Assembly: GCA_038882975.1 (NCBI GenBank)
Contig: JAVZNE010000001.1
Coordinates: 256,001 to 320,000, forward strand
Direction of reading: 5' to 3'
Length of the DNA: 64,000 bases
DNA from: Candidatus Bathyarchaeia archaeon
GTDB taxonomy: Archaea > Thermoproteota > Bathyarchaeia > Bathyarchaeales > Bathycorpusculaceae
Numbering within the stretch: the first letter of the stretch is position 1; each line of letters opens with the position of its first letter. The notes below the pieces were generated by a model. The model was given only the letters and a program-made list of their open reading frames with translations. It made no database searches and was not told where the DNA came from. Both the position numbers and the translations under genes were made by a program. Shown here piece by piece: positions 1-64,000 of the stretch.

Positions 1-33
1 CTTCATGTTTTAACGGTTATGCACTTTTTAACG

Positions 34-549
34 CTACTTTTCGGGCTTAAAACCATATTTTGTAGCCATTTTCTTGACAAAAGCTTTGAGGCGCTCATCT
101 TCGCCATAAACAAGCAAACATCCGTCGCTTTGCACTTCAGATGAAAGGTTCAATTCGCTAGCTAAGGCTTTCAAAGCTTCAACGGTCATATTTTCGGAAG
201 GCTTAACGCGGATCCATCGTTTTTCCCTTGGAAGCCCTGGAACAAAGCGGGTCTCGCCCTCTTCCTCCTCTAAAACCTTTCTGCTAGCCTCCTCAATCTT
301 TTTGACCCATCCCTCAACATATTTGTCTCCGAACTTTTGTCCCTCTGAAATGAGGTAAGCCTCAACATTGTTTAGGTATTCCTCAATTTTTTGGCTTGTT
401 TCAAGGCGGGTTGGGTCAGCCTTCAAAACATTGATTAAGGTTCTAGCATACCGTAAATCGTTAAGGATGTTTGCTGAAACTGCTATGCCCTTCTTCCTTA
501 GGTCAGTAATCATTTCTTCTAAAACTTTCCAAACAGCTAAATAGCCCAA
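34..549 (-). CDS. DUF2096 family archaeal protein
   Basis: 171-aa ORF; N-terminus WKVLEEMITDLRKKG and FVPGLPR..WIRVK match recalled DUF2096 sequences. Confidence 0.7.
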   Translation of the reverse strand: MGYLAVWKVLEEMITDLRKKGIAVSANILNDLRYARTLINVLKADPTRLETSQKIEEYLNNVEAYLISEGQKFGDKYVEGWVKKIEEASRKVLEEEEGETRFVPGLPREKRWIRVKPSENMTVEALKALASELNLSSEVQSDGCLLVYGEDERLKAFVKKMATKYGFKPEK

Positions 550-625
550 TGTTCCACCAGCCTTTTAATTCTGATTTTAAACTATAAAAAGCATTATCAA
601 CCTAACAAAACATAAATTTTATCGG

Positions 626-1318
626 ATGGAAATGACTTTAAAGGAAAGACCAAGCAATGTGATGAAAAACGGTATTTTGTTGAAAAAGCTGTTGAAGCTC
701 CACCATACTCCAATTGGGATCGCCTTAGCGGGAAAAATGCCTAAAAATTTGCCAAAGCTAGACGGAGAAATGGAGTTCTGCAGAATGTGGAAAATGGCAT
801 TCGAAGGTAACGCTTTCTTTGCTACGGCAAAAAATCATAGCTGTGTTACTGGCCAATACTATTTGGGGTTTAAAAAATGGAGGGGGAGGGTTTGCCGCTT
901 TTTGGTTGATGAAGTTCAAGCTTATTGCAATTATGATATCGTTGATAAGCACCTCAAAAGTATTCCAAAAATTTCGAAAGCCAAAACTGGAATAATCTGT
1001 GTTGCGCCCCTAGAAAAGGCCAATTTCTCTCCGGACTTAATTTTGGTTAGATGCCGTTCGGAAGAAGCTATGCTCCTCTTTTGGGCTCATTCTTATGCAA
1101 CTGGAGAAACTGTGAAGGGTGAAACTGGAACCGCCATGTGTGTTTCACTTGTTATAAGGCCGTATTTAGAGGGTAAACCAGCATTCAGTTTGGGCGACCC
1201 TGGAGGCAGATATATCATAGGTTTGGATGAAAATGAGCTTGTGTGCTCAGTGCCTACGCAAATTTTTAGTATAATAACTGAAACGTTGCGACTTCGCTTA
1301 AAAGATTGGAAGGAATAA
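626..1318 (+). CDS. DUF169 family protein
   Basis: 230 aa; FC..W, HSC..G..LG, PL...PDL, C...V.RP...SLGDPGGR...L..NEL pattern typical of DUF169. Confidence 0.75.
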   Translation: MEMTLKERPSNVMKNGILLKKLLKLHHTPIGIALAGKMPKNLPKLDGEMEFCRMWKMAFEGNAFFATAKNHSCVTGQYYLGFKKWRGRVCRFLVDEVQAYCNYDIVDKHLKSIPKISKAKTGIICVAPLEKANFSPDLILVRCRSEEAMLLFWAHSYATGETVKGETGTAMCVSLVIRPYLEGKPAFSLGDPGGRYIIGLDENELVCSVPTQIFSIITETLRLRLKDWKE

Positions 1319-1343
1319 TTAAAAAGGCAACAGCTGTGTTCGG

Positions 1344-1787
1344 CTAGACTCTTCTTCCTCTTCTTCCGCCTGGTCTCCTTGTGCCATCATGCGGTATGGG
1401 TGTAACTTCTTCTATTCTGCCTATGCGGAATCCAGCTCTGGCTAGGGCTCTTATGGCTGCTTGTGCGCCTGGTCCAGGTGTTCTTGGTCCTGGTCCGCCT
1501 GGCGCCCGCACTTTTATGTGGATGGCTGTTATTCCCTTGTCTTTGGCGATTTCCGCTGCTGCGGCGGCTGCCCTCATGGCGGCGTACGGTGACGATTCTA
1601 GTCTGTCGGCTTTCACGAACATTCCGCCGGAGGTTCGGGCTATGGTTTCTGCTCCTGAAAGGTCTGTTATGTGGACTATTGTGTTGTTGTAGGAGCTGTA
1701 TATGTGGACTACGCCCCACTTTTCAGTCTTTTTCGCTGTAGTTGCAGTTCCGCTTGTGCTTGTGCCTCCGCTACTGCCACCGCTCAT
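1344..1787 (-). CDS. rps11: 30S ribosomal protein S11 (uS11)
   Basis: [49 protein letters not shown]; ATG at 1787 preferred over GTG at 1799. Confidence 0.98.
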
Positions 1788-1788
1788 T

Positions 1789-2361
1789 TTATTCTTCACC
1801 CCTCTCCATTTCAGTTCTTTTTCCGGTTTGCGCCGTGGCAGCGAGGGCCATCATTTGGCGTATTGGGTGGCTTGGGTTTGCTAGGGGGCTGTCCGGTGCG
1901 TAGGCGATTTTCTCTTCTTCTTCTCTTGTTACCAGGTAGCTTGGCACTGTTACGCGTTGGTCGCCTATCACTATGTGTCCGTGGGTTATCAGCTGTCTAG
2001 CCTGATAGATAGATTTGGCTAGTCCTTTTCTGAAGACTATTGTTTGGAGGCGCCTCTCAAGTATATCCTCAACCGTTAAGTCTAAAACATCGTCTAAGAC
2101 TGCTGTCTCATGGATTATTCCAAGCTTTTTAAGGCGTGATAGAAGTTCTTCCTCCATTTTTCTCCTTTCTTCTGGCGCCTTGCCTATTAGGGAGCGGGCT
2201 ATGCCCCTAAATTTTGAAAGCATGGTTTTGTGGCGCCACAACTCGCGTTTATTTCGTAAGCCATACTGCCCCAAAAGTTTAAGCTCTTCTTGGAGAACGT
2301 CTGTCCGCCATGGGAATCGTGGTGTCTCATACTTCTTTTTCTGTTTTTTAGGGTCTCCCAT
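1789..2361 (-). CDS. rps4: 30S ribosomal protein S4 (uS4)
   Basis: [39 protein letters not shown]. Confidence 0.98.
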
Positions 2362-2363
2362 GG

Positions 2364-2849
2364 CTACTTGCCACCGCCTCCAGGCTTCGCTGCAGCCTTC
2401 TTTTTGACCCCAACAGCTTTGCCCGTTCTCCCAGTTGTTCTTGTTCTTTGTCCTCTAACTTTTAACCCGTAAGCGTGTCTGTATCCTCGCCAAGACTTCA
2501 GCTCCTTCATTTTTTCTATATCCATTTTTGTTCTTAGGATTAGGTCTGCGCTTATTAGGTGCATGTCCTTTCCGGTTTCCAAATCTTTCCGTCTGTTCAA
2601 GAGCCAGTCTGGCAGCCCATATTTTGTCGGTTCTTTGATTATTTCCTCTATTTTTTCAACTTCTGCCTCTGTTAGAAAGCCGGCCCTCATGTTTGGGTCT
2701 ATTCCAGCCTTTTTGAGGATGGCGTTGGCTAGGTTTAGGCTTATGCCCTTAATTTTTCTTATGGCGTAGGGTGCCTTCAGAGTGCCATCTATGTCGGTGT
2801 CTGTTATTCTTAGTATGTGGCGGAATTCTCTGGCTGTTTGGCTTGACAT
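2364..2849 (-). CDS. rps13: 30S ribosomal protein S13 (uS13)
   Basis: LPDWLLNRRKD, SWRGYRHAYGLKVRGQRTRTTGR. Confidence 0.98.
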   Translation of the reverse strand: MSSQTAREFRHILRITDTDIDGTLKAPYAIRKIKGISLNLANAILKKAGIDPNMRAGFLTEAEVEKIEEIIKEPTKYGLPDWLLNRRKDLETGKDMHLISADLILRTKMDIEKMKELKSWRGYRHAYGLKVRGQRTRTTGRTGKAVGVKKKAAAKPGGGGK

Positions 2850-2973
2850 CTAACGCATCCATTCCTGTTTGCAAACTAGAAGTTAATCATATTTTATTTA
2901 AACTTTCCTAGTCTGGCAGAGCAGAAAAACACTTAACAATGCGTTTAAACAGCATTTTAAAAGTGGGCTGAAA

Positions 2974-3315
2974 ATGAGCGGCACGGTGCTTGAGGACAGT
3001 GTTTCTGAAGCCTTCCGTAAGAGGGGCTTCATAGTTTTTACAAGGCAGAACCACTGTGATGTTTTAGCTGTCAAGCCAGACATGAGTTTGGCTTACCTTG
3101 TGGAATGTAAGGATTACGCTTTATCTAGAAAACAACAGGTTTTGGCTGTTAGGGAGCTTAACCGCAACTATACCCATGCGCTGGAACTCTTGATAAAGCA
3201 GCGCTTATGCCCGCAAAAAATATTAAAGGTTCTTGTGGCACGAGGCTTCACTTACCAGGCAAGGGGCATACTGCAATACACTCCGGAAACTTTTATTGAA
3301 CATGTTTCCTCATAA
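2974..3315 (+). CDS. Small PD-(D/E)xK nuclease-fold protein (Hjc/Mrr-like)
   Basis: 113 aa; LE..V...F...GF, CDVLAV...LVECK catalytic-type motif. Confidence 0.65.
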   Translation: MSGTVLEDSVSEAFRKRGFIVFTRQNHCDVLAVKPDMSLAYLVECKDYALSRKQQVLAVRELNRNYTHALELLIKQRLCPQKILKVLVARGFTYQARGILQYTPETFIEHVSS

Positions 3316-3397
3316 AAGTGAGAGAAATCAGCTGTTGCTTGCAATAATTTCACAGTACCAAAATATGTTGCTTCGTTAGAAAAATATGGTGTTGCTC

Positions 3398-5572
3398 TTA
3401 TGACGGGCCCCACTGTGGGCTTGTTTTTCCGAAGTATTTGCAGACGAAGCCTAGGTCTTTGGCGTCTACTTTGCGGTCGTTGTTGACGTCTGCTCTGTAG
3501 CACCATCTTGGGTGGACTGGTGGGCCTGGGTCTGAGCCGAAGGCTTTTGAGGCTACTGCTATGTCTTTGCCGTCGACTGTGCCGTCATAGTTGACGTCGT
3601 AGGGTAGGTGGTTGTTTATTGGGTGTTCTGGTGTTGTGTCTTGTAGGGCGTGGGGTATGTAGTACCATTTCCAGAGGTTGTAGGCGTAAACGCCTGGATA
3701 GATTGGGTTGTAGTACCAGCCTACAACCCATGAACGCTCGAAGTGGCGGCTTATTGGCTGGATTATTGGCACGCTTGGGCAGTCTTCGATGGCTAACACT
3801 TGTATGTCATGATATATTTTGGCTCTATTCGGGCCATCAGGTGTGGCGGTGCCTTCTTCTATTAGTTCATCCATAATGAGGTTGGCATATAGTTGCCATT
3901 TAGTGAAAACTCCTTTACTATGGTAGAAGTTATAGGCGAAGTTGTGTGGGTCTGGATAATCGGCGAGCCACCCCATTGCGAATACTGGTATATAATGCCA
4001 TTGAATAGCTTCGATATAGGATATCCAACTTACATAGTAAATCTGCACGTGGAATTTGCTGTTTAGAGATTCAATACTTTGCTTAAGAGTCAGCGCAAAA
4101 TAATCCGGTGTGCTCCTCGGGACGGAAAGTATGGCTATCGTGAAGCCTGTTTCCCATAAGCCCGGAACCGCTTGGAATTCCTGCACTGCCCTTTCGGGGT
4201 TGCAGGCGTAGCCCTCCACGGTGGGGTCATAATATGGTAGGCCCGGTATTACAGTTGTCGCTGGGACTATTGCCTCGCCTGAGTAAGCATCTTGTACATA
4301 TCTTGTGTAGTTGAAGGCGTAGGCAAAAGCTCTCCTAACGTGTATGCCCCATGTTGTGTTACCAAAGAAATCCCTTGGTATGCCGTCCTCATGGAACTCT
4401 CCAGAAGGATACACCTTACCATATGGTGTGGTTGGATCCACATCAAATGTGAAGAATAAGCAATCCACTGCAAGAATTGGCAAAGGATATATGCATCTTA
4501 CACCAGGCTTATTTAAAACTTCGTTTATGTATTGCCTAGGGACAGCACAAAAGTCAAATTCTCCTGCCAAGAATGCGTCACGTCTCTTTGTCCACGTATA
4601 TGCCCAAGTTACGTTTATACGTTCAACCCATCCGGCAGGCTTTGACATTCCAAATGCTGGAAAATCTGCAGGCCAACCCCTCCAATAATCAACATTTCTC
4701 ACAGCAAACCAGTACATGGCTGAATAATCCAGCGTTTCAAGCTTGTATGGGCCTGTTCCACATGTTATTGGTGTTGGGTCATCTAAGGGCGATATTGCTG
4801 GGTTGTGGTAGTTTATCCAGTTTGTGTAGTCTCCCCATTCTCCATTCCACTCTGGACGACCCAATGTACCTATTACGTAGTTGTTTATCCAAGCTTTACT
4901 TATTATGCTTGACCAAGATTGGCAGAGAATCTGCATAAAAGGCGAATAAACGCTTGGGAAAGCAAGGTTAAACCATACATGGGTAGCGTTTGATTCAACA
5001 GCGTGGTCTATGGCTTTCCCAACGTTGATGACACCCTCTGTTGTGCTTAAGTTAAACTTTGGATCCAGTTCCACAAGCCCATAAGCACCCCAAGTGTTTA
5101 GCAACGGTTCATAAAACATCCATGTTGGGCCTGCCTCTCTGTCTTGGACCATGGCGCGTTCAAAGCTGTATTCAACATCTTCAGGCGTTAATGGGCTTCC
5201 ATCATGGAAGTAAACACCTGTCCTTATTTCAAAAATGTACCTACTATACCAGTGCAAGCCCTCCGGGCTTGTCTCATTAATTTCATGCCATGTCCAGCTC
5301 ACTGAAAGGCTTGGAAGAAAATTATCAACGCTTTCTCCGGTATAAGCTATTAACCTATCATAAACATTGTAAATCAGCTCGGCGCTAGCCGTGTCATAAC
5401 ACCATGCAGGGTCAACAGTTTCTGGCCAAGCACCTTCAATATTTGCAACCCTAAGTTCATAGGGCATATTTATTGGAGGTTGAGCCGAAGCGGGCAAAAG
5501 TCCCCATCCAAATAACAAACAAACTAACAAAGTTGTCGTTCTCAAAATGTTTCTCATTAACTTTCTCCTCAA
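3398..5572 (-). CDS. Family 5 (peptide/nickel) ABC substrate-binding protein with C-terminal dockerin-like domain
   Basis: Signal peptide; PETVDPA..YD, FHDGSPLTPEDVEYSFER, GTGPY, GWLADYPDP; tail DVNYDGTVDGKDI...DVNNDRKVDAKDL (two dockerin Ca-binding repeats). Confidence 0.9.
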   Translation of the reverse strand: MRRKLMRNILRTTTLLVCLLFGWGLLPASAQPPINMPYELRVANIEGAWPETVDPAWCYDTASAELIYNVYDRLIAYTGESVDNFLPSLSVSWTWHEINETSPEGLHWYSRYIFEIRTGVYFHDGSPLTPEDVEYSFERAMVQDREAGPTWMFYEPLLNTWGAYGLVELDPKFNLSTTEGVINVGKAIDHAVESNATHVWFNLAFPSVYSPFMQILCQSWSSIISKAWINNYVIGTLGRPEWNGEWGDYTNWINYHNPAISPLDDPTPITCGTGPYKLETLDYSAMYWFAVRNVDYWRGWPADFPAFGMSKPAGWVERINVTWAYTWTKRRDAFLAGEFDFCAVPRQYINEVLNKPGVRCIYPLPILAVDCLFFTFDVDPTTPYGKVYPSGEFHEDGIPRDFFGNTTWGIHVRRAFAYAFNYTRYVQDAYSGEAIVPATTVIPGLPYYDPTVEGYACNPERAVQEFQAVPGLWETGFTIAILSVPRSTPDYFALTLKQSIESLNSKFHVQIYYVSWISYIEAIQWHYIPVFAMGWLADYPDPHNFAYNFYHSKGVFTKWQLYANLIMDELIEEGTATPDGPNRAKIYHDIQVLAIEDCPSVPIIQPISRHFERSWVVGWYYNPIYPGVYAYNLWKWYYIPHALQDTTPEHPINNHLPYDVNYDGTVDGKDIAVASKAFGSDPGPPVHPRWCYRADVNNDRKVDAKDLGFVCKYFGKTSPQWGPS

Positions 5573-5824
5573 AGAGTTATATGAAAATGGTCAAATAAAT
5601 TTTACGCTAAAATTAATGAAAGGATATACCTGCTGGTTATAAAGCAAAAGTCAACACTCTTTCACAACTTTTAATGCCGTTTGATAATTAGGTTAAGTCT
5701 CTCTGTCCCGTGCCAGGTGCCTTTTTAAAAGGAAAAGCGCATCGAAAATCTTAGGATGTGGATGAAATTGATGATGTACAGCCTTTTATAGGAGCGAAGT
5801 AGTGTCGCGGTTTAATTCAAACAA

Positions 5825-5848
5825 TGGTGCTCGGCCGGGATTTGAACC
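5825..5848 (-). mobile_element. tRNA 3'-end fragment (T-arm, acceptor strand, CCA); probable att site relic
   Basis: Minus strand reads GGTTCAAATCCCGGCCGAGCACCA, similar to archaeal tRNA-Glu 3' ends but one nt short; the rest of the tRNA is absent. Confidence 0.75.
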
Positions 5849-5880
5849 GAAACAACAATGCTTGGAGATATCCCCATTAA

Positions 5881-6282
5881 ATTGAAAGGTTCGATGGCTG
5901 CTTCACAAAGGTGGTTCGCAATTACCGGTTTTATGATTATTAGTTTCACTTCATAAGTTTTGAAGCGGGGTTACGCGATATTAATGAAATTTCATGGACT
6001 CTGATATCCCTATTTACAATTCAAATAATTACTTTAATAGCAGCAATAGCTTTTATTTTCCTCGTAAACAAGAGATTTTTATGCATCATTCCAGCGGTCT
6101 TATGCCCCATAACCACGCTATTAATGATAAGTATAACTATGTGCCTGAACCAAACAACATTGGGCAGTTCCGACTATCAATTAGGCTATTGGCCAACATA
6201 TCCCTCAGAAGTGCTGTTCATAGCCAACATACTGGTAAAAAGCAAGAAGTTTACGAAAATCTCAAATAAAATCCGAGCGTAA
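5881..6282 (+). pseudogene. Decayed multi-pass membrane protein gene
   Basis: Frame starting at 5881 reads ...NYRFYDY*FHF...ISWTLISLFTIQIITLIAAIAFIFLV...DYQLGYWPTYPSEVLFIANILVK...IRA*; internal TAG at 5941-5943; no upstream start codon. Confidence 0.5.
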
Positions 6283-6321
6283 GATTCTTTTAAACGATGA
6301 CTAGAGAAATAGATGAGGGAT

Positions 6322-6416
6322 TTATGATGCTTTTCTTTTGCCTAGCCAAAGGATGATGCCAGCGATTATCCAGCAGATTATTGTGCTTACTGGTGTGAAG
6401 CTGCAGTGGGCGTAGT
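6322..6416 (-). pseudogene. 3' remnant of a membrane protein gene abutting the integrase relic
   Basis: C-terminal TM segment FTPVSTIICWIIAGIILWLGKRKAS*; the upstream part of the track ORF is just antisense of the integrase fragment. Confidence 0.35.
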
Positions 6417-6737
6417 AGAAAAGAAAAAGGATTGCAAGAAAGCTAAAACAATCCAAGAATGCTAAAAATAAGTCTGCACACTTTCCGCCATTGAAAAGGC
6501 ACAATAGAATATCATAAAACCAAAGACCTCTTATACGTCAAAAATGTTCTTGGACATAAAGATATAAAGTCGACTATGACCTACATAAACATTGAAAACG
6601 CTTTATCCCAGAACAGCAACGATGAATTTCATGTAAAAACAGCAAAAACCGTTGAAGAAGCAACAAAACTCATTGAAGTAGGCTTCGAATTCGTCCACGA
6701 ATTTGATGGCATCATGATATTTCGGAAAAGGAAATAG
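6417..6737 (+). pseudogene. Tyrosine recombinase/integrase C-terminal remnant
   Basis: RKRIARKL (frameshift) NPRMLKISLHTFRH*KGTIEYHKTKDLLYVKNVLGHKDIKSTMTYIN...KLIEVGFEFVHEFDGIMIFRKRK*; HxxRH, LGH and catalytic Tyr retained; TGA at 6492-6494. Confidence 0.88.
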
Positions 6738-6751
6738 TGTATTGCCATTAT

Positions 6752-6781
6752 GTCATAAATCCGAATAATAAGTCATAAATC
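6752..6781. promoter_or_regulatory. Direct repeat GTCATAAATC x2 (20-bp period) upstream of a wHTH gene
   Basis: Exact 10-mers at 6752-6761 and 6772-6781, just upstream of TATA-like TTTTAAG (about 6799-6805). Confidence 0.5.
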
Positions 6782-6836
6782 GTAATATAGGTTAAATCTT
6801 TTAAGCAGAATAGCCTATAACAGAAAGCGTGTTGGA

Positions 6837-7184
6837 GTGCTGATTTGGATGGTTGGGAGTGGGGAAGAGGAGAAGATTAGGCGTATATTGACGGATGCTA
6901 GGCTTTCGGCGATTAAGGCTATGTTGGAGAAGGACCACGCCATTGACTGTATTTTCCTATTGTATATGGGGCGGGGGAAGTGGAAGGAAGCGAAGGAGTT
7001 TATGAGGGCTAATGGGTTGACGCTTAGTGATGGCACTTTTAGGGCTAGGATGATGGAGATTGAGGAGCTTGGCTTAGCGAAAAGTGAGCGGTTAGACCCT
7101 TTGAAGAAGAAGTATGAGAAGACGGAGTTTGGCGACAAAGTTGCTAAACTTCTCATAGAGTTCTTTGACAAGCTTGGCGTTTAG
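6837..7184 (+). CDS. Winged-helix DNA-binding protein (HxlR/PadR-like)
   Basis: 115 aa; LSDGTFRARMMEIEELGLAKSE...KKKYEKTEFG recognition-helix and wing pattern. Confidence 0.7.
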   Translation: MLIWMVGSGEEEKIRRILTDARLSAIKAMLEKDHAIDCIFLLYMGRGKWKEAKEFMRANGLTLSDGTFRARMMEIEELGLAKSERLDPLKKKYEKTEFGDKVAKLLIEFFDKLGV

Positions 7185-7298
7185 GCTTTAGGCTTCTCCT
7201 CTTGGTTGTGTTGAAAGGGGCGAGAAAGGTTTCTGGTAATTTTCGATTTGTAGTTAGTTATATAAATGTCAATTTTGTTGCTGGTGTTGAACTGCAAA

Positions 7299-7552
7299 AT
7301 TGGTAGCCCCTCTCTAGAATTTTAGCGCTTAGGTTATATTTGTTGTTGGTTTGGCTTAGCAGATATGCTACCCCTCTATGGAATTTGGGCAGTTTTCTGG
7401 CACCATTTTCTCTACCCTCTCCCTCTAGGTTTTGTTACCTTGCAGGTCAATTTAGGAGCGCAGATGTTGTTAAGTTGGATACCTCTCTAGGATTTTTATT
7501 GTTGTTTTGGTTTGTGGGTGTGCCAATAGTGTCTAGCCTCTCTATGGTTTTG
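7299..7552. repeat. Array of five degenerate CCCTCTCTAG-R-TTTT motifs; dispersed repeat copy 1
   Basis: CTAG/CTAT cores at 7314, 7376, 7425, 7487 and 7542; 7445-7552 aligns with 30924-31025. Confidence 0.7.
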
Positions 7553-7662
7553 TGTGTTGTTTTGTTTTACAAATGGATAATATGGTGTATTAAGTCGTAA
7601 GATTTAAATTCTAAGCTTCCCCTAACATACACGATAACAAAAAGGGAGGGATATAAAAGAAA

Positions 7663-8106
7663 ATGAAAATGCTGAAGAGTAGGAAAGCCCTAAGCCCCGT
7701 AGTAGCATCCATCATCCTCATAGCCGTAACAGTCGCCGTCAGCCTAGCCGTGGCTGTATGGATGGGTGGACTAGCCTTCACATTCACAAAAACAGAAGAA
7801 CTAAAGATAACGGGTGCTGACTGGGTGGCTCCGTCTGGCGGAAGCAAATATGTGAACATCTCAGTGTCAAATACCGGCGCATCTGCGGTCTCTGTCTCTA
7901 AAGTATATATAGATAACGTACAATACTCGGTAGCTGGCTATAGTGGGTTTACATATGATTCTTCAACTGGTAGTTATACTTTGGCCAAAGGAGCGTCTGG
8001 TGTGCTCAAAGTAACCTTCCCCTGGTCTTCAAATCAAAAGTATACTATAGCGTTGCAAACAACCACTGGAAATAAGTACGAATATACAACAACAGCTGTT
8101 CCATAA
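7663..8106 (+). CDS. Archaeal type IV pilin-like protein (class III signal peptide)
   Basis: MKMLKSRKA/LSPVVASIILIAVTVAVSLAVAVWM prepilin (PibD/FlaK) motif followed by a Ser/Thr/Tyr-rich beta domain. Confidence 0.9.
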   Translation: MKMLKSRKALSPVVASIILIAVTVAVSLAVAVWMGGLAFTFTKTEELKITGADWVAPSGGSKYVNISVSNTGASAVSVSKVYIDNVQYSVAGYSGFTYDSSTGSYTLAKGASGVLKVTFPWSSNQKYTIALQTTTGNKYEYTTTAVP

Positions 8107-8201
8107 CAAACTGCAGACAACGTTGAGATTGGGGGTAGGGTGTTAGCTGTTTCCAAAATTTTCCCCTATTCTATTGTTCCATGTTGGAGGTGTAAAATCG
8201 T

Positions 8202-8627
8202 ATGGTAGTGGAATTGAAGGAGTATGCTTCGGCTGAGGACATAGCCGAAACCCTGGAGAAGCAGATAGCCGAAACTAAGAGCACTTTGGGCGAGTACCTG
8301 CGCCGCCTAGACGAGATTAGGGCACTAGCCGAAAAGTCTAAGAAAATCCGAGAAGTGGTTATGAAGTTGGCTGGGAAGAAGGCGGCTGCCGAAAGCCTTG
8401 GCGAAATAACAGTTGGCAGTTTAAGTATTGTTTTGGATGCCAACCCATTCCACGAGCTGACAGCCATAGAGCAGGTAGTCCGAAGCTATCAGGAGAGGCT
8501 TCTGGTCTTGCAGAAAGCACGAGAAGCCCTAAAATGGCTTGACCAGCTAGGAGACACTGAAGGCTTAAAATACATTGTTGTTGAAAACGACGGCGTTCCA
8601 GAGCGCATCCTATTCAAAATAACATAG
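8202..8627 (+). CDS. Hypothetical coiled-coil protein
   Basis: 141 aa with GGAGGTG SD; long amphipathic helices; co-oriented with the roadblock genes. Confidence 0.75.
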   Translation: MVVELKEYASAEDIAETLEKQIAETKSTLGEYLRRLDEIRALAEKSKKIREVVMKLAGKKAAAESLGEITVGSLSIVLDANPFHELTAIEQVVRSYQERLLVLQKAREALKWLDQLGDTEGLKYIVVENDGVPERILFKIT

Positions 8628-8657
8628 CCAAGCGCCCTCCTTTAAAGTGGTGAAAGC

Positions 8658-9491
8658 ATGATGGAAAATGATGTCTATGCTGTTGCGCTACAAAATGCCT
8701 TAAACGAGATGCGAAACGCTTGTCCAGAAATACATCACGCCTTCATCCTCAAAGAAACAGGCGAAGTAATCGCCGGAGACGCGGAAACCCCTCAAAAGGT
8801 CGTTGTTCGAGTTTTAGACGCCTTCAACGGCATATTCAACAGGGCTGAAGCCATAGGAGGCGTTGAAGCTATAACCCTAAAATGTGGCGGCGGCACGGTA
8901 ACCCTCCACAGTTTTGGCGAAAATCACCTCGTCATGGTCACGTCTGCAAAGGCAGACCTAAACTACATAAACACTTTAACCCGCGTCCTAATCCCAACAG
9001 TTCTTAAACTGCTAGAGAAAATCAGCCCTACCCCCCTCAAAAACATACCCCCACAGAAGACGGCAAGGCCAACACCACCAGCCATAAGCGAACTAGAAAC
9101 CCCAAAAATCGGCGAACCCCCAGAGGAGGAGGTTGCCGAAGAACCAATTATGGAAAAGCCAAAACAAGAGGAAGTTAAAACAGAAGTGCCGTCCTTCGAG
9201 GTGCCAGCCACCCAGCTAATAGTGGAAAACATTGGAGGCTTGCTAGTGCCATCAGATACTGTGCGCATAGACAATGAAACCCTAACTCAATGGGAAAACA
9301 TGTTTGAAGGCAAAAAAGTTGAATACGTCGAAATAGAAACTTTCGATGGAAAAACAACAAAGTGCAAGGTTAAACCCATAAAGGACTCAAAATATTTTGG
9401 CAAGGGGATAGTGCAAGTTCCAGAGAAAATGCAGCTAACCCTGGAAATCAAGAAGGGCGAACTCGTCAGGGTTAAGCCTATAATAGAATAA
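8658..9491 (+). CDS. Roadblock/LC7 (MglB-like) domain, Pro/Glu linker and double-psi beta-barrel-like C-terminal domain
   Basis: N-terminal LNEMRNACPEIHHAFILKETGEVIA roadblock pattern; C-terminal DTVRID...GIVQVPEKMQLTLEIKKGELVRVKP resembles the CDC48/VAT N-domain GD-box repeats. Confidence 0.7.
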   Translation: MMENDVYAVALQNALNEMRNACPEIHHAFILKETGEVIAGDAETPQKVVVRVLDAFNGIFNRAEAIGGVEAITLKCGGGTVTLHSFGENHLVMVTSAKADLNYINTLTRVLIPTVLKLLEKISPTPLKNIPPQKTARPTPPAISELETPKIGEPPEEEVAEEPIMEKPKQEEVKTEVPSFEVPATQLIVENIGGLLVPSDTVRIDNETLTQWENMFEGKKVEYVEIETFDGKTTKCKVKPIKDSKYFGKGIVQVPEKMQLTLEIKKGELVRVKPIIE

Positions 9492-9507
9492 AAACGGAGG
9501 CGCGTTC

Positions 9508-9906
9508 ATGACAAAGAAAAAGAAAAGCCTAGAAGAAACCGCAACCGCAGAAACACTAGTCCAACCAATAGCCATAGAAACAGCTACGATAGAAGACCTA
9601 AAAACCCGCCTAGAAGAGATTAAGGGCTACGAAGGCGTAATAGGCTATATACTGCGAAACGCCACATCAGCAACCATAGACCTAAAAGACCCAACAAAAC
9701 TCATAGAATACGCCATCCTCTCCTCATCGGCTCTCGACGCTGCAGAAGAACTATCAGAACTGTTTAGTCTAGGAGACTTCCGCGACATCCTCGTGGAGGG
9801 AAGAGACACAAAAATCCTCTCCTTAACAATAGGCGAAAACAGAATAAGCATATTCCTCGAGAAAAACGCCGACATAGAAAAACCCCTCAAAAAACTCCAA
9901 TTTTAA
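9508..9906 (+). CDS. Roadblock/LC7 domain protein
   Basis: LEEIKGYEGVIGYILRN...LGDFRDILVEG...ISIF alpha-beta-beta-alpha-beta-beta-beta pattern. Confidence 0.75.
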   Translation: MTKKKKSLEETATAETLVQPIAIETATIEDLKTRLEEIKGYEGVIGYILRNATSATIDLKDPTKLIEYAILSSSALDAAEELSELFSLGDFRDILVEGRDTKILSLTIGENRISIFLEKNADIEKPLKKLQF

Positions 9907-10036
9907 AGGGGCTTAAAAGGGCACAATCCCTCATTTTCCAATCTTGCTTCTCTCTTCAGAACACTTAAATCTCCCTCTGCAAATTTATTCAAGTGGAGAA
10001 GGGAACCTTTTAAGCCTCCCTAAAGGAGGCAACATA

Positions 10037-10324
10037 TTGAACTTGCAGGCAAATAACAGGAAGCATAGCAATAAACATCGAGGAAGCCTAGACATAATCG
10101 CAGACATTCTAAGAGCCTCAAAAGGGAAAACAAGGAAAACATACCTCATGTACCGATGCAATTTAAGCTTTAGACAGCTAGAAAACTATTTGAACCTCCT
10201 CTTGGAAAGGGGACTCCTAAAAGCCATAAAAGACAACGGCAACGACACAAGCTTGTTTAGGATTACGGAAAAGGGTGAACGCTTTTTAGAAACCTACAAG
10301 GGCTTATTGGGGCTTATGGAGTAA
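10037..10324 (+). CDS. Winged-helix transcriptional regulator (ArnR1/DUF2495-like)
   Basis: RGSLDIIADIL...KTYLMYRCNLSF.QL..YL..L...GLL...FRITEKG; TTG at 10037 follows a GGAGG SD. Confidence 0.85.
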   Translation: MNLQANNRKHSNKHRGSLDIIADILRASKGKTRKTYLMYRCNLSFRQLENYLNLLLERGLLKAIKDNGNDTSLFRITEKGERFLETYKGLLGLME

Positions 10325-10519
10325 AGTTTTGAGGAAAACATCGCTAAGCCTCACCCTTTCACCACACTCTTCCACAACCACAAAGTTATACTTGACTAGA
10401 AACTCTACCGCCCTTTTTAGGTCTTGACGGCCAAGCCTTGTTTTCCGCCGTAACTCTTCTAAAGAGTGCCATTCGCCATCCTCGAGGAGTTCAAGGATTT
10501 TTGAAATAGTCTTTTCCGT
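10304..10519 (-). CDS. Small wHTH protein absent from the ORF track (apparent ACG start)
   Basis: (M)EKTISKILELLEDGEWHSLEELRRKTRLGRQDLKRAVEFLVKYNFVVVEECGERVRLSDVFLKTLLHKPQ*, 71 aa; GGAGG 8 nt upstream of ACG; no in-frame ATG/GTG/TTG between the upstream TAA and the wHTH core. Confidence 0.65.
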   Translation of the reverse strand, partial: TEKTISKILELLEDGEWHSLEELRRKTRLGRQDLKRAVEFLVKYNFVVVEECGERVRLSDVFLKTLLHKPQ

Positions 10520-10618
10520 TGATGTGTCCTCCAGCGTACTTACTAGTTTTGCCAGAATTGTTTAAATGCCTTCTGAAGTTTTCTTTTAGAGGCTTCCTCT
10601 AGAACAAAAAACGAGAGA

Positions 10619-13414
10619 TTATGCCCCAACCTGCTTTCTCAAAACTTCCTCAACCTTTTCTAGGGCTTCTTTCAGCTTTTCCGGTTTTGTACCTCCGCCC
10701 TGTGCGAAGTTTGTTCTTCCACCGCCTCCGCCGCCAATTATTTCTGAGGCTTCTCGGACAATTTCAGCCGCGTTTACGCCTTTTTCAACAGCCTTTTTCC
10801 CAGCCATAACCATTATCCGAGCTGTTTTTCCATCGGAACCATAAAATACGGCAACAGCCGAGTCGTCCTTCTTTATTATTTCGTTTGCCGTTTGAACCAT
10901 AACATCAACGTTTATCTCCTCTTTAAAATCGCGGGTCACAAGTCTAACTTCGCCTATTTGGCGGACGACCTCTAAGCTTGGTTCTACTCCAACGCCTACA
11001 ACAGCCTGTTTAGCCAGCTTCTCCACAAGCTTCCTTCTTTCCGCCTTCACCTCCTTCAATTCCCTGACGATTTTTTCAGCTGTTTTGTCAAGCTTCTCCA
11101 GTGGAGCGCCGAGGGTTTCTGAAACCCGCCAGAGAAGCTCCTCATTCCTCTGCATAGCCTTCAAGGCTTGGATTCCAACAGCATAAACAAGCCTTTCAAC
11201 GCCGTCTTGTATTCTCTCTGAATGGATGATTTTTATGAAGCCTATCTCGCCGGTGTTCCTAACATGGGTTCCGGCGCAAGCCTCAACCTCCCAGTCTCCA
11301 ACCTTCACAACGCGGATTTCTTTGCCGGGAACAGCTCCGCCTTGATAAAGCCTAAAACCGTATTGGCTTTCAGCCTCCGACCTTGGAAGCCACATGGTTT
11401 CGACGGGTATGTTTCTGAAAACAGCCTCATTGGCTAAAGCCTCTATTTTCTGCACCTCTTCCCGTGTTAATCTGCGGTAGTGGGATATGTCAAGTCTTGA
11501 ACTTTCAACGCTCTTTTGCGTGCCAAACTGCCAAACATGCTGCCCCAAAACGCGTCTTGCCGCGCCATTAACAATGTGGGTGGCTGTGTGCGCCTTCATT
11601 AGGGCGTAGCGCTTATCCCAATCAATGACCCCTCTAATAGTGGCGCCTTCCCTTGGGGCCTTTTTGCCACCAATTTTGTGGACAATAACCTTGCCAACCT
11701 TCTTAACGTCTAAAACTTCGGCTTTCCCGTCTTCGAAAAATAGCCAACCAGTGTCTGATGGTTGCCCACCGCCCTCTGGATAGAAACACGTTTTATCAAG
11801 AATGACGTATTCGCCACCGCCAATAACCTTCAAGACTTTAGCCTTAAACTCGTGCATATATTGGTCCTTATAGTAAAGCGTCTCTGTTTCTGGAAGACCA
11901 GCCACCTCATCCTCAAGCCACTTTTCAGTTTTAGCCTCCTCCTCGGTTGGTTTCTGGGTTTGCATGTGCCTTTCGGCAATCAATGCATAGAAGTTTTCGG
12001 GAACAGCAGCCTCTAAACCTTCGCTTTCGGCTATTTCCTTAACAATTTCTGGCGGAACACCATGCGAGTCGTAAAGCTCCGTCATGGTTTCAACTGGAAC
12101 ACGCCCCACGCCTTTAGCCCTAAGCTCTCCGGCAAGCCTTCTTACTAGGCGTTCACCCCTCGTGATGGTCTCCTTATATTTCTCCTCTTCAACGGCGAGA
12201 ATCTCCATTATTTCGTTGCGCATCTCCCTAAGATGCGGATAATCCAAAGACCAATAATCAATCTGCAAGTCAAAAATGTCATATAGCTTGTCTGCGATGC
12301 CAAGCATCCTTAGCAGACGGTATATTCTGCGGAAAAGAAGCCTAGCCAAGTAGCCCTCCTGAATGTTGGATGGAACAACTCCCTCAGAAAGGATGAAGGT
12401 TAGGCATTTCGTGTGGTCCGTGATTGCAAAGGCATTCTCAACCGGAAGCAAAACATCATCCAATGTTTTCGCGTCAATGCCAATGGCTTCGGCTATCTTC
12501 CTTCTAGCCTCAAATCTGCCAACAGTTTTGTCTAAGCTTATCATAGCTGAATACTTGGCAACCTTCGCCAACAAATCGTAATCAAAGCTTACTCCAGCCA
12601 TCTTGAAGACTTTGCCAAGCAATTCGCCGTAAATGGCGTGAAAAGCGCTGACAGAGCCTTGAGAAAGCCATGCATATCGGTCTATTCCATAGCCAACATC
12701 AACGGTCCGTATTGGCAATTTAATAAACTGGTCGCCGACAACCTTGTACTGCATAAAGACAAGCGTGGCAACTTCTAATCCGCGAACGATACACTCTAAA
12801 CATGGACCAGCATTTCCGCCCCCAGACCAAATCTCTTCCTTATAGGTTACCTCTTCTGGTTTTATACTCAACTCTCTGGCAAATTCATCGTGATAGCGAA
12901 CCGTCTCATCCTTCCAGTAAACCTCCTTGTCAGGGTAGTTGAAGGCGTGCTCCCCACCCATCTCAAAAATTGTAACGTACTTGCCAAAGGTTGGACCAGT
13001 ATTGGTTATGTCCACAAGGCGGATACATGGCTGAGCAATAACGAGAGGATTTGCCGGGGGCGGAGCAATCCCCTCAGTAACATAGGGCTGAAAGTCAATT
13101 ATGCTTGCATGCGTCAAGTATATGTCGTCCCGCCACCTAGCCACAACCGGGTAGGGCTTTATCCGCGTGTGTCCCCGCCTCTCAAAGAAGGAGAGGAAGA
13201 ACTCCCGCATCTCCCGCAAATTGTAGCTCCGCCTTGTGGGCGGGTTCCCAATAAAAGTGTAGTGGGCACAACCTTCCGGTCTGGCTTCCCCACAAGTTTC
13301 TTGTTCAGGGTTTAAGGTCCAATAGTATGTGCCGCACTTTGGACAAAGTTTCCTAACATAACCCTTCTCCTTAAAGAAGGGAAGGGCATACTCCTCTGCT
13401 GGAAATCTCTCCAA
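10619..13414 (-). CDS. alaS: Alanine--tRNA ligase (archaeal type)
   Basis: YPVVARWRDD, AITDHTK, FYPEGGGQPSD, editing domain HTATH/CAGTH, C-terminal GGGG..FAQGGG. Confidence 0.97.
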   Translation of the reverse strand: MERFPAEEYALPFFKEKGYVRKLCPKCGTYYWTLNPEQETCGEARPEGCAHYTFIGNPPTRRSYNLREMREFFLSFFERRGHTRIKPYPVVARWRDDIYLTHASIIDFQPYVTEGIAPPPANPLVIAQPCIRLVDITNTGPTFGKYVTIFEMGGEHAFNYPDKEVYWKDETVRYHDEFARELSIKPEEVTYKEEIWSGGGNAGPCLECIVRGLEVATLVFMQYKVVGDQFIKLPIRTVDVGYGIDRYAWLSQGSVSAFHAIYGELLGKVFKMAGVSFDYDLLAKVAKYSAMISLDKTVGRFEARRKIAEAIGIDAKTLDDVLLPVENAFAITDHTKCLTFILSEGVVPSNIQEGYLARLLFRRIYRLLRMLGIADKLYDIFDLQIDYWSLDYPHLREMRNEIMEILAVEEEKYKETITRGERLVRRLAGELRAKGVGRVPVETMTELYDSHGVPPEIVKEIAESEGLEAAVPENFYALIAERHMQTQKPTEEEAKTEKWLEDEVAGLPETETLYYKDQYMHEFKAKVLKVIGGGEYVILDKTCFYPEGGGQPSDTGWLFFEDGKAEVLDVKKVGKVIVHKIGGKKAPREGATIRGVIDWDKRYALMKAHTATHIVNGAARRVLGQHVWQFGTQKSVESSRLDISHYRRLTREEVQKIEALANEAVFRNIPVETMWLPRSEAESQYGFRLYQGGAVPGKEIRVVKVGDWEVEACAGTHVRNTGEIGFIKIIHSERIQDGVERLVYAVGIQALKAMQRNEELLWRVSETLGAPLEKLDKTAEKIVRELKEVKAERRKLVEKLAKQAVVGVGVEPSLEVVRQIGEVRLVTRDFKEEINVDVMVQTANEIIKKDDSAVAVFYGSDGKTARIMVMAGKKAVEKGVNAAEIVREASEIIGGGGGGRTNFAQGGGTKPEKLKEALEKVEEVLRKQVGA

Positions 13415-13496
13415 CTCTGAACGCCTCTGTAAACTCTCTTATTCCCAATAGTGTTTTAATGGATTAACAAGGTGGTCTTCCATTTAAACTATTTTG

Positions 13497-13811
13497 CTAT
13501 CCAAGTTTTAAGCCTAAAATGAAGCCTGCAACAAAGCTTCCAAAAAAGGGCAACAAAGCCACTACGCTGACTAGCCATGAGATTGCTGACCCGGCCCAAT
13601 GGAAAAAGTTGCTTACAGCCTCGAACAATGCTTCATAGTTTATGCTCACGTGTATTATCCCCTTCATGCCGAGATAAAGGAGAACAACAATGAATAATCC
13701 TATCAGAAGCAGTATGAGCTTACTTAACTTTTTGAGGGTGAATCCCAAGATGAAGCCGCCTATCCCGCCGACGCCCAACTGGAAAATTATCGATGGGAAA
13801 ACTTCGCTCAT
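13497..13811 (-). CDS. FUN14-domain membrane protein
   Basis: QLGVGGIGGFILGFTLKK...YLGMKGIIHVSINY...GSFVAGFILGLK. Confidence 0.8.
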   Translation of the reverse strand: MSEVFPSIIFQLGVGGIGGFILGFTLKKLSKLILLLIGLFIVVLLYLGMKGIIHVSINYEALFEAVSNFFHWAGSAISWLVSVVALLPFFGSFVAGFILGLKLG

Positions 13812-13892
13812 CTACGGTTTCTCCAAACGTTCTGCTACTGTTAAAATTTATCAGCTTAATAACCTTTTAGCACCATCTAATATTAGGCGGGG

Positions 13893-14147
13893 GTGAATAG
13901 ACTGGAATTGCTTGAAATATACTTGTTAAACTTGGCTTTAACTTTAGGCATGTTTGTTGTTTTGATTTTTAGGGCTTGGATTGAGCTTAAAAACTATAGG
14001 TTGATGTGGAAGGAGCTGGAGTGGAGGCAAACCTATCAGGCTGTGGGGCGCATACTAAAGGCTGAAAGGGAAATGTTCTCGAAGGTTGAGGGCGGAGACG
14101 AGCTTTATAGGCTGCTGTGCGAAATTTTCAAGGTTAAAGAGGGCTAG
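13893..14147 (+). CDS. Hypothetical single-TM protein
   Basis: 84-aa ORF with an N-terminal hydrophobic helix; fills the intergenic gap. Confidence 0.6.
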   Translation: MNRLELLEIYLLNLALTLGMFVVLIFRAWIELKNYRLMWKELEWRQTYQAVGRILKAEREMFSKVEGGDELYRLLCEIFKVKEG

Positions 14148-14158
14148 GAGCCTCTTAT

Positions 14159-15499
14159 CTACGGGTAGTGCCAGCCCTCAATTAATCCATTCACAGAAAC
14201 GTGGCGCTTTTCCATTCCGTAGCGGATGAAGGGCTTTGTTAAATGCCTTTGAGAACGTGGAGAGGTTATATAAAGTCCCTTCCGCACTTCACGCTTAACC
14301 TTGACAGCGACCTTCTCCAGCTCTGCATAGCGCGTGCCGCATTTTTCACATCTGAAGCCTTTGCCTTTCCCCATGGATTTTAGCCGTTTACCACACTGCG
14401 GGCAAGCTGGGTTTTGGTAAACAATTTTTGGTGCAAGCTTCAATAAGCGCAGTTTTTCAAGATTTATTGTTAATGGGCGCTTTTCGGATGGTGGGCGAAC
14501 GCCGCCATAAACTTCCACAAAATCGCCAATAATGAGTTTGCTTGCCACTTTCCTCAGTGTGCCAGTAGGTTCATATGCGGCACAGTCGACAGAAGCGCTG
14601 TTGTCCTTAATCTGGAAGATAATATGTCTTCTCGGAATTATCTTCGGATTTGACGCTACCGTTCCCTTGGCTATGACTGGGTGGTAAGGTTTTACCTCGC
14701 TTAAACTTTTAACCCGTTTTAGGTGGGCGTCCGTGCCGTGGTTTGTGCGGAAAATTACCCAACGTTCCACAGGCTCTAGGGGCTTAACCATCTCGAATGC
14801 CTTCTTAACAATTTCTGGGGTTTCACCCCTTATCCCAAAGAGGATGGGGTCTGGTCCCCGAGGCGTTATCAAAATTCTGCCAGTTTCCGGGTCAACATTG
14901 TTAAAGGTGTAAGGGGCTGTCGCCTTATCCATCTCGAAAACAGAAGCCACATCTATCCTTCTCTTCAAGCCATAGTTTCCCGGAACACGGTAGGCTATAA
15001 CTTCGAAGGTGTGGTCTCCATGGAGGTTTTCACCCACAGCAGCCAAACCGCCGATTATCCCGCGTCCATTTTTGAAGCCTATGGCTTCGGCTCTGAAACG
15101 CTTTAGGATTTTTAGGGCTGTTTTCATGTCCGCAATGCCGGTTATGGCGTTTTTTGCAAAAGCTTTAACCTCTCCCGGAATTTTCGCTCTTTGGAAGAAG
15201 ACTATTCCGGGTTCTGTTCCTTTGTAGGCTAGGTCGGAGTTTTCTTCGACGGTTTCTATTACTGTTTCCTTAATAACGTCAACAAGGCTTTCTTCACATT
15301 TTATTCTTAGACATAAAGCCCCGTTCCCCCTCGTTTTCCAAGGAACGTTTGGGTTCAACCTAACAAGGTTTGGATAGTCTGTGAACACTGCGCCTAACTT
15401 ATGCAGTTTCTCAACTAATAGTGCCGCAATGTAGGTTGTGCATCCTTTTCTCGGAGAGTCTGTATCGTCAAAGCCTATATGTAATTGTTGTAAAGTCAT
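14159..15499 (-). CDS. tiaS: tRNA(Ile2) 2-agmatinylcytidine synthetase
   Basis: IGFDDTDS..GCTTY, RLNPNVPWKTRGNGA, OB fold AYEPTG, CPQC..CEKC zinc ribbon, RHLTKP. Confidence 0.95.
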   Translation of the reverse strand: MTLQQLHIGFDDTDSPRKGCTTYIAALLVEKLHKLGAVFTDYPNLVRLNPNVPWKTRGNGALCLRIKCEESLVDVIKETVIETVEENSDLAYKGTEPGIVFFQRAKIPGEVKAFAKNAITGIADMKTALKILKRFRAEAIGFKNGRGIIGGLAAVGENLHGDHTFEVIAYRVPGNYGLKRRIDVASVFEMDKATAPYTFNNVDPETGRILITPRGPDPILFGIRGETPEIVKKAFEMVKPLEPVERWVIFRTNHGTDAHLKRVKSLSEVKPYHPVIAKGTVASNPKIIPRRHIIFQIKDNSASVDCAAYEPTGTLRKVASKLIIGDFVEVYGGVRPPSEKRPLTINLEKLRLLKLAPKIVYQNPACPQCGKRLKSMGKGKGFRCEKCGTRYAELEKVAVKVKREVRKGLYITSPRSQRHLTKPFIRYGMEKRHVSVNGLIEGWHYP

Positions 15500-15607
15500 T
15501 CACATGCCTAACAGCATTAGCACCATGAAGGCTTAAAAATTGTGCTTTGACATTTTGACGTTAGCAAATACTTCACACGTCTGGAAATAAAAGAGAGTGG
15601 GGTTAGG

Positions 15608-15850
15608 CTACTTTGTTGCTTCCTCAACTATGATCATTGTTAATGTTGACCTAACTTTGTCGAGTCTTCGAATGCGCCAAGTTACAATCTCCTTAAGCTT
15701 GTCCATTGATTCAGCGCCTACCCTCGCGATTATGTCATATACACCGTAAACAGCGAAGGCTTCTTCAACACCCTCAATCTTCTTTAAATCCTTTAGAACA
15801 TCTGACTCTGAGCCTATCTCCGTGTTGATTAATACAAAGGCTTTCGGCAT
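15608..15850 (-). CDS. Stand-alone Lrp/AsnC ligand-binding (RAM) domain protein
   Basis: AFVLIN...VYGVYDIIARV...IRRLDKVRSTLT. Confidence 0.9.
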   Translation of the reverse strand: MPKAFVLINTEIGSESDVLKDLKKIEGVEEAFAVYGVYDIIARVGAESMDKLKEIVTWRIRRLDKVRSTLTMIIVEEATK

Positions 15851-15932
15851 TTAAACCTCCTCATGATATTGTCTTATCCTCTGCATTAAAATATTTTGTG
15901 TTACGAAAAAGGGAAACTACGAATATTTTAAA

Positions 15933-17111
15933 ATGGACCAGAATGCATTTTATATCATGCGTTTGGAAGTCGTTGTTGTTTACTACATGGTTTCGGCTTT
16001 AGGCGAATTCTCCCTTGAAATTCCCTATTTGGCTTATTATCTCTTCCAAAGCCTTGGGTTGGGTTACAGTTTCTTATACATTGCAGTCTTCGCACTTGTT
16101 TTCGGCTTACTTGACTACCCAACTGGCGGTCTTGCAGACCGTTTTGGAAGAAAACGCACATACGCCCTGGGTTTGGCTTTCATTGCCCTCAACTATTTAA
16201 TAGTGGCATTCTATCCTTTTCCTATAATTGTAATTTTAGCCGCCTTTTCGGCTGGTTTTGGGGCTGCCCTTCAAAGCGGCTCCCTTGAAGCTTGGATAAC
16301 CGACGAGTTAGAGAAAGACGGGAAGATTAAAGATTTAGACAAGGTTTTTGGACGGGGAACATCCTTCAGCCTCATAGCGGATGTGATCGCTGGAATTGCT
16401 GGAAGCATCATCACATTTATTGTTGGATATTGGTGGACCATCCCCACGGCTGGAATTATCGCCTTAGCAGCCTTCGTATTTGCGATGATTTTCATGCCAG
16501 AAAATTGGGGCGCAGGTGAAAGGAAACCTTATACCAAACTGCTGAAGAGTGGGGCTAGATGGATTTTTGGAAGGAAATCGCTGTTATTTTTGGGGTTAGC
16601 CCAAACCCTCTTCATAGCTGGCGCCTACTCATATTGGGAGACGCTAACACCAGTCTACGGCGAGAGGGGAATGCCAGAAGCCCTCTTTGGCTTGATAGGC
16701 TCAGCCATGCACTTGCCAGCAGTAGCCACCACCGCCTATGCACACCGCTTAACAAGAAAAGTTGGCTGTATGAAAGCCACAGTCATTTTATCTTGGGCTT
16801 GGACTGGCTCATGTCTCCTAATCACATTTTTAACTCATCCAGCCGCCACCATAATTTTGGTTATTTTATTGGAAAGCCTTATTGCCACACGCCACCCCAT
16901 AATTGAATTTTGGCAGAATACACTTATCCCCAGCGGTATACGAGCAACGGTTCTAAGCGGTTTAAGCACTTTAATGCATGTTGGGCAAAGCTTCACCTTA
17001 TTCATATTATCTCCCCTCGTGCAGGTGTACGGAACAACCTGGGGGCTACTCTCGGCAGTCGCCCTAACAACCATCTCAAACATTACCCTATTTTTCACAG
17101 AGGAAGGCTAA
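15933..17111 (+). CDS. MFS transporter
   Basis: Many TM segments; motif A PTGGLADRFGRK; SGSLEAW. Confidence 0.9.
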   Translation: MDQNAFYIMRLEVVVVYYMVSALGEFSLEIPYLAYYLFQSLGLGYSFLYIAVFALVFGLLDYPTGGLADRFGRKRTYALGLAFIALNYLIVAFYPFPIIVILAAFSAGFGAALQSGSLEAWITDELEKDGKIKDLDKVFGRGTSFSLIADVIAGIAGSIITFIVGYWWTIPTAGIIALAAFVFAMIFMPENWGAGERKPYTKLLKSGARWIFGRKSLLFLGLAQTLFIAGAYSYWETLTPVYGERGMPEALFGLIGSAMHLPAVATTAYAHRLTRKVGCMKATVILSWAWTGSCLLITFLTHPAATIILVILLESLIATRHPIIEFWQNTLIPSGIRATVLSGLSTLMHVGQSFTLFILSPLVQVYGTTWGLLSAVALTTISNITLFFTEEG

Positions 17112-17186
17112 TTTTAGTTAGGAGAATGTTTGAGATTGAAAATATTCTTATCCTTAATGTGCGATATTAGCTGTTAGGTTCGGGAT

Positions 17187-18743
17187 ATGACTGCTGAAAG
17201 CGTTGTAGGCGAATACATTACAAGTCGTGAAATGCGGGCTTTAGAGTTGAACGCCGAATATTTTGGGGTTTCATTGCTTCAGCTTATGGAAAACGCTGGG
17301 CGAAACGTAGCCCAAGAAATAGCCAAAAGGTTCACACCGGACAAAAGAGTGGCGGTTTTCTGCGGTTTAGGAGGCAACGGAGGAGATGGTTTTGTTGCGG
17401 CAAGACACTTGTCTGCCATGGGTTTTAAGGTAACCGTTATCTTGGCTGGAAAGGCGAAAGAAATTTCTCATAAAGCGGCTTTAGAGAACTGGAAGGCTCT
17501 CCAATTCCTAAAGGAAAGCGTCACCATCCACGAGGTTTCTGATAGTGCACTAACGCCCAACGTGGAAGCGGATATCGTTGTGGACGCGCTGCTTGGAACT
17601 GGCACAAAGGGTAGGCTTAAGCCGCCAATACAGCAACTCGTTGAAAAAATTAACATGTTAAACGCCTTCAAGGTGGCTGTTGACGTGCCAACGGGCATAG
17701 ATTCCGATACTGGAGAAGTTTTAGGAACAGCTGTAAAGGCTAATTTGACAATAACCTTTTACAAGGCTAAGGCTGGCTTGGAGAAAGCCAAAGACTATGT
17801 TGGTGAACTACTCGTCAAGGATATAGGCTTGCCAAAAGAGCTTGAAAACTATGCTGGACCTGGAGATGTCAGCCTTGTTTTAAAACCGCGCCCTCCAGAA
17901 TCCCACAAAGGCGATTTTGGCAGACTGCTCGTGGTTGGTGGAAGCGAAACCTTTTCCGGAGCCCCAGCCTTGGTGGCACTCGCCGCCCTAAGAACTGGTG
18001 TCGACTTGGCTTATGTCGCCGCGCCCCACAAAACAGCCCATGACATCGCCGCCCTCGCACCAGACCTAATAACATTAAAACTTGACGGAGACCACCTGAA
18101 CATGGGCAACATTCCAGCCCTAAAAGCATATGTGGAAAAGGCTGATGCTGTTGCCATCGGCCCTGGATTGGGGCTTCACGCGGAAACAAAGGACGCTGTT
18201 AAAGCCCTAGTGGAGGTTGTTGAAGGCGCTGGCAAGCCCCTTTTGTTGGATGCTGACGGCTTAAAGGCTTTTTCAGAATTCAAGAGAAGGCTTAAAGTGC
18301 CAGCAGTGCTCACGCCTCATGCTGGAGAATACGCCATACTAACTGGGAAAGGGTTGCCGGAAAACTTGAAGGAGAAAGCCTTAGAAGCGCAGAAAACAGC
18401 CGCTGAGCTTGGCGTTGTGCTGCTCCTTAAAGGCGCAGTGGACATTATCGCAGATGAAAAACGCTTCAAACTCAATTTCACGGGTAATCCCGGCATGACA
18501 GTTGGCGGAACTGGAGACGTGCTTTCAGGCATTGTAGGCGCTTTCTTGGCTCAAGGCGCAGACCCTTTTGAGGCGGCGGTTGCCGGAGCCTTTGTGAACG
18601 GGGCTGCTGGAGACTTTGTTTTTGAGGAGAAGGGCTACCACATGGTGGCATCAGACCTTCTAGAATGGATTCCAAAAGTTTTGGACAACCCAATGAGCCA
18701 CTTAAAGGTGCAGAAGTTTAGTGCAACAGCAAAAACCAGTTAG
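17187..18743 (+). CDS. nnr: Bifunctional NAD(P)H-hydrate epimerase/dehydratase
   Basis: LMENAG, GGNGGDG, VDVPTG, HKGDFG, DADGL, TPHAGE, GGTGDVLSG. Confidence 0.95.
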   Translation: MTAESVVGEYITSREMRALELNAEYFGVSLLQLMENAGRNVAQEIAKRFTPDKRVAVFCGLGGNGGDGFVAARHLSAMGFKVTVILAGKAKEISHKAALENWKALQFLKESVTIHEVSDSALTPNVEADIVVDALLGTGTKGRLKPPIQQLVEKINMLNAFKVAVDVPTGIDSDTGEVLGTAVKANLTITFYKAKAGLEKAKDYVGELLVKDIGLPKELENYAGPGDVSLVLKPRPPESHKGDFGRLLVVGGSETFSGAPALVALAALRTGVDLAYVAAPHKTAHDIAALAPDLITLKLDGDHLNMGNIPALKAYVEKADAVAIGPGLGLHAETKDAVKALVEVVEGAGKPLLLDADGLKAFSEFKRRLKVPAVLTPHAGEYAILTGKGLPENLKEKALEAQKTAAELGVVLLLKGAVDIIADEKRFKLNFTGNPGMTVGGTGDVLSGIVGAFLAQGADPFEAAVAGAFVNGAAGDFVFEEKGYHMVASDLLEWIPKVLDNPMSHLKVQKFSATAKTS

Positions 18744-19248
18744 AATAGTCGTTTACCATGCTGGGCAATGCGACCCCAAAAAGTGCACAGCCCTAAAACT
18801 TAAACGCCACGGACTAATCCAGCTGGTCCATCAAATCAAACACCTGCCGAGAAGAGCCGTTGTCCTAAACCCCTACTCGAAAAGGGCTTTCTCGCCAGCG
18901 GACAAGGAACGCATAGCAAACTTTGGTTTGGCAGCCCTAGACTTCAGCTGGGAACATGCAGAAAAACCCCTACTAAAAAGCGTTCGGGGTACATCGCGCT
19001 GCCTACCATACCTAATAGCCGGCAATCCAGTCAATTTTGGCTGCCCAACAAAGCTCAGCACTGCTGAAGCCCTAGCCGCAGCCCTCTACATAGCCGGATA
19101 CCGCCAACAAGCCTTTAGGCTTTTGTCCATATTCAAGTGGGGACACACCTTCATAGAACTAAACAAGACAATGCTTGAAAGCTACGCAAAAGCAAAAAAT
19201 AGCGGCGAAATAGTGGAAATGCAGAAGCAGTGGATAAAAACCGTTTAG
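18721..19248 (+). CDS. tsr3: 16S rRNA aminocarboxypropyltransferase (DUF367)
   Basis: QCDPKKCTALKL, DFSW, LPYLIAGNPVNFG, LSTAEALAA, FKWGHTF. Confidence 0.93.
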   Translation: MQQQKPVRIVVYHAGQCDPKKCTALKLKRHGLIQLVHQIKHLPRRAVVLNPYSKRAFSPADKERIANFGLAALDFSWEHAEKPLLKSVRGTSRCLPYLIAGNPVNFGCPTKLSTAEALAAALYIAGYRQQAFRLLSIFKWGHTFIELNKTMLESYAKAKNSGEIVEMQKQWIKTV

Positions 19249-20366
19249 GATTGGCTTGTCTCCATGGTTTCGGGATTTTCCAAAAACTCTCTTATTGCGG
19301 CTAGGAACTTTGCCGCTGGTGCACCGTCAACAACCCTATGGTCAAAGACTAGGGTTAGGTAGCCAACCTTTCTCGGCTCTATACGTCCATCCTCCGTGAT
19401 GTAAGGTTCAGTTTCTATGCTTCCAAAAGCCAGTATCGCCGGATCCGGCGGATTAATTATCGGCGTAAAATATTGTATTCCTAGTGCTCCGAGGTTTGTG
19501 ACTGTGAAGTTGTGGTTTGACTGCTCCTCAAGGGTTATTTCGCCCCGGAAGCCCTTTTCTTGAAAATCGTTGATCCGCCGTGTTAGTTCTTGGATAGAAA
19601 GCCTATCCGCGCCCCTTATGACCGGCGCCATCAAGCCTTTTGGCGTGTCCACAGCCACAGCAATATTGATTTCCTCATGGTAAACGAGCTCTCCGCCCTC
19701 CAGTGTCACATTTAGGTTCTTGTGCTCTTGGAGGGCTAAGGCGACAGCTTTAACAGCATAAGCCGTGAAAGAGCCGCCCGTCTCCATCCTATGCTTGACA
19801 AGCTTGTCTGCGGCAAACTTTGTTGTTAGGGCTACGGGCAAAGCCTCATGGAAACCGGCACTAAGCCTCTGGGCAATGGCTTTTCTAATTCCGGCAAATG
19901 GAACTTTGCGCTCAACTGGTTTGGCTTCAGCCTCTGCCTCTGGAATGGCTATGCCTCTTTCCCGTGCCGCAAGCAAAACATCCTCCTTAGTTATTCTCCC
20001 TTCAGGACCAGTGCCCCTAATCTCTTCTAGGGATATGCCAAGCTGGGCTGCCAGCTTCTTTGCTAGTGGAGAAGCCTTAATCTCGACTGGTGCCGGTTTC
20101 TCAGCCCTTTCAATGGCTGGGGCTTTCTCCTCCACGCCTTCAATTTGGCATATGGGCTGACCAACCTTTACAACTTCGCCTGCCTTGCACAAGATTTTTG
20201 TTATTCTTCCAGTGTAAGGGGAGCGCACCTCAAAGGTGGTTTTTTCGCCTTCAGCTATGGCTATAACTTCGTCTACTTGAACAGTGTCGCCTTCCCGTTT
20301 CAGCCACTCGGCAATTATGCCCTCAGTCATTACCGGGTCTACTCTTGGAAAGACAATGACGGGCAT
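19245..20366 (-). CDS. 2-oxoacid dehydrogenase E2 (dihydrolipoamide acyltransferase)
   Basis: Lipoyl domain (EGEKTT), E3-binding ASPLAKKLA..GTGPEGRI, catalytic DHRVVDG. Confidence 0.95.
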   Translation of the reverse strand: MPVIVFPRVDPVMTEGIIAEWLKREGDTVQVDEVIAIAEGEKTTFEVRSPYTGRITKILCKAGEVVKVGQPICQIEGVEEKAPAIERAEKPAPVEIKASPLAKKLAAQLGISLEEIRGTGPEGRITKEDVLLAARERGIAIPEAEAEAKPVERKVPFAGIRKAIAQRLSAGFHEALPVALTTKFAADKLVKHRMETGGSFTAYAVKAVALALQEHKNLNVTLEGGELVYHEEINIAVAVDTPKGLMAPVIRGADRLSIQELTRRINDFQEKGFRGEITLEEQSNHNFTVTNLGALGIQYFTPIINPPDPAILAFGSIETEPYITEDGRIEPRKVGYLTLVFDHRVVDGAPAAKFLAAIREFLENPETMETSQS

Positions 20367-21364
20367 TAGTGCACCATCCTCCTTGCCGCCTCACATATCT
20401 TGTCGGCATTAACCAAATACTGGTTTTCCAGAGGCTGGGCAAAGGGTACTGGTAGGTCTGGCGAATTAACCCGTACTGGTGGAGCATCCAAATAGTCGAA
20501 GGCTTCCTCTACAATGCGGCTTATTATTTCGGCTGAAATCCCCCCAGTTTTTGTGCTGTCATCCGCCACCAGAAGCCTATTCGTTTTTTTAACAGAGCCC
20601 ACCAAGGTTTTCACGTCCAATGGGTTTAGTGTCATTAAATCCACAACTTCAGCGTTTATGCCTTCAGCTGAAAGCCTATCCGCCGCCGCAAGCGCCTCCC
20701 TAACGGTTCTGGAAAAAGCCACAATCGTTAAGTCTGAACCCTTCCGCTTTATGTCGGCTTGACCAATAGTGATTAGGTATTCGTCTTCTGGCACTGGACC
20801 CTTCCAGCTGTAGAGCACGCCGGACTCCACAAACAATACGGGGTCATTGCCTCTTATTGCAGACTTTAACAAGCCCTTGGCGTCTTTAGGAGTGCCGGGA
20901 AGCACCACCTTCAAACCCGGAACATTTAGAAACCAAGAAGCCAAAAACTGGCTGTGCTGGCAGCCATGAACCCTACCAAGGCTGTACTGCGTCCGAATAA
21001 CCATTGGGAGGCTTACTTGCCCACCGCTCATAAACCTTATTTTTGCTGCATGGGTTACCAGCTGGTCCATAGCTATGGTGATAAAATCCATATACATTAT
21101 CTCTGCAACAGGCTTTAATCCGGCGAGGGCGGCGCCTATGGCTGCGCCAACTATGGCGGCTTCTGATATGGGTGTGTCCCTAACCCTTTCTGGTCCGAAT
21201 TTTTCCAGCAGCCCCTTTGTGACTTTGTATACGCCTCCGAACACGCCTACGTCTTCGCCGAAGACTATTACGCGGTCGTCTCGTTCCATTTCCTCCCGCA
21301 ATGCCTCGTTTAGGGCTTCAGCGTAGCTTATCTCCCTAACCATGATGAGCCTCCTCTTCTGCAT
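20366..21364 (-). CDS. 2-oxoacid/acetoin dehydrogenase E1 beta subunit
   Basis: GEDVG..GG, DTPISE, QHSQ, AFDYLDAP. Confidence 0.95.
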   Translation of the reverse strand: MQKRRLIMVREISYAEALNEALREEMERDDRVIVFGEDVGVFGGVYKVTKGLLEKFGPERVRDTPISEAAIVGAAIGAALAGLKPVAEIMYMDFITIAMDQLVTHAAKIRFMSGGQVSLPMVIRTQYSLGRVHGCQHSQFLASWFLNVPGLKVVLPGTPKDAKGLLKSAIRGNDPVLFVESGVLYSWKGPVPEDEYLITIGQADIKRKGSDLTIVAFSRTVREALAAADRLSAEGINAEVVDLMTLNPLDVKTLVGSVKKTNRLLVADDSTKTGGISAEIISRIVEEAFDYLDAPPVRVNSPDLPVPFAQPLENQYLVNADKICEAARRMVH

Positions 21365-22367
21365 AGACTAGCTTCCAAAGCTCACTGAAATCAAGACATG
21401 ATGCTGCCTTCGCCTTCTCCACACAAACATCCAATACCTTTTCTATTTCCATGTTTAATGCTTCAAACTCCTCCTTTGTTATGATTCCAAGCTGCATGAG
21501 GTTGTTGGCAAATCTTTCTATAGGGTCTTTTCTCATCCATTCTTGAACCTCGTTTTGGGGACGGTATTCAGCCTTATCATACACACCGTGTCCCTTTTTA
21601 CGGTATGTTCTGCACTCAATAAAGGCTGGACCACAACCACTACGGATATGGGCTACTGCATCTTTTCCGCTTGTGTAAACGGCTATCACATCGTTTCCAT
21701 CCACCAAATAGGCTTTTATTCCATAACCTGAGGCGCGGGCGGCTATGCTTTCCCCGGCAAAAGACTTCTTGTGGGGAACCGAAAAGGCGTAAAAGTTGTT
21801 TTCGCAGACAAACAAGACTGGAAGCTTCCAAACAGCCGCCAAGTTTAATGCTTCATGGAAGGCGCCGGTGTTCACAGCACCATCGCCGAAGAAAACAGCC
21901 ACAATCCGGCTGCTCTTTCGATATTGCAGTGCCAATCCTACGCCCACGGCTATTGGTATGCCTCCGCCAACAATCGCCGAAGCAAGCAATATGTTATGCT
22001 CTAGGCTCATGGCAGAGTGCATAGAACCGCCCAAACCCTTGCAAGTGCCAGTTTTTCTACCAAAAAGTTCAGCCATTAAGGCTTCAAATGGAACGCCGCG
22101 AGCTATGGCATGCCCATGCCCCCGATAAGTGGAAATTATAAAGTCTTCATCGTCCAAAGCTTTGATGACGCCAGCGGCAACCGCTTCTTGCCCAAGATAT
22201 AGGTGGCATGGACCAATAAGCTGCCCTTCGAAAAACAGCCTCTCAACTCGCTCCTCAAATTTTCGCATTTCACACATTTTCCTTAAAAACCACAGAAAGT
22301 CATCGCGTGACAAGCCTGAGGTTGAATATTTTTCGGCTGGAACCTCGCCTATAAATTCTACGCTCAT
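21336..22367 (-). CDS. 2-oxoacid/acetoin dehydrogenase E1 alpha subunit
   Basis: HLYLGQEA, TPP-binding GDGA...ENN, YR..GH. Confidence 0.95.
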   Translation of the reverse strand: MSVEFIGEVPAEKYSTSGLSRDDFLWFLRKMCEMRKFEERVERLFFEGQLIGPCHLYLGQEAVAAGVIKALDDEDFIISTYRGHGHAIARGVPFEALMAELFGRKTGTCKGLGGSMHSAMSLEHNILLASAIVGGGIPIAVGVGLALQYRKSSRIVAVFFGDGAVNTGAFHEALNLAAVWKLPVLFVCENNFYAFSVPHKKSFAGESIAARASGYGIKAYLVDGNDVIAVYTSGKDAVAHIRSGCGPAFIECRTYRKKGHGVYDKAEYRPQNEVQEWMRKDPIERFANNLMQLGIITKEEFEALNMEIEKVLDVCVEKAKAASCLDFSELWKLVYAEEEAHHG

Positions 22368-22465
22368 GATGGTGTGCCACCTTTCCAGAGTTTAGAGACT
22401 TTAGCATTTATAAAGGTTGGAGCACCTAAAATTTCACATTCAACGGCTAATAGGGGAAGAAGCAA

Positions 22466-23617
22466 ATGTTCGAAAGGGAGCTTCTCATGATTCCAGGTCC
22501 AACAAATGTTGTCCCTTCGGTTTTGCGTGCCATGTGCAAGCCTCCTTTGTCGCATACAAGTCAAGAATTCGCATCCATATTTAAGGAAGCCCTAAACGGT
22601 TTGAAGAGGGTTTTCATGACTGAAAGTGACGTTTTTGTTGTGGCTGGCTCTGGAACTCTAGCTCTAGAGATGGCGGTAGCCAACATTTTGGAGCCCGGCG
22701 ACAAGGTGCTTAACGCTGTTTCGGGGTTTTTTGGGCAGTATTTCGTTGAAATGTGCAAGGTTTATGGCGCGGTTCCCCGTGTTTTAGAAGTGCCATATGG
22801 CATGGCTGTAAAGCCGGAGCAAGTTAGGGAAGCCCTAAAAGAGGGTGGTTTTAAGGCTGTCACTGTTACTCATGTGGAAACTTCAACAGGTGTGGCAAAT
22901 CCAATAAAAGAGATAGGTGAAGTTGTGCGGAAGTACAGCGACGCCTTCTACATCGTTGACACCGTCTGCTCGCTTGGCGGGATGGAAGTCCGCGTAGATG
23001 ACTGGGGCATAGACGTTTGTGTTTCGGGTTCACAGAAATGTGTAGGCGTTCCACCCGGATTGGCTTTTGTGGCTGTTAGCCAAAAAGCCTTAGAGTACTT
23101 GGAGAGACGCAAAACGCCTGTTGGCTCGTGGTACGGCAGCTTTAAGAATTGGCTTCCAGTTATGCGGGACCCGACGAGGTATTTTGCAACTCCGCCCGTG
23201 AACATGATTTACGCTTTGCATGAAGCTTTAAGGCTTGTACTTGATGAGGGATTGGAAAACCGTTTTAGAAGGCATTATATTTTGGCTGAAGCTTTTAGAG
23301 CCGCCATGAACGCTTTAAACCTTAAAATTGTGGCGGAAAGGGGATACGAGGCGGATACTGTTACAGCCGTTTATTATCCAGAGGGCATAGATGACAACCT
23401 ATTCAGAGGCGAAATGAAGAAGTGTGGAATTGTTGTGGCTTCAACCCTTGGACCGTTGAAGGGGAAGGGCTTCCGGGTTGGGCACATGGGAAATGTGAAC
23501 CAAAATGACATAGCCGCCACAATATCCGCAATAGAAGCAACGCTGAAACGCTTCGGATACAATGTCAGTCTTGGGAGTGGAGTGAAAGCTGCTGAAGATA
23601 AAATCCTCTCAGCCTAA
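22466..23617 (+). CDS. Class V PLP aminotransferase (alanine-glyoxylate/serine-pyruvate type)
   Basis: LMIPGPT, HVETSTG, VDTVCSLGG, SGSQKC, FRVGHMG. Confidence 0.93.
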   Translation: MFERELLMIPGPTNVVPSVLRAMCKPPLSHTSQEFASIFKEALNGLKRVFMTESDVFVVAGSGTLALEMAVANILEPGDKVLNAVSGFFGQYFVEMCKVYGAVPRVLEVPYGMAVKPEQVREALKEGGFKAVTVTHVETSTGVANPIKEIGEVVRKYSDAFYIVDTVCSLGGMEVRVDDWGIDVCVSGSQKCVGVPPGLAFVAVSQKALEYLERRKTPVGSWYGSFKNWLPVMRDPTRYFATPPVNMIYALHEALRLVLDEGLENRFRRHYILAEAFRAAMNALNLKIVAERGYEADTVTAVYYPEGIDDNLFRGEMKKCGIVVASTLGPLKGKGFRVGHMGNVNQNDIAATISAIEATLKRFGYNVSLGSGVKAAEDKILSA

Positions 23618-23628
23618 GGGCTGTAACC

Positions 23629-24252
23629 ATGGAGTCTATAACAGACTTTTACCTCTTCTTGGCTTCTGTGGTTTTCATATCCCTTTCAGGAGTTATGATG
23701 CCGGGACCAGTGTTCGCCGTGACAATAGCGAAGGGTTATAGGAGCAAAACCGCTGGCGTCTTAATAGCCCTCGGACACGGGGCTGTGGAGTTCCCGCTAA
23801 TCCTTCTCCTATATTTTGGGCTTTCATGGTTTTTCGCCTCTGCTCTCGTGCAAAAGATTATAGGCTTTGTCGGCGGAGCTGTGATGATTTACATGGGTTT
23901 TCAGACCTTTAAAACGAGAAGAGAAGCCGTTGCAGAGACAAGCCATTCTGGGCATGCCTCCTTCATTGCGGGTTTAATTGCAACCAGCGCAAACCCATAC
24001 TTCTTCTTTTGGTGGGCAACGGTTGGCGCAGCCCTCATTTTAACGGCCTCCACATTCGGCACTGTGGGATTGTTGGCTTTCGCCATTGTTCATTGGCTAT
24101 GCGACCTAGCATGGGACACCTTCGTTTCTGTAACGGTTTTCAAGTCAAGGCGCTTCTGGAATGAAAGAGTTTTCACAATAGTCTTTCTTTTCTGCTTTGC
24201 CGTCCTCGTGGTTTTCGGCTTATGGTTTATTATTTCGGCTTTATTGCGGTAG
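23629..24252 (+). CDS. LysE-family translocator
   Basis: SGVMMPGP, LGHG.VE, NPYFFFWW. Confidence 0.88.
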   Translation: MESITDFYLFLASVVFISLSGVMMPGPVFAVTIAKGYRSKTAGVLIALGHGAVEFPLILLLYFGLSWFFASALVQKIIGFVGGAVMIYMGFQTFKTRREAVAETSHSGHASFIAGLIATSANPYFFFWWATVGAALILTASTFGTVGLLAFAIVHWLCDLAWDTFVSVTVFKSRRFWNERVFTIVFLFCFAVLVVFGLWFIISALLR

Positions 24253-25638
24253 GTTGCCTACCTTTTTGAGCCTGTAACGCTCATAAATCAATTCGACGCG
24301 TTCGCCGTCAACAATGAATTCTACTGGAAGTTTGCCGCCAACCTGTATGGCGTAAAATCTTTTCACATTGCCTTCGATGTTTTCTGGGATTAATGGTATT
24401 ATCATGTCAGTGTATTTGTCGCAGATTTCTATTTGGAGAAGCCCGCCTTTAGGCACGACTTTGGCGTCCATGGTTCCCTTATAAGTCTGGTATAACCCGC
24501 CTAACAACTCGTAGGTTTTCTCGTATTTGATGAAGGGAAGCTCGTCGGGGTCTTTGTCCAGCAATAGAGCAAGCGCATACAATCCCATCTGCGATAGCGG
24601 ATAACCACTCCCATTAGCCAAAAGCGCCACACCAACCCGTTTTTCGGGTATATAGCCCATATAAGCTGTGTAAACAAGCACAGAGCCGCCGTGTCCAACA
24701 AGCTTGTAGCCGAAGAAGTTGGGGATTATGCTTAGTCCATAGCCGTAGGATTCTCCGCCGAAAACTTGAAGCGGCAACTTAACCCGTGGCTCCTCCATCT
24801 CTTTGATGGATTTTGAAGAAGCCAAAATGTTTCCATTATATTTCCCTCTGTTAAGGTACATGATAATGTAGCGTGCCAAATCGATAACGTTGCTTATCAG
24901 TCCTCCATCCGCATAAATCCCATAAGGAAAAACGGACTTTTTGGGCTCGCCATCTCTGGTGATAATGTATGGCGTTGCAACGTTAGCATCTGCCTCAACG
25001 TCTTCCCTACGGAAGAAGCTTCTATCCATCCCTAAGGGTTTAAGGATGTTCTCCCTAACGTAATTGTCATAGCTCACACCAGAAACTTTCTCGATGATGT
25101 GGCCCAAAATCACATATCCCTCATTCAGATAGAACCACCTTTCACCAGGCTTTGCCAAAGCCCACTGGCTCGCGTCCCGCATGAATGTGAAAAGGTCTTC
25201 TGCACTGGCGATGAGCACCCACTTGCCACCAGCCCCAGTCACATAGCGGATTAAGCCCTCAGCATAAGCCAGCGCTGGTATGCCGGAGGCGTGACAAAGC
25301 AGATGCCAAATTTTAACTGGTTTTTCGCCTTTAGGTTCCAAATTTAGTGGGATATACTTCCTAACAGGGTCGTCGAGGCTCAGCTTCCCCTTTTCCGCAA
25401 GCTGCATTATGGACAAGGCAGTAAAAGACTTCGTGACCGAACCAACGCCGTACAAGGTTTCTGACGTAGCCCTCAAGCCATAATCCAAGTCGCGGAAGCC
25501 AAAACCTCTTGTATAAGCTAATTCGCCCTTTTGAATTATTGCCAAGCTCAGTCCGGGAAGATGGGTTTTTGAAAGCCTTTCGAAAATGAATTCTTCCAGT
25601 CTGCCATAATTCATTTTGTTAACGCCTCCTCTCGCCAT
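24241..25638 (-). CDS. Serine hydrolase of the beta-lactamase/penicillin-recognising family (Pab87-like peptidase)
   Basis: SVTK (SxxK), YLN, HGG motifs plus a C-terminal beta domain ending YERY. Confidence 0.88.
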   Translation of the reverse strand: MARGGVNKMNYGRLEEFIFERLSKTHLPGLSLAIIQKGELAYTRGFGFRDLDYGLRATSETLYGVGSVTKSFTALSIMQLAEKGKLSLDDPVRKYIPLNLEPKGEKPVKIWHLLCHASGIPALAYAEGLIRYVTGAGGKWVLIASAEDLFTFMRDASQWALAKPGERWFYLNEGYVILGHIIEKVSGVSYDNYVRENILKPLGMDRSFFRREDVEADANVATPYIITRDGEPKKSVFPYGIYADGGLISNVIDLARYIIMYLNRGKYNGNILASSKSIKEMEEPRVKLPLQVFGGESYGYGLSIIPNFFGYKLVGHGGSVLVYTAYMGYIPEKRVGVALLANGSGYPLSQMGLYALALLLDKDPDELPFIKYEKTYELLGGLYQTYKGTMDAKVVPKGGLLQIEICDKYTDMIIPLIPENIEGNVKRFYAIQVGGKLPVEFIVDGERVELIYERYRLKKVGNLPQ

Positions 25639-25712
25639 TTTGATAAGCCAATGCCTGTTGATAAGCTTAAACCTTTAAAAGTCTAAGCAAACCATGACAA
25701 TAAACGGGGTTA

Positions 25713-26279
25713 GTGATGGCGGAGAAAATCGAATACCAGATTGGAAAGGCGAAATTGTGCCTAGTTCAAGGAGACATAACAGAAATGGAAACAGACGCCA
25801 TAGTCAACGCTGCAAACCCATCCCTAATGGGAGGCGGTGGAGTAGACGGAGCCATCCACAGAAAGGGCGGACCAAAAATCCTAGAAGAGTGCAAACGTAT
25901 AAGGGCGACTGAATGGCCCGACGGGCTCCCAACAGGAAAAGCCGTAATCACCACCGGCGGAAACCTAAAAGCCAAATATGTCATCCACACGGTTGGGCCG
26001 ATTTGGAAGGGAGGAAAAAGCGGGGAGCCAGAACTTTTGGCAGAAGCCTACCGCAACTCATTGGCACTCGCCGTCTCAAGGGGTTTAAAAACAATAGCCT
26101 TCCCATCAATAAGCACAGGCGCCTACGGATACCCCATCCAGGAGGCTTGCAAAGTAGCCCTAAAAACAGTTAAGGAGTTCTTGGAGAAGGAGGACAAACT
26201 GGAGAAAGTTGTTCTCGTCTTATACAGCAGGCACGACTTTGAAGTTTACAAGGAAGCGGCAAAAGAAATTCTGCAATAG
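25713..26279 (+). CDS. Macro-domain O-acetyl-ADP-ribose deacetylase
   Basis: GDIT, VNAAN, GGGVDGAIH, HTVGP, FPSISTGAYG. Confidence 0.93.
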   Translation: MMAEKIEYQIGKAKLCLVQGDITEMETDAIVNAANPSLMGGGGVDGAIHRKGGPKILEECKRIRATEWPDGLPTGKAVITTGGNLKAKYVIHTVGPIWKGGKSGEPELLAEAYRNSLALAVSRGLKTIAFPSISTGAYGYPIQEACKVALKTVKEFLEKEDKLEKVVLVLYSRHDFEVYKEAAKEILQ

Positions 26280-26284
26280 CAGCA

Positions 26285-26452
26285 TTAATATCTGATGTAG
26301 ACTTTGCCGCCAAGCTCCTCAACACTAGCCTTAAGCCTTTCCAAAACCTGCCTCATCTTGCCATTAACAGTTTCCTGCCACCCTTTAGGTCCGCCTGGAA
26401 CCCTAACCTCTATTATGCAGTAGTATTGTTCTCCCAAGCTCTTCCGGCTCAT
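26285..26452 (-). CDS. Small hypothetical protein, 55 aa (below the ORF-track cutoff)
   Basis: MSRKSLGEQYYCIIEVRVPGGPKGWQETVNGKMRQVLERLKASVEELGGKVYIRY*; ATG start, fills the gap. Confidence 0.55.
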   Translation of the reverse strand: MSRKSLGEQYYCIIEVRVPGGPKGWQETVNGKMRQVLERLKASVEELGGKVYIRY

Positions 26453-26565
26453 TTCTCTTTCTAAAAGAACATTTTGTGTTGGGAGACTTAAGTTGTGTGA
26501 ATTATCAGTATGAATTATTCATATTTTAAAGTCGGATTCCGAATAAACATAGCCTATTTAGCCTT

Positions 26566-27159
26566 TTAGCCTAAGTCAAGAACCAAGCCCGGCACCAAGC
26601 TCATGTACACTGGTTTTTGCAAGTTGCCTTCAATCAGAAGCGGGTCAATGTAGACGACCAAGGTTTTTCCACCAGCGTCTTCCGGAATTCTCCAAAACCT
26701 CTTCAGGTCTTTTTCAGCAAGCTTTTTCCTTCCTGCCAAATCTGATTGGAGGGCAAGCTCTATGGATTTCGTGTAAAAATCTGTTATGGCATAGTTCACA
26801 AGTCTCAGGTTAAATTTTAAGTCCTTGTCTCCAAGCTTCTCCTTTGTTTTAAGAGTTGCAACTATGGCTTTTTCAAAGTCTTTAAGGCTTTCCTCCTTCA
26901 AAATTATTAGGGGACAAACGAAGCTGGAAGCTTGGAGAAGCGAATCCAGAACCGGGTTTTCCACAATTTTTGGCAGCGTTAATAGCTTCTTCCATTTCAA
27001 ATCGATTTTTAGGGCTTCAGAAACACCAAGCTCTCTATACCTGAACTTTCTTTTAAGCCATTCAACCTCTTTTTCTGGAGAAACCCCTTTTGAAAGGTGG
27101 ATTATTCCCCTAAGGTTTTTTACAAGATACAGGTGTTGATGCTCTGGAATTGCGTCCAC
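26566..27159 (-). CDS. Hypothetical protein
   Basis: 197-aa ORF directly downstream of the ttuA-like gene; no motif recognised. Confidence 0.6.
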   Translation of the reverse strand: MDAIPEHQHLYLVKNLRGIIHLSKGVSPEKEVEWLKRKFRYRELGVSEALKIDLKWKKLLTLPKIVENPVLDSLLQASSFVCPLIILKEESLKDFEKAIVATLKTKEKLGDKDLKFNLRLVNYAITDFYTKSIELALQSDLAGRKKLAEKDLKRFWRIPEDAGGKTLVVYIDPLLIEGNLQKPVYMSLVPGLVLDLG

Positions 27160-27184
27160 AACATTTCTTTCAGCATTTAAAGGC

Positions 27185-28114
27185 TTAAACTTTGCCCACA
27201 GCTTCTTTAACCATGGCTAAGCGCCTGCAAAAGGCGCAGACTTCGCTGGATGATGGAAAACCGCAAACCTTGCACCTGCCAAGCGTGGGCTTTTCGGCAA
27301 CACTTTCAATTAGTGGCATGATCTCCAAGAATCGGTTTAGGAGTTGATGCCTAAAGTATGGGTTGTCTCTTGACAGAAGCTCTAGAATTTTTGCTCTTTT
27401 CCGCACACCAGTTCCAGTTGCGTAGGGGCAGTCGATTTGGCGGAAGAGAACATCACAATAAAGGCAGTAGAGCAGGTTCTCGTTTTCAAGACATTTTATT
27501 AAAGGCTTAACCTTTGAGGCCATGCCCTCTGCTAATGGCGGCAGAACTGGTTTAAGCCTAACAAACTGTTCCCATCGCCCATAAAGAAAGTTGTTAAACA
27601 ATACGCCGGCAACATCCTCCAAGTTATGGCCTGTTGCCAAAACCCGAACTTGGGCTTTGATGGCTAGCTCTTCGAAGATGTGGCGCTTAATTGTCCCACA
27701 AGCAGAACATACTTTTCCCTTGAAGGGCGTTTTCTTAAAGTCTCCTATGCTTATGCCAAGCTCCTCTGATAAATTGTAAACGTGCAACTCAACATCCAAC
27801 ATGCTGGCAAGCTTTTCCACCTTTTCTTGGCAGTGAGTCGAATATTCTGGTATGCCCAAGTTTACGTGTAGGGCTTTAAGCCTAAGCCTTGGGTAAGCTT
27901 GCCGCAGAACGTGCAAAAGTGCGGCGCTGTCCTTCCCGCCTGAAACTGCAACCCCGACAGCGTCATCCTCCCGGAACATTTTAAATTCTTCAACAGTTTT
28001 CCGCACTCTGGCTTTATAGAAATCCGTGAAGCAGTTTGGGCAGAGGTTTAGCTTGGCGTAGGGAATTTGCACTTCAGCGTTTGCTGAACGGCACTTGCTG
28101 CAAATCAAAGGCAT
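27185..28114 (-). CDS. ttuA: tRNA 2-thiouridine synthetase, TtuA/NcsA family
   Basis: Zinc fingers at both ends, PP-loop SGGKDS, CSAC, TGHN.ED, CPY; start taken at MPLICSKC. Confidence 0.85.
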   Translation of the reverse strand: MPLICSKCRSANAEVQIPYAKLNLCPNCFTDFYKARVRKTVEEFKMFREDDAVGVAVSGGKDSAALLHVLRQAYPRLRLKALHVNLGIPEYSTHCQEKVEKLASMLDVELHVYNLSEELGISIGDFKKTPFKGKVCSACGTIKRHIFEELAIKAQVRVLATGHNLEDVAGVLFNNFLYGRWEQFVRLKPVLPPLAEGMASKVKPLIKCLENENLLYCLYCDVLFRQIDCPYATGTGVRKRAKILELLSRDNPYFRHQLLNRFLEIMPLIESVAEKPTLGRCKVCGFPSSSEVCAFCRRLAMVKEAVGKV

Positions 28115-28194
28115 GGCAACCACTAACCCAATAAACAGCGCGAAAACAATAGTCAAACGGTTTTATGGTTTAGAAAAAGGTTTGGGTGGTTTTG

Positions 28195-29853
28195 TTAGAA
28201 TTCTTCGCTTTCGGTTTCGCTTGGAGGCTTTTCTTTCTCCTTTTCTTCTTTCGGTTTTGATGCAGCTATGACGTCGTCTATGCGGAGTATCATTGAGGCT
28301 GATTCTGTGGCTGATTTTACCGCTTGCTCCTTTACTATTGCTGGTTCCACTACGCCGTTGTTGTACATGTCTTCGACTTTTCCTGTGAATACGTTTACGC
28401 CCATTGGGTGGCCGTCGGTTTTTTCGTGGGCAGCCCTAAGCTCAACTATTATGTCTATTGGTTCTAGCCCAGCGTTTTCAGCCAGCGTCCGCGGTATCAC
28501 TTCTATGGCGTCTGCGAAGGCTTCTATGGCTAGTTGTTCTCTTCCGCCAACTTTAGCCGCATAATCCCTAAGCTCTTTGGCTATTTCAACTTCTACTGAG
28601 CCGCCTCCAGCCACGATTTTGTTGTGTTCTACTACGTCTGAAACCACTGAAAGGGCGTCTGTCATGGCTCGTTCCGCCTCATCCACCATTCTTTCAAGTC
28701 CAGCCCTGATGAGAATGCCAACGGAGCGGGGGTTCTTGCAGTCTTCAACGAATATCATTTTGTCTTCGCCGATTTTTCGCTCTTCCACAACGCCAGCGGC
28801 GCCCAAATCTTGGGATGTCAAGTCGTCCAAGTCGGTGACTATCCTTCCGCCAGTGGCTCTTGCCAGCTTTTCCATGTCAGACTGTTTAACTCGCCTGGCG
28901 GCTAGTATGCCCTCTTTGGCTAGGAAGTGCTGTGCCATGTCGTCGATGCCTTTTTGACAGAAGACAACATTGGCGCCTACAGCCTTAATCTTTTCAACCA
29001 TCTCCTTGAGCATTTGGGTTTCCTGGTCTAGGAAGGCTTTCATCTGGGACGGGTCTTTTATGCGTATTTCAGCGCTGAACTCTGTCTTCTCAATTTCTAG
29101 TGGGCAGTCCAATAGCGCGATTTTGGCGTTTTCAATTTTTTTCGGCATTCCTGGGTGGACAACTTCCTTGTCTATTATTACGCCCCTCACCAGCTGGGAT
29201 TCAAAAAGCCCCTTGCCAGTCTTCTTAATTATCTGGATGTTGTCTATGTCTGCAACAAGCCTATCGCCCCTCTTCTCAACAATCTGTTTTACGGCGTCTA
29301 TGGCTATTTCAGCCAAGTGTTCCTTGGCTGGACCCACGGCTTTGCTCGCCATGGACGTCAGAGCCACTTTGCGGAGCGTTGCACGGTCTTCTATGTCCAC
29401 TGGCTTGGCAATGCGGTTTATCACTTCAACAGCTTTCTGGGCGGCTTTCCGATAGCCACTGACAATTATTGTTGGGTGGATGTTCTGGTCTAAGAGCTCC
29501 TCAGCCTTTTTCAATAGTTCTCCAGCCAAAACAACGGCTGTTGTTGTTCCGTCGCCCACCATGTCGTCCTGGGTTTTGGCAACTTCAACCATCATTTTTG
29601 CAGCCGGATGCTCCACTTCAATTTCGTCCAAGATTGCGGCGCCATCATTCGTTATTGTTATGTCGCCAAGACTGTCAATAAGCATCTTATCCATTCCGCG
29701 GGGTCCAAGCGTTGTTTTAAGGACTTCGCCTATGATGCGGGCTGCCATAATATTGTTTCTTTGAGCCTCCCTTCCTCGGCTCCGGGCTGTACCCTCTTTT
29801 AGGATTAGTACGGGCTGACCTGAAGCTGTTGTTGTTAAGTAAGCCATATTCAT
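28195..29853 (-). CDS. ths: Thermosome (group II chaperonin) subunit
   Basis: [26 protein letters not shown]; SD GGAGG before ATG at 29853. Confidence 0.97.
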
Positions 29854-29958
29854 CTTTCCTCCAATCAATGTTAAAATGGTTTCGTGGTTAAGCAAAAATG
29901 CGGTAAAATATAAACTTTTCCAAACAAAGGCTGGAGTTTAACCTAACACTTGTGCGGC

Positions 29959-30513
29959 TTAAGCCATGTGCTCAAGGAGGATTTTTAGGCCTATGGCTAT
30001 TAGGATTAGTCCGCCTAAAACTTCAATTTTGTCTGGTAAGGTTTTTCCAAGTTTGTCTCCTATGGTTGCGCCCATAAAGGATAATGTGAAGGTTATTGTG
30101 CCTATGATTGCTATTGGCATAGTTATGGAGATTTTTAGGAAGGCGAAGCTTAAGCCCACTGCCATGGCGTCTATGCTTGTGGCAACAGACAACAACAAAA
30201 GTGTTGGAAAGTTGAGTTTTCTACTTCTCGGCTGGTGGTTAGCGATTACTGCTTCATAAATCATTTTGCATCCAATTAAGGCTAAAAGCCCAAACGCAAG
30301 CCAGTGGTCAAAACCGGCTATAAGCCCTAGGATTTCAACGCCCATCAGCCATCCTATTACTGGCATAAAGGCTTGGAAAGCCCCAAAAGATGAAGCCATT
30401 TTTAAGGCGTTGGCTTTTCCGTTGCCTTTGGCTGTTATGCCGTAGGCTATGGAGACGCTGAAGGCGTCCATTGCAAGTCCAACGGCTATGACAAGTATTG
30501 TGGCAATGTCCAA
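29959..30513 (-). CDS. mntP: Manganese efflux pump MntP family
   Basis: LAMDAFSVS, FQAFMP..G, DHW, ATSIDAMAVG. Confidence 0.9.
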   Translation of the reverse strand: MDIATILVIAVGLAMDAFSVSIAYGITAKGNGKANALKMASSFGAFQAFMPVIGWLMGVEILGLIAGFDHWLAFGLLALIGCKMIYEAVIANHQPRSRKLNFPTLLLLSVATSIDAMAVGLSFAFLKISITMPIAIIGTITFTLSFMGATIGDKLGKTLPDKIEVLGGLILIAIGLKILLEHMA

Positions 30514-30615
30514 TGGTGTGCACTTTAATGGGTGTTTTGCCTATAAAAGGGGTTTCTGCCTTGGGAAAAGCTTTTCCATATGTCTTGTATTCCATTTTTG
30601 ATGGTGAAAACTCTC

Positions 30616-30909
30616 TTGAAGGTTTCGGTGCGCTTCTTCACGGTGCTTCGGGAAATCACAGGAAAACGCGAGGAAACGCTGGAGTTTCCAGATGGCGAGA
30701 ACATTACAGTAGAGAAGGTGCTCGGAAAATTGGCAGAGCGCTATGGGAAAGATTTTGTTGAATATGTTTATGACAGTAAGACTGGCGATGTGAAGGGTTT
30801 TCTCCAATTCCTAATAAATGGGAGAAGCGCCTCAACCCTTAAAGGGCTGAAGACGGAACTGGCTGACGGCGACGTTTTAGCGATAATACCACCAGTGGGC
30901 GGCGGCTAA
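30616..30909 (+). CDS. MoaD/ThiS-family ubiquitin-like protein (SAMP-like)
   Basis: VRFF..LREITG...LADGDVLAIIPPVGGG C-terminal Gly-Gly; TTG at 30616 after GGTGA. Confidence 0.9.
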   Translation: MKVSVRFFTVLREITGKREETLEFPDGENITVEKVLGKLAERYGKDFVEYVYDSKTGDVKGFLQFLINGRSASTLKGLKTELADGDVLAIIPPVGGG

Positions 30910-30923
30910 AAGGAAGGCTGTTC

Positions 30924-31025
30924 GGTCAATTTTAGGCTGTGGGGTTTTGCTAAATTGGATACCCCTCTCTAGGTTTTTGGCTTTCCCACAAGCCAATAGT
31001 GGACTCTCCCCTCTAGATTTTTAGG
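30924..31025. repeat. Dispersed repeat copy 2 (two CCCTCTCTAG-type motifs)
   Basis: GGTCAATTTTAGG...TAAATTGGATACCCCTCTCTAGGTTTTT...GCCAATAGTG aligns with 7445-7552. Confidence 0.7.
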
Positions 31026-31056
31026 TCTGATAAGCAATAGTTTTCTTGAGCCAGCA

Positions 31057-32172
31057 ATGGGTAAATGCCGAGTCTGCGGTGAAAATTCGCCTTTAATATC
31101 TGGGAATTTGGGCGTCTGCCTAAAATGTATTAGGAAAAAACCGGAAAAAGCCCTAGAAGTCGCAAGGGAAGCCCATGCAAATAGCCGTACCGTTTATGGT
31201 TTGCCCCCAGAACCACCAAGAGATGAGGGTGGACTGCCATGCGGTGTTTGCGCCAACAACTGCATTATAGGTGGGGGTAATAGTGGCTTTTGTGGGCTTG
31301 TTTGGAATGTTGGAGGTCGCCTCATCCGTTTCGGCGGAACAGCCGAGCAAGGTGTCTTGGAATGGTATTATGATGGGTTGCCCACCAACTGTGTGAGCTG
31401 GTGGTTTTGTCCCGGCTGCACTGGCAATGGTTATCCAAAATACGCTTACAAGCCGGAACCAGAATATGGCTATTACAATTTGGCTGTTTTTTACGGCGCA
31501 TGCAGTTATGACTGCCTCTTCTGCCAGAACTGGCATTATCGCAATCTCTCAGCCAAACACAAGCCAGTTATGAGCGCCGAAGCCCTAGCCCAAAAAGCCT
31601 TCGACAAAAGGGTTTCATGCATATGCTATTTTGGCGGAGACCCTTCGCCCCAGATGCCGCACTCGTTAGAGGCAAGCCGCATAGCCCTAGAAAAAGCCGA
31701 AGAGGAAAAGCGAATAATGCGAGTTTGCTGGGAAACCAACGGCTACATGAACCCAAAACTGGCGGAGAAAGCCGCAGAACTAGCCCTAAAAAGCGGGGGC
31801 AACATAAAATTCGACTTAAAAGTGTGGAGTGAGCCACTAGCCATAGCCCTATGTGGAGTATCCAACAAACCATCCCTAGAAAACTTCAAAATGATAGGCG
31901 AAAAATACTATGCGAAACGCCCAGAACTGCCAGTCCTAACAGCAAGCACACTGCTTGCGCCGGGATACGTGGACGCAGAAGAAGTCGAAAAAATAGCCCA
32001 ATTCATAAGCCAAATAAACCCAGAAATCCCATACACGCTTCTGGCGTTTTACCCATGCTACGTCATGAACGACTTGCCAACCACAAGCAGAAAACAAGCA
32101 ACAGAATGCCAAAAAGCAGCCCAAAAACACCTAAAAAATACAAGAATAGGAAACATACACCTACTATCTTAG
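31057..32172 (+). CDS. Radical SAM protein (PFL-activase-like) with N-terminal Cys clusters
   Basis: CSYDCLFC (CxxxCxxC), FGGDP, WETNG, DLK. Confidence 0.9.
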   Translation: MGKCRVCGENSPLISGNLGVCLKCIRKKPEKALEVAREAHANSRTVYGLPPEPPRDEGGLPCGVCANNCIIGGGNSGFCGLVWNVGGRLIRFGGTAEQGVLEWYYDGLPTNCVSWWFCPGCTGNGYPKYAYKPEPEYGYYNLAVFYGACSYDCLFCQNWHYRNLSAKHKPVMSAEALAQKAFDKRVSCICYFGGDPSPQMPHSLEASRIALEKAEEEKRIMRVCWETNGYMNPKLAEKAAELALKSGGNIKFDLKVWSEPLAIALCGVSNKPSLENFKMIGEKYYAKRPELPVLTASTLLAPGYVDAEEVEKIAQFISQINPEIPYTLLAFYPCYVMNDLPTTSRKQATECQKAAQKHLKNTRIGNIHLLS

Positions 32173-33266
32173 ATAAACTCCGACAATTTTTTCTGACTTT
32201 CAGGTATAGTCTCACCTCGTATTGGCTTTGGTCTTCCGATCCTTCTCTTTTCTTTTTTCAATAGAGATATACATCTCCTTGCAAGCTTTCGACAAATCAC
32301 TTCTTGTATTGGTCTTCTTGTCCGTAAAGTAGGGATAGGAATCTTCCACCAATCAGGTTTATCATATGATTTCCAGCATAATCTTAATTCGTATAACTTT
32401 TCTAAGGCATCTTTTATCCACTTTCTTTTAAGTTGAATTGTTTCCGCATCAAATTTGTGCCAAGATGGGAAAAACGCTTTTGCCCGCTCATATATCATGT
32501 CTACATGAATATCATAAAGTTTCTTTTCGGGATCACTTTGAAATGTAGGGAAAATGTTTTGTATTAAAATGTGGATGGTATATTGCACAGGCGGTGTTTC
32601 CTTTATAAACGTAAATAGGAAGCGGAGGTAAGTTAGAACTTCTTCTGGAAAAATTAAACCTAATGGTTGGCTTATCAGATTTTGAAGTTTTTCGTTGCGT
32701 GTCTTTCCATAAACACCAAACAATCGCATTTTTTCCTCACGTTCTCCCATTTTGGACGGAGTAATCGTCCACGTCCAAATAGCAAATCCATCTTTGGTTA
32801 AGAAATCATAATCTGGATCTCTAGATACTTTCTGAACAGCTTTAATTACACGCTGGGCATCATCGGGATGGCATATCAAAATCAAATCATGAAAATCTAC
32901 ACTATGAGAAGGAGAGAGCCAGTTTGAACAAGGGACAGTATACTTTTTTAACTCTTTGATTTCTTTCTCCAATAGGGATTCTTGTTGGGGCAAGGACCAT
33001 TTTAACTCAAAAAGCAACCCCTTTCGATCATTATCAAAAGTGGCAACCAAGTCGGGCGTTATGCTTTCTCCTTGATTATTTCTTAACTTATGTTCTATCC
33101 CAATAAATTTTGCAATATCGGGGTTATGGATAAGAAAGTGATAGATTGCACACGAGATAGCAACGGTATCTGAATATCTTCTGTAATCTCTTACGCAATT
33201 CTGCTCGATTTGTCGATGATCGAGCAATGATCTACCCCAAAATACTCGTGATTTCCCCGTCTCCAA
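32169..33266 (-). CDS. PD-(D/E)xK nuclease-domain protein with probable C-terminal wHTH; candidate defence effector
   Basis: ITPDLVATF...LLFELKWSL...ELKKY motif; AT-rich DNA unlike the flanks. Confidence 0.65.
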   Translation of the reverse strand: METGKSRVFWGRSLLDHRQIEQNCVRDYRRYSDTVAISCAIYHFLIHNPDIAKFIGIEHKLRNNQGESITPDLVATFDNDRKGLLFELKWSLPQQESLLEKEIKELKKYTVPCSNWLSPSHSVDFHDLILICHPDDAQRVIKAVQKVSRDPDYDFLTKDGFAIWTWTITPSKMGEREEKMRLFGVYGKTRNEKLQNLISQPLGLIFPEEVLTYLRFLFTFIKETPPVQYTIHILIQNIFPTFQSDPEKKLYDIHVDMIYERAKAFFPSWHKFDAETIQLKRKWIKDALEKLYELRLCWKSYDKPDWWKIPIPTLRTRRPIQEVICRKLARRCISLLKKEKRRIGRPKPIRGETIPESQKKLSEFI

Positions 33267-34326
33267 GGATTTCTTGAATTCTATTTGTTAGCTTCCACGT
33301 GGCTTGAGAAGTCCCTTTTGTGATGGGTGTTATCGTGACAGATTTTCCGAGGGCTGTTACTCCGAAAGATGAGCCTTCTTGGTAATCGCATAATATCGCA
33401 ACAAAGTATGGATTTCCGCCGTGTATAATCGAACATGAATATATTTTACTGATTTTTTTTGCCAGTCTTTGAAGTTGTACTTCATCCAATTCAAACGGAT
33501 ATTCTATACGAAGCGGTCTGATTAGTATTTTTCCTTCTTGTATTATTCGCTCTCGATGCCCATAGAAATTTTTCCATTTTAAGCCAAGTTCAAGTGCGTT
33601 TTGAATAACATTTTTGTAGAAAGCGGAAAAGCTTCCAAACCTTAACTTACAGACCCCTCTCCGAGAAATTTGGGCTTGAAGAAGAACGATACCTTCTTTA
33701 TTTTTAACTTCAAAGTTAACCATGTCAACAATTACTCGATAAATCTCTGACTGTTTTCTCAGCTCTTCCTCAGCATTTTCTTCCCATAATTGAACGGTTC
33801 CTTTTAGTTCCCTTTTGTGCTGCTCACGATAACTTTCTGGATATTTGGGGGCTCTTTTTATAATAAAAAATGTTAACGTTGTCTGCCCTTTATAAGCTTC
33901 TTTTATTCGGTTTAGTAAGGTCTGCAGCTTAAAGTAATTAAGATATAATCGCGAAATATTTGGGTATAACCCGGTGAATAATCTTTCTAAAGCGCGTTTA
34001 ACGAAATACGATTGCTCATTGCAAAAAATTACCCACATGTTTTTAAAACTTGTATCAATAAGGGCACATCCTGAGACGATCTCTCTCCAAACAAGTCTTT
34101 TAATGTTTAATCTGTATAAGTTATCGTCAAGTCTGGTTAAATTGACATTATAAAGCTTTGCTAACTTTTTCCTCCTTTGCACGCAATCTTTTAACTCTTC
34201 CGGTTCGATCTCCGAGAACAAAAGTATCGCTTTAAGCGAAGGACGCTTTTGCCTTGTGGCGTATAGTTTCTCAAAGAAAATATTCATGTCAAAACGGCTC
34301 GAGATTTGACTTGTCAACCTCTCCAA
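33232..34326 (-). CDS. Hypothetical protein, operon partner of the nuclease
   Basis: 364 aa, overlaps the downstream gene, AT-rich; C-terminal HGGNPYF...DYQEGSSF...ITP block; TATA box TTATATAAG at 34348-34356. Confidence 0.65.
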   Translation of the reverse strand: MERLTSQISSRFDMNIFFEKLYATRQKRPSLKAILLFSEIEPEELKDCVQRRKKLAKLYNVNLTRLDDNLYRLNIKRLVWREIVSGCALIDTSFKNMWVIFCNEQSYFVKRALERLFTGLYPNISRLYLNYFKLQTLLNRIKEAYKGQTTLTFFIIKRAPKYPESYREQHKRELKGTVQLWEENAEEELRKQSEIYRVIVDMVNFEVKNKEGIVLLQAQISRRGVCKLRFGSFSAFYKNVIQNALELGLKWKNFYGHRERIIQEGKILIRPLRIEYPFELDEVQLQRLAKKISKIYSCSIIHGGNPYFVAILCDYQEGSSFGVTALGKSVTITPITKGTSQATWKLTNRIQEILGDGEITSILG

Positions 34327-34443
34327 TGTATTTCCCCAGACAGCCCGTTATATAAGTGCATAATTAATCTTAATAAATTCAATGCTACAATTACACAAAA
34401 ACTTTGCGCCTGCCACATTTGTATGACGTTTGTTCAAACGAAT

Positions 34444-34632
34444 TTATAGATGATCCCGCTTTATTTTCAGATCTTTTTCCCATTCTTCTGCGTTTTCAAA
34501 CCATAGTTCGAAGGCTTCTTGGAAGTTCTTTAATGCTTCGTCGATGGTTTTGCCTTGGCTGGCAACTCCTGTAACTGGGTCGATGGCAACATACCATTCG
34601 TCCTCTTTATGTATAGCAACACTAACCCTCAT
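34444..34632 (-). CDS. hicB: HicB-family antitoxin domain, orphan
   Basis: WYVA.DP.TGVASQGKTIDEALKNFQEAFELW; no hicA adjacent. Confidence 0.8.
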   Translation of the reverse strand: MRVSVAIHKEDEWYVAIDPVTGVASQGKTIDEALKNFQEAFELWFENAEEWEKDLKIKRDHL

Positions 34633-34685
34633 AATAGACGACCAAATACATTATATGTTGTGAATCGTATTAACATTTCACAAAC

Positions 34686-35366
34686 TTAAGATAAAGGATA
34701 ATCGATGTGGTATATTTTGCCTTTTCCATTGTCATAGAGCTTAGTGAAATAGGCTGGATGCAGTTCCTCGTCAAATATTAGCCTTAACAGCGTCGTTTGG
34801 CAGCCGAGAGGTGTTGGTTGATACTGGTTGTCTGTGTAAATTAGATAGTCTGTGGCGTTGTAGCCTGCGATGTGGGCTATCCAATAGTACTTTTGCAGCT
34901 CGTCTGGAACGAAGACTAAGACGTATGCAACATTGTATTGTCTCATTAGTTGCAGGGACTGCTGTTCTGGGAGCATAAACATGGTGGCTATATCACAGAT
35001 CTTCTCGTGGGAGCCCCATTTCCCGAAAATTTGGGCTTCAAAGCTGTGCAGCGGGTCTCTGCTAACGCCAAGAGTGTACCATATTTCCCTTGAGGGGTAA
35101 GCCTCTATAACCTCCCTGTGGCTCCATTCGCGCACTGCCCTGCCGTAATCCCACCAGCAAAGCACCACAGAGCCTTGAGGCGTAAGCTCCTCAAGTTTGG
35201 CAAAGGCATCCGGCATCCCCTCCTGCTTAGAAAAGTATTCGAGAACTTCGTCCTCTCTCCTGCCATAGTCTATTCTAAAAGCTATAAAAACCAGAGAAAC
35301 GGCAATCACAACGACTAGTAGGGCGATGAACCATTTGCTCCTCCAAAACTTTGCAACCATAGGCAT
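34686..35366 (-). CDS. Membrane-anchored stand-alone STT3/AglB C-terminal core domain
   Basis: Single TM, then VLCWWDYG, YNVAYVLVF, ELQKYYWIAHIAG (DK-motif-like), QTTLLRL. Confidence 0.8.
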   Translation of the reverse strand: MPMVAKFWRSKWFIALLVVVIAVSLVFIAFRIDYGRREDEVLEYFSKQEGMPDAFAKLEELTPQGSVVLCWWDYGRAVREWSHREVIEAYPSREIWYTLGVSRDPLHSFEAQIFGKWGSHEKICDIATMFMLPEQQSLQLMRQYNVAYVLVFVPDELQKYYWIAHIAGYNATDYLIYTDNQYQPTPLGCQTTLLRLIFDEELHPAYFTKLYDNGKGKIYHIDYPLS

Positions 35367-35403
35367 CTCTCTAAAATGGTGGGAGATAAAATCTATTAAG
35401 GTT

Positions 35404-37185
35404 TTATGCCGCCCAGAAGGGCACTTTCTTCCGCATTAGGCTGACATACTCATTTAGGGCTTCCTGCTCGTCCGGAGTTAGCTTGTCCATAAAGTTTTTC
35501 AGCAGTGCTTTGGCGTGTTGTTCTGGCACCTTCACATAGAGAACATCCTTCTCGAATATGTGTCTTCCAACCATGGGCTTGTCTAGGCTTATGGCTACCT
35601 GCATACCCTGCCTAGCCTCTGGTAGGGCTTTGCCCTTCTCTTGGATTTGTTGTATTTCGCCCACCTCTTCGCCGTCTTCAGCCCTTATTAGGCTTGTTTT
35701 GGGCTTTATTCTTCCAGCCAAGACTTCAACGCCCACTATGGCTGGTTTGGCTCTTCTGAAAACGTAGCCCTCTAAAATCCGGATTTTGCCTGGCTTGACC
35801 AGTTTTTCGAATTCGGCTTCAATTTTGGCTTCTCTTTGGGTTTTAAGCCAAGAAAGATAGTTGTCTATCAAGTGGTAGATTATTTTTTCCTTAAAGATTT
35901 GGACGCCAATGTTTTTGGCTTCTTCATTGGCGTCTGGCAAAATTTTAACGTTGAAAGCTAAAATGGCTCCGTAGAAGGGCTCATGCTCCTTCACAATAGC
36001 AGCCTCTGTAACGTCCCGTTTTGAAACGTCGCCAACATCCGCCAAGCGAATGGGCACACCGTTCCGCCTAAGGTTTTCCGCTATAGCCTCTAAAGAGCCC
36101 AAAGTGTCAGCCTTCAAAACAACGCCATCCACATCCGTCGTAATCCTAATCCTCTCAATTTCTTCAGAGACAAGCCTAACATACCTTTCAGGGTTTTCGC
36201 CATCCCCAACAGCATATAAGGGCGCGCCAGCCAAGGCGCCCTCCAAGTCTGGGGCAACAATTTTAACGCCAGCCGCAGCGGAAACGGAATCCACAGAGGA
36301 AAATTTGTCCCGTGGGTCTCTAATCTCGTCTAGAGGCTTTGGTACTAGGATGGCTCTAACCCGTGTTGTTATGGGCTTCTCCTTACCGCCAACAACTATC
36401 AGGTCGTCTTTCCGCAGTGTTCCGTCATAAATTATTGTGTTGAGCGTTAAGCCAAGACCAGGCTCCTCTTTAACTTCGAGAACCGTGCCTTTAGCTGGTC
36501 CAACTGTGGTTTGTAAACGCTTCTTTAGGTACTGCTGAGTTAAGCCTACAAGAACTGCTAAAAGCTCTGTTATGCCCTCGCCTGTTTTGGCGCTTGTAGG
36601 CACAATAGCCACTGTCCGCGTGAAGTCCTTTATGCGGTCGAAGCGGTCAGCCCTAAAACCCAAACGCGAAAAAGTGCCAATAATCTCGTAAAGGCGGTTG
36701 TCCAAATCCTCCTGCACATACTTGTCCTGAAGCTGGTAAGCCTTCAAAAAGGGCGTATCCGGATAAGAGTTCCAGCCAGGTATGCGGTCAATTTTGTTGG
36801 CAGCCACGAGGAAAGGCGTCTTCCGAGCCTTCAAAATCTCAATACACTCATAAGTTTGAGCCTCAAAACCCCGAAGAACATCAATGACAAGGATGGCGAT
36901 ATCAGCTACGCTGCCGCCCCGCTTACGGAGATTAGTGAAAGCCTCATGCCCCGGAGTATCAATAACCAGCAAGCCCGGAATCTCAATCTCACCCTTAATG
37001 GTTGAAAGCAATGGACCAATCATCTGCTTCAAGGTTTCAACTGGAAAGAAGCTGGCGCCAATATGTTGTGTTATGCCCCCAACCTCGCGGGCTTGAACAC
37101 TTGTCTTGCGAATCTTATCCAAAAGAAGAGTCTTACCAGTATCCACATGTCCAAGAACACAGACAATAGGCTGGCGAAGCGACAT
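35404..37185 (-). CDS. infB: Translation initiation factor aIF5B (IF-2)
   Basis: RQPIVCVLGHVDTGKT, GGITQHIGA, DTPGH, NKID, KADTLGSLEA. Confidence 0.97.
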   Translation of the reverse strand: MSLRQPIVCVLGHVDTGKTLLLDKIRKTSVQAREVGGITQHIGASFFPVETLKQMIGPLLSTIKGEIEIPGLLVIDTPGHEAFTNLRKRGGSVADIAILVIDVLRGFEAQTYECIEILKARKTPFLVAANKIDRIPGWNSYPDTPFLKAYQLQDKYVQEDLDNRLYEIIGTFSRLGFRADRFDRIKDFTRTVAIVPTSAKTGEGITELLAVLVGLTQQYLKKRLQTTVGPAKGTVLEVKEEPGLGLTLNTIIYDGTLRKDDLIVVGGKEKPITTRVRAILVPKPLDEIRDPRDKFSSVDSVSAAAGVKIVAPDLEGALAGAPLYAVGDGENPERYVRLVSEEIERIRITTDVDGVVLKADTLGSLEAIAENLRRNGVPIRLADVGDVSKRDVTEAAIVKEHEPFYGAILAFNVKILPDANEEAKNIGVQIFKEKIIYHLIDNYLSWLKTQREAKIEAEFEKLVKPGKIRILEGYVFRRAKPAIVGVEVLAGRIKPKTSLIRAEDGEEVGEIQQIQEKGKALPEARQGMQVAISLDKPMVGRHIFEKDVLYVKVPEQHAKALLKNFMDKLTPDEQEALNEYVSLMRKKVPFWAA

Positions 37186-37272
37186 GATTCTTCCCTAGGC
37201 AGATAACAGATTGCAACCATCCACCAAACTAATAAGCTATCCCTTTAAATAAATGCTGTTTTAATGGCTGGA

Positions 37273-37470
37273 CTATTCAGCCTTAGCAATTATGAGAAAA
37301 ACGCCCAGCGCAAGCAAGACCATGGCTAAAAAGCCGAAAAACCATGTGTAAACGCCCAAGGCATTGCTGCTTGTTAGGGTGAAGTGCGTAGCCAAGGCGC
37401 CCACAATAACTAGGATAATTCCAAAGAATTTTTCCGCCGCTGTTATTCCGAAGCCGCCTTCCTCGCTCAA
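37273..37470 (-). CDS. Small two-TM membrane protein
   Basis: 65 aa with two hydrophobic segments. Confidence 0.65.
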   Translation of the reverse strand: MSEEGGFGITAAEKFFGIILVIVGALATHFTLTSSNALGVYTWFFGFLAMVLLALGVFLIIAKAE

Positions 37471-37552
37471 CTTTTCAGCCTCTATGTGTTTGTAATGTGC
37501 CTTTTACCATAAAGCATTAAAAGGGTTATTTTAAATTTCCCTTTTTAGAGGG

Positions 37553-38644
37553 CTATTTTGTCTCTTCGAGTTTTGCTGGCAAGTATTCGTCCACAATGTA
37601 TGTTAGTCCATAGCGGCTAAAGGCTTCTTGCTCAGCCTTGCGTTTGATCTTCATGAAGGTTTTTATTTCCCTCTGCCATAATGGGTCCTCCTTGTACCTT
37701 GGGTCTTTCTGAAGTTCATACAGCCTCTTCATGTCAATCTCATCCAGCGGGTCCGTTGGCAACTTATATTTGACAATGTCTGTTGCCCATACACCACTCC
37801 ATTTCGCGTCTGGCGTTGTCAAGTCTCTCAGGTGGGCTGCATTGGCGGAACCGGAAATTATGACCATGGCTATGTGCATTCCCCATGGGTCGCCGTCCGT
37901 GAAGATGTAGACTGGCAAGCCCAGCTCACGGTTTAGTCGCCTAATAAAATGGCGGGTTGCTCTTGGCGCTTGCCCAGCCGTAAGCACCAGCAAAGCGTTA
38001 AACTTTTTGTGCACGTTCTCTTCAATAAAGCGGGTGAATAAGCCGCCTTTCTCGATGGCTATGACTTTGTCGGCTGTGGTTTCAACGAACTCCGCTGAGG
38101 TTAGGGCTGGTCCAATCATGACACCGTCCGGGTGTGATGTCAAGTTTAGGGTTTTTCCCTCGTAGCCCGGAACAGTATAACGTATTGTTAGGTCGCCGAA
38201 AACCGCTGAGCGCTCTTCTGGAAAGATGTTGAAGTCCTCTCGTGAAAAGCCCAGCACCGTTTCCAAGTCTGTTATTATGTTGTTGGATTCTTGTTGGTCT
38301 TTGAAGGTCATTTCGTAGGCTTGCGCTGAATAGTAAACGTCTCTTAGGGTGGATGTTTTCCGTTGGCTTGTAAGTTCATAGGAGAAGAGCGCCGTCCAAA
38401 CCAGTTGGGCAAAGGGTTTTAGGTGGCGGATGTTTCTGGTGCTACGCCTAACACGTTTATCGCCTAAAATGAACTGCCTAAACTTTGGGTCGTAATATAT
38501 GTTTTCTGTGGAGCGGCTCGGCATCTCAATAGACGGGAAATATCCCCTATCAATCTGCTCATAAATTTTTAATCCAAAATTTTCAAGGGTTGCTAAAACC
38601 TCTTTCCGCCTTTCCACTATGCTTCTAAATTCCCTCGACTCCAA
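37553..38644 (-). CDS. top6A: DNA topoisomerase VI subunit A
   Basis: STLRDVYY, TOPRIM IEK and DGDPWG, KAEQEA. Confidence 0.97.
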   Translation of the reverse strand: MESREFRSIVERRKEVLATLENFGLKIYEQIDRGYFPSIEMPSRSTENIYYDPKFRQFILGDKRVRRSTRNIRHLKPFAQLVWTALFSYELTSQRKTSTLRDVYYSAQAYEMTFKDQQESNNIITDLETVLGFSREDFNIFPEERSAVFGDLTIRYTVPGYEGKTLNLTSHPDGVMIGPALTSAEFVETTADKVIAIEKGGLFTRFIEENVHKKFNALLVLTAGQAPRATRHFIRRLNRELGLPVYIFTDGDPWGMHIAMVIISGSANAAHLRDLTTPDAKWSGVWATDIVKYKLPTDPLDEIDMKRLYELQKDPRYKEDPLWQREIKTFMKIKRKAEQEAFSRYGLTYIVDEYLPAKLEETK

Positions 38645-40163
38645 ACTTTTTCACACTCCTTAAGAGCTTATCGATGTCTGGAGGCTTTTCCTTGCCGGCA
38701 AGTTTGGTGGAGAACTCGGCAATTTTGGGCAGGTATTTGCTGAAGACTCCAAGGCGTTTGCGTTCTCTGTCCACGTGCTCTCTCCGCGTTAAAAAGCGTT
38801 GGAGTTGGCGTGCCACTTCCCTTAAGCCGTTGGCTATCTCCCGCCGGACTTCTGGTCTGTCGGCTATAAACTCTTTTCCAACAGTCTTGTAGGGGACTTT
38901 TGTGCTGCATATGTGGACAACTATGGCTATGGGCATGTCCGGCGAAACCTTGTAGCGCCGCCAGTTCATTTCATTTATGACCTTGACTGAAACGTCGCTT
39001 GCCTCGTCATAAAGAAGTGGAATGCGGTTGGCGAAGCGGTATATTAGGAAGCCGCCTTTCTGGGGAATTTCACCACCATAAGCTATTGCAACTTCAACAA
39101 TGAAGGGATGCCCAGCATAAGTAGCGGGCTTCCGCTGGTGAACCGCCACAAACTCTGGTTTAAGCTCTTTTAAAACGCCGGTTTTCAGCAGTTCCTCGCC
39201 GAGCGGTGAGAGACAACTGGCGTCTGGTGGGAGAAACTCCTTAAACTTTTTCAGCATGTGCATAAGCCGGACAATTTCCTCGTGGGATAGCTTCTTCGGG
39301 TTTTTGGAGGGGCTTATGCCACTGAACTCAAGGAATTTTCTGGCTGTTATTTCGCCCACGCGATGGAAGTGGTTTTTGAGAAACTCTAGCATGTTTTTGT
39401 AAGGCGTGACTTGTATGAGGCGTTGGAGAAGCTCCACATCAACGCCATATGGGTGGGGCAAAGTCTCTTTAGGCGGGTCTGGCATTACCGTGGTTGCTCT
39501 TGTAAACTTGTAAAGTCTTCCTTTAGGGTCTACAAAGGTGAGGTTGGCGTAGGGGTTCACCATGGCTGTCTGCTTGAAATATTCTAGGATTTTTGGCATA
39601 GCCCTCAAATAGTCGCCTTCAAGGCAGAATTCGACAATAGTGCCTCGCCAGCCCTCCTTGTTCAAAAAAACTTTTCTGTCGAGGATTATTGGGCGGTTCC
39701 TTTGGATGTCAATCATAAGCTTGTACATGTAAATCCGTGACATGCCAGTGCTGGAAATCACCATTGCTGGCTGGTGGGTTGTAATCTGCCCATATAAGAT
39801 GGCCATCTTTCCGCCTAAACCGAAGGTTCCCCTCTGCTGTTTCAGCTTATACTTTGAGCCGAAAAGCACTTGTCCGAAGGCTGATGGAATGTGCCTAGGC
39901 GGAACGCCGCAGCCGTTGTCCTCAACCCTTAGCTTATAAATCTGTGTTTCCTTGCTGGCTTCGCCCTCAAAGGAGAGTCTAACATAGATTTCTGGTGGGA
40001 TTTTGAGGCTTTCGGCGGCGTCTAAAGAGTTTTCCACGAGTTCGCGGATGGCTGCGAAAATGGCTCTTGTGGGGTTTGTGAATCCTGCTATGTCGCGGTT
40101 TCTGTAGAAGAAGTCTGATGCGCTTATTTCTTCGAAGGTTACCTGTGCCACGCTAGCCTCCAC
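38625..40163 (-). CDS. top6B: DNA topoisomerase VI subunit B
   Basis: GHKL ELVENSLDA, EDNG.G, RFANRIPLLYD. Confidence 0.97.
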   Translation of the reverse strand: MEASVAQVTFEEISASDFFYRNRDIAGFTNPTRAIFAAIRELVENSLDAAESLKIPPEIYVRLSFEGEASKETQIYKLRVEDNGCGVPPRHIPSAFGQVLFGSKYKLKQQRGTFGLGGKMAILYGQITTHQPAMVISSTGMSRIYMYKLMIDIQRNRPIILDRKVFLNKEGWRGTIVEFCLEGDYLRAMPKILEYFKQTAMVNPYANLTFVDPKGRLYKFTRATTVMPDPPKETLPHPYGVDVELLQRLIQVTPYKNMLEFLKNHFHRVGEITARKFLEFSGISPSKNPKKLSHEEIVRLMHMLKKFKEFLPPDASCLSPLGEELLKTGVLKELKPEFVAVHQRKPATYAGHPFIVEVAIAYGGEIPQKGGFLIYRFANRIPLLYDEASDVSVKVINEMNWRRYKVSPDMPIAIVVHICSTKVPYKTVGKEFIADRPEVRREIANGLREVARQLQRFLTRREHVDRERKRLGVFSKYLPKIAEFSTKLAGKEKPPDIDKLLRSVKKFGVEGI

Positions 40164-40248
40164 CAGTCACCTCATACAGCAGAGCCACTTTAACGTATGT
40201 ATACGCGGCATGCACATTAATTTAACTATGCCGTTTCATGCGAACAGT

Positions 40249-40671
40249 TCATTTCTCAAAAGGCTCTGGGAGAAGCTCCTTAAGCCGCTTTATCTTGAGT
40301 GTTTCAAACAGCACTCTGGCGTTTTCAACTTTTGCCATGACGATTTTAATTTCGGAGCTTTCAGCAAAGTCTGAAATATATTGGAGGCACGCCCCGCAAG
40401 GTTTTATTTCACCCTTGTTTTTGGCATCTGTCACAACGGCTATTTCCCTAATTCGCTTGTTCCCGTGTAAAATGGCATGGTTTATGGCGTTTCTTTCAGC
40501 GCAAGCGCCAAGCCCTGAAACCCAGCTTTCTACATTGCAGCCGCCATAAATCTTTCCGTCTTCAGCCAGAACTGCCGCGCCAACGCCGAAACCCCAAAGC
40601 ACGTGGGCGTTCGCTAAAGCCTTTGAGGCTTCCTTTAAAAGGGCTTGCTCCGTCTCACCAATTTTAACCAT
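40249..40671 (-). CDS. cdd: Cytidine deaminase (homotetrameric type)
   Basis: GCNVE, CAERNA, PCGAC, ELLP.PF. Confidence 0.88.
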   Translation of the reverse strand: MVKIGETEQALLKEASKALANAHVLWGFGVGAAVLAEDGKIYGGCNVESWVSGLGACAERNAINHAILHGNKRIREIAVVTDAKNKGEIKPCGACLQYISDFAESSEIKIVMAKVENARVLFETLKIKRLKELLPEPFEK

Positions 40672-40673
40672 GT

Positions 40674-42473
40674 TTAATCCTCTTCTGTTATGGCTGTGTG
40701 CCTCACATAGTAGTATTCGCCAATCTCCTTTTGATACTTGTCCAGCTTTGAGCCCTCCTTGTTGACGCGGGGTCTCTTCGTGACAGGGTCCCTTCTGAAG
40801 GTTACATTCATCTCCTTCAAGAAGGCGTTCATCCCATCCCTTAGGCTTGTTGGCGGGTTGGCTATGCCCCTTATTCCAGGCTCGCCCGTAAACACCATCA
40901 AACGGTCTGCTATGAAGTCTTGAGCTACAACGTCATGTTCAACAACGAAGGCTGTGGCATTCCTCGCCTCAATTACTCGGCGTATGGTTCTCGCCATGTT
41001 AAGCCTCTCTTCAACGTCCAAGTAGGCGCTCGGCTCATCTAAAAGATAAAGCTCAGCCTTTCTTGATAGGCATGCGGCTATGGCAACTTTCTGAAGTTCG
41101 CCGCCGCTAAGCTCGGCTATATTTCTCTCTAAGAGTGGCGTTATACCAAGTGGCTGGAGGATTTCAGCTTTATACCAGCCTGAAGTGAAGTCTTCTTTAG
41201 CTATGCTTGTTAAGAGTTCTTGCACGGTGCCCTCATATTCAGCAGAAATGTACTGTGGCTTATAGCTGACAGTCAGCTCTTTAAACTCTTTTCCATCATC
41301 TGTTTTCTCCAGACCAGCCAATATTTTAACAAATGTTGTTTTGCCTATGCCGTTTGGTCCAAGAATCCCTATAATTTCGCCCCTTTTTATTTCTCCTGGC
41401 TGTGCGACGAGTTTAAAGCCTTCATAGGTTTTCTCCACCTTATCCCATTTTAGGAGCGTCTCGCCAGCGGCGAAGCTTATGGTTGGCGGTTTTTCATGGA
41501 ATATTATGGCTTCTTTTCTGAAGCGGATGTTTTCGTCTGGGATGTAGCCTTGAAGATAAATGTTTATGCCAGTTCTGACGCCGTGCACGTGGGAGACTAT
41601 TCCGTAAACGCCAGCCTCACCGTAAAATATGCTTATTTGGTCTGAGAGATAATCGATTATTGCGAGGTCATGTTCGGCTACAACGACAATTTTTCCCTCC
41701 CCTTTTAAGCTTCTTATGGCTCTTGCAACCTCAAGCCTCTGCTTCACATCGAGGTAACTGGATGGCTCGTCGAAAAGGTAGACGTCGGCTTCTCTGCATA
41801 TCGCAGCGGCTACAGCCACCCTTTGCAGTTCGCCCCCGCTTAAGGCTTCGATTGGCCTGTCCCAAATGTTTTTCAACTCAAGCCTTTCGGCAACATCCTC
41901 AAGGATGCCTCGCTCATCCACTTTTCCAAGAAGTTCGCCAACCCTGCCAGAAACAGCCCTTGCAATCTTGTCAACATATTGGGGTTTGTGCACAACTTTT
42001 AGTTTGCCCTCGCTCATCCGCTGGAAATAGTCTTGCAGAACTGAACCCCTAAAATACCTTATTAGCTCGTTCCAGCTGGGTGGATTCTCATAATTCCCAA
42101 GGTTTGGCTTAACCTCCCCGGAAAGAATCTTCAGCGTCGTCGTCTTTCCTATACCGTTTTTGCCGAGAAGCCCCAAAACAGTGCCCGGTGACGGGGTTGG
42201 AAGTCTATAAAGCTTAAAGGTGTTTGGTCCAAATCGGTGGCTGCACTCCTTTTCCAGCTCATCTGGAAGGTTCACTATTGATATGGCGTTGAAGGGACAC
42301 TTTTTGACGCATATTCCACAACCGGAGCATAACGCCTCAACAATCAGTGGCTTGGCGTCTTCGAAGCGGATTGCCTCAACATGGCTTCTAACCATTGGGC
42401 AAAAGCGTTGGCACTGTTTTCCGCAACGCTTAGGTTTGCACTTATCAGCGTCCAGCACTGCAACGCGTGTCAT
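40674..42473 (-). CDS. rli1: Ribosome recycling ATPase ABCE1/Rli1
   Basis: N-terminal FeS cysteines, twin NBDs G.NGIGKT and LSGGELQ, TFRRD...RPRVNK. Confidence 0.97.
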   Translation of the reverse strand: MTRVAVLDADKCKPKRCGKQCQRFCPMVRSHVEAIRFEDAKPLIVEALCSGCGICVKKCPFNAISIVNLPDELEKECSHRFGPNTFKLYRLPTPSPGTVLGLLGKNGIGKTTTLKILSGEVKPNLGNYENPPSWNELIRYFRGSVLQDYFQRMSEGKLKVVHKPQYVDKIARAVSGRVGELLGKVDERGILEDVAERLELKNIWDRPIEALSGGELQRVAVAAAICREADVYLFDEPSSYLDVKQRLEVARAIRSLKGEGKIVVVAEHDLAIIDYLSDQISIFYGEAGVYGIVSHVHGVRTGINIYLQGYIPDENIRFRKEAIIFHEKPPTISFAAGETLLKWDKVEKTYEGFKLVAQPGEIKRGEIIGILGPNGIGKTTFVKILAGLEKTDDGKEFKELTVSYKPQYISAEYEGTVQELLTSIAKEDFTSGWYKAEILQPLGITPLLERNIAELSGGELQKVAIAACLSRKAELYLLDEPSAYLDVEERLNMARTIRRVIEARNATAFVVEHDVVAQDFIADRLMVFTGEPGIRGIANPPTSLRDGMNAFLKEMNVTFRRDPVTKRPRVNKEGSKLDKYQKEIGEYYYVRHTAITEED

Positions 42474-42603
42474 AGTTTACCAGCAACTATCTAGTTATGT
42501 GCTTTTACGTCATAAATATGAGCCTTAAAATCAGATTGCTAGAGTGCTAAAAACTTTTCGGGTTAGAAAGAAAACGAGGGAAACATGAAACTGTTTAGGG
42601 TTT

Positions 42604-42678
42604 TCACCATTCCTCTTCTTCCCACTCTTCTTCTTCCCAATCTTCCTCTTCCCATTCCTCTTCTTCCTCGAACACCAT
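42604..42678 (-). CDS. 24-aa acidic micropeptide MVFEEEEEWEEEDWEEEEWEEEEW
   Basis: SD GGAGGTGA 2 nt before ATG; TGA stop; GAA/GAG synonymous variation keeps the peptide pattern; TATA-like element upstream and T-rich tract downstream. Confidence 0.7.
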   Translation of the reverse strand: MVFEEEEEWEEEDWEEEEWEEEEW

Positions 42679-42796
42679 ATTCACCTCCACTAACCCAAGG
42701 GCTTGGCATACTGAGAGCCTCAAAAGAATGCTTTAAGCATTTTCATTCGACTATTGTCGAGAACCCTTCTTGATGATGAGCCTGCATTTTAAAAAT

Positions 42797-43750
42797 TTAC
42801 TTCAGAATTTTTGCCGTTAGGGCGGCTTCAGGCTCCCGCATTTCAGGCTTAAGGTAAGCCCAACACAAATGTGCGGAGTTGTGGGCTGCTCCAATTTCGC
42901 CGCGTGTGTCTACGGCGATTAAACCCATGGAATTGTAGGTTCCAGCCATCCGCTCATTAACAAGCCTTATGGCGGCTTCAACAGCCTCTTGGGCAGTTTT
43001 GCCGCCCTCCATGTAATTGCAGACGGTCTTCGCAAGGACAAGCCTTATGGCGATTTCGCCAACGCCGGTGGCGGAACAAGCCCCACTCCTATTATCGGCG
43101 TAGGTGCCACATCCAATCAAGGGCGAATCGCCAATCCTTCCGGGAATTTTTAATGGGAAGCCGCCGGTGGATGTGGCAGCAGCAACATTTCCATCTAAAT
43201 CTAAGGCAACAGCGCCAACGGTTTCCAGGTCGAAAAGCTCCGGATACCTCTTAACCAGTTCTGCAAGTTTTGGCAGCTCAAACTTGCCATCCAATAGGGC
43301 TTGCTTCGCCTGCTCATAATATTTTAAGCGGAGTTCCGTAAGCGGGTTTCGCCTTTCAAGGTTGAACAGTTTTGCGAGTTTTTCTGCTCCATCGCCAACA
43401 ATGAAGACGTGGTCTGTCTTCTCCATAACTATTCGTGCAAGCCTAACCGGATTCCTAATGTCCCGCAAGAGCCCGGCAGCCCCAGCCCTTAAAGTTTTTC
43501 CATCCATAACTGAGGCTTCCATCTCCACAGTCTTCTCTATGGTTAGGCTTGAACCATAACCAGCGTTAAAGACACCTTCATCCTCCATGACGGCTACAGC
43601 CTCAACAACGGCGTCGAGGGCGCTTCCGCCATTAGCTAAAATGTCAAAACCAGTTTTGGCAGCCTTCTTTACACCTTCAAGTCCAGGATTAATGCGCTCT
43701 GGATGCCAGTTCCCAGCGCCGCCGTGGACAACTATTACTGGTTTTGGCGT
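42797..43750 (-). CDS. Isoaspartyl peptidase/L-asparaginase (Ntn hydrolase), apparent ACG start
   Basis: The frame continues upstream of the track ATG to PKPVIVVHGGAG; FNAGYGS, nucleophile TVGAVA, GRIGDSP, TGVGE. Confidence 0.9.
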   Translation of the reverse strand, partial: TPKPVIVVHGGAGNWHPERINPGLEGVKKAAKTGFDILANGGSALDAVVEAVAVMEDEGVFNAGYGSSLTIEKTVEMEASVMDGKTLRAGAAGLLRDIRNPVRLARIVMEKTDHVFIVGDGAEKLAKLFNLERRNPLTELRLKYYEQAKQALLDGKFELPKLAELVKRYPELFDLETVGAVALDLDGNVAAATSTGGFPLKIPGRIGDSPLIGCGTYADNRSGACSATGVGEIAIRLVLAKTVCNYMEGGKTAQEAVEAAIRLVNERMAGTYNSMGLIAVDTRGEIGAAHNSAHLCWAYLKPEMREPEAALTAKILK

Positions 43751-43852
43751 TTGCCCTTCCCTCCAGTTTTGGAAAGATAGAGTTTACGCCCATAAATTTA
43801 AGCCTAATCCCCAAAAACATCAAAACAGATAAATCCATGTTGTGAAAGTAAT

Positions 43853-43930
43853 AGTTTGGGATGATGTGAGGCGACGGCTAGGAGCCCTTCCAAGCTGTGA
43901 AAAGCCAACTAACCTGCACTGACCAAAACT
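43853..43930 (+). ncRNA. Candidate box C/D methylation-guide sRNA
   Basis: Terminal stem TTTGG/CCAAA, C-box-like ATGATGT (43861), D box CTGA (43919-43922); guide GGCGACGGCTA complementary to archaeal 16S helix 34 UGGCCGUCGCC as recalled. Confidence 0.6.
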
Positions 43931-43938
43931 TGTAGCTG

Positions 43939-44472
43939 GTGGTTGGTGTGCTTAGGGACTTCAACCTTTTAGCCACAACTTCAAGAGGAAATGAGGATGA
44001 GGCTTGCTCCGAGCTTTGGTATTTGCTGGGCGAGATTGGCGACTCAGCGCCCATCGTGGACAAGACTGGAGTGGCTGGTTTAATTGCCGCGAAAACAGCT
44101 TTTAACCCCTTCGAGGTTATTGAAAAGTTTAGGCAGATTCTCCGAGAACGTCCCTACGAGTTTCGCTATATGCTGCGCATAATTCCAATAGAGAAGGTTA
44201 TCCGCACAGACCTTGGAGAAATCCAGCGGGCAGCCACAGAATTAAGCTCAAAAATTGGCAAAAACGAAACTTTTAGGATTACTGTTGAGAAGCGCTTCAC
44301 AGAAACCTCAACAAGGGACATTATTGAGGCGGCAGCCGCCAATATTGAACGCAAAGTGGACTTAAACAAGCCCGATAAGATTCTCTTAATCGAAGTTATT
44401 GGCGGGTTGACGGGGCTTTCGGTGATTAAGCCAGAAGATATCCTATCAATTGTGAAGGAGAAAGTGCTTTAG
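43939..44472 (+). CDS. THUMP-domain protein
   Basis: FRITVEKR, KVDLNKPDKILLIEV. Confidence 0.88.
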   Translation: MVGVLRDFNLLATTSRGNEDEACSELWYLLGEIGDSAPIVDKTGVAGLIAAKTAFNPFEVIEKFRQILRERPYEFRYMLRIIPIEKVIRTDLGEIQRAATELSSKIGKNETFRITVEKRFTETSTRDIIEAAAANIERKVDLNKPDKILLIEVIGGLTGLSVIKPEDILSIVKEKVL

Positions 44473-45035
44473 CGCTCGGTTGCCAAGAGCGCCACACGCT
44501 CAATAACAAGGTTAACTAGGGCTTGCATTAGGTCGTTCCCCTTTACAATAGCCTCAAGCTCTGCGTCTGATATTTCGAAGGCTTCTCGAATAACCCCAAT
44601 TTTCTCCCGTGAAAGCTCCAGAACAGCGTCGTCACGTCGCCCACCAACAACATTTGATATGACTTGTAAGGCTGTTTCCACATCCTCAGCCTTTTCACCC
44701 ACAACAAGAACCGCAATCGCCTCACAGTTGGGTTTTACTCCGAGAAGGCTCATGGCTTTTCGAATTTGACGCTGTGCAGAAGCGTAAAGAAGCATTTCCA
44801 CGGCTAGGCTTTTTGAGATGTTGATGCCATTTTTGAAGGCGTTTATGGCGTTTAAAGCTGCAAAATACAAGTGCTGCCAAGTAACCACAAGCCAAGCGTC
44901 GAAAAACTGGGCTTCCACATTTTTTGCCAAACATTTCCTAACAGTTTCAAGAAAGTCTTCAACGTCTGCTATTTTTACATCTCTGAAGCCGGCGATAGCC
45001 ACATACTTGCCAAACTCTTCGATGTGTTTCAGCAA
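44469..45035 (-). CDS. cgi121: KEOPS complex subunit Cgi121
   Basis: QFFDA...HL, SLAVEMLLYASAQRQI. Confidence 0.9.
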   Translation of the reverse strand: MLKHIEEFGKYVAIAGFRDVKIADVEDFLETVRKCLAKNVEAQFFDAWLVVTWQHLYFAALNAINAFKNGINISKSLAVEMLLYASAQRQIRKAMSLLGVKPNCEAIAVLVVGEKAEDVETALQVISNVVGGRRDDAVLELSREKIGVIREAFEISDAELEAIVKGNDLMQALVNLVIERVALLATER

Positions 45036-45637
45036 GCCCCTTCTTCCTCGCTAATCTCCTTTAGGAAATGGTTAACAAGCCTTTGGGACAAGCCAGCCTT
45101 CACGAGTTTCTCCACCTCCTTTTCAATGGGCTTTCCTTGTTCCTTGCATTTTTTGACTATTTTTCTTATGGTTTCCTTTATTTCCCATGGGAAGACTATC
45201 CATCGGCTTGTTTCCCTAGCGTAGTAGTCCGGCTTTATTATGCTCCATGGTTTGAGGTAGACGGCGGCAATCCTAACCTCGGCGGCGCCCTCCTTTTGCA
45301 AGTGCCCCTTTATGAGTTGGAGACTTTTGCCGGTGTCAGCCACCTCATCCACAACAAGCACCTTTTTGCCAGCAACCTTCACGGAAACAGGCTGCGTTAA
45401 TGTCGGCTCCCCCTTTGTTTCAGCCACACCAACATAAAATTCAACCTTAACATTGGCAAGGTTTGGATTCTCTAAAAGGTCTGATAGAACCCTTGCTGGA
45501 GGCCATCCGCCACGGGAAACGCCAACAATTATGTCTGGCTTGAAGTTGTCTTTCTTTATCTTTTCTGTTATTTTCATGAGCATTCTATAAATTTGGTTCC
45601 ATTTTGGCGCTTCAAATTCAAGCTCTTGCTGTGTCAA
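45029..45637 (-). CDS. Type I phosphoribosyltransferase (purine salvage-like)
   Basis: SRGG, VLVVDEVADTGKS, WIVFPWE. Confidence 0.9.
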   Translation of the reverse strand: MTQQELEFEAPKWNQIYRMLMKITEKIKKDNFKPDIIVGVSRGGWPPARVLSDLLENPNLANVKVEFYVGVAETKGEPTLTQPVSVKVAGKKVLVVDEVADTGKSLQLIKGHLQKEGAAEVRIAAVYLKPWSIIKPDYYARETSRWIVFPWEIKETIRKIVKKCKEQGKPIEKEVEKLVKAGLSQRLVNHFLKEISEEEGAC

Positions 45638-45766
45638 GCCTTTTCTCCACCAGTTTTTCAGCGTGGTTAAGAGTTTGGATTTAAAGCCGATTTTAGCTTT
45701 TCTAAAAAGGGCTGAGTTTGCTGATAACTTTAATTAGGCTCTAGCGGTGATAGAAGGGGGAGGGCG

Positions 45767-46696
45767 GTGAAATCATTGAGGGAAATTATTGAATGTGTTC
45801 CAAATTTCAGCACTTCAGACCCGAAGGTTGTTGAGCAAATCCTTAACGAGCTTAAAACAACCAAAAAAGCGTTTTTGCTTGATTACACCTTTGACAATTA
45901 TTACAACCGGCTTGTGGTCTCCTTCGTTGGTGATAGGCGTTCCGTGCTTGAAGCCATGTTAAAAATGGCTTTTAGGGCTGTGGGGCTTATTGACATGCGA
46001 ACCCATAAGGGGCAACACCCACGGATAGGCGCGGTTGACGTTGTCCCATTCATACCAATAAAAAACGCCACAATGGAAGATTGCATAAGGCTGGCGAGAA
46101 AGTTTGGCAGAACATTGGCTCAAGAACGCGGCGTGCCAGTCTACCTTTACGGCGAGGCTGCCACAAAACCAGAAAGAAGAGATTTGGACTGGATACGGGA
46201 AGGCGAATACGAGAGGCTGGAGGAAATGATGGCGAAGCCCGAACGCAAACCAGACTTCGGTCCAGCCAAGCCCCACCCAACGGCTGGAGCCACAATAACT
46301 GGCGCCCGCAAGGTTATGGCTGGATTCAACGTCAACCTTGGAACATCAGACCTAAAAATTGCAAAGAAGATAGCGAAGGCTTTGCATTCGAAGAAGGGTG
46401 GACTGGCAAACGTTAAGGCTATGGCGGCTTACATACCAGAAAAGAACATAACACAGATTGGGATGAGTATAAGCGATTTTGAGGCAACGCCCCTATACCG
46501 TGTTTTTGAACTGGTTAAAATTGAGGCTGAACGCTACAACGTGCCAGTCATAGGCTCAGAGTTTTGTGGAATGGCGCCTTTAAAGGCGATAGTTGATGTT
46601 GCGTCCTACTACTTAAAAATTGACAACCTCACGGTTGATAGAGTGTTAGAAGTGGCTATTCAAAACGCCACTGAGAAGGGAGGAAAATTTGAGTAA
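45767..46696 (+). CDS. ftcD: Glutamate formiminotransferase
   Basis: IECVPNFS, HKGQHPRIGAVDVVPF, HPTAGAT..GAR; no cyclodeaminase domain. Confidence 0.93.
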   Translation: MKSLREIIECVPNFSTSDPKVVEQILNELKTTKKAFLLDYTFDNYYNRLVVSFVGDRRSVLEAMLKMAFRAVGLIDMRTHKGQHPRIGAVDVVPFIPIKNATMEDCIRLARKFGRTLAQERGVPVYLYGEAATKPERRDLDWIREGEYERLEEMMAKPERKPDFGPAKPHPTAGATITGARKVMAGFNVNLGTSDLKIAKKIAKALHSKKGGLANVKAMAAYIPEKNITQIGMSISDFEATPLYRVFELVKIEAERYNVPVIGSEFCGMAPLKAIVDVASYYLKIDNLTVDRVLEVAIQNATEKGGKFE

Positions 46697-48023
46697 GGCT
46701 AGAACAGGTAAAACGGCTGTCAAGGAAAAAGCTGACACACTTATTGTTAATGCCAGCGAGCTTGTGACACTAGCTGGCGACAATGAGAAACCTAAAACTG
46801 GTAAAAGAATGCGGGAACTCGGAATAATCAAGAATGGATGTGTAGCCATAAAAGATGGCAAAATATTGGCTGTTGGAAAAACCCCAGAGATAAGGAAGAA
46901 TTTTAGGGCTGAAGACATAGTGAATGCCAGCGGAAAAACAGTTTTGCCAGGCTTTGTTGACCCCCATACGCATTTGGTTTTTGCTGGCTCGAGGGAAAAC
47001 GAGTTCCAAATGAGGATTGAGGGCGCCTCTTATATGGAAATTCTGAAGGCTGGCGGTGGCATATTGAAAACTGTTAGGGAAACCAGAAAAGCCAGCCTTG
47101 ACGAGCTTTTGGGCTTTGGTTTAAGCACTTTGGATGTTATGCTACGATATGGCACAACAACAGTTGAGGCGAAGAGTGGATATGGATTAACAAAAAGGGA
47201 TGAATTGAAGATTTTAGAAGTTATCAAGCGTCTAAACCAGCTTCACGCCGTTGATGTTGTCCCCACATTTATGGGAGCCCACGCCATCCCAGCCGAATAC
47301 GCAGGCAATCCAGAAGAGTATGTCAGCTTGGTAATTGACGAAATGATTCCAGCTGTTGCAGAGAAAAAGCTGGCGAAATTCTGCGACGTTTTCTGCGAGA
47401 GAGGAGTCTTCAACCTAGAACAAACAAGAAAAATTCTCATAGCAGCCAAAAAACATGGCTTAGGGCTTAAGGTGCACGCTGACGAGATGAGCCAGATGGG
47501 TGGGGCTGAACTTGCAGCCAGCCTTGAAGCAGTTTCAGCCGAGCACTTGTTGTTCGCTTCTGACGTTGGACTTAAGGCTATGGCTGAAAAGAGCGTGATC
47601 GCCGTTCTGCTTCCAGCGGCAGCCTTCAGCCTCATGACTGGGCGTTTCGCCGACGCCCGTAAAATGATTGATTATTGTGTTCCAATAGCCTTGGGAACAG
47701 ATTTTAATCCAAGCTGTTGGGTTGAAAACCAGCAGCTTGTTATAGCCTTTGCATGCCATTTTATGAGGATGACGCCAGCCGAAGCCATAACCGCAGCCAC
47801 GATTAACGCGGCGCATGCCATTGGAAGAGCCAGCGAAGTTGGCAGCTTAGAAGTTGGCAAGAAGGCAGACATAGTGATTTTGAATGTGCCCAACCATGTT
47901 TTTCTCGGCTATCGCTTCGGCGTAAACCTCGTGGATAAAGTAATAAAAAATGGTAGAACGGTTGTTGACGAGGAAACCTCCATAGCCGAGGCAGCAAAAC
48001 TCTTCAGCAAAGAATTAGAGTAA
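46689..48023 (+). CDS. hutI: Imidazolonepropionase
   Basis: [34 protein letters not shown]. Confidence 0.95.
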
Positions 48024-48061
48024 CCTTCAGCCACATATTTCTTGTTAAGGGTGAAAATTCC

Positions 48062-49720
48062 TTGTTGAAACTGGAAAGACCCATAAAATGCTTAACCGGA
48101 CCTGAACTGCACTGTAAGAACTGGCAGATTGAAGGCATCTTGCGCATGCTCTTCAACGTTGTCGACCCGGAAGTGGCCAAAGACCCTGAAAGACTGATTG
48201 TTTATGGCGGCACCGGCAAGGCTGCCCGCAACTGGGAGTGCTTTGAAAAAATTGTCGAAACCCTCATTGAGCTTGAGCCAGACGAAACCATGCTCGTTCA
48301 AAGCGGCAAGCCAGTAGCTGTCTTCAAAACCCACGAGTGGGCGCCCCGAGCCCTAATAGTGAATGCCATGCTTGTGCCAAAATGGGCAACATGGGACTAC
48401 TTCTACGAGCTGGAGCAGAAGGGCTTAATCATGTTTGGGCAGATGACCGCCGGCTCATGGGCTTACATTGGAACGCAAGGCATCCTTCAAGGCACGTATG
48501 AGACCATGGCGGCGGTGGCCCGCGAACACTTCGGCGGAACCCTCCGCGGCAGACTCGTCTTAACGGCTGGTTTAGGCGAGATGGGGGGAGCCCAACCCCT
48601 AGCTGTAACCATGAACGAAGGCGTCGCTCTAGTAGTGGAAATAGACAAACGCGCAATTGATAGACGCATAAGACATGGTTACTTGGAAACATGGACAGAC
48701 GATTTAGACGAAGCCGTAAAAATGGCTTTAGAAGCCAAACGTGAAGGCACCCCGAGAAGTATAGGCTTATTGGGTAACGCGGCTGAAGTGCACCCAGAAC
48801 TATTGAAGAGGGGAATAATACCAGACGTGCTAACAGACCAAACCAGCGCCCACGACCCTTTGAATGGCTATTATCCAGCTGGACTTTCAAAGGAGGAAGC
48901 CGACGAACTCCGCAAAAACAACCCAGAGGAATATCTGCGAAGAGCAAGCCAGAGCATGCGCACCCAAGTGGAAGCCATGGTCAAGATGATGGAAAAAGGC
49001 GCAATAACCTTCGAGTATGGCAATAATTTGCGCCAGCAAGCCTACAACGCCGGATTCAAAGAAGCCTTCGCTTATCCTGGCTTTGTTCAACGCTATATTA
49101 GGCCAATGTTCTGTGAAGGTCGTGGACCCTTCCGCTGGACGTCTCTAGTGGGGAGTGTTGAAGACATATACACGTTGGACGATGTTATTTTGAAGGAGTT
49201 CTCCTATAACAAGGAGCTCTGCCGGTGGATACAGAAGGCAAAGGAGCAAGTTAAGTTTCAAGGGTTGCCAGCCCGCGTCTGCTGGTTGGGCTTCGGAGAA
49301 AGAGCCCGCTTCGGAAAAATAATGAACGACATGGTGGCAAGCGGTAGGCTTTCTGGTCCCGTATGGATTGGGAGAGACCACTTGGACGGCGGAAGTGTCG
49401 CCTCGCCGAACCGTGAAACAGAGGGCATGATGGATGGAAGCGACGCCATAGCCGACTGGCCCATACTTAACGCGTTGTTGAATGCTGTTGCTGGCGCCAC
49501 ATGGGTAAGCGTCCACCATGGTGGAGGCGTCGGCATAGGCTATAGTATACATGCTGGCATGTGCTTGGTGGCTGACGGAACAAAAGAGGCTGAAAAACGC
49601 ATAGTAACCGTACTCACAACAGACCCTGGAACAGCCATAGTTAGGCACGCAGACGCTGGCTATGAAAAGGCGAAGAAAATAGCAAGGGAAAAGGGCATTA
49701 AAATGCCTATGCTGAAATAG
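48062..49720 (+). CDS. hutU: Urocanate hydratase
   Basis: [41 protein letters not shown]. Confidence 0.97.
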
Positions 49721-49740
49721 ACATTGGAGGGTGTTGCTTT

Positions 49741-50088
49741 ATGGCGATTTTCCTCCTAGACATGTGGACGGTTGCTAAGGGTAAGGAAGCGGAAAACGAA
49801 GATGTTGTAAAGCAGATTCTCCAATATGGAGGCAAGCATCCAGAAGCATTCAAACATGTTAAGTCTCTGCGTTGCTTCAGACAGAGTATAGGTGGAAAGC
49901 CTCCAGGAAAATTCGTCCTAGTAACAGAGTTTTCAAGCCTACATGAAATGGAGGAATTTTTCCAAAAAATTAGGGAAGACAGCGAATGGAGAAAGATAAA
50001 GCGCAAGTGGAAGGAAGTTATGGACCATACATCTTCGGAAAGCCTACTATGGTCCGACGTTTTCAGAGAACTGTGGAAAGAAAAATAG
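49741..50088 (+). CDS. Dimeric alpha-beta barrel (NIPSNAP/ABM-like) protein
   Basis: W.V..GK..E, FVLVTEFSSL.E pattern. Confidence 0.55.
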   Translation: MAIFLLDMWTVAKGKEAENEDVVKQILQYGGKHPEAFKHVKSLRCFRQSIGGKPPGKFVLVTEFSSLHEMEEFFQKIREDSEWRKIKRKWKEVMDHTSSESLLWSDVFRELWKEK

Positions 50089-50107
50089 TTATGGGAAAGT
50101 TTTGGGT

Positions 50108-51754
50108 TTACTCGAACTCTGATGTTTCTTTGGGTTTCTCTTTCTCCTTTTCCTTCTCCTTCTCGATGCCCTTCGCTGCTATTACATCGTCAATCTTCAG
50201 TATCATGTTTGCCGCTTCTGTGGCAGACTTAACAACTTGAAGCTTAACCCGTAATGGTTCTATAACGTTTAGTTCCAGCATGTCCCTAATCTTGCCAGTG
50301 AAGACGTCGACGCCGAAGGACGGCGATGAAGCGCTTTCATGGGCTGCCCTTAATGCGACCATGATGTCAACGGGGTCTAAGCCAGCATTTTCAGCCAGAG
50401 TTAGCGGTATAGACTCGACAGCATCGGCGAAAGCTTCTATGGCTAGTTGTTCGCGCCCGCCAACCTTTACGGCGTAGTCTCTGAGCTGTTTTGCCACCTC
50501 GGCTTCCGGTGCTCCGCCTCCAGGCACTATTTTTCCATCTTCAATGGCGTTTCTGACAACGCACAAGGCGTCATGCAGTGAGCGTTCAGCCTCGTCAACC
50601 ACGTGTTCCGTTCCGCCCCTAACCACTATTGTGACAGCCTTTGGATTCTTGCACTCCCTTATGTAGACGAGTTTGTCTTCGCCTATCTTGACTTCTTCGA
50701 CGAGTTTTGCCTCGCCAAGCACTTCTGGCGTTAAGTCTTTCACGCTGGCGACAATTTTGCCGCCAGTTGCCCTTGCCAGCTTCTCCATGTCGCTGCTGCT
50801 AATGTTTTTAACTGCTAGTATGCCTCTCTTCGCCAAGAAGTGCAGCGCAACATCGTCTATGCCCTTTTCGCATAAAACCACGTTGGCGCCTGCCTCTGCA
50901 ATTTTGTCCACCATCTCACGGAGCATGCGCTCCTCCTCGTCCAAGAAAAGCTTCATTTGCTCTGGGCTTTCAATGTTTATTTTTGCATCAAACTCCGTCT
51001 TCTCAATCTCCAACTTGGCATTCAAAAGCGCAATCTTCGCATTGTGAACTATCTTTGGCATCTGCGGATGAGCCACTTCCTTGTCTATAACCATGCCCTT
51101 AACAAGCTCTGTCTCTTCCAGGCTTTTGCCGTGCTTCTTCAAAATCTTAATTAAGTCAATGTCAGCCTTGAGCTTCCCATCCTTTTCCTCAGCGACTTGC
51201 TTCACGGCTTCAACAGCCAATTTTGCAAAGTGCTCTTTTGCTGCGGCGATTCCCTTGCTACCCATGGAGGTTATTGCAACGTCCATGAGCCTTTTCTCAT
51301 CGTTTGTGCTGACTGGCAGTGCCATCTTCTCCAAAACTTCGCGGGCTTTCTCGCTGGCCTTCTTGAAACCCTCAATTATTATTGTTGGGTGGATGTTCTG
51401 GTCTAGGAGCTCCTCAGCTTTTGCCAGAAGCTCTCCGGCTAAGACGGCGGCTGTGGTTGTTCCATCGCCAACCTCGTTGTCCTGGGCTTTAGCAACCTCC
51501 ACAAGCATTTTCGCCGCTGGGTGCTGAACATCAATCTCCTTCAATATTGTTGCACCGTCATTGGTTATTGTGACATCGCCGAAGCTGCTGACAAGCATCT
51601 TGTCCATGCCCTTCGGTCCTAAGGTGGTTTTAACAAGCTCCGCTATTATCTTGGCCGCCATAATGTTGTTTCTCTGAGCTTCCCTTCCAGTGGTTCTCCC
51701 GGTTCCTTCCTTCAACACCAAAACCGGGACTGTTCCAGAGGGCATGGCCGCCAT
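50108..51754 (-). CDS. ths: Thermosome (group II chaperonin) subunit, second paralog
   Basis: [29 protein letters not shown]. Confidence 0.97.
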
Positions 51755-51835
51755 ACACCATCACCCCCTCATCCAGTTTTTGTGTTAGTAGGAAGCAGCA
51801 AATCACCGAAAAAATTTACTTCTATATAAACTTTT

Positions 51836-52900
51836 CTAAACGCTTGCCTTGACAATTCTATAACCAGAAGCCTTCCTAAGCCTATTCATAACAGCTAAAC
51901 CTAAACCCTCGGTTGGCACACCCTCAGCTATAATTACATTAGCGCCTTCAACATCAAACTCCCTCAAAAGCCTAAAAAGATTCTTAGCAACCACGTCGAG
52001 GCGACTTCTACTTCCAAGAGACTTCACAACATCAGCCATGTAAAGGCTGGCGGTTTCATCCGTAGCTAAAACGCCAACCTTCATGTTCTGCCTTTTATAA
52101 CGATTCACCAGTTCCGCAACCTTTTTGACGGTGGCTGAAAGCTCACCTTCAACAACAATTAACTTTGCCTTTGGAGCATAGTGCCTATGCTTCATCCCAG
52201 GCGAACGCGCCTTCTCAACCATCAACTTCTTCTCCGCAACGGCAACTGGATGCAGCTCAACCTTTCCAATAACAGCCTCCAACGCCTCGCGGGGCGTCCC
52301 CCCTGGACGAAGTATCTGGGGTGGGTCAACAGTCATGTCCAAAACTGTGGATTCCACGCCAATCCTCGTTGGGCCAGCATCCAAAACAGCGTCTATCCTC
52401 CCGTCAAGGTCTTCAAGAACATGCTCAGCTGTCGTGGGACTAGGCTTCCCAGCAAGATTCGCGCTTGGAGCGGCAATGGGGCAGCCGCACTCCCTGATTA
52501 GGGCCAAGGCCACATTATGTTTTGGCATCCTAACTGCTATAGTGTCCAAGCCAGCCACAGTCACATTCGGCACAATACTGGAACGCCTAAAAACCAGTGT
52601 TAAGGGGCCGGGCCAAAAGGTTTTCATCAAAATTTCGGCTTTGGCTGGAACCTCCTTAACAAGTTTATAGACATCTTCGAATTTTCCAACATGGACTATC
52701 GGGGGGTTATCCAGCGGACGCCTCTTAGCCTTAAAAAGTGCTAAAACAGCCTTGGCATTTAATGCGTCGGCTCCTAGGCCATAAACCGTTTCTGTTGGAA
52801 AGGCTACTAATCCGCCATTTCTTATGATGCAGGCTGCTTCATGTATAATTTTGGCTTCTGGATTTTCAGGGTTAACCTTAAACACTATAGTCTTCTTCAT
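51836..52900 (-). CDS. sua5: L-threonylcarbamoyladenylate synthase Sua5
   Basis: PTETVYGL, APSAN, PGMKHRHYAP, MNRLRKAS. Confidence 0.96.
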   Translation of the reverse strand: MKKTIVFKVNPENPEAKIIHEAACIIRNGGLVAFPTETVYGLGADALNAKAVLALFKAKRRPLDNPPIVHVGKFEDVYKLVKEVPAKAEILMKTFWPGPLTLVFRRSSIVPNVTVAGLDTIAVRMPKHNVALALIRECGCPIAAPSANLAGKPSPTTAEHVLEDLDGRIDAVLDAGPTRIGVESTVLDMTVDPPQILRPGGTPREALEAVIGKVELHPVAVAEKKLMVEKARSPGMKHRHYAPKAKLIVVEGELSATVKKVAELVNRYKRQNMKVGVLATDETASLYMADVVKSLGSRSRLDVVAKNLFRLLREFDVEGANVIIAEGVPTEGLGLAVMNRLRKASGYRIVKASV

Positions 52901-52976
52901 AGGTTTCAGCCGTTTTATCGCTTTAAAATAGATTAAACTTACTTAAACACGTTTAGAAAGAGGGACGAAGCCTAAA

Positions 52977-53474
52977 TTACACTACATAGTAGTCTATGAC
53001 TTTCTTCATGCTTTTTGGTGCGGCTTGTCTCATGGCAAGTTGTTTAAGGATTTTTATCATTTGGGGTTGGAAGCGGGCTATATCCGTTAAGGTTACAAGC
53101 CCCACTAGGCGCTTTCCATCAACCACTGGCAACTTCTTAATCTTCATTTGAAACATCAATTTTACCGCTTCTTCCAGCTCCATGTTTGGCTCCACAACAA
53201 CAAGCGGGCTTGACATTACATCCTTAACCTTCGTTTTGTTTACGTCTTTGGCTTCGGCGACAACTCTTTTTAAAAGGTCTCTTTCAGTTAGTATGCCGAC
53301 GGCTTTTCCCTTCCGGACAGCTATTAGGCAGCCAATCTCAAACTTGTTCATAACCTCGGCGGCCTCTTTGACTGTTGATTCCTCGTCTATGGTTATTACT
53401 TCTCTAACCATTACATCCTCGACTTTAAGAGAGAGTGGGCTTTCCTCTTTCGTTGATTCTTCCTCGTTCTCCAC
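52977..53474 (-). CDS. CBS-pair domain protein
   Basis: GILTERDL, LPVVD...LVGLVT..DI. Confidence 0.92.
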   Translation of the reverse strand: MENEEESTKEESPLSLKVEDVMVREVITIDEESTVKEAAEVMNKFEIGCLIAVRKGKAVGILTERDLLKRVVAEAKDVNKTKVKDVMSSPLVVVEPNMELEEAVKLMFQMKIKKLPVVDGKRLVGLVTLTDIARFQPQMIKILKQLAMRQAAPKSMKKVIDYYVV

Positions 53475-53539
53475 AATGTCACCAAATTTTCTATTCCGAA
53501 ACCTACATATATAATTTGACGCGTTGGCAAACAGACGCT

Positions 53540-54880
53540 TCAGTGTCCAAGCAGTTTCCGCGTCAGCTCCTCAACACGTTTACTCGCAGGTATCCTAGCC
53601 CTTTCAAACTTCTCTTTCGGCTTTGTTAAGGGTCTGGTGGCGTCCAAACCCATTTTTGAGGTTAAACCTGTTTCCTGATTTGCCGAAGAATCCAGTGTTG
53701 AGCCTCTGGCATTCTCTATTATGAGCAGGTCTTCCGATGCTTGGAAGCGGGTGGCAATAGCCCATTCCACATCCGCCATGTCAAAAATGTCGATGTCTGA
53801 ATCCACAACAACGGCGTGTTTAAGGCTTGGATGAGCCGCAAAAGCAGCCAACAGGGCGTTTTTCCCATCACCGTCAAGTTGTTTTTCAATGGATATTATA
53901 GCATGGAGCCACCCGCCACCGCCAACTGAAAGGTTCACAGCCTTAACCCTAGGGACAACCTTTGAAACAGCCTCATAAATTGAGGCTTCATGGGGAAGCC
54001 CCATCAAAAGCCTATGCTCCGACCCAGATGGCAAAAGCGCCTGATAAATGTAGTCGTCACGGTGCATCACATTAACAATTTCAACAACAGGCTGCTTACG
54101 CTCAATATCGTATGTTCCGGTAATATCCACCAGTGGTCCTTCAGGCACCTCCTTTGAGGCTGAAATCCTCCCTTCCAAGACAAGTTCCGCGTCCGCAGGG
54201 GCATAGGCATCTACATACTTACCCCTCACAAGCTCAAGTTTCCCATCCAACAGCGTATTCGCCACATCAAACTCATTTACCCCGAAAGGCACTGGTGAGG
54301 AAGCCGCTAACATGACTGCCGGATGAACACCGATGGAAATTGCCACGTCCAAGTCAACCTCCGCTTCCCTAGCCATCTGCCACAATTTATAGAGGTGCCT
54401 AGGAACTAGGCGTATTGCCAAATGCTTCTCGTCCAAAAGCTGTAAACGGTGGATGGACACGTTCTCGACGGTTCCATCGAGGCTTTTCGCGTGAATAACA
54501 GCAGAAGTTATGTAGGGACCAGCATCCCTCTCAAAATGGGTCAAGATTGGAATCCTTAGCAGGTCTGGTTCCTCAATAACCTCTTTGACAGCGCCATCCT
54601 CGACGATTTTTGGCTTCTGCGGATGGCGCCATGCCTCCAATAGTCTTTGATAAAGCCCCTCCGGTTCAACGCCTAATGCTCCGCAGATGCGCTTCCTTGT
54701 CCCACAGACGTTTGCCACAATCTTTGTTTTGGAGCCTTCAACGTTTTCAAACATTAGAATTGGGCCGTTGTCGAAGGCTTTCATGATGTAGGAGATTTCA
54801 AAGTTTGTGGAAACCTCTTCTTTTATATGCAGTATTTCGCTCTTCTCCTCCATCTGTGCCAGAAAAGCTCTTAAGCTCAT
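53540..54880 (-). CDS. UbiD-family prFMN decarboxylase (possibly anhydromevalonate-phosphate decarboxylase)
   Basis: NVSIHR, EGP..DITGTY, VDSDIDI, GSTLD, KMGLDAT. Confidence 0.88.
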   Translation of the reverse strand: MSLRAFLAQMEEKSEILHIKEEVSTNFEISYIMKAFDNGPILMFENVEGSKTKIVANVCGTRKRICGALGVEPEGLYQRLLEAWRHPQKPKIVEDGAVKEVIEEPDLLRIPILTHFERDAGPYITSAVIHAKSLDGTVENVSIHRLQLLDEKHLAIRLVPRHLYKLWQMAREAEVDLDVAISIGVHPAVMLAASSPVPFGVNEFDVANTLLDGKLELVRGKYVDAYAPADAELVLEGRISASKEVPEGPLVDITGTYDIERKQPVVEIVNVMHRDDYIYQALLPSGSEHRLLMGLPHEASIYEAVSKVVPRVKAVNLSVGGGGWLHAIISIEKQLDGDGKNALLAAFAAHPSLKHAVVVDSDIDIFDMADVEWAIATRFQASEDLLIIENARGSTLDSSANQETGLTSKMGLDATRPLTKPKEKFERARIPASKRVEELTRKLLGH

Positions 54881-55266
54881 GTTAGGCTTCCCTCTCGGCT
54901 TTCTAAACCCTCCACCTTTGGCTCTGTTATGGTAACCCTTTCAATAAGCCTTTTGAAGATAGCTTGCGCCTGCATTTCGTCCATTTTCTCCAAGTATACT
55001 GAAACTATGGCTATTTTGCCCCTTTTTGAAGCCAAGTATTCGGCGAACATGCGGGCTGAAATAACGTTTCTATTGCCAAGAATAACTGAAGAAGAAGGCA
55101 GTCCAGGAGTGTCTGGAGGTTTAGGTATGGCTATGGCTAATGTTCCAAGCCTATCCTCATTCTCGCTTAAAAGTATCAAGCAAGAGTTTTTTGTCTCGAG
55201 GTAAACGGCGAGAAAGTGGATGTTCTGCTCAACCAACTCATCCTTAATAACCTTGGCTCGCTCCAT
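54877..55266 (-). CDS. PAC4/LpdD-like fold protein
   Basis: LGTLAIAIP...SSVILG...ARMFAEYLA...IVSVYL resembles proteasome assembly chaperone 4; 4-nt overlap with the ubiD-family gene. Confidence 0.6.
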   Translation of the reverse strand: MERAKVIKDELVEQNIHFLAVYLETKNSCLILLSENEDRLGTLAIAIPKPPDTPGLPSSSVILGNRNVISARMFAEYLASKRGKIAIVSVYLEKMDEMQAQAIFKRLIERVTITEPKVEGLESREGSLT

Positions 55267-55336
55267 CTCAAACTCTCCAATGTATTTATAGCTTTACGTA
55301 TTCACTATTTATTACTTTCAAAAAGGACAGGCGACA

Positions 55337-55993
55337 ATGGACAAGAAAAGAGCGGAAAAGATTCTTCAAATCCTAAGGGAAAATTTCACCTTGCCAAGAT
55401 GGGTTTCTGCAGACCACAACCCATTCGAAACCTTGATCATAACGATAATTTCCCAGAACACTTCCGACAAAAACACGGAAAAAGCCTTCGCAAAACTTTC
55501 AGAAGCCTTCCCAATAACCCCAGAGGCATTGGCAAACGCAGAAATAAGCGAAATTGAGGAATGCCTAAGAGTTGCTGGACTATATAGGAATAAGGCTAGA
55601 ATAATAAACCAAGTCTCAAAGATCATCGTCGAGAAATTCGGCGGAAAACTTGAAACAATTTTGGCTTTACCCTTTGAAAAGGCAAGAGAAACGCTCATGG
55701 GGCTTCCGGGTGTCGGCCCAAAAACCGCCGATGTTCTTCTGCTTTTCTCGGCAAACAAGCCAACAATACCCGTGGACACACATGTTAACCGTGTTTCAAA
55801 GAGGCTTGGACTTGCACCCGCTGATGGGAATTATGAAAGTGTTCGCGAATCTCTTCAGCAATCTTATAAACCAGAAGACTATTTTGAAGTTCATATACTC
55901 CTAATTTTGTTGGGCAGAAAATACTGTAAAGCCAGAAAACCCCTTTGCAAGCTATGCCCAGTTAAGACGTTATGCCCTTCAAGAACCGAATAA
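55337..55993 (+). CDS. nth: Endonuclease III
   Basis: HhH LPGVGPKTA, VDTHV.RV, C-x6-C-x2-C-x5-C FeS motif. Confidence 0.95.
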   Translation: MDKKRAEKILQILRENFTLPRWVSADHNPFETLIITIISQNTSDKNTEKAFAKLSEAFPITPEALANAEISEIEECLRVAGLYRNKARIINQVSKIIVEKFGGKLETILALPFEKARETLMGLPGVGPKTADVLLLFSANKPTIPVDTHVNRVSKRLGLAPADGNYESVRESLQQSYKPEDYFEVHILLILLGRKYCKARKPLCKLCPVKTLCPSRTE

Positions 55994-57292
55994 CTATAGT
56001 GGTTTGGCGCTTTCCTCTATTAGCGGAGGTGCAACTTCTTTCAGATTTTCGTCCAGCCTCACCCTTCCGAAAATGACTGTTGATATGCCACTAGAGACTG
56101 TTGTGAAGATTTTCACAACCTTTCTTCTGTAGTCGATTTCCCTTAAAATGCCTATTCCGAGAAACCTTCCCGCATCGTTGTATAGGGCTAGGAGCAAGCC
56201 CTTCTCATCGCCCTTAAATGTAACCACAACCCTCTTGCCAAGAATTTCTTCAGTGCGTTTTATGTTTTCAGGGTTTATCCATCGGTTTCTTCCAATAACC
56301 ACGTATAGCTTGTCTTTCAACTCGACCATGTACAGAGGTTTCATTCCCAGCAAATCGTAAATCTCCCCTTCCCGTCTCCTGTCCATAAAGTTTTTGCCCG
56401 GGACCAAAATTTCTTCGCTTTCAATTTTAAGCCAGCTCATAGGTATGGATTGAACCTTTGAATTTTTCAGGTATTTTATGTAGCCCAGCTCTCGGAGGCT
56501 TCTGCGTTTATCTCTGCTTCTCTGTTTTATGGTTTGGGGGGAATCCATAACCACTGTTTTGAAGCCCTTAACAGCCTCCAAAAGCGGTCTCAGTTTTTCG
56601 TTCTGCTGTATGCAGTAGATTATGCTTGGACTGATTTTCTCTATAAGCTGAACCTTATAATTTACTGCATCTTCCCCCTCCACCCAACCATCAGTATTCA
56701 CAATGACAAAATCCGGGTTACTGCCTAAAATTTCACTTTTCAGCAATGTTAACCCGTGAATTACCTTTTCTATGGCTCTGCTAGGCGATGTTACACCTAC
56801 GAAGAAGGCGTTTTTTGCCTCTAGGTTGAAGAGGTCTGTAACATGCCGCGACACAAGGGCATAAGCCAACGTGCATGGAGGCCCAATATCCGACTGTCCC
56901 AAATCGCCGTCGAGAATGGCTACTTTATGCTTTTCATTCAACAGCCTATTTACTAGGTATGTACAGAAACTTGTTTTTCCAGAATCCACTGTTCCCAAGA
57001 CTAGGGCTGTTGCTGGTCTTATCTGGATGGTTGATAACTCCTCATAGGCTTTGTCCCATGAGGGGGGAATGGTGTTTCCCTCAACTTCTTCAACGTTTGC
57101 GCTCTCGCCAAGTGATATATTGAAGGTTGCTGGTTCTTTCACATAGAAGGGCATTCTTTTTCCGTCTCTTATTACGACTTTTTCCATGTTTCGTAACGTG
57201 TAGCCGAAAACCTCAGCCTTTCCAGAAACCAGCGTGACAGACGCTGGTCCATCGACAAGCAAGGTTTTTCCAACCGCAACGTTTATGTCCAT
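55994..57292 (-). CDS. Clp1/Grc3-family polynucleotide 5'-hydroxyl kinase
   Basis: GTVDSGKT, DGDLGQSDIGPP, NTDGW, R...RR..RE lid. Confidence 0.9.
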   Translation of the reverse strand: MDINVAVGKTLLVDGPASVTLVSGKAEVFGYTLRNMEKVVIRDGKRMPFYVKEPATFNISLGESANVEEVEGNTIPPSWDKAYEELSTIQIRPATALVLGTVDSGKTSFCTYLVNRLLNEKHKVAILDGDLGQSDIGPPCTLAYALVSRHVTDLFNLEAKNAFFVGVTSPSRAIEKVIHGLTLLKSEILGSNPDFVIVNTDGWVEGEDAVNYKVQLIEKISPSIIYCIQQNEKLRPLLEAVKGFKTVVMDSPQTIKQRSRDKRRSLRELGYIKYLKNSKVQSIPMSWLKIESEEILVPGKNFMDRRREGEIYDLLGMKPLYMVELKDKLYVVIGRNRWINPENIKRTEEILGKRVVVTFKGDEKGLLLALYNDAGRFLGIGILREIDYRRKVVKIFTTVSSGISTVIFGRVRLDENLKEVAPPLIEESAKPL

Positions 57293-57930
57293 TACTTCTC
57301 TCTCCTAGCGTAAACCTGCCCGTTTCTTCTGGCAATTTTTATGGCTGAAACTATATCCCTTAAACCTCTCCTATGCTTTGAGTCGCTTATATAACGGTCT
57401 GTTCCGGCTTCGCCGACGCTTTCCAAAACTATGTTGGGAGGAAGTTTCCTATCAAGGGCTTTTAGAAGCCTCTCCTTATATTCAGGTATGCCATCGCCAA
57501 CTTTAACAGCAATCATGGACGCCCTAATATCCTTGAGACTGTTTATTATGTTCTCTATCTCGTTCAACGTTTCATTTATGCCAAAACAGTTTCCGGTCCT
57601 AATAACTTTTCCATCAGCCAGAACAGCCAAGCCTAAAACTTCGCCTGGGTCAACGCCTATAACTATCTGCTCATAAGAGTCTTTCCCCTCAATGTGTTGC
57701 AGAGTCTGGTTCACCAAAGCTTGCATGTCCATCCCATCTTTATAAACAAGAATGTTTTCGTGGTTTATGTGGGGGCGTTCTTTTTCGGTTGTTATTACAA
57801 CTTTTATCTCCAAGGGTATGGGCTCGTAGGGTGTCAAGCTTATGAAAGGAACATTGGCTTTTTTCAACTCGTTAACTATTAGGTAGTAGGCCTTCCCTGA
57901 AACTGTTGCAACCGCCACTTTAGCCTTCAT
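57292..57930 (-). CDS. RNase H-like (YqgF/RuvX-like) nuclease-fold protein
   Basis: IGVDPG..LGLAV, KVGDG, VGEAGT, DIVSAIKIA. Confidence 0.65.
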   Translation of the reverse strand: MKAKVAVATVSGKAYYLIVNELKKANVPFISLTPYEPIPLEIKVVITTEKERPHINHENILVYKDGMDMQALVNQTLQHIEGKDSYEQIVIGVDPGEVLGLAVLADGKVIRTGNCFGINETLNEIENIINSLKDIRASMIAVKVGDGIPEYKERLLKALDRKLPPNIVLESVGEAGTDRYISDSKHRRGLRDIVSAIKIARRNGQVYARREK

Positions 57931-57990
57931 ACAACCTTCCTAGGTTTAGCCCTTTTTAACAACAAATTATTATTTCGAACCTTATATCTA

Positions 57991-58713
57991 TTGATGTGCA
58001 TGCCATTGCTACAGAAGATAACGACAAGCTGCAAAGTGCTTGACGAAGCCCTCGAAGGCGGCTTTCCCATAGGTGAGATCAGCCTAATATATGGAGAAGC
58101 GGAAACAGCAAAAACAACTTTGGCAATTCAATGTGCAGTGAGCTGCGCTAAACAAGGGTACAAAACATTTTTTGTCGACTGTGATGGCACATTCTCCGCC
58201 AGAAGACTTTCACAAATAGCATCCGGAGACGCTGAAAAAGTGGCGGAGCTCATAATTCTCGCAAGACCTAAAAGCTTTAAGGAACAAGCACTTGTCATAG
58301 ACCAGCTAGCCAACTATATAACCAAAGGCTTCGGTCTTGTTGTCATAGACACCGCAACCTTCTTGTACCGAATGGAAGTGGCGGAAAATCCGGAAAAAAC
58401 ATTTGAGCTTAACCGTGAATTAAATAGGCAGATGGCTTTATTGGCACAAACTGCAAAAACGCAGAAAGTAGCGGTTCTAGTCCTAAGCCAAGTTAGAAGC
58501 GTTTTTGATGAAGCCTATGTGGATGTTGAACCCGTCGCCACAAGAGTGCTAAAGTTTTGGGCAAACACAATAATTGCAATGAAGCCAACAGAAAATCCAA
58601 AGGTTGTTAGGATAACCATAGAGAAAAAGGGAAAAATGACTGAACTATTCTCATGTTGCTTAAAAATAAGTGAAAAGGGGCTGTGTGAGCTTCCCCAACA
58701 GCATGAAGGTTAA
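57991..58713 (+). CDS. radB: DNA repair and recombination protein RadB
   Basis: RecA-like core without the RadA N-terminal domain; variant Walker A GEAETAKT, VVID, SQV. Confidence 0.8.
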   Translation: MMCMPLLQKITTSCKVLDEALEGGFPIGEISLIYGEAETAKTTLAIQCAVSCAKQGYKTFFVDCDGTFSARRLSQIASGDAEKVAELIILARPKSFKEQALVIDQLANYITKGFGLVVIDTATFLYRMEVAENPEKTFELNRELNRQMALLAQTAKTQKVAVLVLSQVRSVFDEAYVDVEPVATRVLKFWANTIIAMKPTENPKVVRITIEKKGKMTELFSCCLKISEKGLCELPQQHEG

Positions 58714-58716
58714 AAG

Positions 58717-59223
58717 ATGAGCGCAATAGCAGAGCTGTTTGCCGAAGCCATAAAATTCATATTTCCAGCCTACTGCGCCAACGCCATTCCAGTGCTAGCT
58801 GGCGGAGGCTTGCCCATCGACCTTGGAAGAAAATTTTTCGATGGAAAACCGATCTTCGGGAAAAACAAAACTTTCAGAGGCTTCATCTCTGGACTAATTA
58901 TTGGAACGGCTGTTGGCTTCGCAGAAGCAGCAGTTTTCCAAGAATACAACAGCATAGGTTATTTTGGTTTCCTACTTTCACTGGGCGCCTTACTCGGCGA
59001 TTTAGCAGGAGCCTTCATAAAAAGGAGATTAGGGATACCGCCGGGCGGACTTCTGCCAATAGTGGACCAAGTGGACTTTGTAGTGGGGGCTTTAATATTC
59101 GCTTTTCCGTTAAGGGTGTTATCCCTTGAGCTTATGTTGGCTGTACTTATTATAACGCCGCCACTGCACATGGCAACAAACTTTGCAGCCTACAAGCTTG
59201 GATTGAAAAGTAGCCCATGGTGA
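58717..59223 (+). CDS. carS: CDP-archaeol synthase
   Basis: PAYCAN, PID.G...DG, GKNKTFRG, GDL..AFIKRR, DQVDF. Confidence 0.93.
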   Translation: MSAIAELFAEAIKFIFPAYCANAIPVLAGGGLPIDLGRKFFDGKPIFGKNKTFRGFISGLIIGTAVGFAEAAVFQEYNSIGYFGFLLSLGALLGDLAGAFIKRRLGIPPGGLLPIVDQVDFVVGALIFAFPLRVLSLELMLAVLIITPPLHMATNFAAYKLGLKSSPW

Positions 59224-59230
59224 AAGGTGG

Positions 59231-59665
59231 CTATACGCCCTTCCAGTAGTGCAGCACAGCCTCTAACGAAATGTACGCCATAAATAATAGGATGGCGCCT
59301 ATCATAAACGTCAAATAGGCTTGTCTCGGCTTGTAGGCATACTTTGTGCTTTGGTAAATGAACAAGGCTCCGGCAACACCCATGGCGAACAGAATCATTG
59401 CTATGAGGCTGTCTGAAATCCACTGCTCAGACAACTGCGGATAAACGAAGAGGAAACGTCCGCCATAATAGACAGCTGGTAAGGGTTTCACAATAATTAG
59501 GTGCAATCCACCCCCGTATAGAAAAATGGCTACAGCCATGGCGATTACTGCAAGGGCGAAGGGTGAAGGCTTAGCTGAGGATATCTTTGTATAAAGCTTC
59601 TGCAAGGAATAAGAAAGCGAAACTGCTGTTTTTCTGGCTTTACGTGCCACCTTTTTCCTCTCCAA
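59231..59665 (-). CDS. OST3/OST6-family (OSTC/DC2-like) oligosaccharyltransferase accessory subunit
   Basis: Three TMs; FLYGGG...IIVKP, LSEQWISDSL...LF.MG..G, MIG...L resemble eukaryotic OSTC. Confidence 0.65.
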   Translation of the reverse strand: MERKKVARKARKTAVSLSYSLQKLYTKISSAKPSPFALAVIAMAVAIFLYGGGLHLIIVKPLPAVYYGGRFLFVYPQLSEQWISDSLIAMILFAMGVAGALFIYQSTKYAYKPRQAYLTFMIGAILLFMAYISLEAVLHYWKGV

Positions 59666-59867
59666 TTTTTATTAGGTGTTCTGCCACCTCTTTAGCCCAT
59701 TCGCCAGTAAATGGATTCTTAACAATCTCACTTAAATACTCTTTCCAGGAAATCTCTAAGGCTTTCTTCCAAACATCATACTTCTTCACAATACTCTGGT
59801 AAGCTCTGGCGTGGAGTTCGCAATATCCATTTTCAACGGCTTCTCTACTGCATATTACGCATTTCAA
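59640..59867 (-). CDS. Small Cys/His zinc-binding protein downstream of topA
   Basis: CxxC-x8-CxxH followed by a helical W..Y...TGEW region; overlaps the topA stop. Confidence 0.7.
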   Translation of the reverse strand: MKCVICSREAVENGYCELHARAYQSIVKKYDVWKKALEISWKEYLSEIVKNPFTGEWAKEVAEHLIKIGEEKGGT

Positions 59868-61956
59868 CCGCTCTCCTCTCCTCTTTCAATGGGCATTTTG
59901 GATTAAAACATAAGTTCCATGGGCGCCTACCCTTAATACGAACTTGAACTGTTGGCCAACCGCATCCGCGGCAGTTTCTTCCAAGGGGGCGAACAGTTCC
60001 CCTCTGTGGAAGTGGAAAGGCGGCGTTACACTGCCTCTTAAAGAAATTTATGCATCCAATGAAGCGCTTTCCAGTTTTCCTCGAATAAAGTATCATAAGC
60101 ATGCCGGACCCACAAAGTGGGCATGGCCCCACAATTCTCTCTTCAAGCCTCGCCCTCTTTATCGCGTTGCTCAACTGTTCGCCTATGGTTTTCTCCTTAG
60201 CCTTAAGCCCTTCAACGACAGGCTTTAGAATCTCAATGGCGTCCAATAGGACGTTTTCGCGTTTCTCCTCGCTGGCTTGAATCTTGTCCATCCTCTCTTC
60301 AAGCTTTCTCGTCAGCTCGATTGAAACAATCGGTGGACAGTGCCTTTTGAGGACTTCGAGAACCTCAAAGCCTAAATCCGTCACAACCATCCTTTCGTCT
60401 CGGACGTATTTTCGGTCATATAGGGTTTGTATTATGTCCGCGCGGGTTGCCTTCGTCCCAATGCCTGCCTCCTCCATCCTTTTGAGCAAACTGCCGGGAT
60501 TGTACCGTGGAGGCGGCTTCGTGAACTTGTCTTCTAATATAATCCTTCTAACCTTAAGTTTTTGTCCCTCTTCCAGTGGCGGCAAAAGGACCTCCTCGGA
60601 CCTTACATATGGCTCGTAGAAGCGCAGCCAGCCTTCTTTCAATGTCTGTCTACCACGCAAGAAGAACCTTTGCCCGTCAATGCTTATGCAAACTTTGAGG
60701 CTTTGCCTTATGGCCGGCTCTCCAAAAACAGCCATAAACCGTCTAACAACAAGGTCCCATATTCGCCTTTCAGGTTCTTCAAGCACTCTTTCGGGAAGGT
60801 TTCCAGTGGGGTATATGGCTGGGTGTGCTGGATCCTCTTTTTTCCCCTCGTTGGGTTTAAGCTCCTTTTTGGCTAGGAGTTCTGCCGCAAGCTTTCTGTA
60901 TTCGGGAACTCCGCTTAGGCTTTTGAGTATTGCCTCATAATTTATTGCTGGTGGGAGTTTTTGGCTGCTTGTTCTGGGATATGATATTAAGGCGTCCAAA
61001 TACAAGCGTTGGGCGATGTCTAAAGTTCTTCGAGGCGTGTAGCCAAATAGGCTGTAGGCTTCGCTTTGCAATGCACCAATGTCAAAGGGCGTTGGCGGCA
61101 TCTGCTGAAACTGTTTAACCTCAATTTTTTCAACTACGCCGTCTTTCCCTTTACAAGCGTCTACTACCGCGTTAGCCTCTTTTTTAGTTTCAATTATTTC
61201 CTTCTCATGTTCAGCCTCGAAAATCTGCCCGTCTATTTCAATTTCAGCCCTAATCTGCCAGTAAGGCGTAGGCACAAAACTTCTTATCGCTTTTTCTCTG
61301 GCAACAAGAAACCTTAAGGTTGGCCCCTGCACCCTTCCAGTGCTTAGCGTGGCGTATTTTCCGCTCCAATCTTTTGCGGCTATCGTTAAAGCTCTGGAAA
61401 GGTTGACGCCGTAAAGCCAGTCAATTTCATGTCTTGTTCTTCCAGCCTCTATGAGGGCGAAGTCAAGCTTGGGCAACAGCTCCGCATAGGATTTTTCCAG
61501 CTCCTCCTTGGTCAGCGTAGAGTACTTCATTCTTTTTGCAATGCCTTCCTTGTTGCCGCATGCGTACTTCAGTATGCAGTAGCCGATTATGCTCCCCTCA
61601 ATGTCGTAGTCGCATGCATCAATGTATGTGTCAGCATCCTTGGCAAGCTTAGAGATTGTTTCAAGCCAAACACGGATTTGTTTTGCACCCCTCTCCGCCA
61701 TGTAACGAGGAACCCATCGAAAACTGAAAACCGGATAATAATTTCTCCCGCTTCTCTCCTCTGCAACGGTATACAAGTGCCCAATAGCCGGAACAACAAT
61801 TATCTGCTTATCCCTCTCGGCTATGTAGTAGGGAACCCCATTCTCCTCCATTTTCTTGGGTTTACCCTTCAAGTCAAGAGCTGAAGCTATCCTCTGAGCG
61901 GCGTCCGGCTTCTCCGTAATAATGAATGCGTATTTTCCCATGCCAGCACATACCAT
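59845..61956 (-). CDS. topA: DNA topoisomerase I (type IA)
   Basis: ITEKP, DYDIEG, STGRVQ, ISYPRT, AHPAIYPT, GIGTKATR, C-terminal zinc ribbons. Confidence 0.97.
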   Translation of the reverse strand: MVCAGMGKYAFIITEKPDAAQRIASALDLKGKPKKMEENGVPYYIAERDKQIIVVPAIGHLYTVAEERSGRNYYPVFSFRWVPRYMAERGAKQIRVWLETISKLAKDADTYIDACDYDIEGSIIGYCILKYACGNKEGIAKRMKYSTLTKEELEKSYAELLPKLDFALIEAGRTRHEIDWLYGVNLSRALTIAAKDWSGKYATLSTGRVQGPTLRFLVAREKAIRSFVPTPYWQIRAEIEIDGQIFEAEHEKEIIETKKEANAVVDACKGKDGVVEKIEVKQFQQMPPTPFDIGALQSEAYSLFGYTPRRTLDIAQRLYLDALISYPRTSSQKLPPAINYEAILKSLSGVPEYRKLAAELLAKKELKPNEGKKEDPAHPAIYPTGNLPERVLEEPERRIWDLVVRRFMAVFGEPAIRQSLKVCISIDGQRFFLRGRQTLKEGWLRFYEPYVRSEEVLLPPLEEGQKLKVRRIILEDKFTKPPPRYNPGSLLKRMEEAGIGTKATRADIIQTLYDRKYVRDERMVVTDLGFEVLEVLKRHCPPIVSIELTRKLEERMDKIQASEEKRENVLLDAIEILKPVVEGLKAKEKTIGEQLSNAIKRARLEERIVGPCPLCGSGMLMILYSRKTGKRFIGCINFFKRQCNAAFPLPQRGTVRPLGRNCRGCGWPTVQVRIKGRRPWNLCFNPKCPLKEERRAVEMRNMQ

Positions 61957-62100
61957 GCCTTAGGATGTTGAATGCTTCAAAGATAAACCTTCGTCAAAAT
62001 TAAAAGTTTCTATCATCCGGCGCTAGTTCAAGGTGTTAAAGTTCAGCAACCGATAAATATGGCGTAGGCATTACACCCATTTTGTTAAGGAGATGAGGAC

Positions 62101-62265
62101 TTGCCTCAAAGGGTTGTATGCCACCAGTGTGGCTACGTCTTATATGAGGGAAGCGAACTTAAGCCTCCGGACGAGATTTTACACAAACATAATGGAAAAT
62201 GCCCCCAATGCGGCAGAAAACTCGCCATTATACCATTAAACGTTGAAGTAAAACCCATAAAATAA
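62101..62265 (+). CDS. Small zinc-ribbon protein, 54 aa (not in the ORF track)
   Basis: TTG start after a GGAGATGAGG SD-like sequence; MPQRVVCHQCGYVLY...GKCPQCGRKL...VKPIK*. Confidence 0.75.
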   Translation: MPQRVVCHQCGYVLYEGSELKPPDEILHKHNGKCPQCGRKLAIIPLNVEVKPIK

Positions 62266-62292
62266 CACCGTCCATTTAAGGAGGACCCAAAA

Positions 62293-63426
62293 GTGCGGAA
62301 AACACAGCTCTACGAAATACATAAGAAAACAGCGAAAATGACCGAGTTCGCCGAATTCGAAATGCCCCTATGGTATAAGGGGATAACGGAAGAGCATTTA
62401 TCAGTGCGAAATAGCGTTGGCGTTTTCGATGTTTCTCACATGGGGAGGGTGATTATAACCGGAAAGGATGCCGTAAGTTTCCTAAATTATGTTATAACCA
62501 ACGACGTGACAGCGTTAACGCCAAACAGCGCCCTCTATTCAGTTATGTGCAACGAAAACGGCGGAATAATCGACGACTTCGTGGTAAGCCGCATCGAAGA
62601 GGAAAAGTTTCTGCTGGTCCCAAACGCCACAAACAGAGAAAAAGACTTCAACTGGCTAATTAAAAACGCTGAAGGATTCAACGTTAAAATCGAAGACGTT
62701 TCAGACAAAGCGGCAATGTTCGCCGTTCAAGGACCAAACGCTGAAAAAACCCTACAGAAAATCTGCACAGCAGATTTAAGCAAAATTGAAAGATTCAAAT
62801 GCACAACAGCCAAGTTAGCAGGTGCAGATGTCTTCCTATCTAGGACTGGTTACACGGGCGAGGACGGCTTTGAAGTTTATGTGTGGAACGCGCCACTAGA
62901 TAAGCCAGAAAACGCCGTAAAAGTGTGGAACGCCATTCTAGAGGCTGGTAAACCCTTCGGAATAGAACCTTGTGGCTTAGGTGCAAGAGACACGTTAAGG
63001 CTTGAAGCTGGACTATGCCTATACGGAAATGACATAAACGAAAACACGACGCCATTAGAGGCTAGACTAGGCTTCGTGGTAAAATTCCAAAAAGACAACT
63101 TCATAGGAAAAAACGCCCTTTTAAAACAAAAAGAAGAAGGAGTTAAGCAAAGACGAGTCGGACTGCAAATGATTGGACAAGGCATACCAAGAAGAGGCTT
63201 CAAAATATACAACGAAAAAGGCGAAAACATAGGACAAGTAACCAGCGGAACCTTCTCGCCGCTGCTCAAATGCGGCATAGCAATGGCCTACATACAGACA
63301 CAACAAGCCCAAGAAGGGAGCATTGTGAACATTGAAATCCGCGGAAAAATAGCAGAGGCAAAGATTGTTCCATTCCCCTTCTACGATGCTGAAAAATATG
63401 GATACAAGAGAAAGATAACCACATAA
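62293..63426 (+). CDS. gcvT: Glycine cleavage system T protein (aminomethyltransferase)
   Basis: FDVSHMG, RTGYTGEDGFE, GLGARDTLRLEAG. Confidence 0.96.
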   Translation: MRKTQLYEIHKKTAKMTEFAEFEMPLWYKGITEEHLSVRNSVGVFDVSHMGRVIITGKDAVSFLNYVITNDVTALTPNSALYSVMCNENGGIIDDFVVSRIEEEKFLLVPNATNREKDFNWLIKNAEGFNVKIEDVSDKAAMFAVQGPNAEKTLQKICTADLSKIERFKCTTAKLAGADVFLSRTGYTGEDGFEVYVWNAPLDKPENAVKVWNAILEAGKPFGIEPCGLGARDTLRLEAGLCLYGNDINENTTPLEARLGFVVKFQKDNFIGKNALLKQKEEGVKQRRVGLQMIGQGIPRRGFKIYNEKGENIGQVTSGTFSPLLKCGIAMAYIQTQQAQEGSIVNIEIRGKIAEAKIVPFPFYDAEKYGYKRKITT

Positions 63427-63495
63427 AACTATTTAACCAACCGTAAGGAAAATAAAACACCTTCATAACCTTTATTGAAGAGCTGGAGCTTGCAA

Positions 63496-64000
63496 ATGGA
63501 AACAAAAAGTCTATCAAAAAAGGAAAAAATAACCAATGCCATCAAAAGTCTTGGAAAACTCCGTCCAAAAATAGACCACACATCAATAATGACCATGGCG
63601 GCTTTAACGCTTATACTTTTTATAGCCTTTACAATACGACTTTTTCCAATACGATGGGAAATAGACCCAACGACCGGCAAATCAAACCTTCTACTATCAG
63701 AGTTTGACCCATACTTCCAATACCGTTTCACAGAAAAAATAGTTAAAGATGGCTTTATCTCATGGGCTATAGAAAACGGAGGAGTGGGATGGATTGACCG
63801 GCAAAGATGGTATCCTCAAGGTTTCTATGTAGCTAAGTCCGCTTTTCCAGGGCTTCCAATGACCGCAGCCTTCCTCTACAAAATAGTTTCAATGCTCGGT
63901 GTAGGCATAGACCTCATGAGCTTCTGCGCCCTATTTCCAGCCATTATGGGAGCACTGGCATGTCTCGCCTTGTACTTCCTTGGAAAGGACATGGGCGGCA
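63496..64000 (+). CDS. aglB: Oligosaccharyltransferase AglB/STT3, 5' part (runs off the window)
   Basis: Manual translation from ATG at 63496: ...AFTIRLFPIRW...LSEFDPYFQYR...WYPQG...FPGL...; open to the window end. Confidence 0.88.
   Translation, partial: METKSLSKKEKITNAIKSLGKLRPKIDHTSIMTMAALTLILFIAFTIRLFPIRWEIDPTTGKSNLLLSEFDPYFQYRFTEKIVKDGFISWAIENGGVGWIDRQRWYPQGFYVAKSAFPGLPMTAAFLYKIVSMLGVGIDLMSFCALFPAIMGALACLALYFLGKDMGG

Follow-up and report, generated by a model that had tools for sequence, protein, structure and literature searches.

Why should roadblock proteins be encoded next to a pilin in an archaeal genome where no small GTPase can be found? The question is raised by a locus in a 64,000-nucleotide stretch of a Candidatus Bathyarchaeia archaeon genome (the whole stretch is called the window below), which the original prediction had read as a candidate control system of surface filaments. 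The known core of archaeal type IV pili comprises the ATPase, the platform, the pilins and the peptidase, and to our knowledge almost nothing is known about their control from the cytoplasm. Sediments harbour abundant Bathyarchaeia, whose way of life is likely to depend centrally on adhesion. The block of genes described here provides a compact and strongly conserved case of roadblock proteins with a clear candidate target machine, and moreover an example of such proteins without a small GTPase. Our analysis leads us to regard the block, with about even confidence, as a lineage-specific unit of one Bathyarchaeia order with an accessory or regulatory role in one type IV pilus, independent of any GTPase; it probably helps to control or assemble that pilus.

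The pilin and its gene neighbours

The open reading frames of the pilin, of the three genes cc141, rb277 and rb132, and of two convergent winged-helix (wHTH) genes were all confirmed where the original prediction had placed them, and a pilin followed by three tightly spaced, co-oriented genes is indeed what the window contains, with gaps of 95 nt between pilin and cc141, 30 nt between cc141 and rb277, and 16 nt between rb277 and rb132. The pilin (7663..8106, plus strand) belongs to the archaeal type IV pilins and carries a class III signal peptide. Its N-terminus is MKMLKSRKA/LSPVVASIILIAV, the cleavage site RKA/LSPVVASIILIAVTVAV shows the K/R-G/A motif followed by a hydrophobic helix, and the archaellin/pilin N-terminal domain model TIGR02537 matches at 30.9 bits (cut-off 20), while Pilin_N matches at E 0.09. 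The Ups pilus of Sulfolobales is made with the pilins UpsA and UpsB together with UpsE, UpsF and UpsX, and the UpsA model (NF046073) matches our pilin over its whole length (residues 7-144, E 3.3e-12, 46.7 bits). This score is, however, far under the equivalog cut-off of 130, and the pilin is thus described as UpsA-like rather than as an UpsA orthologue; moreover the block has no UpsX, UpsE or UpsF and its accessory genes are unrelated.

Between the pilin and cc141 there is an 18-nt intergenic box, TTGAGATTGGGGGTAGGG (8123..8140, plus strand), with a pyrimidine tract after it. Across several families, 11 of 16 loci keep the box with at most two edits, while the remaining spacer is unalignable, and it occurs once in the genome at up to one mismatch. 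It is a candidate cis-regulatory element. An RNA structure was considered for the box and rejected, as RNAalifold yielded zero consensus pairs and folds of single sequences failed to beat shuffles in 9 of 10 cases; Rfam and tRNA scans of the window likewise gave zero matches.

On the other side of the pilin, a highly conserved gene coding for a small wHTH-like protein, u115 (6837..7184, plus strand), precedes the pilin in 13 of 18 loci and counts as the third wHTH of the block. Its orthologues begin near residue 5, which corresponds to ATG 6849, and as many as 49 columns are invariant across 13 of them. Neither Pfam nor NCBIfam nor PDB, the last searched with the single sequence as well as with a profile, returned any sequence match for u115, which is HxlR/ArnR1-like by language-model features only, HxlR being its nearest named ESM Atlas cluster (0.93, 181 shared features) and as such only a lead.

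Downstream of rb132 lies a winged-helix gene of the Sso10a family and HTH_45 type (10037..10324, plus strand; frame open from 9944), for which both HTH_45 (E 1.5e-19, 70.2 bits, cut-off 25.5) and the Sso10a family model NF053610 (76.9 bits, cut-off 60) exceed their cut-offs. It probably starts at TTG 10037, behind a GGAGG, because its orthologues are about 95 aa long (93-100 aa). Convergent with it and overlapping it by 21 nt is a small wHTH open frame on the minus strand (10304..10549), matched by the DUF2582 wHTH model at E 5.6e-5 and 23.6 bits (cut-off 24.2). Two convergent wHTH genes had been claimed here, and both are wHTH genes, but the start noted for the second at 10519 is not a start codon: the frame has no ATG, GTG or TTG ahead of residue 57, while its orthologues in six other loci have 70-78 aa and canonical starts.

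The roadblock proteins and cc141

The claim of a double roadblock holds in a modified form, since the 277-aa protein carries one roadblock and one barrel rather than two roadblocks, and the second roadblock is rb132. In the AF2 model of rb277 (8658..9491, plus strand; pLDDT 80.8; 48 homologues in the alignment), residues 1-122 form a roadblock domain, 129-178 are disordered and 185-275 make up a beta-barrel. The protein divides into this roadblock domain, a P/E-rich disordered linker (about 123-184) and a C-terminal double-psi beta-barrel (185-277). PF03259 does not match rb277; in the model, the order of elements in residues 1-122, alpha-beta-beta-alpha-beta-beta-beta-alpha, is that of the roadblock fold, and Foldseek finds the roadblock structures 9jue, 3kye, 6hjm and 7f8m at E 2.5e-6 to 1e-5 and TMt 0.70-0.78. 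The other protein, rb132 (9508..9906, plus strand), is a roadblock/LC7 protein of 132 aa with a conserved basic N-terminus, MTKKKK. Robl_LC7 (PF03259) matches it at E 4.1e-4 and 20.5 bits, under the 23-bit gathering cut-off; the same family stands in the precomputed annotation of two rb132 cluster representatives, NCBI names some of the proteins roadblock/LC7, and homologues carry the COG-type label 'Roadblock/LC7/MglB family' at JGI. The two roadblock domains align with each other in hhalign over 91 columns (E 1.9e-4, probability 47%).

The barrel of rb277 has the double-psi fold, and the structures closest to it are N-domains of VCP-like ATPases. The C-terminal 90 residues of rb277 share the fold of the N-terminal double-psi barrel of VAT, Cdc48 and p97 (7dg9: E 9.5e-7, TMt 0.83, rmsd 2.1 over 95 columns, 22% identity). 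In contrast to those proteins, rb277 has no beta-clam subdomain and no AAA+ domains, the chain ending at residue 277 directly after the barrel, and CDC48_N (PF02359) stays at E 0.0095 and 16.6 bits, under its cut-off of 35.1. A roadblock fused to a VAT-type double-psi barrel is an undescribed fusion, and the literature retrieved for roadblock together with double-psi uses 'roadblock' in the transcription sense only.

This barrel also bears on the idea that the block is a gene-regulatory unit, where rb277 as a sensor-type regulator would, together with the three wHTH proteins, set the transcription of the pilin and leave the pilus machine untouched, its roadblock serving as a dimerising or sensing domain and its barrel binding DNA or a peptide in the manner of AbrB. 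Double-psi barrels and swapped-hairpin barrels are related in fold, three wHTH genes belong to the block, one of them a DNA binder of the Sso10a family, and the conserved 18-nt box stands between pilin and cc141, all of which fits such a unit. Nevertheless we find it quite improbable, for the barrel resembles VCP-like N-domains best and not AbrB, and it is not basic (pI 6.3, 15 K+R versus 15 D+E); the downstream wHTH genes are absent from several loci that retain cc141, rb277 and rb132; and the box is single-copy in the genome and therefore defines no regulon.

The protein of 141 aa, cc141 (8202..8627, plus strand), belongs to no known family and is ultra-conserved. Its AF2 model (pLDDT 92.2) is a helical hairpin of two long helices with five short strands in the order beta-H-hairpin-H-hairpin, which differs from prefoldin. 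Foldseek gives no match at E 0.001 or below, the best being prefoldin at E 0.05 with TM 0.25-0.49; VIA-align over 48,161 chains finds generic helical hairpins only (best Z 9.1), and a PDB profile search coiled-coil noise only. We set aside, as improbable, the reading of cc141 as a canonical prefoldin, since prefoldin alpha and beta are both encoded elsewhere in the genome and neither PF02996 nor PF01920 matches the cc141 of the window, even with E values up to 1 allowed, and the genome scan gives no match to it either; across the cc141 family, PF02996 matches 21 of 72 members weakly (best E 2.5e-4). The identity of cc141 among relatives, 72-99%, is far above that of the pilin, 36-54%, which is unusual in a pilus accessory protein.

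The family is moreover an older one, and the phylum sample shows it in 99 of 301 genomes. Its members at 12 Thermoprotei loci have no roadblocks alongside, T2SSE, T2SSF and Pilin_N are absent from the ORFs scanned about 3 kb to each side, and four of the 12 adjoin large CarboxypepD_reg surface proteins with a signal peptide and a C-terminal anchor. A single-protein scan with cc141 led to one uncultured Desulfurococcales record. There is also a Bathyarchaeia paralogue of cc141, which sits by MoxR-VWA and TrmB genes; its partner of 181-226 aa was tried as a roadblock relative and discarded, with an hhalign probability below 1% to either roadblock.

From this distribution another explanation may be drawn, namely that cc141, rb277 and rb132 make up a general cytoplasmic complex (chaperone-like, a scaffold or for envelope biogenesis) that has no pilus-specific role and owes its place by the pilin to gene order inherited within one order. 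The occurrence of cc141 alone in Thermoprotei and beside surface proteins, its conservation at a housekeeping level, its very high word depth in a sediment RNA library and the weak prefoldin likeness all agree with it, and so does one relative (G018) in which u115 and the pilin are intact and the three genes are decayed. We consider a general complex somewhat unlikely all the same: canonical prefoldin is already supplied from elsewhere in the genome, the block is absent from high-quality genomes of the same order and therefore is not essential, and two observations given below, the constancy of the pilin and the near-constant presence of one pilus ATPase, speak for a more specific role.

Synteny, the pilus machine and the missing GTPase

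Synteny of the block extends over several families within one Bathyarchaeia order. Of 18 loci from relatives, 16 have cc141, rb277 and rb132 side by side in the same orientation, and therefore the arrangement is not due to chance. A pilin precedes cc141 in 15 of the 18, the exceptions being two contig-end cuts and one paralogue locus, so that the neighbourhood check for pilin linkage came out in favour of the original prediction; furthermore the flanks of the block vary between families while the pilin stays. Of 41 relatives, 28 have both the cc141 orthologue and rb277 and the other 13 have neither, and in the phylum sample rb277 adjoins cc141 in 21 of the 21 genomes with a strong cc141 orthologue.

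The locus itself is not a complete type IV pilus locus, for the ATPase, the platform protein and the prepilin peptidase are absent from the 12 flanking ORFs scanned (window 34-19248); no GTPase was found among them either, just as had been claimed. A pilus machine orthologous to the one that adjoins the block in the relative G030 is located at C1:103-117 kb, about 150 kb from the block. Besides the ATPase (C1:113062-114690) it includes T2SSF (PilC, C1:111360-113084), class III signal proteins, an F5/8-type-C protein and, as prepilin peptidase, a Peptidase_A24 protein. An orthologue of this type-A ATPase, defined by at least 75% identity, is present in 30 of 32 block-bearing genomes versus 5 of 19 without the block. 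The block stands beside the pilus machine in one genus, that of G030, a genome that is 99% complete with a single T2SSE ATPase, where it is 4 kb from the only PilB/PilC and a pilin-like gene, and this ATPase is 81% identical to that of the window genome. When block and ATPase share a contig, which is the case in six genomes, they are adjacent in one and 91-664 kb apart in five. Some members of genera that otherwise have both lack the two jointly, namely G012 of g1 and four of the six g30 genomes; in G018 the three genes are decayed and the ATPase is not found. Conversely, the ATPase is present and the block absent in five genomes (G006, G009, G032, G099 and G332), and G031, a genome of 76% completeness, carries the block but lacks the ATPase. 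Shared descent may account for much of the co-occurrence, as families as a whole have both or neither. Altogether, the pilin in 15 of 18 loci, the adjacency in G030 and the ratio of 30/32 versus 5/19 support the proposed link to a type IV pilus.

As for the small GTPase, which the original prediction expected to be encoded in trans or absent, the second option is supported for the window assembly. Four models (Ras PF00071, Arf PF00025, SRPRB PF09439 and Gtr1_RagA PF04670) reveal no small GTPase in this 94.7%-complete genome, their only matches being HflX (416 aa), FeoB (653 aa) and other large GTPase ORFs, and the scanned flanks of the window locus and of five relatives' loci contained none. 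It follows that a GAP module of the MglB type, with a cognate MglA/Ras-like small GTPase, is not seen in the genome. The roadblock pair acting as an MglB-like GAP on a small MglA/Ras-like GTPase encoded elsewhere, thereby setting pilus polarity, is hence highly improbable, even though the N-domain of rb277 resembles MglB in fold (6hjm, E 1e-5, TMt 0.78; also 3t12 and 6izw) and a pilin-adjacent roadblock gene of Methanobacterium is described as being followed by an SRbeta-like GTPase (PMC4858521). With the MglA/MglB system of Myxococcus xanthus and Thermus thermophilus, the block shares the roadblock fold and the link to type IV pili; it differs in that no MglA-like GTPase was found in the window genome and that a barrel is tethered to one roadblock partner.

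Proposed mechanism and related systems

Under the preferred reading of a GTPase-independent pilus unit, the pilin would be a subunit, and probably the principal subunit, of a particular type IV pilus whose ATPase, platform, minor pilins, adhesin-like proteins and prepilin peptidase are encoded about 150 kb away, and cc141, rb277 and rb132 would form a tight cytoplasmic operon of accessory or regulatory function that does without a Ras-like GTPase. Roadblock domains generally pair, and by this behaviour those of rb277 and rb132 may do so with each other, cc141 being a putative third subunit. VAT/Cdc48 N-domains bind partner peptides, and the barrel of rb277, on its flexible tether of some 60 residues, could do likewise. 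Both the roadblock heterodimer with its adaptor and the positioning or switching of pili, as put forward in the original prediction, are putative. The complex would act at the cytoplasmic face of the pilus machine, where its target would be the ATPase, the platform or the supply of prepilin, while the three wHTH proteins and the intergenic box would set the expression of the pilin and the read-through into the operon.

A more specific version of this scheme can be drawn from Ragulator/LAMTOR, which consists of roadblock heterodimers held by a helical subunit. The block likewise encodes two different roadblock proteins and a helical protein, and there is fold likeness to LAMTOR2/3 structures; the genome, however, has no Rag GTPases, cc141 is a compact hairpin with strands where LAMTOR1 is a wrapping chain, and the assembly of the trio is putative. 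A complex prediction of rb277 and rb132 with cc141 as the partner, run without controls, had a median score of 0.28 against a mark of 0.32 and weighs neither for nor against binding. We offer it tentatively, as an unlikely proposal, that the three proteins form a GTPase-independent Ragulator-like complex docking on one archaeal type IV pilus machine and gating its assembly or pilin supply, tuned by the box. If true, the trio would represent a new class of pilus control device, and one built around a Thermoproteota-wide prefoldin-like family with no assigned function. In any event, the cc141 family, which about a third of the sampled Thermoproteota genomes carry and which is as yet function-less, gains a testable context.

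The module had been claimed as undescribed, a claim that has to be qualified. Roadblock genes in archaeal type IV pilus loci were already noted in 2016 (Makarova, Koonin and Albers; arCOG02603; PMC4858521), and as that survey presents these loci, they share with ours roadblock genes of uncharacterised function directly 3' of a class III signal-peptide pilin. In its Methanobacterium examples, which lie inside the pilus locus, a pilin and one roadblock precede either an SRbeta-like GTPase or KaiC-like ATPases, whereas the block has two roadblock proteins (one DPBB-fused) plus cc141, no GTPase, and assembly genes that are usually distant. Our literature search found no description of the gene composition of the block; titles and abstracts on roadblock and Bathyarchaeia yielded nothing relevant, and the main text of a 2026 survey of archaeal T4F machinery (PMC13705601) has 0 mentions of roadblock, LC7, MglB or GTPase.

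With regard to RNA data, 0 reads matched the locus in two hot-spring RNA runs, of which about 3% each was sampled, and the pilin-cc141 spacer is covered by no RNA-library contig. Contigs from RNA libraries that are 90-99% like the window, deriving from related organisms and with DNA carry-over possible, do span cc141 and the N-domain of rb277, and one of 203 nt, subject to the same reading, bridges the cc141-rb277 junction.

Layout and conservation of the gene block

In the window genome (1.42 Mb in 15 contigs, 94.7% complete), the block is bordered on the left by an SBP_bac_5-dockerin gene (3398-5572, minus strand) and on the right by the alanyl-tRNA synthetase gene (10619-13414, minus strand). 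Between them lie, on the plus strand, u115 (6837-7184), the pilin with its class III signal peptide (7663-8106), cc141 (8202-8627), rb277 (8658-9491), rb132 (9508-9906) and a wHTH gene (9944/10037-10324), while a small convergent wHTH frame (10304-10549) occupies the minus strand. As the original prediction had it, three co-oriented and tightly spaced genes follow the pilin, since the reading frames are present and the gaps within the trio are 30 nt (cc141-rb277) and 16 nt (rb277-rb132), after a pilin-cc141 spacer of 95 nt. In nine relatives the same gaps, computed from locus coordinates, are 11-35 nt, at most 25 nt and 69-105 nt, respectively, and because of such short gaps in the window and these relatives, cc141, rb277 and rb132 look like a single operon, and the spacer that separates it from the pilin is constant in length. 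The solute-binding protein at the left border is extracellular and 724 aa long, with a dockerin type I domain (E 5.8e-7) at its C-terminal end; dockerin matches near the block are also seen in two relatives.

The arrangement was compared in 18 loci around rb277 matches from 18 relatives, belonging to several families of the same order, and homologues are labelled Candidatus Bathyarchaeia or Bathyarchaeota in the source databases. The three core genes are adjacent and co-oriented in 16 loci; one of the others is cut by a contig end after the rb277 match, and the other holds only a barrel-bearing paralogue. The supposed linkage of the core trio to the pilin is borne out, as the pilin stands upstream of cc141 in 15 of the 18 loci, and of the three remaining, two contigs end just beyond cc141 and the third is the paralogue locus. 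Moreover, u115 is found in 13 of these loci, the minus-strand wHTH in 11 and an Sso10a-type wHTH was matched in 9, while the genes flanking the block vary between families. Identity to the window protein is 72-99% for cc141, 66-98% for u115, 39-98% for rb132, 30-91% for rb277 and 36-54% for the pilin. Among 41 relatives, a cc141 orthologue and rb277 occur together in the same 28 and are both missing from the other 13. In a phylum sample of 301 evenly drawn genomes, the rb277 profile matches 21 genomes from the order that includes the window genome and, weakly, one more outside it, while the cc141 family occurs in 99, many complete Thermoprotei among them. Since rb277 is thus almost confined to its own order and the cc141 family is phylum-wide, these distributions argue that the operon arose within the order, around a protein family that is older.

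The pilin scores 30.9 bits against TIGR02537 (cut-off 20). It is alike to UpsA of the Ups pilus over its full length (E 3.3e-12, 46.7 bits), yet this score is far below the equivalog cut-off of 130. The plus-strand wHTH protein belongs to the HTH_45 and Sso10a family by profile matches, and its start is likely the TTG at 10037, behind a GGAGG, because the orthologues are about 95 aa long. The minus-strand frame matches DUF2582 (E 5.6e-5), and none of the start codons ATG, GTG and TTG precedes its domain. By tblastn, three more genomes of this genus carry it at 65-98% identity, again with no ORF of at least 50 aa having a canonical start, and orthologues in other genera do have canonical starts; either a rare start codon is in use or the gene is decaying. 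As for u115, no library searched gave a match, and 49 columns are invariant across 13 orthologues; as no more than a lead, its language-model features are close to those of HxlR/ArnR1-type winged helices.

Within the pilin-cc141 spacer (8107-8201), a G-rich 18-nt box, TTGAGATTGGGGGTAGGG (8123-8140, plus strand), is followed by a variable stretch, then by C/T-rich sequence and the GGAGG ahead of cc141. Across families, 11 of 16 loci carry the box with at most two edits, while the spacer around it does not align, and it is single-copy in the window genome. Hairpins between box and pyrimidine tract can be drawn, which are no better than shuffles in nine of ten sequences, and RNAalifold gave no consensus fold. 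The box is listed here as a candidate cis-regulatory site. In two public RNA libraries, contigs that resemble the window at 90-99% cover cc141 (word depth 1,600-2,400 in run X1) and the rb277 N-domain (250-580), one 203-nt contig of run X5 bridges the cc141/rb277 junction, and none covers the pilin-cc141 spacer; these contigs stem from related organisms, collect mainly on the gene with the strongest conservation and may include DNA carry-over, and they show presence in RNA libraries rather than an operon map.

Co-occurrence with one type IV pilus machine

The original prediction saw no assembly ATPase at the locus, and in fact all three T2SSE ATPases of the window genome lie outside the window. 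In one relative (G030, 99% complete), which has a single T2SSE ATPase at E <= 1e-10, genes for PilB (550 aa), PilC (567 aa) and a pilin-like protein stand divergently beside u115, 4 kb from rb277. This ATPase is 81% identical to that at C1:113062-114690 of the window genome (type A), and the surrounding region (C1:103000-117000) holds a complete type IV pilus locus. Its genes encode PilB, PilC, a prepilin peptidase (Peptidase_A24 and Arc_PepC_II), two class III signal-peptide proteins (a 143-aa pilin and one of 284 aa), an F5/8-type-C protein of 789 aa, a PKD/Big_1 surface protein of 621 aa and three proteins without assigned identity, and this is likely the machine for the window's pilin.

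Orthologues of the type-A ATPase, taken at 75% identity or more, are present in 26 of the 28 relatives that carry the block and in 3 of the 13 block-less ones (G006, G009 and G032, the last having u115 and the pilin start at a contig end). The two exceptions among the former are G031 (76% complete) and G018, where no type-A ATPase was found in a 94% complete genome; here (C3:36000-42150) u115 and the pilin are intact, but stops and frame changes leave only pieces of cc141, rb277 and rb132. Ten further genomes of the family were added to the survey: the ATPase occurs in all four with the block and in two of the six without it (G099 and G332). Altogether the ATPase accompanies the block in 30 of 32 genomes and occurs in 5 of 19 without it, as raw counts inflated by kinship. 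Block and ATPase are also jointly absent from G012 in genus g1 and from four of six genomes in genus g30. Considering these counts and joint absences, the block appears to be dependent on the type-A machine, not the machine on the block. In the six genomes that carry both on one contig, they stand together only in G030 and are 91-664 kb apart in the others.

Predicted folds and the question of a GTPase

The predicted fold of rb277 (pLDDT 80.8, alignment of 48 homologues) consists of a roadblock-type alpha-beta-beta-alpha-beta-beta-beta-alpha domain (residues 1-122), a disordered P/E-rich linker and a beta-barrel (residues 185-275). By Foldseek, the first resembles solved roadblocks (Asgard Roadblock3 9jue, 3kye, MglB 6hjm, LAMTOR), and the barrel resembles the double-psi beta-barrels of VCP-like ATPases (7dg9, E 9.5e-7, TMt 0.83). 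The 277-aa roadblock fusion originally read here therefore holds for its N-terminal part, the fused part being linker and barrel. The second roadblock, rb132, scores 20.5 bits against Pfam Robl_LC7, just under the cut-off of 23, and aligns to the rb277 N-domain with an hhalign E of 1.9e-4 (probability 47%).

The original prediction saw no GTPase in the locus and took any such protein to be encoded in trans or absent, and the search agrees with absence: across the 94.7%-complete window genome, models of Ras, Arf, SRbeta and Rag matched only HflX (416 aa), FeoB (653 aa) and other large GTPase ORFs, with no small GTPase detected. Since only large GTPases were matched, and the Robl_LC7 model detects rb132 alone in the whole genome, an MglB-type GAP role seems unlikely in this organism.

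Given the folds, the operon-like spacing, the order-wide pilin synteny, the co-occurrence with one ATPase lineage and the absence of a detectable small GTPase, the best-supported reading is a pilin gene kept with its regulators and a three-protein cytoplasmic unit that serves one type IV pilus and needs no small GTPase. The two roadblocks would pair as solved roadblock dimers do, the tethered barrel of rb277 may bind a partner in the manner of VAT/Cdc48 N-domains, cc141 would be the third subunit, and the unit would act on the pilus machine. The literature searched holds no description of a roadblock-double-psi-barrel fusion or of this pilin-linked operon, and a term search of the main text of a 2026 survey of archaeal T4F machinery (PMC13705601) returned no roadblock proteins. 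In that literature the module is undescribed in its composition, but not in placing a roadblock by a pilin, as a supplementary table lists pilin-roadblock-GTPase/KaiC arrangements in Methanobacterium (PMC4858521).

The wider family of cc141

The main rival explanation supposes a general cytoplasmic complex, next to the pilin by inheritance only, and it draws on cc141, whose conservation is unusual and whose family is distributed more widely and free of pili. The predicted fold (pLDDT 92.2, 72 diverse homologues) runs strand, 47-residue helix, hairpin, 35-residue helix, hairpin, and no solved fold stands out in Foldseek (best match prefoldin, E 0.05) or VIA (generic helical hairpins only, Z up to 9.1). 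The Thermoprotei homologues are full length at 20-37% identity, and in 12 loci examined they occur without roadblocks and without T2SSE, T2SSF or Pilin_N in the ORFs scanned about 3 kb each side. The rival also finds support in Bathyarchaeia, where a paralogue (176-183 aa) that shares the C-terminal Y..DG.PE.I motif of cc141 forms a separate and conserved cluster in five loci (L053-L057; G005, G013, G021, G016 and G026); no copy was found in the window genome. Its partner of 181-226 aa is present in all five and an upstream ORF of 155-181 aa in three, neither having a Pfam family; a TrmB regulator adjoins the cluster in all four scanned loci, three of which also contain MoxR-type AAA and VWA genes next to it. 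The best-supported reading, service to one pilus, keeps in its favour the pilin synteny and the ATPase co-occurrence.

The neighbours of cc141 in Thermoprotei differ, for example succinyl-CoA ligase and pyrophosphatase in one family and a CCA-adding enzyme in others. Large CarboxypepD_reg proteins directly adjoin it in 4 of the 12 loci (L035, L036, L040 and L046); four of these five proteins have a signal peptide, the three largest also a C-terminal membrane anchor, and they are likely surface-layer or envelope proteins. Two loci of different families (L031, 7637-8008; L032, 6123-6482) have a neighbour gene in common, which encodes a protein of about 120 aa that has a basic N-terminus and 8-11 consecutive histidines.

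Follow-up and report, generated by a model that had tools for sequence, protein, structure and literature searches.

What kind of system is encoded by two adjacent genes in conspicuously AT-rich DNA in the genome of a hot-spring archaeon (Bathyarchaeia), and does it belong to a described family? The genes lie within the window, the stretch of 64,000 nucleotides that was analysed, where a first-pass annotation had flagged them as a candidate defence system. The locus is laid out as follows:

33232..34326, minus strand: gene 1, an open reading frame of 364 aa with a TTG start
32169..33266, minus strand: gene 2, an open reading frame of 365 aa with a TTG start, or 352 aa from an alternative start at 33227
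31057-32172, plus strand: radical SAM gene, opposite to gene 2 and convergent with it (Pfam Radical_SAM, E=7e-14)
34444-34632, minus strand: orphan hicB-like gene of 62 aa (PF15919, E=1e-6; DUF7387, E=2e-9)
34356-34348, minus strand: TATA-like element C-TTATATAA, read from the sequence, its centre ~26 nt 5' of the gene 1 TTG at 34326

A co-oriented cassette in AT-richer DNA had been proposed, and composition bears this out: the GC content of the gene pair is 0.370, compared with 0.459 for the window, and only 0.3% of 2.16-kb windows fall below the pair. The pair is also AT-richer than its own flanks in 31 of 37 loci. Both genes had been described as overlapping, which holds for the longest open reading frames (35 nt) but not for the database start of gene 2 at residue 14 (33227), which leaves a spacing of 4 nt to gene 1; the overlap or the short gap, whichever start is used, indicates an operon. 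The stop codon of gene 2 (32169-32171) shares bases with that of the convergent radical SAM gene (31057-32172), and the hicB-like gene is indeed an orphan, as no hicA was found in the window, including the open reading frames of 32169-34700. The TATA box placed at 34348-34356 is present as a TATA-like sequence, and C-TTATATAA can be considered a putative, promoter-like element.

The distribution of the pair is patchy. It is present in 2 of 61 related genomes and absent from the 13 other genomes of the same genus (0/13), six of which are at least 90% complete, while phylum-wide it occurs in 1 of 401 genomes. A species-representative genome collection contains seven loci, and no gene family is common to their flanks and those in the window. 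Two sister genomes, compared by blastn of the flanks and by their junction sequences, delimit the DNA that was gained or lost:

32173-34682, no strand: indel relative to sister genome G005
32173..34471, no strand: stretch whose place hicA takes in sister genome G010

The G005 flanks are 96-97% identical to those in the window by blastn and enclose only ~25 bp at this site. G010 carries hicA there (PF07927, E=3e-18), convergent with hicB. The 3' end of the window hicB was replaced at a recombination junction at ~34472: the alignment with the G010 orthologue begins only at 34472, and both HicB proteins agree up to '...NAEEWEK' and then diverge. HicAB is therefore an occupant of the same chromosomal hotspot, but the window retains a 3'-clipped hicB alone, and the pair is unrelated to HicAB in sequence and size. 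Gene 1, gene 2 and hicB are the only genes in the indel. In hot-spring metagenomes, the pair has a depth of 44 versus hundreds for its flanks, carriers being a minority of the population, and contigs with empty sites co-occur with filled sites in the same metagenomes. Composition, patchiness and a clean indel thus uphold the earlier impression of a foreign-looking island.

A transposon or integrative element was considered and rejected: no inverted-repeat pair brackets 32173-34471, no integrase is encoded in the indel, and no tRNA lies nearby. Distant copies reside on haloarchaeal and Arthrobacter plasmids, and ParA or ParB adjoins the copies in Natrinema, in Arthrobacter NicSoilB4 and at locus L004. 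Searches of 2.9 million viral contigs and of 50,697 phage records revealed no relatives.

Homologs of gene 1 and gene 2 form 98 and 123 clusters, respectively, and their co-occurrence, which had been anticipated, is strict. Among 80 non-redundant gene 1 loci, 70 could be judged, and gene 2 lies directly downstream of gene 1 in all 70 (full-length in 60, cut by a contig end in six, disrupted in three and reduced to a remnant in one); none of the 80 loci has at least 300 nt of room downstream of gene 1 and lacks gene 2. The pairwise identities of gene 1 products track those of gene 2 products (r=0.94), a correlation reached by 0 of 999 permutations. Disrupted or decayed loci exist (L056, L070, L095 and L083), with gene 2 being the gene that is split or truncated in three of the loci; such decay is typical of accessory genes. 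The cassette is therefore a real, mobile and uncharacterised two-gene predicted-nuclease module.

The assignment of gene 2 as a predicted PD-(D/E)xK nuclease with a winged helix and a basic tail is supported by its structure model (pLDDT 90.8, pTM 0.85), which can be divided into three parts:

32667..33185, minus strand: predicted PD-(D/E)xK (restriction-endonuclease-like) domain, residues ~28-200, from the fold and an invariant motif
32322..32612, minus strand: predicted winged-helix domain, residues ~219-315, from structure matches
32172..32312, minus strand: helix and Arg/Lys-rich tail, residues ~319-365, net charge +9, low model confidence

The stretch 33000-33095 contains the codons of the candidate catalytic residues E58, D72, E87 and K89; these four, and P71 as well, do not vary among 49 homologs. 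The motif had been read as PD-x12-ELK; its elements stand, but the spacing is PD-x14-ELK. In VIA-align comparisons, residues ~28-200 match AF2093 (Z 7.6), AF1548 (7.4), XisH (7.3-7.4), Bax1 (7.1), Can2/Card1 (6.7), NucS (6.5) and the FokI cleavage domain (6.2-6.3), values that are middling, yet come from a match list dominated by the PD-(D/E)xK fold. With these nucleases, which carry DNA-binding add-ons, gene 2 shares the alpha-beta-beta-beta-alpha-beta core fold and the E...PD...ExK signature, but it differs from the named PD-(D/E)xK families by having no sequence-level membership, by the order of nuclease then winged helix, and by its obligate 364-aa partner. The absence of a cognate methylase is a trait shared with modification-dependent enzymes, and Mrr-type Type IV restriction enzymes offer a functional analogy; a Pfam search detected no known modified-base reader domain in the pair. 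The catalytic signature is preserved in the homolog on a Halosegnis plasmid ('TPDF...GEIK'). In the branch represented by the Haloarcula plasmid pNG100, the partner at the position of gene 2 reads P-T and D-V-I at the aligned catalytic positions, and nuclease chemistry is therefore not universal across the wider family.

The C-terminal winged helix, suspected from the start, is borne out in the model by matches to MukE (Z 8.0-8.4), a JetABC chain (6.6-7.2), Z-alpha (6.0-6.3) and histone H1/H5 (6.1) in VIA-align. The tail has a pLDDT of 67-69 across its last three blocks and the consensus GRxRxKPxRPK.

The product of gene 1 is strongly basic (pI 9.6, net charge +20). Its structure model (pLDDT 87.3, pTM 0.87) is mixed alpha/beta by DSSP, at odds with the first description of a beta-rich protein, and comprises two regions:

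33568..34302, minus strand: two basic TBP-like modules, residues ~9-253, the part resembling RdgC and CENP-L
33235..33555, minus strand: C-terminal alpha+beta module, residues ~258-364, with the conserved motifs H-GNPY, D..DGSS, (I/V)P and (E/D)G

The positive charge is concentrated in the RdgC/TBP-like modules. In VIA-align, residues ~9-253 match CENP-L (7pkn_L, Z 6.9, 193 aligned residues, rmsd 5.8) and RdgC (2owl_B, Z 6.3, 195 aligned residues, rmsd 6.0). Over the whole chain, gene 1 matches RdgC best, together with phage proteins that carry a recombination-associated (RdgC) annotation; for RdgC, Foldseek gives a probability of 1.00, but TM-scores of 0.31-0.35 (0.31 for 2owy_A) and an rmsd of ~9 Å, and for the phage proteins probabilities of 0.97-1.00 with TM-scores of 0.27-0.36. 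Modelled gene 1 thus resembles TBP-like alpha/beta modules in an RdgC-like overall shape, with middling matches (TM at most 0.36 against PDB chains, Z at most 8.8) in a range that can mirror a common arrangement only. RdgC (PDB 2owy/2owl), a recombination-associated DNA-binding ring protein, resembles gene 1 in overall alpha/beta architecture, but the TM-scores are low, and gene 1 has an additional, highly conserved C-terminal module and a constant nuclease partner.

This C-terminal module matches COR, KA1, AdoMetDC and TBP domains (Z 7-8.8, VIA-align) and contains the motif block singled out earlier as distinctive: GNPY (G304 N305 P306 Y307) and GSS (G318 S319 S320) are invariant in 47 sequences, as are T331, T333, P334, Q351, G355, D356 and G357. 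Residues N305, P306, D314, S319, P334 and G357 are retained down to ~20% identity.

Neither protein matches a family in PADLOC-DB v2.0.0, which includes Shedu, Hachiman, Gabija and Lamassu, at E up to 1, and no named family was found for either product in Pfam, NCBIfam or PHROG. At E up to 1, the Pfam matches of gene 1 are confined to Glyco_hydro_20 (E=0.2) and Ribosomal_L30_N (E=0.43), with no RdgC. The initial statement that the pair matches no named system holds for these catalogues. In the ESM Atlas, the clusters nearest to gene 1 carry the Pfam 38 families MJECL33 (PF25924) and AF_0896_M (PF27341) with a score of 0.95 (217 of 256 features), and one gene 2 cluster carries MJECL32 (PF27326) with a score of 0.92, in 30% of its members. 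This feature-based look-up points to Pfam 38 families, and the gene 1 and gene 2 families are thus not wholly uncatalogued. MJECL33, AF_0896_M and MJECL32 are uncharacterised archaeal Pfam families, whose names carry no assigned function. Judging by their locus tags, MJECL32 and MJECL33 are presumably neighbouring genes on an extrachromosomal element of M. jannaschii; if so, their adjacency would mirror the pairing of gene 1 and gene 2. A literature search with the MJECL32 and MJECL33 locus tags retrieved no paper.

Does the pair keep company with defence genes? A PADLOC-model match occurs in the scanned flanks of 14 of 57 loci, and 22 of 185 flank proteins match such models, compared with 3 of 57 control proteins. 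L026 has a complete Type I R-M system adjoining the pair, L004 a PLD-SNF2 helicase and a Type IIG methylase; HsdR, HsdM or a methyltransferase lies near L003, L022, L024 and L025, HmaC and TmtA near L041, LmuB near L097, PrimPol/DRT near L081, and DUF1156 beside the Halosegnis plasmid copy. In a subset, however, 17 of 139 flank proteins against 3 of 57 from a control that is a single small window is not a significant difference (Fisher p=0.20), and many loci sit amid housekeeping genes such as EF-2, PCNA, thermosome, ribosomal protein S9 and POR. The expected proximity to defence genes is real, if modest. Flanking genes vary from locus to locus, although some sub-lineages conserve a neighbour (PCNA at L008 and L090, peptidase S9 at L009 and L064); L005 adjoins a phage portal gene, and an integrase lies three genes from L054.

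The pair is best explained, in a tentative reading that falls slightly short of an even chance, as an operon of two genes that is self-contained, moves horizontally and encodes a nuclease-based conflict system, most likely in innate immunity against invading DNA of viruses or plasmids. The basis of this proposal is computed: folds, an invariant catalytic motif, strict pairing, co-inheritance, patchiness, the hotspot indel and plasmid carriage. Weighing against it are the modest proximity to defence genes, the many loci amid housekeeping genes, the missing PADLOC match, the lack of relatives in the viral and phage collections, the middling structure matches of gene 1 and the altered catalytic positions in the pNG100 branch. 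Gene 2 would be the effector, a metal-dependent PD-(D/E)xK endonuclease that its winged helix and basic tail may keep on DNA. Gene 1 would be its obligate partner, with two basic RdgC/TBP-like modules that may bind nucleic acid and a conserved C-terminal module that may gate the nuclease or make contact with it. Gene 2 would then be allowed to cut only DNA in a certain state (foreign, modified, end or replication-intermediate DNA). Domain searches agree with the early reading in that no ATPase or methyltransferase is present in either product (Pfam); self/non-self discrimination would therefore have to lie in recognition by gene 1, for which 'sensor' is a provisional term. This scheme presumes that gene 1 binds DNA, that the two products form a complex, that gene 2 is an active nuclease and that the pair has an immune role.

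Type II restriction-modification was rejected, as neither the indel nor either protein contains a cognate methyltransferase, and flanks differ between loci. Among described systems, KELShedu combines the dsDNA-binding protein KELA with the DUF4263 PD-(D/E)xK nuclease KELB, and NTP depletion is the trigger reported in the available part of the source (PMC12577705). On that outline, both are two-gene systems without NTPase and methylase that join a DNA-binding partner (predicted here) to a PD-(D/E)xK-type nuclease; the pair differs by its RdgC/TBP-like gene 1, the C-terminal winged helix and basic tail of gene 2, and its archaeal lineage. Shedu SduA (8ps5_A) is among the weak Foldseek matches of gene 2 (E=0.018), but neither PADLOC nor Pfam matches the pair to Shedu or DUF4263.

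Strict pairing, with a presumed neutraliser gene in first place, would also suit an addiction module of the toxin-antitoxin type, in which gene 2 is a nuclease toxin neutralised by gene 1 and the pair persists in plasmids and hotspots because its loss kills the cell. The exchange with hicA at the G010 hicA/hicB site, the carriage on haloarchaeal and Arthrobacter plasmids beside ParA or ParB and the splitting or truncation of gene 2 at three loci fit such a module, which we nevertheless consider rather unlikely: at ~360 aa, both proteins are far above classical type II toxin-antitoxin size, neither matches a toxin-antitoxin family, and the large, strongly basic, multi-domain gene 1 product is no small labile antitoxin. 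Empty sites are, moreover, common among close relatives, and loss is therefore tolerated, at least over evolutionary time. Many abortive-infection systems act like toxin-antitoxin pairs, so that this explanation overlaps with defence.

Less probable still is a mobile-element recombination or maintenance module, in which an RdgC-like protein modulates recombination, the nuclease acts on DNA so that plasmids or proviruses can replicate, resolve or integrate, and chromosomal copies are leftovers. The RdgC-type whole-chain matches of gene 1, the plasmid copies beside partition genes, and the portal and integrase genes at L005 and L054 are consistent with this idea. So is the 'RdgC histone' operon that is conserved in Halobacteria and Bacillus, consisting, in the available part of its description, of a histone, an RdgC-like protein and a winged-helix/transmembrane protein (PMC11390915). 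As far as that description goes, its RdgC-like protein bears additional domains at the N- and C-termini and precedes a winged-helix partner there too. The arrangement on pNG100 is similar, as a 376-aa partner comes after the relative of gene 1, and then a 216-aa protein whose hydrophobic stretches look membrane-like; the pair has no histone gene, however, and the likeness is one of operon layout. A recombination module is also difficult to reconcile with exactly two genes in the window and most other loci (no integrase, replication or other element gene, no terminal repeats), with flanks that differ across loci, with the missing Pfam RdgC match of gene 1, and with the lack of relatives in the viral and phage collections.

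A host DNA-repair or chromatin factor that is merely odd in composition is highly improbable, for although many loci are embedded in core genes and some sub-lineages keep the same neighbour, the pair was not found in 59 of the 61 related genomes (13 of them congeneric), occurs only once phylum-wide, is cleanly present or absent between genomes of 96-97% identity and is carried by a minority of the population.

The immune reading can be extended to a doubtful but conceivable proposal, namely that the pair is the founder of a cross-phylum, NTPase-free immune class spanning Bathyarchaeia, Halobacteria and possibly Methanobacteriota and Actinomycetota. An RdgC-like clamp would sense the structural state of invading DNA, e.g. 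ends or replication intermediates, and license an exchangeable effector; in this genome and on the Halosegnis plasmid it would be an active PD-(D/E)xK nuclease, and on pNG100 a catalytically altered partner together with a membrane protein. Nuclease/membrane effector swaps occur in other defence families.

To our knowledge, little of archaeal immunity has been charted beyond CRISPR and restriction-modification, and the known systems have mostly been defined in bacteria. The pair described here is compact, strictly paired and mobile, and joins a confidently modelled nuclease to a partner of unusual fold without NTPase or methylase. A role in restricting foreign DNA would add a new recognition principle, and the question would then be what an RdgC/TBP-like protein senses. 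Plasmid relatives in the cultured haloarchaea Halosegnis, Natrinema and Haloarcula make its function testable now. Should the pair instead prove to be an addiction or recombination module, two uncharacterised families would still gain a concrete genomic behaviour.

The pair lies among typical archaeal core genes, the surrounding ORFs of the window including thermosome, an aIF5B-like GTPase, and Topo VI A and B. Its components and the genes next to it are:

33232-34326, minus strand: gene 1, a 364-aa ORF with a TTG start at 34326
32169-33266, minus strand: gene 2, a 365-aa ORF downstream of gene 1
34356-34348, minus strand: TATA-like element C-TTATATAA, a putative promoter centred ~26 nt before the start of gene 1
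upstream of gene 1: HicB-like gene, 62 aa (Pfam match)
34686-35366, minus strand: 226-aa gene beside hicB, with a weak STT3/PglB-core match (E = 0.049)

The TTG start is supported by the conservation of the N-terminal 13 residues of gene 1 in its homologs (consensus ..I.DR.SM). In database entries, gene 2 begins only at residue 14 (33227); depending on which start is taken, the two genes share 35 nt or are separated by a 4-nt gap. The stop codon of gene 2 overlaps that of the convergent radical SAM gene. With a GC content of 0.370 versus 0.459 for the window, the pair is undercut by only 0.3% of equal-sized windows. The ORFs, GC content, overlapping stops and TATA-like element agree with the AT-rich cassette of two co-oriented genes described in the first-pass annotation, save for small details: the nuclease motif reads PD-x14-ELK, not PD-x12-ELK, and the product of gene 1, described there as beta-rich, is modelled as mixed alpha/beta. 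The sole other stretch with GC below 0.40 (2.16-kb windows), at ~4600-5800, overlaps a 724-aa ORF (3398-5572, minus strand).

Word-based searches recovered homologs of gene 1 in 98 clusters and of gene 2 in 123, and the organism names among them were Bathyarchaeota or Bathyarchaeia only. Seven loci from species-representative genomes and 80 from metagenomes, the latter gathered with the close-family alignment and hence covering close relatives of gene 1, were reduced to 80 by the removal of seven duplicates. The two genes co-occur strictly in this set: gene 2 follows directly downstream on the same strand in 70 of the 80 loci (gap -67 to +20 nt), and the other ten contigs stop 0-271 nt from gene 1, so that no locus with room for gene 2 lacks it. 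Of these 70 copies, 60 are full-length, six are cut by contig ends, three are split or truncated, and one is a degraded remnant. Pairwise identities of gene 1 and gene 2 are strongly correlated (r = 0.94, 57 complete pairs; reached by 0 of 999 permutations), which shows co-inheritance and nothing more, because related sequences share ancestry.

The structure model of gene 2 (pLDDT 90.8) combines a nuclease domain with a winged helix, with match scores that, as for gene 1, fall in a range termed 'middling' by the alignment tool itself. Residues ~28-200 resemble PD-(D/E)xK nucleases (AF2093, Z 7.6; AF1548, 7.4; XisH, 7.3-7.4; Bax1, 7.1; Can2/Card1, 6.7; NucS, 6.5; FokI, 6.2-6.3), and residues ~219-315 resemble winged helices (MukE, Z 8.0-8.4; a JetABC chain; Z-alpha; histones H1/H5). 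All 49 gene 2 homologs keep E58, P71-D72, E87 and K89, and the protein ends in a low-confidence Arg/Lys-rich tail (net +9).

Gene 1 (pLDDT 87.3) is modelled as TBP-like alpha/beta modules. Over residues 9-253 it resembles CENP-L (Z 6.9) and, across 195 aligned residues, RdgC (Z 6.3); Foldseek gives RdgC a probability of 1.00, yet a TM score of only 0.31-0.35, and in a viral structure library phage proteins with a recombination-associated (RdgC) annotation occupy 8 of the 28 top rows. Because the structural scores are middling, the RdgC likeness of the model is treated as a resemblance, not as membership of the RdgC family. Residues 258-364 match COR, KA1, AdoMetDC and TBP-type domains (Z 7-8.8). 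The protein is basic (pI 9.6, net +20), its charge residing mostly in the N-terminal modules, while the C-terminal motifs GNPY, DGSS, TPI and QEILGDGE are invariant across the close family; at ~20% identity, relatives still keep N305, P306, D314, S319, P334 and G357. The match of the C-terminal module to an AdoMetDC-type domain (2iii_A, Z 7.5) had raised the possibility of a pyruvoyl enzyme with a self-cleaving serine at GSS. This candidate was dropped, as the homolog on the Haloarcula marismortui plasmid pNG100 reads T-N at this position, and many non-enzymatic domains match the module equally well.

As the first-pass annotation had expected, neither protein could be assigned to a named system: no Pfam, NCBIfam, PADLOC or PHROGs model was reached, the best being a sub-threshold PAS_3 match (E = 0.0014). 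PDB sequence profiles gave nothing for gene 1 and noise for gene 2 (E ~0.7). A viral origin of the pair was rejected, since relatives of both genes were absent from the viral contigs searched, and the phage collection contained none of gene 1 and, for gene 2, just two fragments at the level of chance (E 0.3-0.5). In the ESM Atlas, gene 1 lies beside clusters carrying the Pfam families MJECL33 and AF_0896_M (score 0.95) and gene 2 beside a cluster with MJECL32 on 30% of its members (score 0.92). Judging by locus tags, MJECL32 and MJECL33 are presumably adjacent genes on the extrachromosomal element of M. jannaschii.

An exhaustive profile search for gene 1 returned 521 representatives at E <=0.001, 314 of them at <=1e-10; no fused forms occurred among the best 150 of the 521 (83-396 aa), and the named relatives are hypothetical proteins of Aenigmatarchaeota and Thaumarchaeota/Nitrososphaerota. 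Gene 1 relatives were also detected by tblastn on six plasmids, each with a co-oriented adjacent partner gene:

Halosegnis plasmid: gene 1 relative full-length; partner 355 aa, matching the gene 2 profile (hhalign 92%, E = 8e-7, 268 columns) and keeping 'TPDF...GEIK'
Haloarcula pNG100: gene 1 relative full-length; partner 376 aa, matching the family profile over 286 columns (E = 3.5e-4, probability 37%)
Natrinema plasmid: gene 1 relative full-length; partner 358 aa, weak motif-level gene 2 match only
Halosimplex plasmid: gene 1 relative full-length; partner 361 aa, weak motif-level gene 2 match only
Arthrobacter NicSoilB4: gene 1 relative full-length; partner 344 aa, weak motif-level gene 2 match only
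Arthrobacter J3.37: gene 1 relative annotated only as a 114-aa fragment; partner 343 aa, 10.5 bits in two collinear segments

All five full-length relatives match the close-family profile (36-74 bits), and that of pNG100 matches the broad profile at E = 1e-65. Judged from these partners, the two-gene arrangement is kept in at least two phyla of archaea. Aligned to the gene 2 family profile, the pNG100 partner has P-T and D-V-I in place of the catalytic residues, and nuclease chemistry may not be universal in the wider family. On pNG100 (5695-8606), the gene 1 relative and its partner are followed in a three-gene operon by a 216-aa protein with four hydrophobic, membrane-like stretches; judged from its sequence, this operon may represent the module with its effector exchanged. 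On two of the plasmids, the gene 1 relative is preceded at a distance of 72-76 nt by a co-oriented hypothetical gene of 440-461 aa (2994-4379 in Natrinema, 2992-4314 in Halosimplex), which suggests a three-gene variant.

The one literature library searched contained no paper describing the pair and no relevant paper on MJECL31-34, AF_0896 or AF0896, and RdgC was not mentioned in anti-phage, defense-system or nuclease literature among the matches listed. KELShedu (PMC12577705) is a functional analogue of the pair that is already in print. PMC11390915 notes, without a function, a haloarchaeal/Bacillus operon of an RdgC-like protein and a winged-helix partner, a possible member of the same family. 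Passages of PMC6393860 retrieved by keyword contained nothing specific on the pair.

The distribution of the pair is patchy. Among 61 related genomes, both genes were found in two, namely the genome of the window and one from another genus of the same family (G032), and in none of the 13 other genomes of the genus, six of them at least 90% complete. Phylum-wide, the close-family profile matched 1 of 401 sampled genomes and the broad profile two, the second being a marginal fragment in G046 (E = 8e-4, 39 positions). No gene family is common to the flanks of the window and those of the other genome-derived loci; the sole families that recur are those of L002-L004, probably one genome, and three families each common to a single locus pair. 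Of the 37 loci with flanks of at least 3 kb, 31 have a higher AT content in the pair than around it, the difference reaching 36 points in L049. The extreme contrasts in GC are L049 (0.27 versus 0.63), L009 (0.31 versus 0.50) and L097 (0.27 versus 0.43), and that of L049 could reflect either a chimeric contig or a very recent transfer. Some sub-lineages have a constant neighbour (PCNA in L008 and L090, peptidase S9 in L009 and L064, UDG in L032 and L071), which indicates that insertion can be followed by a period of vertical inheritance.

Related genomes reveal the site without the pair. In G005, flanks of 96-97% identity enclose ~25 bp in place of window positions 32173-34682. The G010 site carries hicA (PF07927, E = 3e-18) convergent with hicB, and its alignment to the window starts no earlier than 34472; the window HicB matches that of G010 up to '...NAEEWEK' and then differs. 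Thus, hicA was lost and hicB truncated in the event that brought the pair. In the G010 locus, hicA (3019-3261, plus strand) and hicB (3258-3518, minus strand) have overlapping stop codons and do not form the usual co-oriented operon. The 226-aa gene is present in G005 and G010, missing in G013, where ~24 bp replace 32172-35410, and also skipped by metagenome contigs (joints to 35395 and 35411). Since this gene varies besides the pair, the site is a hotspot with at least four alleles. The site has no integrase and is not bracketed by inverted or direct repeats, a tRNA scan of the hotspot found no tRNA, and an Rfam scan gave nothing beyond a chance miRNA-model match (E = 0.34). Transposon-like ends were rejected for lack of bracketing repeats, a short 'AGATAAA' at both junctions being too weak to count.

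The polymorphism recurs in natural populations. In three hot-spring metagenomes (X1-X3), summed flank depths reach hundreds, and the depth of the pair is 44 in X1, possibly the source sample, at most 4.7 in X2 and ~0 in X3. Contigs bypassing the pair, counted at >=85% identity and possibly including related species as well as strains, are:

32168>35395: X1, depth 90.7
32136>35411: X1, depth 185
32160>35411: X2, depth 20
32172>34686: X2, depth 10.7, with a 28-nt filler like that of G005

Near-identical pieces of the pair also occur in X2, a separate study (1 difference in 698 nt).

Neighbourhoods were scanned over up to three flanking ORFs per side, and over a slightly wider set for genome-derived loci (HsdR of L003 is the fifth gene downstream). 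PADLOC models were matched at E <=1e-10 by 22 of 185 flank proteins (17 of 139 and 5 of 46 in two sets, the 139 including the second half of a split gene 2 in L070). Genes near the pair include:

L026: complete Type I R-M, adjacent
L003, L022, L024, L025: HsdR, HsdM or methyltransferase
L004: PLD-SNF2 helicase and Type IIG methylase, adjacent
L041, 4159-14160: pair between an HmaC-type AAA+ ATPase (DUF499, PADLOC E = 1e-147) and a TmtA-like 1146-aa protein (E = 2e-108)
L097: LmuB
L081: PrimPol/DRT
L005: phage portal (Pfam)
L054: integrase (Pfam)
L087: MNT-like nucleotidyltransferase (Pfam)
Halosegnis plasmid copy: DUF1156 gene alongside

As a control, 3 of 57 other window proteins match PADLOC at the same threshold, all three apparently by generic homology, and the difference from 17 of 139 gives p = 0.20 (Fisher's test). 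By locus, 14 of 57 have a PADLOC flank match (13 without a generic radical-SAM/pVip match in L048); housekeeping genes surround many loci. Because of this p value and because several loci are close relatives (L019 and L020, L025 and L026, L078 and L081), the association of the pair with defence genes is suggestive, not demonstrated.

Patchiness, compositional foreignness, a hotspot in common with a toxin-antitoxin pair, natural presence/absence polymorphism, plasmid carriage, occasional decay and partial proximity to R-M genes are all hallmarks of a conflict system. Immunity against foreign DNA is the favoured reading of the pair, held tentatively. An addiction module, at a site that holds hicA and hicB in G010, is a live rival of distinctly lower probability. 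A role in mobile-element recombination or maintenance is live as well and somewhat less probable again; plasmids carry the family, and the window copy has neither repeats nor an integrase. A housekeeping role is very unlikely for genes so unevenly distributed. Most safely stated, the pair is a real and conserved operon of two genes that moves horizontally; its effector, gene 2, is by its predicted fold a PD-(D/E)xK nuclease, and its partner, gene 1, is a basic protein that probably binds nucleic acid.

Follow-up and report, generated by a model that had tools for sequence, protein, structure and literature searches.

Upstream of the ABCE1 gene in a Bathyarchaeia archaeon, within a 64,000-nucleotide stretch of genomic DNA (hereafter the window), lies a very short open reading frame (ORF) whose predicted product is dominated by acidic residues and tryptophan. 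Is this micro-ORF a gene, and, if so, does its product serve the ribosome recycling factor encoded next door? Essential to archaea and eukaryotes alike, ABCE1 occurs universally in both, and we know of no archaeal accessory factor comparable to eIF3j. A gene of this kind falls below the size reach of routine gene callers. The features discussed below are collected in Table 1.

Table 1. The micro-gene, its candidate signals, and the ABCE1 gene in the window
Feature	Position	Strand	Size or spacing	Remarks
ABCE1	40674..42473	(-)	599 aa	N-terminal twin 4Fe-4S domain and two ABC ATPase domains
Upstream segment of ABCE1 (CGAAAAGTTTTTAGCAC ... CATATTTATGA ...)	42474..42560	(-)	~95 nt	
T-tract TTTTCTTTCT	42565..42574	(-)	~30 nt past the stop codon	Candidate oligo-T terminator
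Micro-ORF	42604..42678	(-)	Start ATG 42678-42676, stop TGA 42606-42604	From the letters and the ORF translation
Shine-Dalgarno (SD) GGAGGTGA	42681..42688	(-)	2 nt before ATG, 5 nt before GTG	Perfect SD
Palindrome AATGCT-TAA-AGCATT	42741-42727	(-)		Overlaps the BRE/TATA-like element
BRE/TATA-like element GAAAATGCTTAAAG	42744-42731	(-)		Overlaps the palindrome; putative promoter
Palindrome TCGAC-AATA-GTCGA	42747..42760	(-)	Immediately 5' to the TATA element	Candidate operator

Read from ATG through GTG TTC and 21 more codons, the micro-ORF yields MVFEEEEEWEEEDWEEEEWEEEEW, and written with either start the product is M(V)FEEEEEWEEEDWEEEEWEEEEW, of 23-24 aa. Sixteen Glu and one Asp account for 17 of 24 residues, Trp recurs at residues 9, 14, 19, and 24, the charge is about -17 over 23-24 residues, and the peptide has no Cys and no domain. 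The acidic residues are encoded by a mixture of GAA, GAG, and GAT codons. In acidic content, Trp spacing, and codon mixture the letters agree with what the first-pass annotation had described, as they do for the SD sequence and the downstream T-tract. The GTG at 42675 is probably the conserved start, giving a 23-aa product that begins MFEEEEEW, because six loci in relatives (L005-L008, L064, and L125) carry no ATG; there, once the in-frame TGA within the SD is passed, the codon directly before Phe is the sole start. The micro-ORF is overlapped by ORFs at 42563..42709 (-) and 42585..42773 (+), since (GAR)n-TGG sequence is free of stops in all frames of both strands. An ORF of this type occurs once in the 1.42-Mb genome.

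As judged by comparison with orthologues, the micropeptide evolves under strong purifying selection. If orthologues were grouped by peptide identity, synonymous counts would be circular, and therefore we used 10 same-genus genomes in which the orthologues were chosen through ABCE1. Across codons 2-23 in this set, 10/10 variable sites are synonymous third positions, where neutral change is expected to be synonymous in only 9-18% of cases (P ~4e-8 to 4e-11), and the start codon itself varies among ATG, GTG, and TTG. Invariant columns make up 59/69 of the ORF versus 55/142 downstream and 57/113 upstream. Differences in repeat number or length among orthologues are in frame only, and the SD, the start, and the terminal Trp-stop are retained across orders and classes. 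Frame-breaking indels or loss of the SD or start, named beforehand as the marks of a neutral repeat, were not found at the orthologous loci. In addition, Asp-rich versions from Asgard archaea use GAT and GAC codons, so that acidity rather than purine content is what has been retained. The earlier suggestion that selection acts on the peptide, as opposed to slippage on the DNA, is thus well supported, and 42604-42678 (-) is almost certainly a genuine translated gene.

The signals surrounding the micro-ORF are also conserved. An SD match of 7-8 nt is retained in nearly all Bathyarchaeia orthologues, and a TATA core, (A/C)TTTAAA or GCTTAAAG, is found at an equal distance; GAAAATGCTTAAAG is described here as a putative promoter. 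The first-pass annotation had placed this element inside a palindrome with the spacer TTA. The element and the arms AATGCT and AGCATT are present, but the spacer is TAA, and the arms are kept in some orthologues, not always. Better conserved is the upstream element TCGAC-AATA-GTCGA, which may be an operator read by a dedicated transcription factor. The regular expression CGAC..GNCG matches at 38/83 listed micro-ORFs when all taxa are pooled, and related arms (ACGTCA-NN-TGACG) that it misses are visible by eye in more Bathyarchaeia loci and also at copies away from ABCE1 (L039, L076, and L077). The genome has no second TCGAC-N4-GTCGA, none of the other relaxed matches is located beside a TATA-like element, and a whole-genome regulon search for the candidate operator returned no site besides the promoter of the micro-gene itself.

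At the 3' end, T-rich tracts follow the micro-ORF in all family-level orthologues, and the tract TTTTCTTTCT is likely to be an archaeal oligo-T terminator of the micro-gene. A telling arrangement is found in a relative (genome G002, locus L009), where an opposite-strand gene has been inserted exactly between the T-tract and the upstream segment of ABCE1. The inserted gene starts right after the T-tract and the micro-gene is left 896 nt from ABCE1, whose own upstream segment remains attached to it. Within that segment, family-level relatives repeatedly show a TTTATAA/TTTATGA element, ~45 nt ahead of the ATG of ABCE1. The promoter-like element and candidate operator, for their part, are retained even in micro-gene copies unlinked to ABCE1. 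One metatranscriptome gives thin support for transcription: 32/32 reads are oriented as minus-strand RNA, with a depth of ~1 over 42472-42679 and 0 over 42680-42783. Together with the G002 insertion, the conserved promoter-like, operator-like, and T-tract sequences suggest that the micro-gene here is its own transcription unit, in line with the expression signals of its own that the first-pass annotation had ascribed to it.

The micropeptide belongs to a large family. Members have 20-60 residues, begin with a hydrophobic motif (M-[VIL]-F), and continue with runs of 3-8 Glu/Asp split by single Trp residues. The C-terminal Trp is invariant, all listed members end in [DE]-W, and the third position from the C-terminus is occupied by Glu or Asp in the window peptide and all aligned relatives. 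In a first set, the search pattern was found in 27/41 genomes. A strict DNA pattern was then matched in 163/401 genomes of the source's phylum (Thermoproteota), 34/151 Asgard genomes, and 71/121 genomes of the Thermococcus phylum, for a total of 268/673 genomes sampled from three phyla. The reversed pattern, used as a control, gave 0/41, 0/401, 0/151, and 0/121, or 0/714 genome searches. Asp-rich and Lys-headed subfamilies could be convergent instead of homologous.

How far does the association with ABCE1 extend? ABCE1 orthologues are present in 41/41 genomes, and their alignment retains the Cys ligands, Walker motifs, and LSGGE motifs. An ORF of the form SD-start-(D/E)nW...W-stop is located no more than 330 nt upstream of ABCE1 in 23/29 assessable relatives, and one more lies at 896 nt. 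The scan gave 68 loci that carry a small acidic-Trp ORF. In 43 of them, some from Sulfolobales, Desulfurococcales, and Thermoproteales, ABCE1 follows downstream in the same orientation, within 260 nt in 34 cases; 1 is divergent from ABCE1, 4 have too little flank, and 20 lack ABCE1 within ~2 kb. In family f36, the micro-ORF lies 45-55 nt upstream of ABCE1 in 5/5 genomes. Linkage to rli1/ABCE1, which the first-pass annotation had wished to see examined by a pattern search across archaeal genomes, therefore reaches far beyond the genus. Synteny kept among relatives does not constitute independent evidence, but the distribution of the linkage across class-level divergence, as read from gene order, shows that it is very old. 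ABCE1 does not depend on the micro-ORF: of five genomes checked from families without a strict-pattern match (f21, f29, f31, and f34), four encode ABCE1 but show no ORF of this type in the 420 nt before it.

The 20 unlinked loci include all those from Thorarchaeota, Thermococcus, Thermoproteus, and Thermofilaceae and some from Bathyarchaeia. In Thermococcales, the micro-ORF overlaps NIP7 by 11 nt in 6/6 loci examined, and the two are adjacent by coordinates in 9 genomes. In Nanopusillus, NMD3, the micro-ORF, and aIF1A stand in a row (2/2 loci). The neighbors in Asgard archaea and most Thermococcales are non-translational and include purine nucleoside phosphorylase, MoeA, an MFS transporter, and PHO4, which means that the partner of the peptide need not be ABCE1. 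Two Thermoproteus-type loci have the micro-ORF preceding AdoMet decarboxylase, and five Thorarchaeota-type loci have it in convergent orientation to a nucleoside phosphorylase of the purine/MTA type. A NUBPL/ParA-type P-loop NTPase is encoded near the unlinked copy L039, and RPB9-type zinc-ribbon ORFs adjoin the micro-ORF in L032 and L151.

We tentatively propose, with somewhat less than even confidence, that the product is a free acidic-aromatic docking peptide that acts in trans on the ABCE1/ribosome system. Such a polyanionic peptide would dock on the translation apparatus by means of its Trp anchors, with the most likely target being ABCE1 or a ribosomal or factor surface that ABCE1 uses. 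The peptide resembles two acidic-hydrophobic ligands of ABCE1, the C-terminal tail of aP1 and the N-terminal part of eIF3j. It may compete with or replace such tails to tune the ATPase activity of ABCE1, or alternatively it may tune the residence of ABCE1 on the small subunit after splitting. In lineages whose micro-ORF and ABCE1 are separated by 7-50 nt and whose ABCE1 has an internal SD, co-transcription of the pair is probable, and both products would then be made together. A structure prediction for the complex of ABCE1 and the peptide returned a score of 0.00, a value that weighs neither way because the peptide is shorter than the calibration range of the tool.

The acidic C-terminal 18-mer of the ribosomal stalk protein aP1 (aP-C18) binds a cavity on NBD1 of aABCE1 via L103, L106, and F107 and activates its ribosome-dependent ATPase, and the tail is a ligand of translational GTPases as well (PMC6125642). 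Like the micropeptide, this tail is short and strongly acidic with a hydrophobic or aromatic end. Unlike it, the tail binds as a helix, is part of a ribosomal protein, and carries Leu103, Leu106, and Phe107, whereas the micropeptide is free-standing, with repeated Trp and a Trp end. When the C-terminus of the micropeptide is set against the aP1 tail as presented there (PMC6125642), neither an L..LF cluster nor a P1 dimerization domain is seen. Because aP1 binds through Leu and Phe and not Trp, the two are alike in kind but not at the level of sequence.

For eIF3j, a factor associated with ABCE1, the N-terminus is reported to contact ABCE1 at the NBD1/NBD2 cleft, in a position similar to that of the aP1 tail (PMC7780240). 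Its acidic motif docks by one acid-flanked Trp, which enters a hydrophobic pocket that is basic at its rim, and the residues mutated as a set in yeast eIF3j/Hcr1 were W37, D38, and E40-43 (PMC2824034). The micropeptide shares with eIF3j/Hcr1 the placement of Trp amid acidic residues, with four Trp each accompanied by 3-5 acidic residues, which is a likeness at the level of motif only. In contrast, eIF3j is a eukaryotic protein of ~260 residues with a dimeric helical bundle and a basic C-terminal tail, as opposed to 23-24 aa for the micropeptide (20-60 in relatives), and the pocket known to receive it belongs to eIF3b, a protein absent from archaea. The micropeptide would thus correspond to the acidic-Trp part alone, in repeated form. 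Sem1/DSS1, to which the first-pass annotation had compared the micropeptide, is a small disordered acidic protein with conserved Trp residues that serves as a docking subunit for partners such as the proteasome lid and BRCA2. It is about three times longer than the micropeptide, lacks a regular repeat, and has partners not indicated by the genomic contexts observed here, and we treat the likeness as analogy only.

A more ambitious form of the docking proposal, which we consider decidedly doubtful, predicts that archaeal ribosome recycling and subunit maturation have a small, nearly universal cofactor that has so far been missed, namely the micropeptide. It would then stand, as a free peptide, in an ancestral or analogous relation to the acidic-Trp docking motifs on eIF3j and similar eukaryotic factors, would bind ABCE1 and perhaps particles at the NIP7/NMD3 stage, and would set the timing of ATP hydrolysis by ABCE1 or of its exit from the small subunit. 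If so, the occurrence of the family in Asgard archaea would be relevant to the origin of such motifs in the initiation and recycling factors of eukaryotes.

Another possibility, unlikely but to be taken seriously, is that the peptide is made but has a role untied to ABCE1 as a general polyanion. It might act as a chaperone or neutralizer of basic ribosomal or chromatin proteins, as a nucleic-acid mimic, or as a buffer of polyamines or divalent cations, in which case the ABCE1 neighborhood would reflect synteny passed down by descent, together with expression alongside the translation apparatus. The net charge and the persistence of the family away from ABCE1 (20/68 scan loci, plus the 34/151 Asgard genomes and 71/121 genomes of the Thermococcus phylum) are in keeping with this explanation, as are the varied neighbors of the unlinked copies, of which AdoMet decarboxylase and the purine/MTA-type phosphorylase both belong to polyamine metabolism. 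A pairing with eL41 (PF05162), a ribosomal protein just as short and very basic, was also considered, but the genome search for it was positive in 9/401 genomes and in only 1/14 control genomes, a sensitivity too low to bear on co-occurrence. However, exact residues are kept, namely single Gly and Asp positions, the terminal Trp, and the hydrophobic start motif, which argues for a defined binding site over bulk charge. Moreover, in three separate lineages the micro-ORF lies within or overlaps operons of ribosome factors.

Rather improbable, in our estimation, is that the micro-ORF is a cis-acting leader, wherein translation of an acid-rich ORF sets the expression of ABCE1 or NIP7. This could occur through coupled termination and reinitiation, or because the acidic run destabilizes the ribosome and thereby reports ribosome stability or recycling capacity. 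Some spacings fit a single transcript with ABCE1. In L073, only 7 nt separate the micro-ORF stop from the ABCE1 TTG start, and TGGTGA is itself SD-like; of six Sulfolobaceae-type loci, four have a 45-55 nt gap and SD-like sequences ahead of ABCE1. The 11-nt overlap with NIP7 would likewise suit a leader. MgtL is a known acid-rich leader peptide, and we know of no demonstration of acidic-run ribosome destabilization in archaea. Intrinsic ribosome destabilization by N-terminal Asp/Glu runs is reported in bacteria and eukaryotes (PMC12673854, PMC9718836, and PMC11162784). Like the leaders presented there (PMC12673854), the micro-ORF is very short, has an acidic start, and can lie upstream of a gene for translation or ion homeostasis; unlike them, it forms a transcription unit of its own here, shows conservation down to single residues, and also exists as isolated or convergent copies.

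Several findings speak against such a leader. In this genus the micro-gene and ABCE1 do not appear to form one transcript, given the T-tract, the separate upstream segment of ABCE1, and the gene inserted in G002. In one Bathyarchaeia clade, an identical 22-aa peptide is encoded at distances from ABCE1 that range from 158 to 1449 nt. The Asgard copies are convergent or isolated, such that no action in cis is possible for them. An attenuator-like fold or alternative RNA structures were sought in the region and not seen: the minimum free energy is -56.4 kcal/mol versus a shuffle mean of -56.8 (z = 0.09), and nine ABCE1-upstream regions have no Rfam match at the gathering threshold. For this genome, then, the upstream-ORF alternative offered by the first-pass annotation is not supported.

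Two further alternatives seem very improbable. One is that the Trp-ended acidic peptide works as an Fe-S delivery tag akin to the C-terminal Trp signal of eukaryotic Lto1, which is reported to bring Rli1/ABCE1 to cytosolic Fe-S assembly through the signal [LIM]-[DES]-[WF] (PMC4523923 and PMC10245660). Lto1 and the micropeptide share a terminal Trp after an acidic residue and a tie to ABCE1, itself an Fe-S protein, and a [DE]-W-COOH end is present in every family member; the NUBPL/ParA-type NTPase near one unlinked copy would also fit. However, only the last two positions of [LIM]-[DES]-[WF]-COO- agree with the micropeptide, whose third-last residue is Glu or Asp instead of Leu, Ile, or Met. 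Lto1 has an adaptor domain and a eukaryotic receptor complex, whereas the micropeptide has no domain able to hold ABCE1. Other neighbors, NIP7, NMD3, and aIF1A, are non-Fe-S proteins. To our knowledge, archaea also lack the Cia1/Met18 targeting complex.

The other, to which we grant an equally slim chance, is that the peptide originated as the acidic tail of a small LysW-type zinc-ribbon carrier protein and became detached from it, or that it is a substrate of an ATP-grasp ligase. L114 encodes a LysW-family zinc ribbon (PF21344, E = 6.8e-15) with an E/W-rich, Trp-ended tail, alone among the loci examined, and the RPB9-type ORFs beside the micro-ORF in L032 and L151 point the same way. Nevertheless, no zinc-ribbon or ATP-grasp gene lies beside the micro-gene of the window or at most other loci, and the window micropeptide itself has no LysW-type zinc-ribbon domain. 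In addition, LysW carriers end in a Glu whose side chain is the attachment point, and this family ends in Trp. Finally, a chance ORF within a purine-rich microsatellite that evolves neutrally, or within a non-coding RNA element, a notion prompted by the openness of (GAR)n-TGG composition in all six frames, has practically no chance of being correct, as it is contradicted by the 10/10 synonymous sites, an ORF kept upstream of ABCE1 with its SD, start, and stop across orders and classes, Asp-rich versions that interrupt the purine run, the 0/714 control, and an RNA without special fold.

This large archaeal family of acidic-Trp micropeptides has apparently escaped description. A search of full-text papers, with subscription journals outside its scope, found none on such a family. 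The window peptide and five relatives matched no Pfam-A family, DSS1 included, by hmmscan at E <= 10, a search for which short low-complexity queries are hard. Homologous-protein searches with 45-aa and 53-aa members gave no match at E <= 0.001 or E <= 0.1; low complexity probably defeats homology scoring for this family. An exact look-up in a collection of 15 billion proteins returned 0/10 family members, although entries with other start choices would escape it. The ESM Atlas does contain one 35-aa member letter for letter, but its best hits, at 0.80, score no higher than chance. Whatever its partner, a 20-60-residue peptide whose net charge is near -17 would be an unusual addition to the archaeal small proteome. 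Carrier lineages include named Acidianus and Thermococcus genomes and have cultivable, genetically tractable relatives, so that the gene can be tagged or deleted, and peptide binding, ATPase activity, or splitting assayed, without further groundwork. As a minor observation, CDC48 is encoded near the micro-ORF in L058 and L060.

The micro-gene upstream of ABCE1, the ribosome-recycling ATPase gene (rli1), reads GGAGGTGA-AT-ATG-GTG-TTC on the minus strand, followed by 21 GAA/GAG/GAT and TGG codons and then TGA. Its product, MVFEEEEEWEEEDWEEEEWEEEEW, is acidic at 17 of 24 residues and carries Trp at positions 9, 14, 19, and 24, and sequence reading confirmed the coordinates, acidic content, and Trp spacing reported in the first-pass annotation. 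Two further ORFs overlap it in other frames because (GAR)n-TGG is stop-free in every frame. When the six frames of the genome (an archaeal assembly of 1.42 Mb in 15 contigs, in which the window is G000:C1:256001-320000) were scanned by regular expression, this type of ORF was found once. The 5′ neighboring gene, judged by eye, looks like an asparaginase-type hydrolase.

Features of the micro-gene region (window coordinates) and of other fetched loci (L-numbers)
Feature	Position	Strand	Remark
Upstream gene	42797-43588		5′ neighbor of micro-ORF
Palindrome TCGAC-AATA-GTCGA	42760-42747	minus	directly 5′ of TATA-like element
TATA-like element GAAAATGCTTAAAG	42744-42731	minus	5′ of micro-ORF
Micro-ORF	42678-42604	minus	sequence reading
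T-tract TTTTCTTTCT	42574-42565	minus	between micro-ORF and ABCE1
ABCE1	40674-42473	minus	downstream of micro-ORF and TTTTCTTTCT
Micro-ORF	L065:2459-2545; L096:2456-2545		Thermoproteus-type
AdoMet decarboxylase	L065:2689-3054; L096:2643-3020		same strand as micro-ORF
Zinc-ribbon ORF	L032:2678-2989; L151:1171-1473	plus	between micro-ORF and ABCE1
LysW-family zinc ribbon	L114:142-345	plus	tail FEEEEEEWEEEWEEGEEEEEW
Motif GCCGTCACCAC(A/T)CATCATCC	L084:2402-2456	plus	also L026, L028, L029, L059, L081, L100, L105, L110

ABCE1 loci were taken from 40 relatives blind to the micro-ORF, and the 330 nt 5′ of each ABCE1 start were read. An SD, a start, (E/D)3-5-W repeats, and a stop are present within this distance in 23 of 29 assessable loci, counts that are not independent among relatives (L001-L008, L010, L011, L013-L022, L024, L025, and L027). 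The micro-ORF lies 896 nt upstream of ABCE1 in L009, none occurs within 330 nt in L023, L026, L028, L029, and L030, and L012, whose flank is only 49 nt, was left out of the count. Checked for frame-breaking indels, the orthologues were found to vary in repeat number and length by whole codons only.

Within a same-genus set of 10 genomes, defined through ABCE1 rather than through the peptide, variation in the 69-nt ORF is confined to 11 sites. The start codon differs in its first base (ATG/GTG/TTG), and every one of the other 10 sites is a third position at which the change is synonymous. Random changes would be synonymous in 9-18% of cases, which puts the probability of this outcome at ~4e-8 to 4e-11, a figure that is indicative only, since sites that share a tree do not vary independently. 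Invariant columns in the same genomes make up 59 of 69 in the ORF, 55 of 142 in the downstream flank, and 57 of 113 in the upstream flank. Judged by these comparisons, which uphold the first-pass claim of selection on the peptide rather than slippage, the micro-ORF is a gene under purifying selection, and the substitution pattern shows that it is translated and that selection acts on the exact peptide; a neutral repeat can be dismissed as next to impossible. Six loci (L005-L008, L064, and L125) lack an ATG; after the in-frame TGA within the SD, GTG is the sole start available before Phe is encoded. This makes MFEEEEEW..., 23 residues long, the conserved product, and translation in the window may begin at ATG 42678 or GTG 42675.

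The micro-gene is its own transcription unit in the window's genome. A promoter-like layout, consisting of a palindrome, a 5-10 nt spacer, and (A/C)TTTAAA, is common to Bathyarchaeia, whose orthologues carry the palindromes TCGACA-NN-TGTCGA, ACGACA-NN-TGACGA, and TACGTCA-TT-TGACGTA, and it is kept also in copies that do not adjoin ABCE1 (L039, L076, and L077). The window's palindrome is the single such site in the genome and the only relaxed match that adjoins a TATA-like element. Because it is unique and its relatives are kept before the micro-gene across Bathyarchaeia, a dedicated regulator is suggested to read it as a candidate operator. G002, a relative carrying L009, has a gene on the opposite strand inserted precisely between the T-tract on one side and, on the other, the segment CGAAAAGTTTTTAGCAC..., which remains with ABCE1. 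The micro-gene there retains operator, TATA element, SD, ORF, and T-tract, in line with the expression signals proposed at first pass. The insert is ~770 nt long, and its opposite-strand reading frame appears as one piece of 134 codons and another of 92.

A hot-spring metatranscriptome (X5, ~5% of the run) yielded 32 reads on 40600-43700. In each case the first mate maps to the plus strand, the orientation that common stranded libraries give for minus-strand RNA. Coverage is ~1 over 42472-42679, 0 over 42680-42783, and 0-3.7 over the neighboring genes. Some reads derive from relatives, because only 7 are at least 99% identical; they lend thin support to transcription of the micro-gene and are not firm on transcript ends. 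Between the putative start site and ABCE1, the RNA (248 nt) is no more stably folded than shuffled sequence (z = 0.09). Given the separate unit, the G002 insertion before ABCE1, and this ordinary fold, the first-pass suggestion of a uORF is not supported for the window's genome.

To survey the family, one genome per prokaryotic species was scanned with W-[DE]2-x0-6-[DE]-W-[DE]2-x0-6-[DE]-W-stop, which returned at least 120 loci (L031-L150; record titles are known for L031-L110). Among the matches listed, small acidic-Trp ORFs, 20-60 codons long, were found under the titles Bathyarchaeia/Bathyarchaeota, Acidianus and Aramenus, Desulfurococcales, Hyperthermus, and Thermogladius, Thermoproteales/Thermoproteus and Thermofilaceae, Nitrososphaerota MAGs, Nanopusillus, and Micrarchaeota. 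Thorarchaeota have Asp-rich versions, and Thermococcus/Thermococcaceae a Lys-rich head, MQPPKKKK, before the repeats. Bacterial matches in the same list mostly fall at the C-terminal ends of long proteins (in Billgrantia, Lachnospiraceae, and others), and we take them to be unrelated. The Glu-rich (Thermoproteota), Asp-rich (Asgard), and Lys-headed (Thermococcales) forms are grouped by make-up, being too short and biased to prove homology.

A shorter pattern matched 27/41 relatives, 163/401 genomes of the window's phylum, 34/151 of an Asgard sample, and 71/121 of the phylum of a Thermococcaceae genome, and its reversed control matched none in any of these sets (0/41, 0/401, 0/151, and 0/121). 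Within the window's phylum the distribution by family is nearly all-or-none, with many matches in f30 (23/23), f25 (16/17), f22 (15/16), f36 (12/15), and f1 (22/25) and few or none in f21 (0/56), f34 (0/24), f29 (0/17), f31 (0/12), and f27 (1/32). The strict pattern undercounts variants, missing L019, L021, L025, and the f27 genome L151, whose ORF has Phe at one Trp position. In one genome each of f21, f29, f31, and f34, the 420 nt upstream of ABCE1 contain no acidic ORF. Separate copies number two or three in G434, G597, G633, G618, and G620 of the Thermococcus-phylum sample and in G040, G053, and G074 of the window's phylum; those of G597 and G633 lie in differing contexts.

Linkage to rli1, which the first-pass annotation had marked for checking, is frequent. 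Among the matches listed, 68 of 80 flanked loci (L031-L110) have a small acidic-Trp ORF by our filter, which dropped L033, L035, L043, L054, L055, L068, L072, L082, L090, L098, L101, and L104, the last of which adjoins ABCE1. In this listed set, ABCE1 lies downstream on the same strand in 43 of the 68 (related genomes do not count independently), with a gap of 4-258 nt in 34 of the 43 and 365-1449 nt in 9. It is divergent in one (L080), absent within ~1.9-2.5 kb in 20, and beyond judgment in 4 whose flanks are too short. Linked loci among these matches include Acidianus and Aramenus (48-50 nt), six Desulfurococcales-type loci (161-258 nt), the Thermoproteales MAG L073, and many Bathyarchaeia. 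In family f36, M(V)FEEDWEE...W, matching the named Acidianus and Aramenus loci, precedes ABCE1 by 45-55 nt in 5/5 genomes searched. One Bathyarchaeia clade keeps the 22-residue MIFEEEDEWEEGEDEEWEEEEW unchanged with ABCE1 158-1449 nt away or not nearby; the peptide is therefore conserved irrespective of that distance. The 100-103-aa ORF found between micro-ORF and ABCE1 in two distant Thermoproteota genomes (L032 and L151) has an acidic tail and a zinc ribbon of RPB9/RpoM type (PF02150, E = 3e-8 to 5e-8).

Taken together, the neighborhoods repeatedly place the ORF in, or overlapping, operons for ribosome recycling, biogenesis, and initiation factors; two of these translation-related settings come from beyond the window's phylum. 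In Thermococcales it lies directly upstream of NIP7/UPF0113 in 9 genomes by coordinates, and in 6/6 fetched loci (L162 and L164-L168) the NIP7 ATG falls inside its last codons, those for D/E-E-W-stop (G-ATG-AGT-GGT-GA), an 11-nt overlap. Genes for DHH/DHHA1 and pterin-binding DUF4346 precede the pair in these loci. Elsewhere in Thermococcales, where a genome may contain two copies, the micro-ORF precedes MoeA, neighbors an MFS transporter or PHO4, or is flanked by unknown genes. In Nanopusillus, DUF424, NMD3, the micro-ORF, and aIF1A follow one another on one strand (2/2 loci). Asgard copies are isolated or convergent with purine/MTA-type nucleoside phosphorylase (PNP_UDP_1 in five Thorarchaeota-type loci), acetyl-CoA synthetase, or GNAT genes. 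Two Thermoproteus-type copies (L065 and L096) lie ~100-145 nt upstream of AdoMet decarboxylase; that this enzyme and the phosphorylase both belong to polyamine metabolism may be coincidence.

Because isolated, convergent, or ABCE1-distant copies cannot act in cis, the distribution points to a diffusible product. What stays fixed in it is the hydrophobic start, the lone Trp residues within acidic stretches, and the terminal Trp, whose carboxylate is free. Such a peptide could dock by placing its aromatic side chains in pockets of a basic surface, and would then act in trans, modulating ABCE1 or its ribosomal site. By analogy we tentatively favor this trans-acting modulator, at somewhat less than even chances, because the product appears diffusible, its features are of docking type, and a ligand of this kind is known for archaeal ABCE1. 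According to PMC6125642, the acidic C-terminal 18-mer of aP1 occupies the NBD1 cavity of archaeal ABCE1 via L103, L106, and F107 and is required for ribosome-dependent ATPase activation. PMC7780240 has the N-terminal part of eukaryotic eIF3j reaching the same region, and PMC2824034 describes an eIF3j acidic motif that docks elsewhere via one Trp with acidic flanks.

A general polyanion is a rather unlikely alternative. Still less probable is a cis-acting leader that works by coupling or ribosome destabilization, given the copies unable to act in cis. It is more plausible than in the window at the NIP7 overlap, in L073, where 7 nt separate the micro-ORF stop from the ABCE1 TTG start and the W-stop TGGTGA doubles as SD, and in Sulfolobaceae, where GGTGA, GGAGGT, AGGTG, or GGTG precedes ABCE1 in 4/6 loci of this type, which fits an internal cistron. 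An Fe-S targeting tag and a detached LysW-like tail are both very improbable. L114 encodes a LysW-family zinc ribbon (PF21344, E = 6.8e-15) whose C-terminal tail is of micropeptide-like make-up.

Six members matched no Pfam family, even at E ≤ 10, homology searches with family members gave no match, and the exact sequences of 10 members are absent from a 15-billion-protein collection. The ESM Atlas holds one 35-aa member, with uninformative neighbors. No description was found in the literature searched, a scope outside which most subscription journals fall. We class the family as a new, free-standing form of acidic-aromatic docking peptide. It lacks at least one defining feature of each of DSS1, eIF3j, the aP1 tail, the Lto1-type signal, and leader peptides, and so was not assigned to any of them.

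A separate motif, GCCGTCACCAC(A/T)CATCATCC, lies between micro-ORF and ABCE1 in the six Desulfurococcales-type loci and also upstream of ABCE1 in three relatives without a micro-ORF there. It has no family match at gathering threshold but aligns over its full length, below threshold, with four archaeal C/D-box sRNA families (sR12 scoring highest, at 18.7 bits versus a gathering score of 38, E = 0.049). Its opposite strand carries a C box (AUGAUGA) and conserved guide, with a D box (CUGA) at the end, and the motif is probably an unannotated rRNA-methylation guide.
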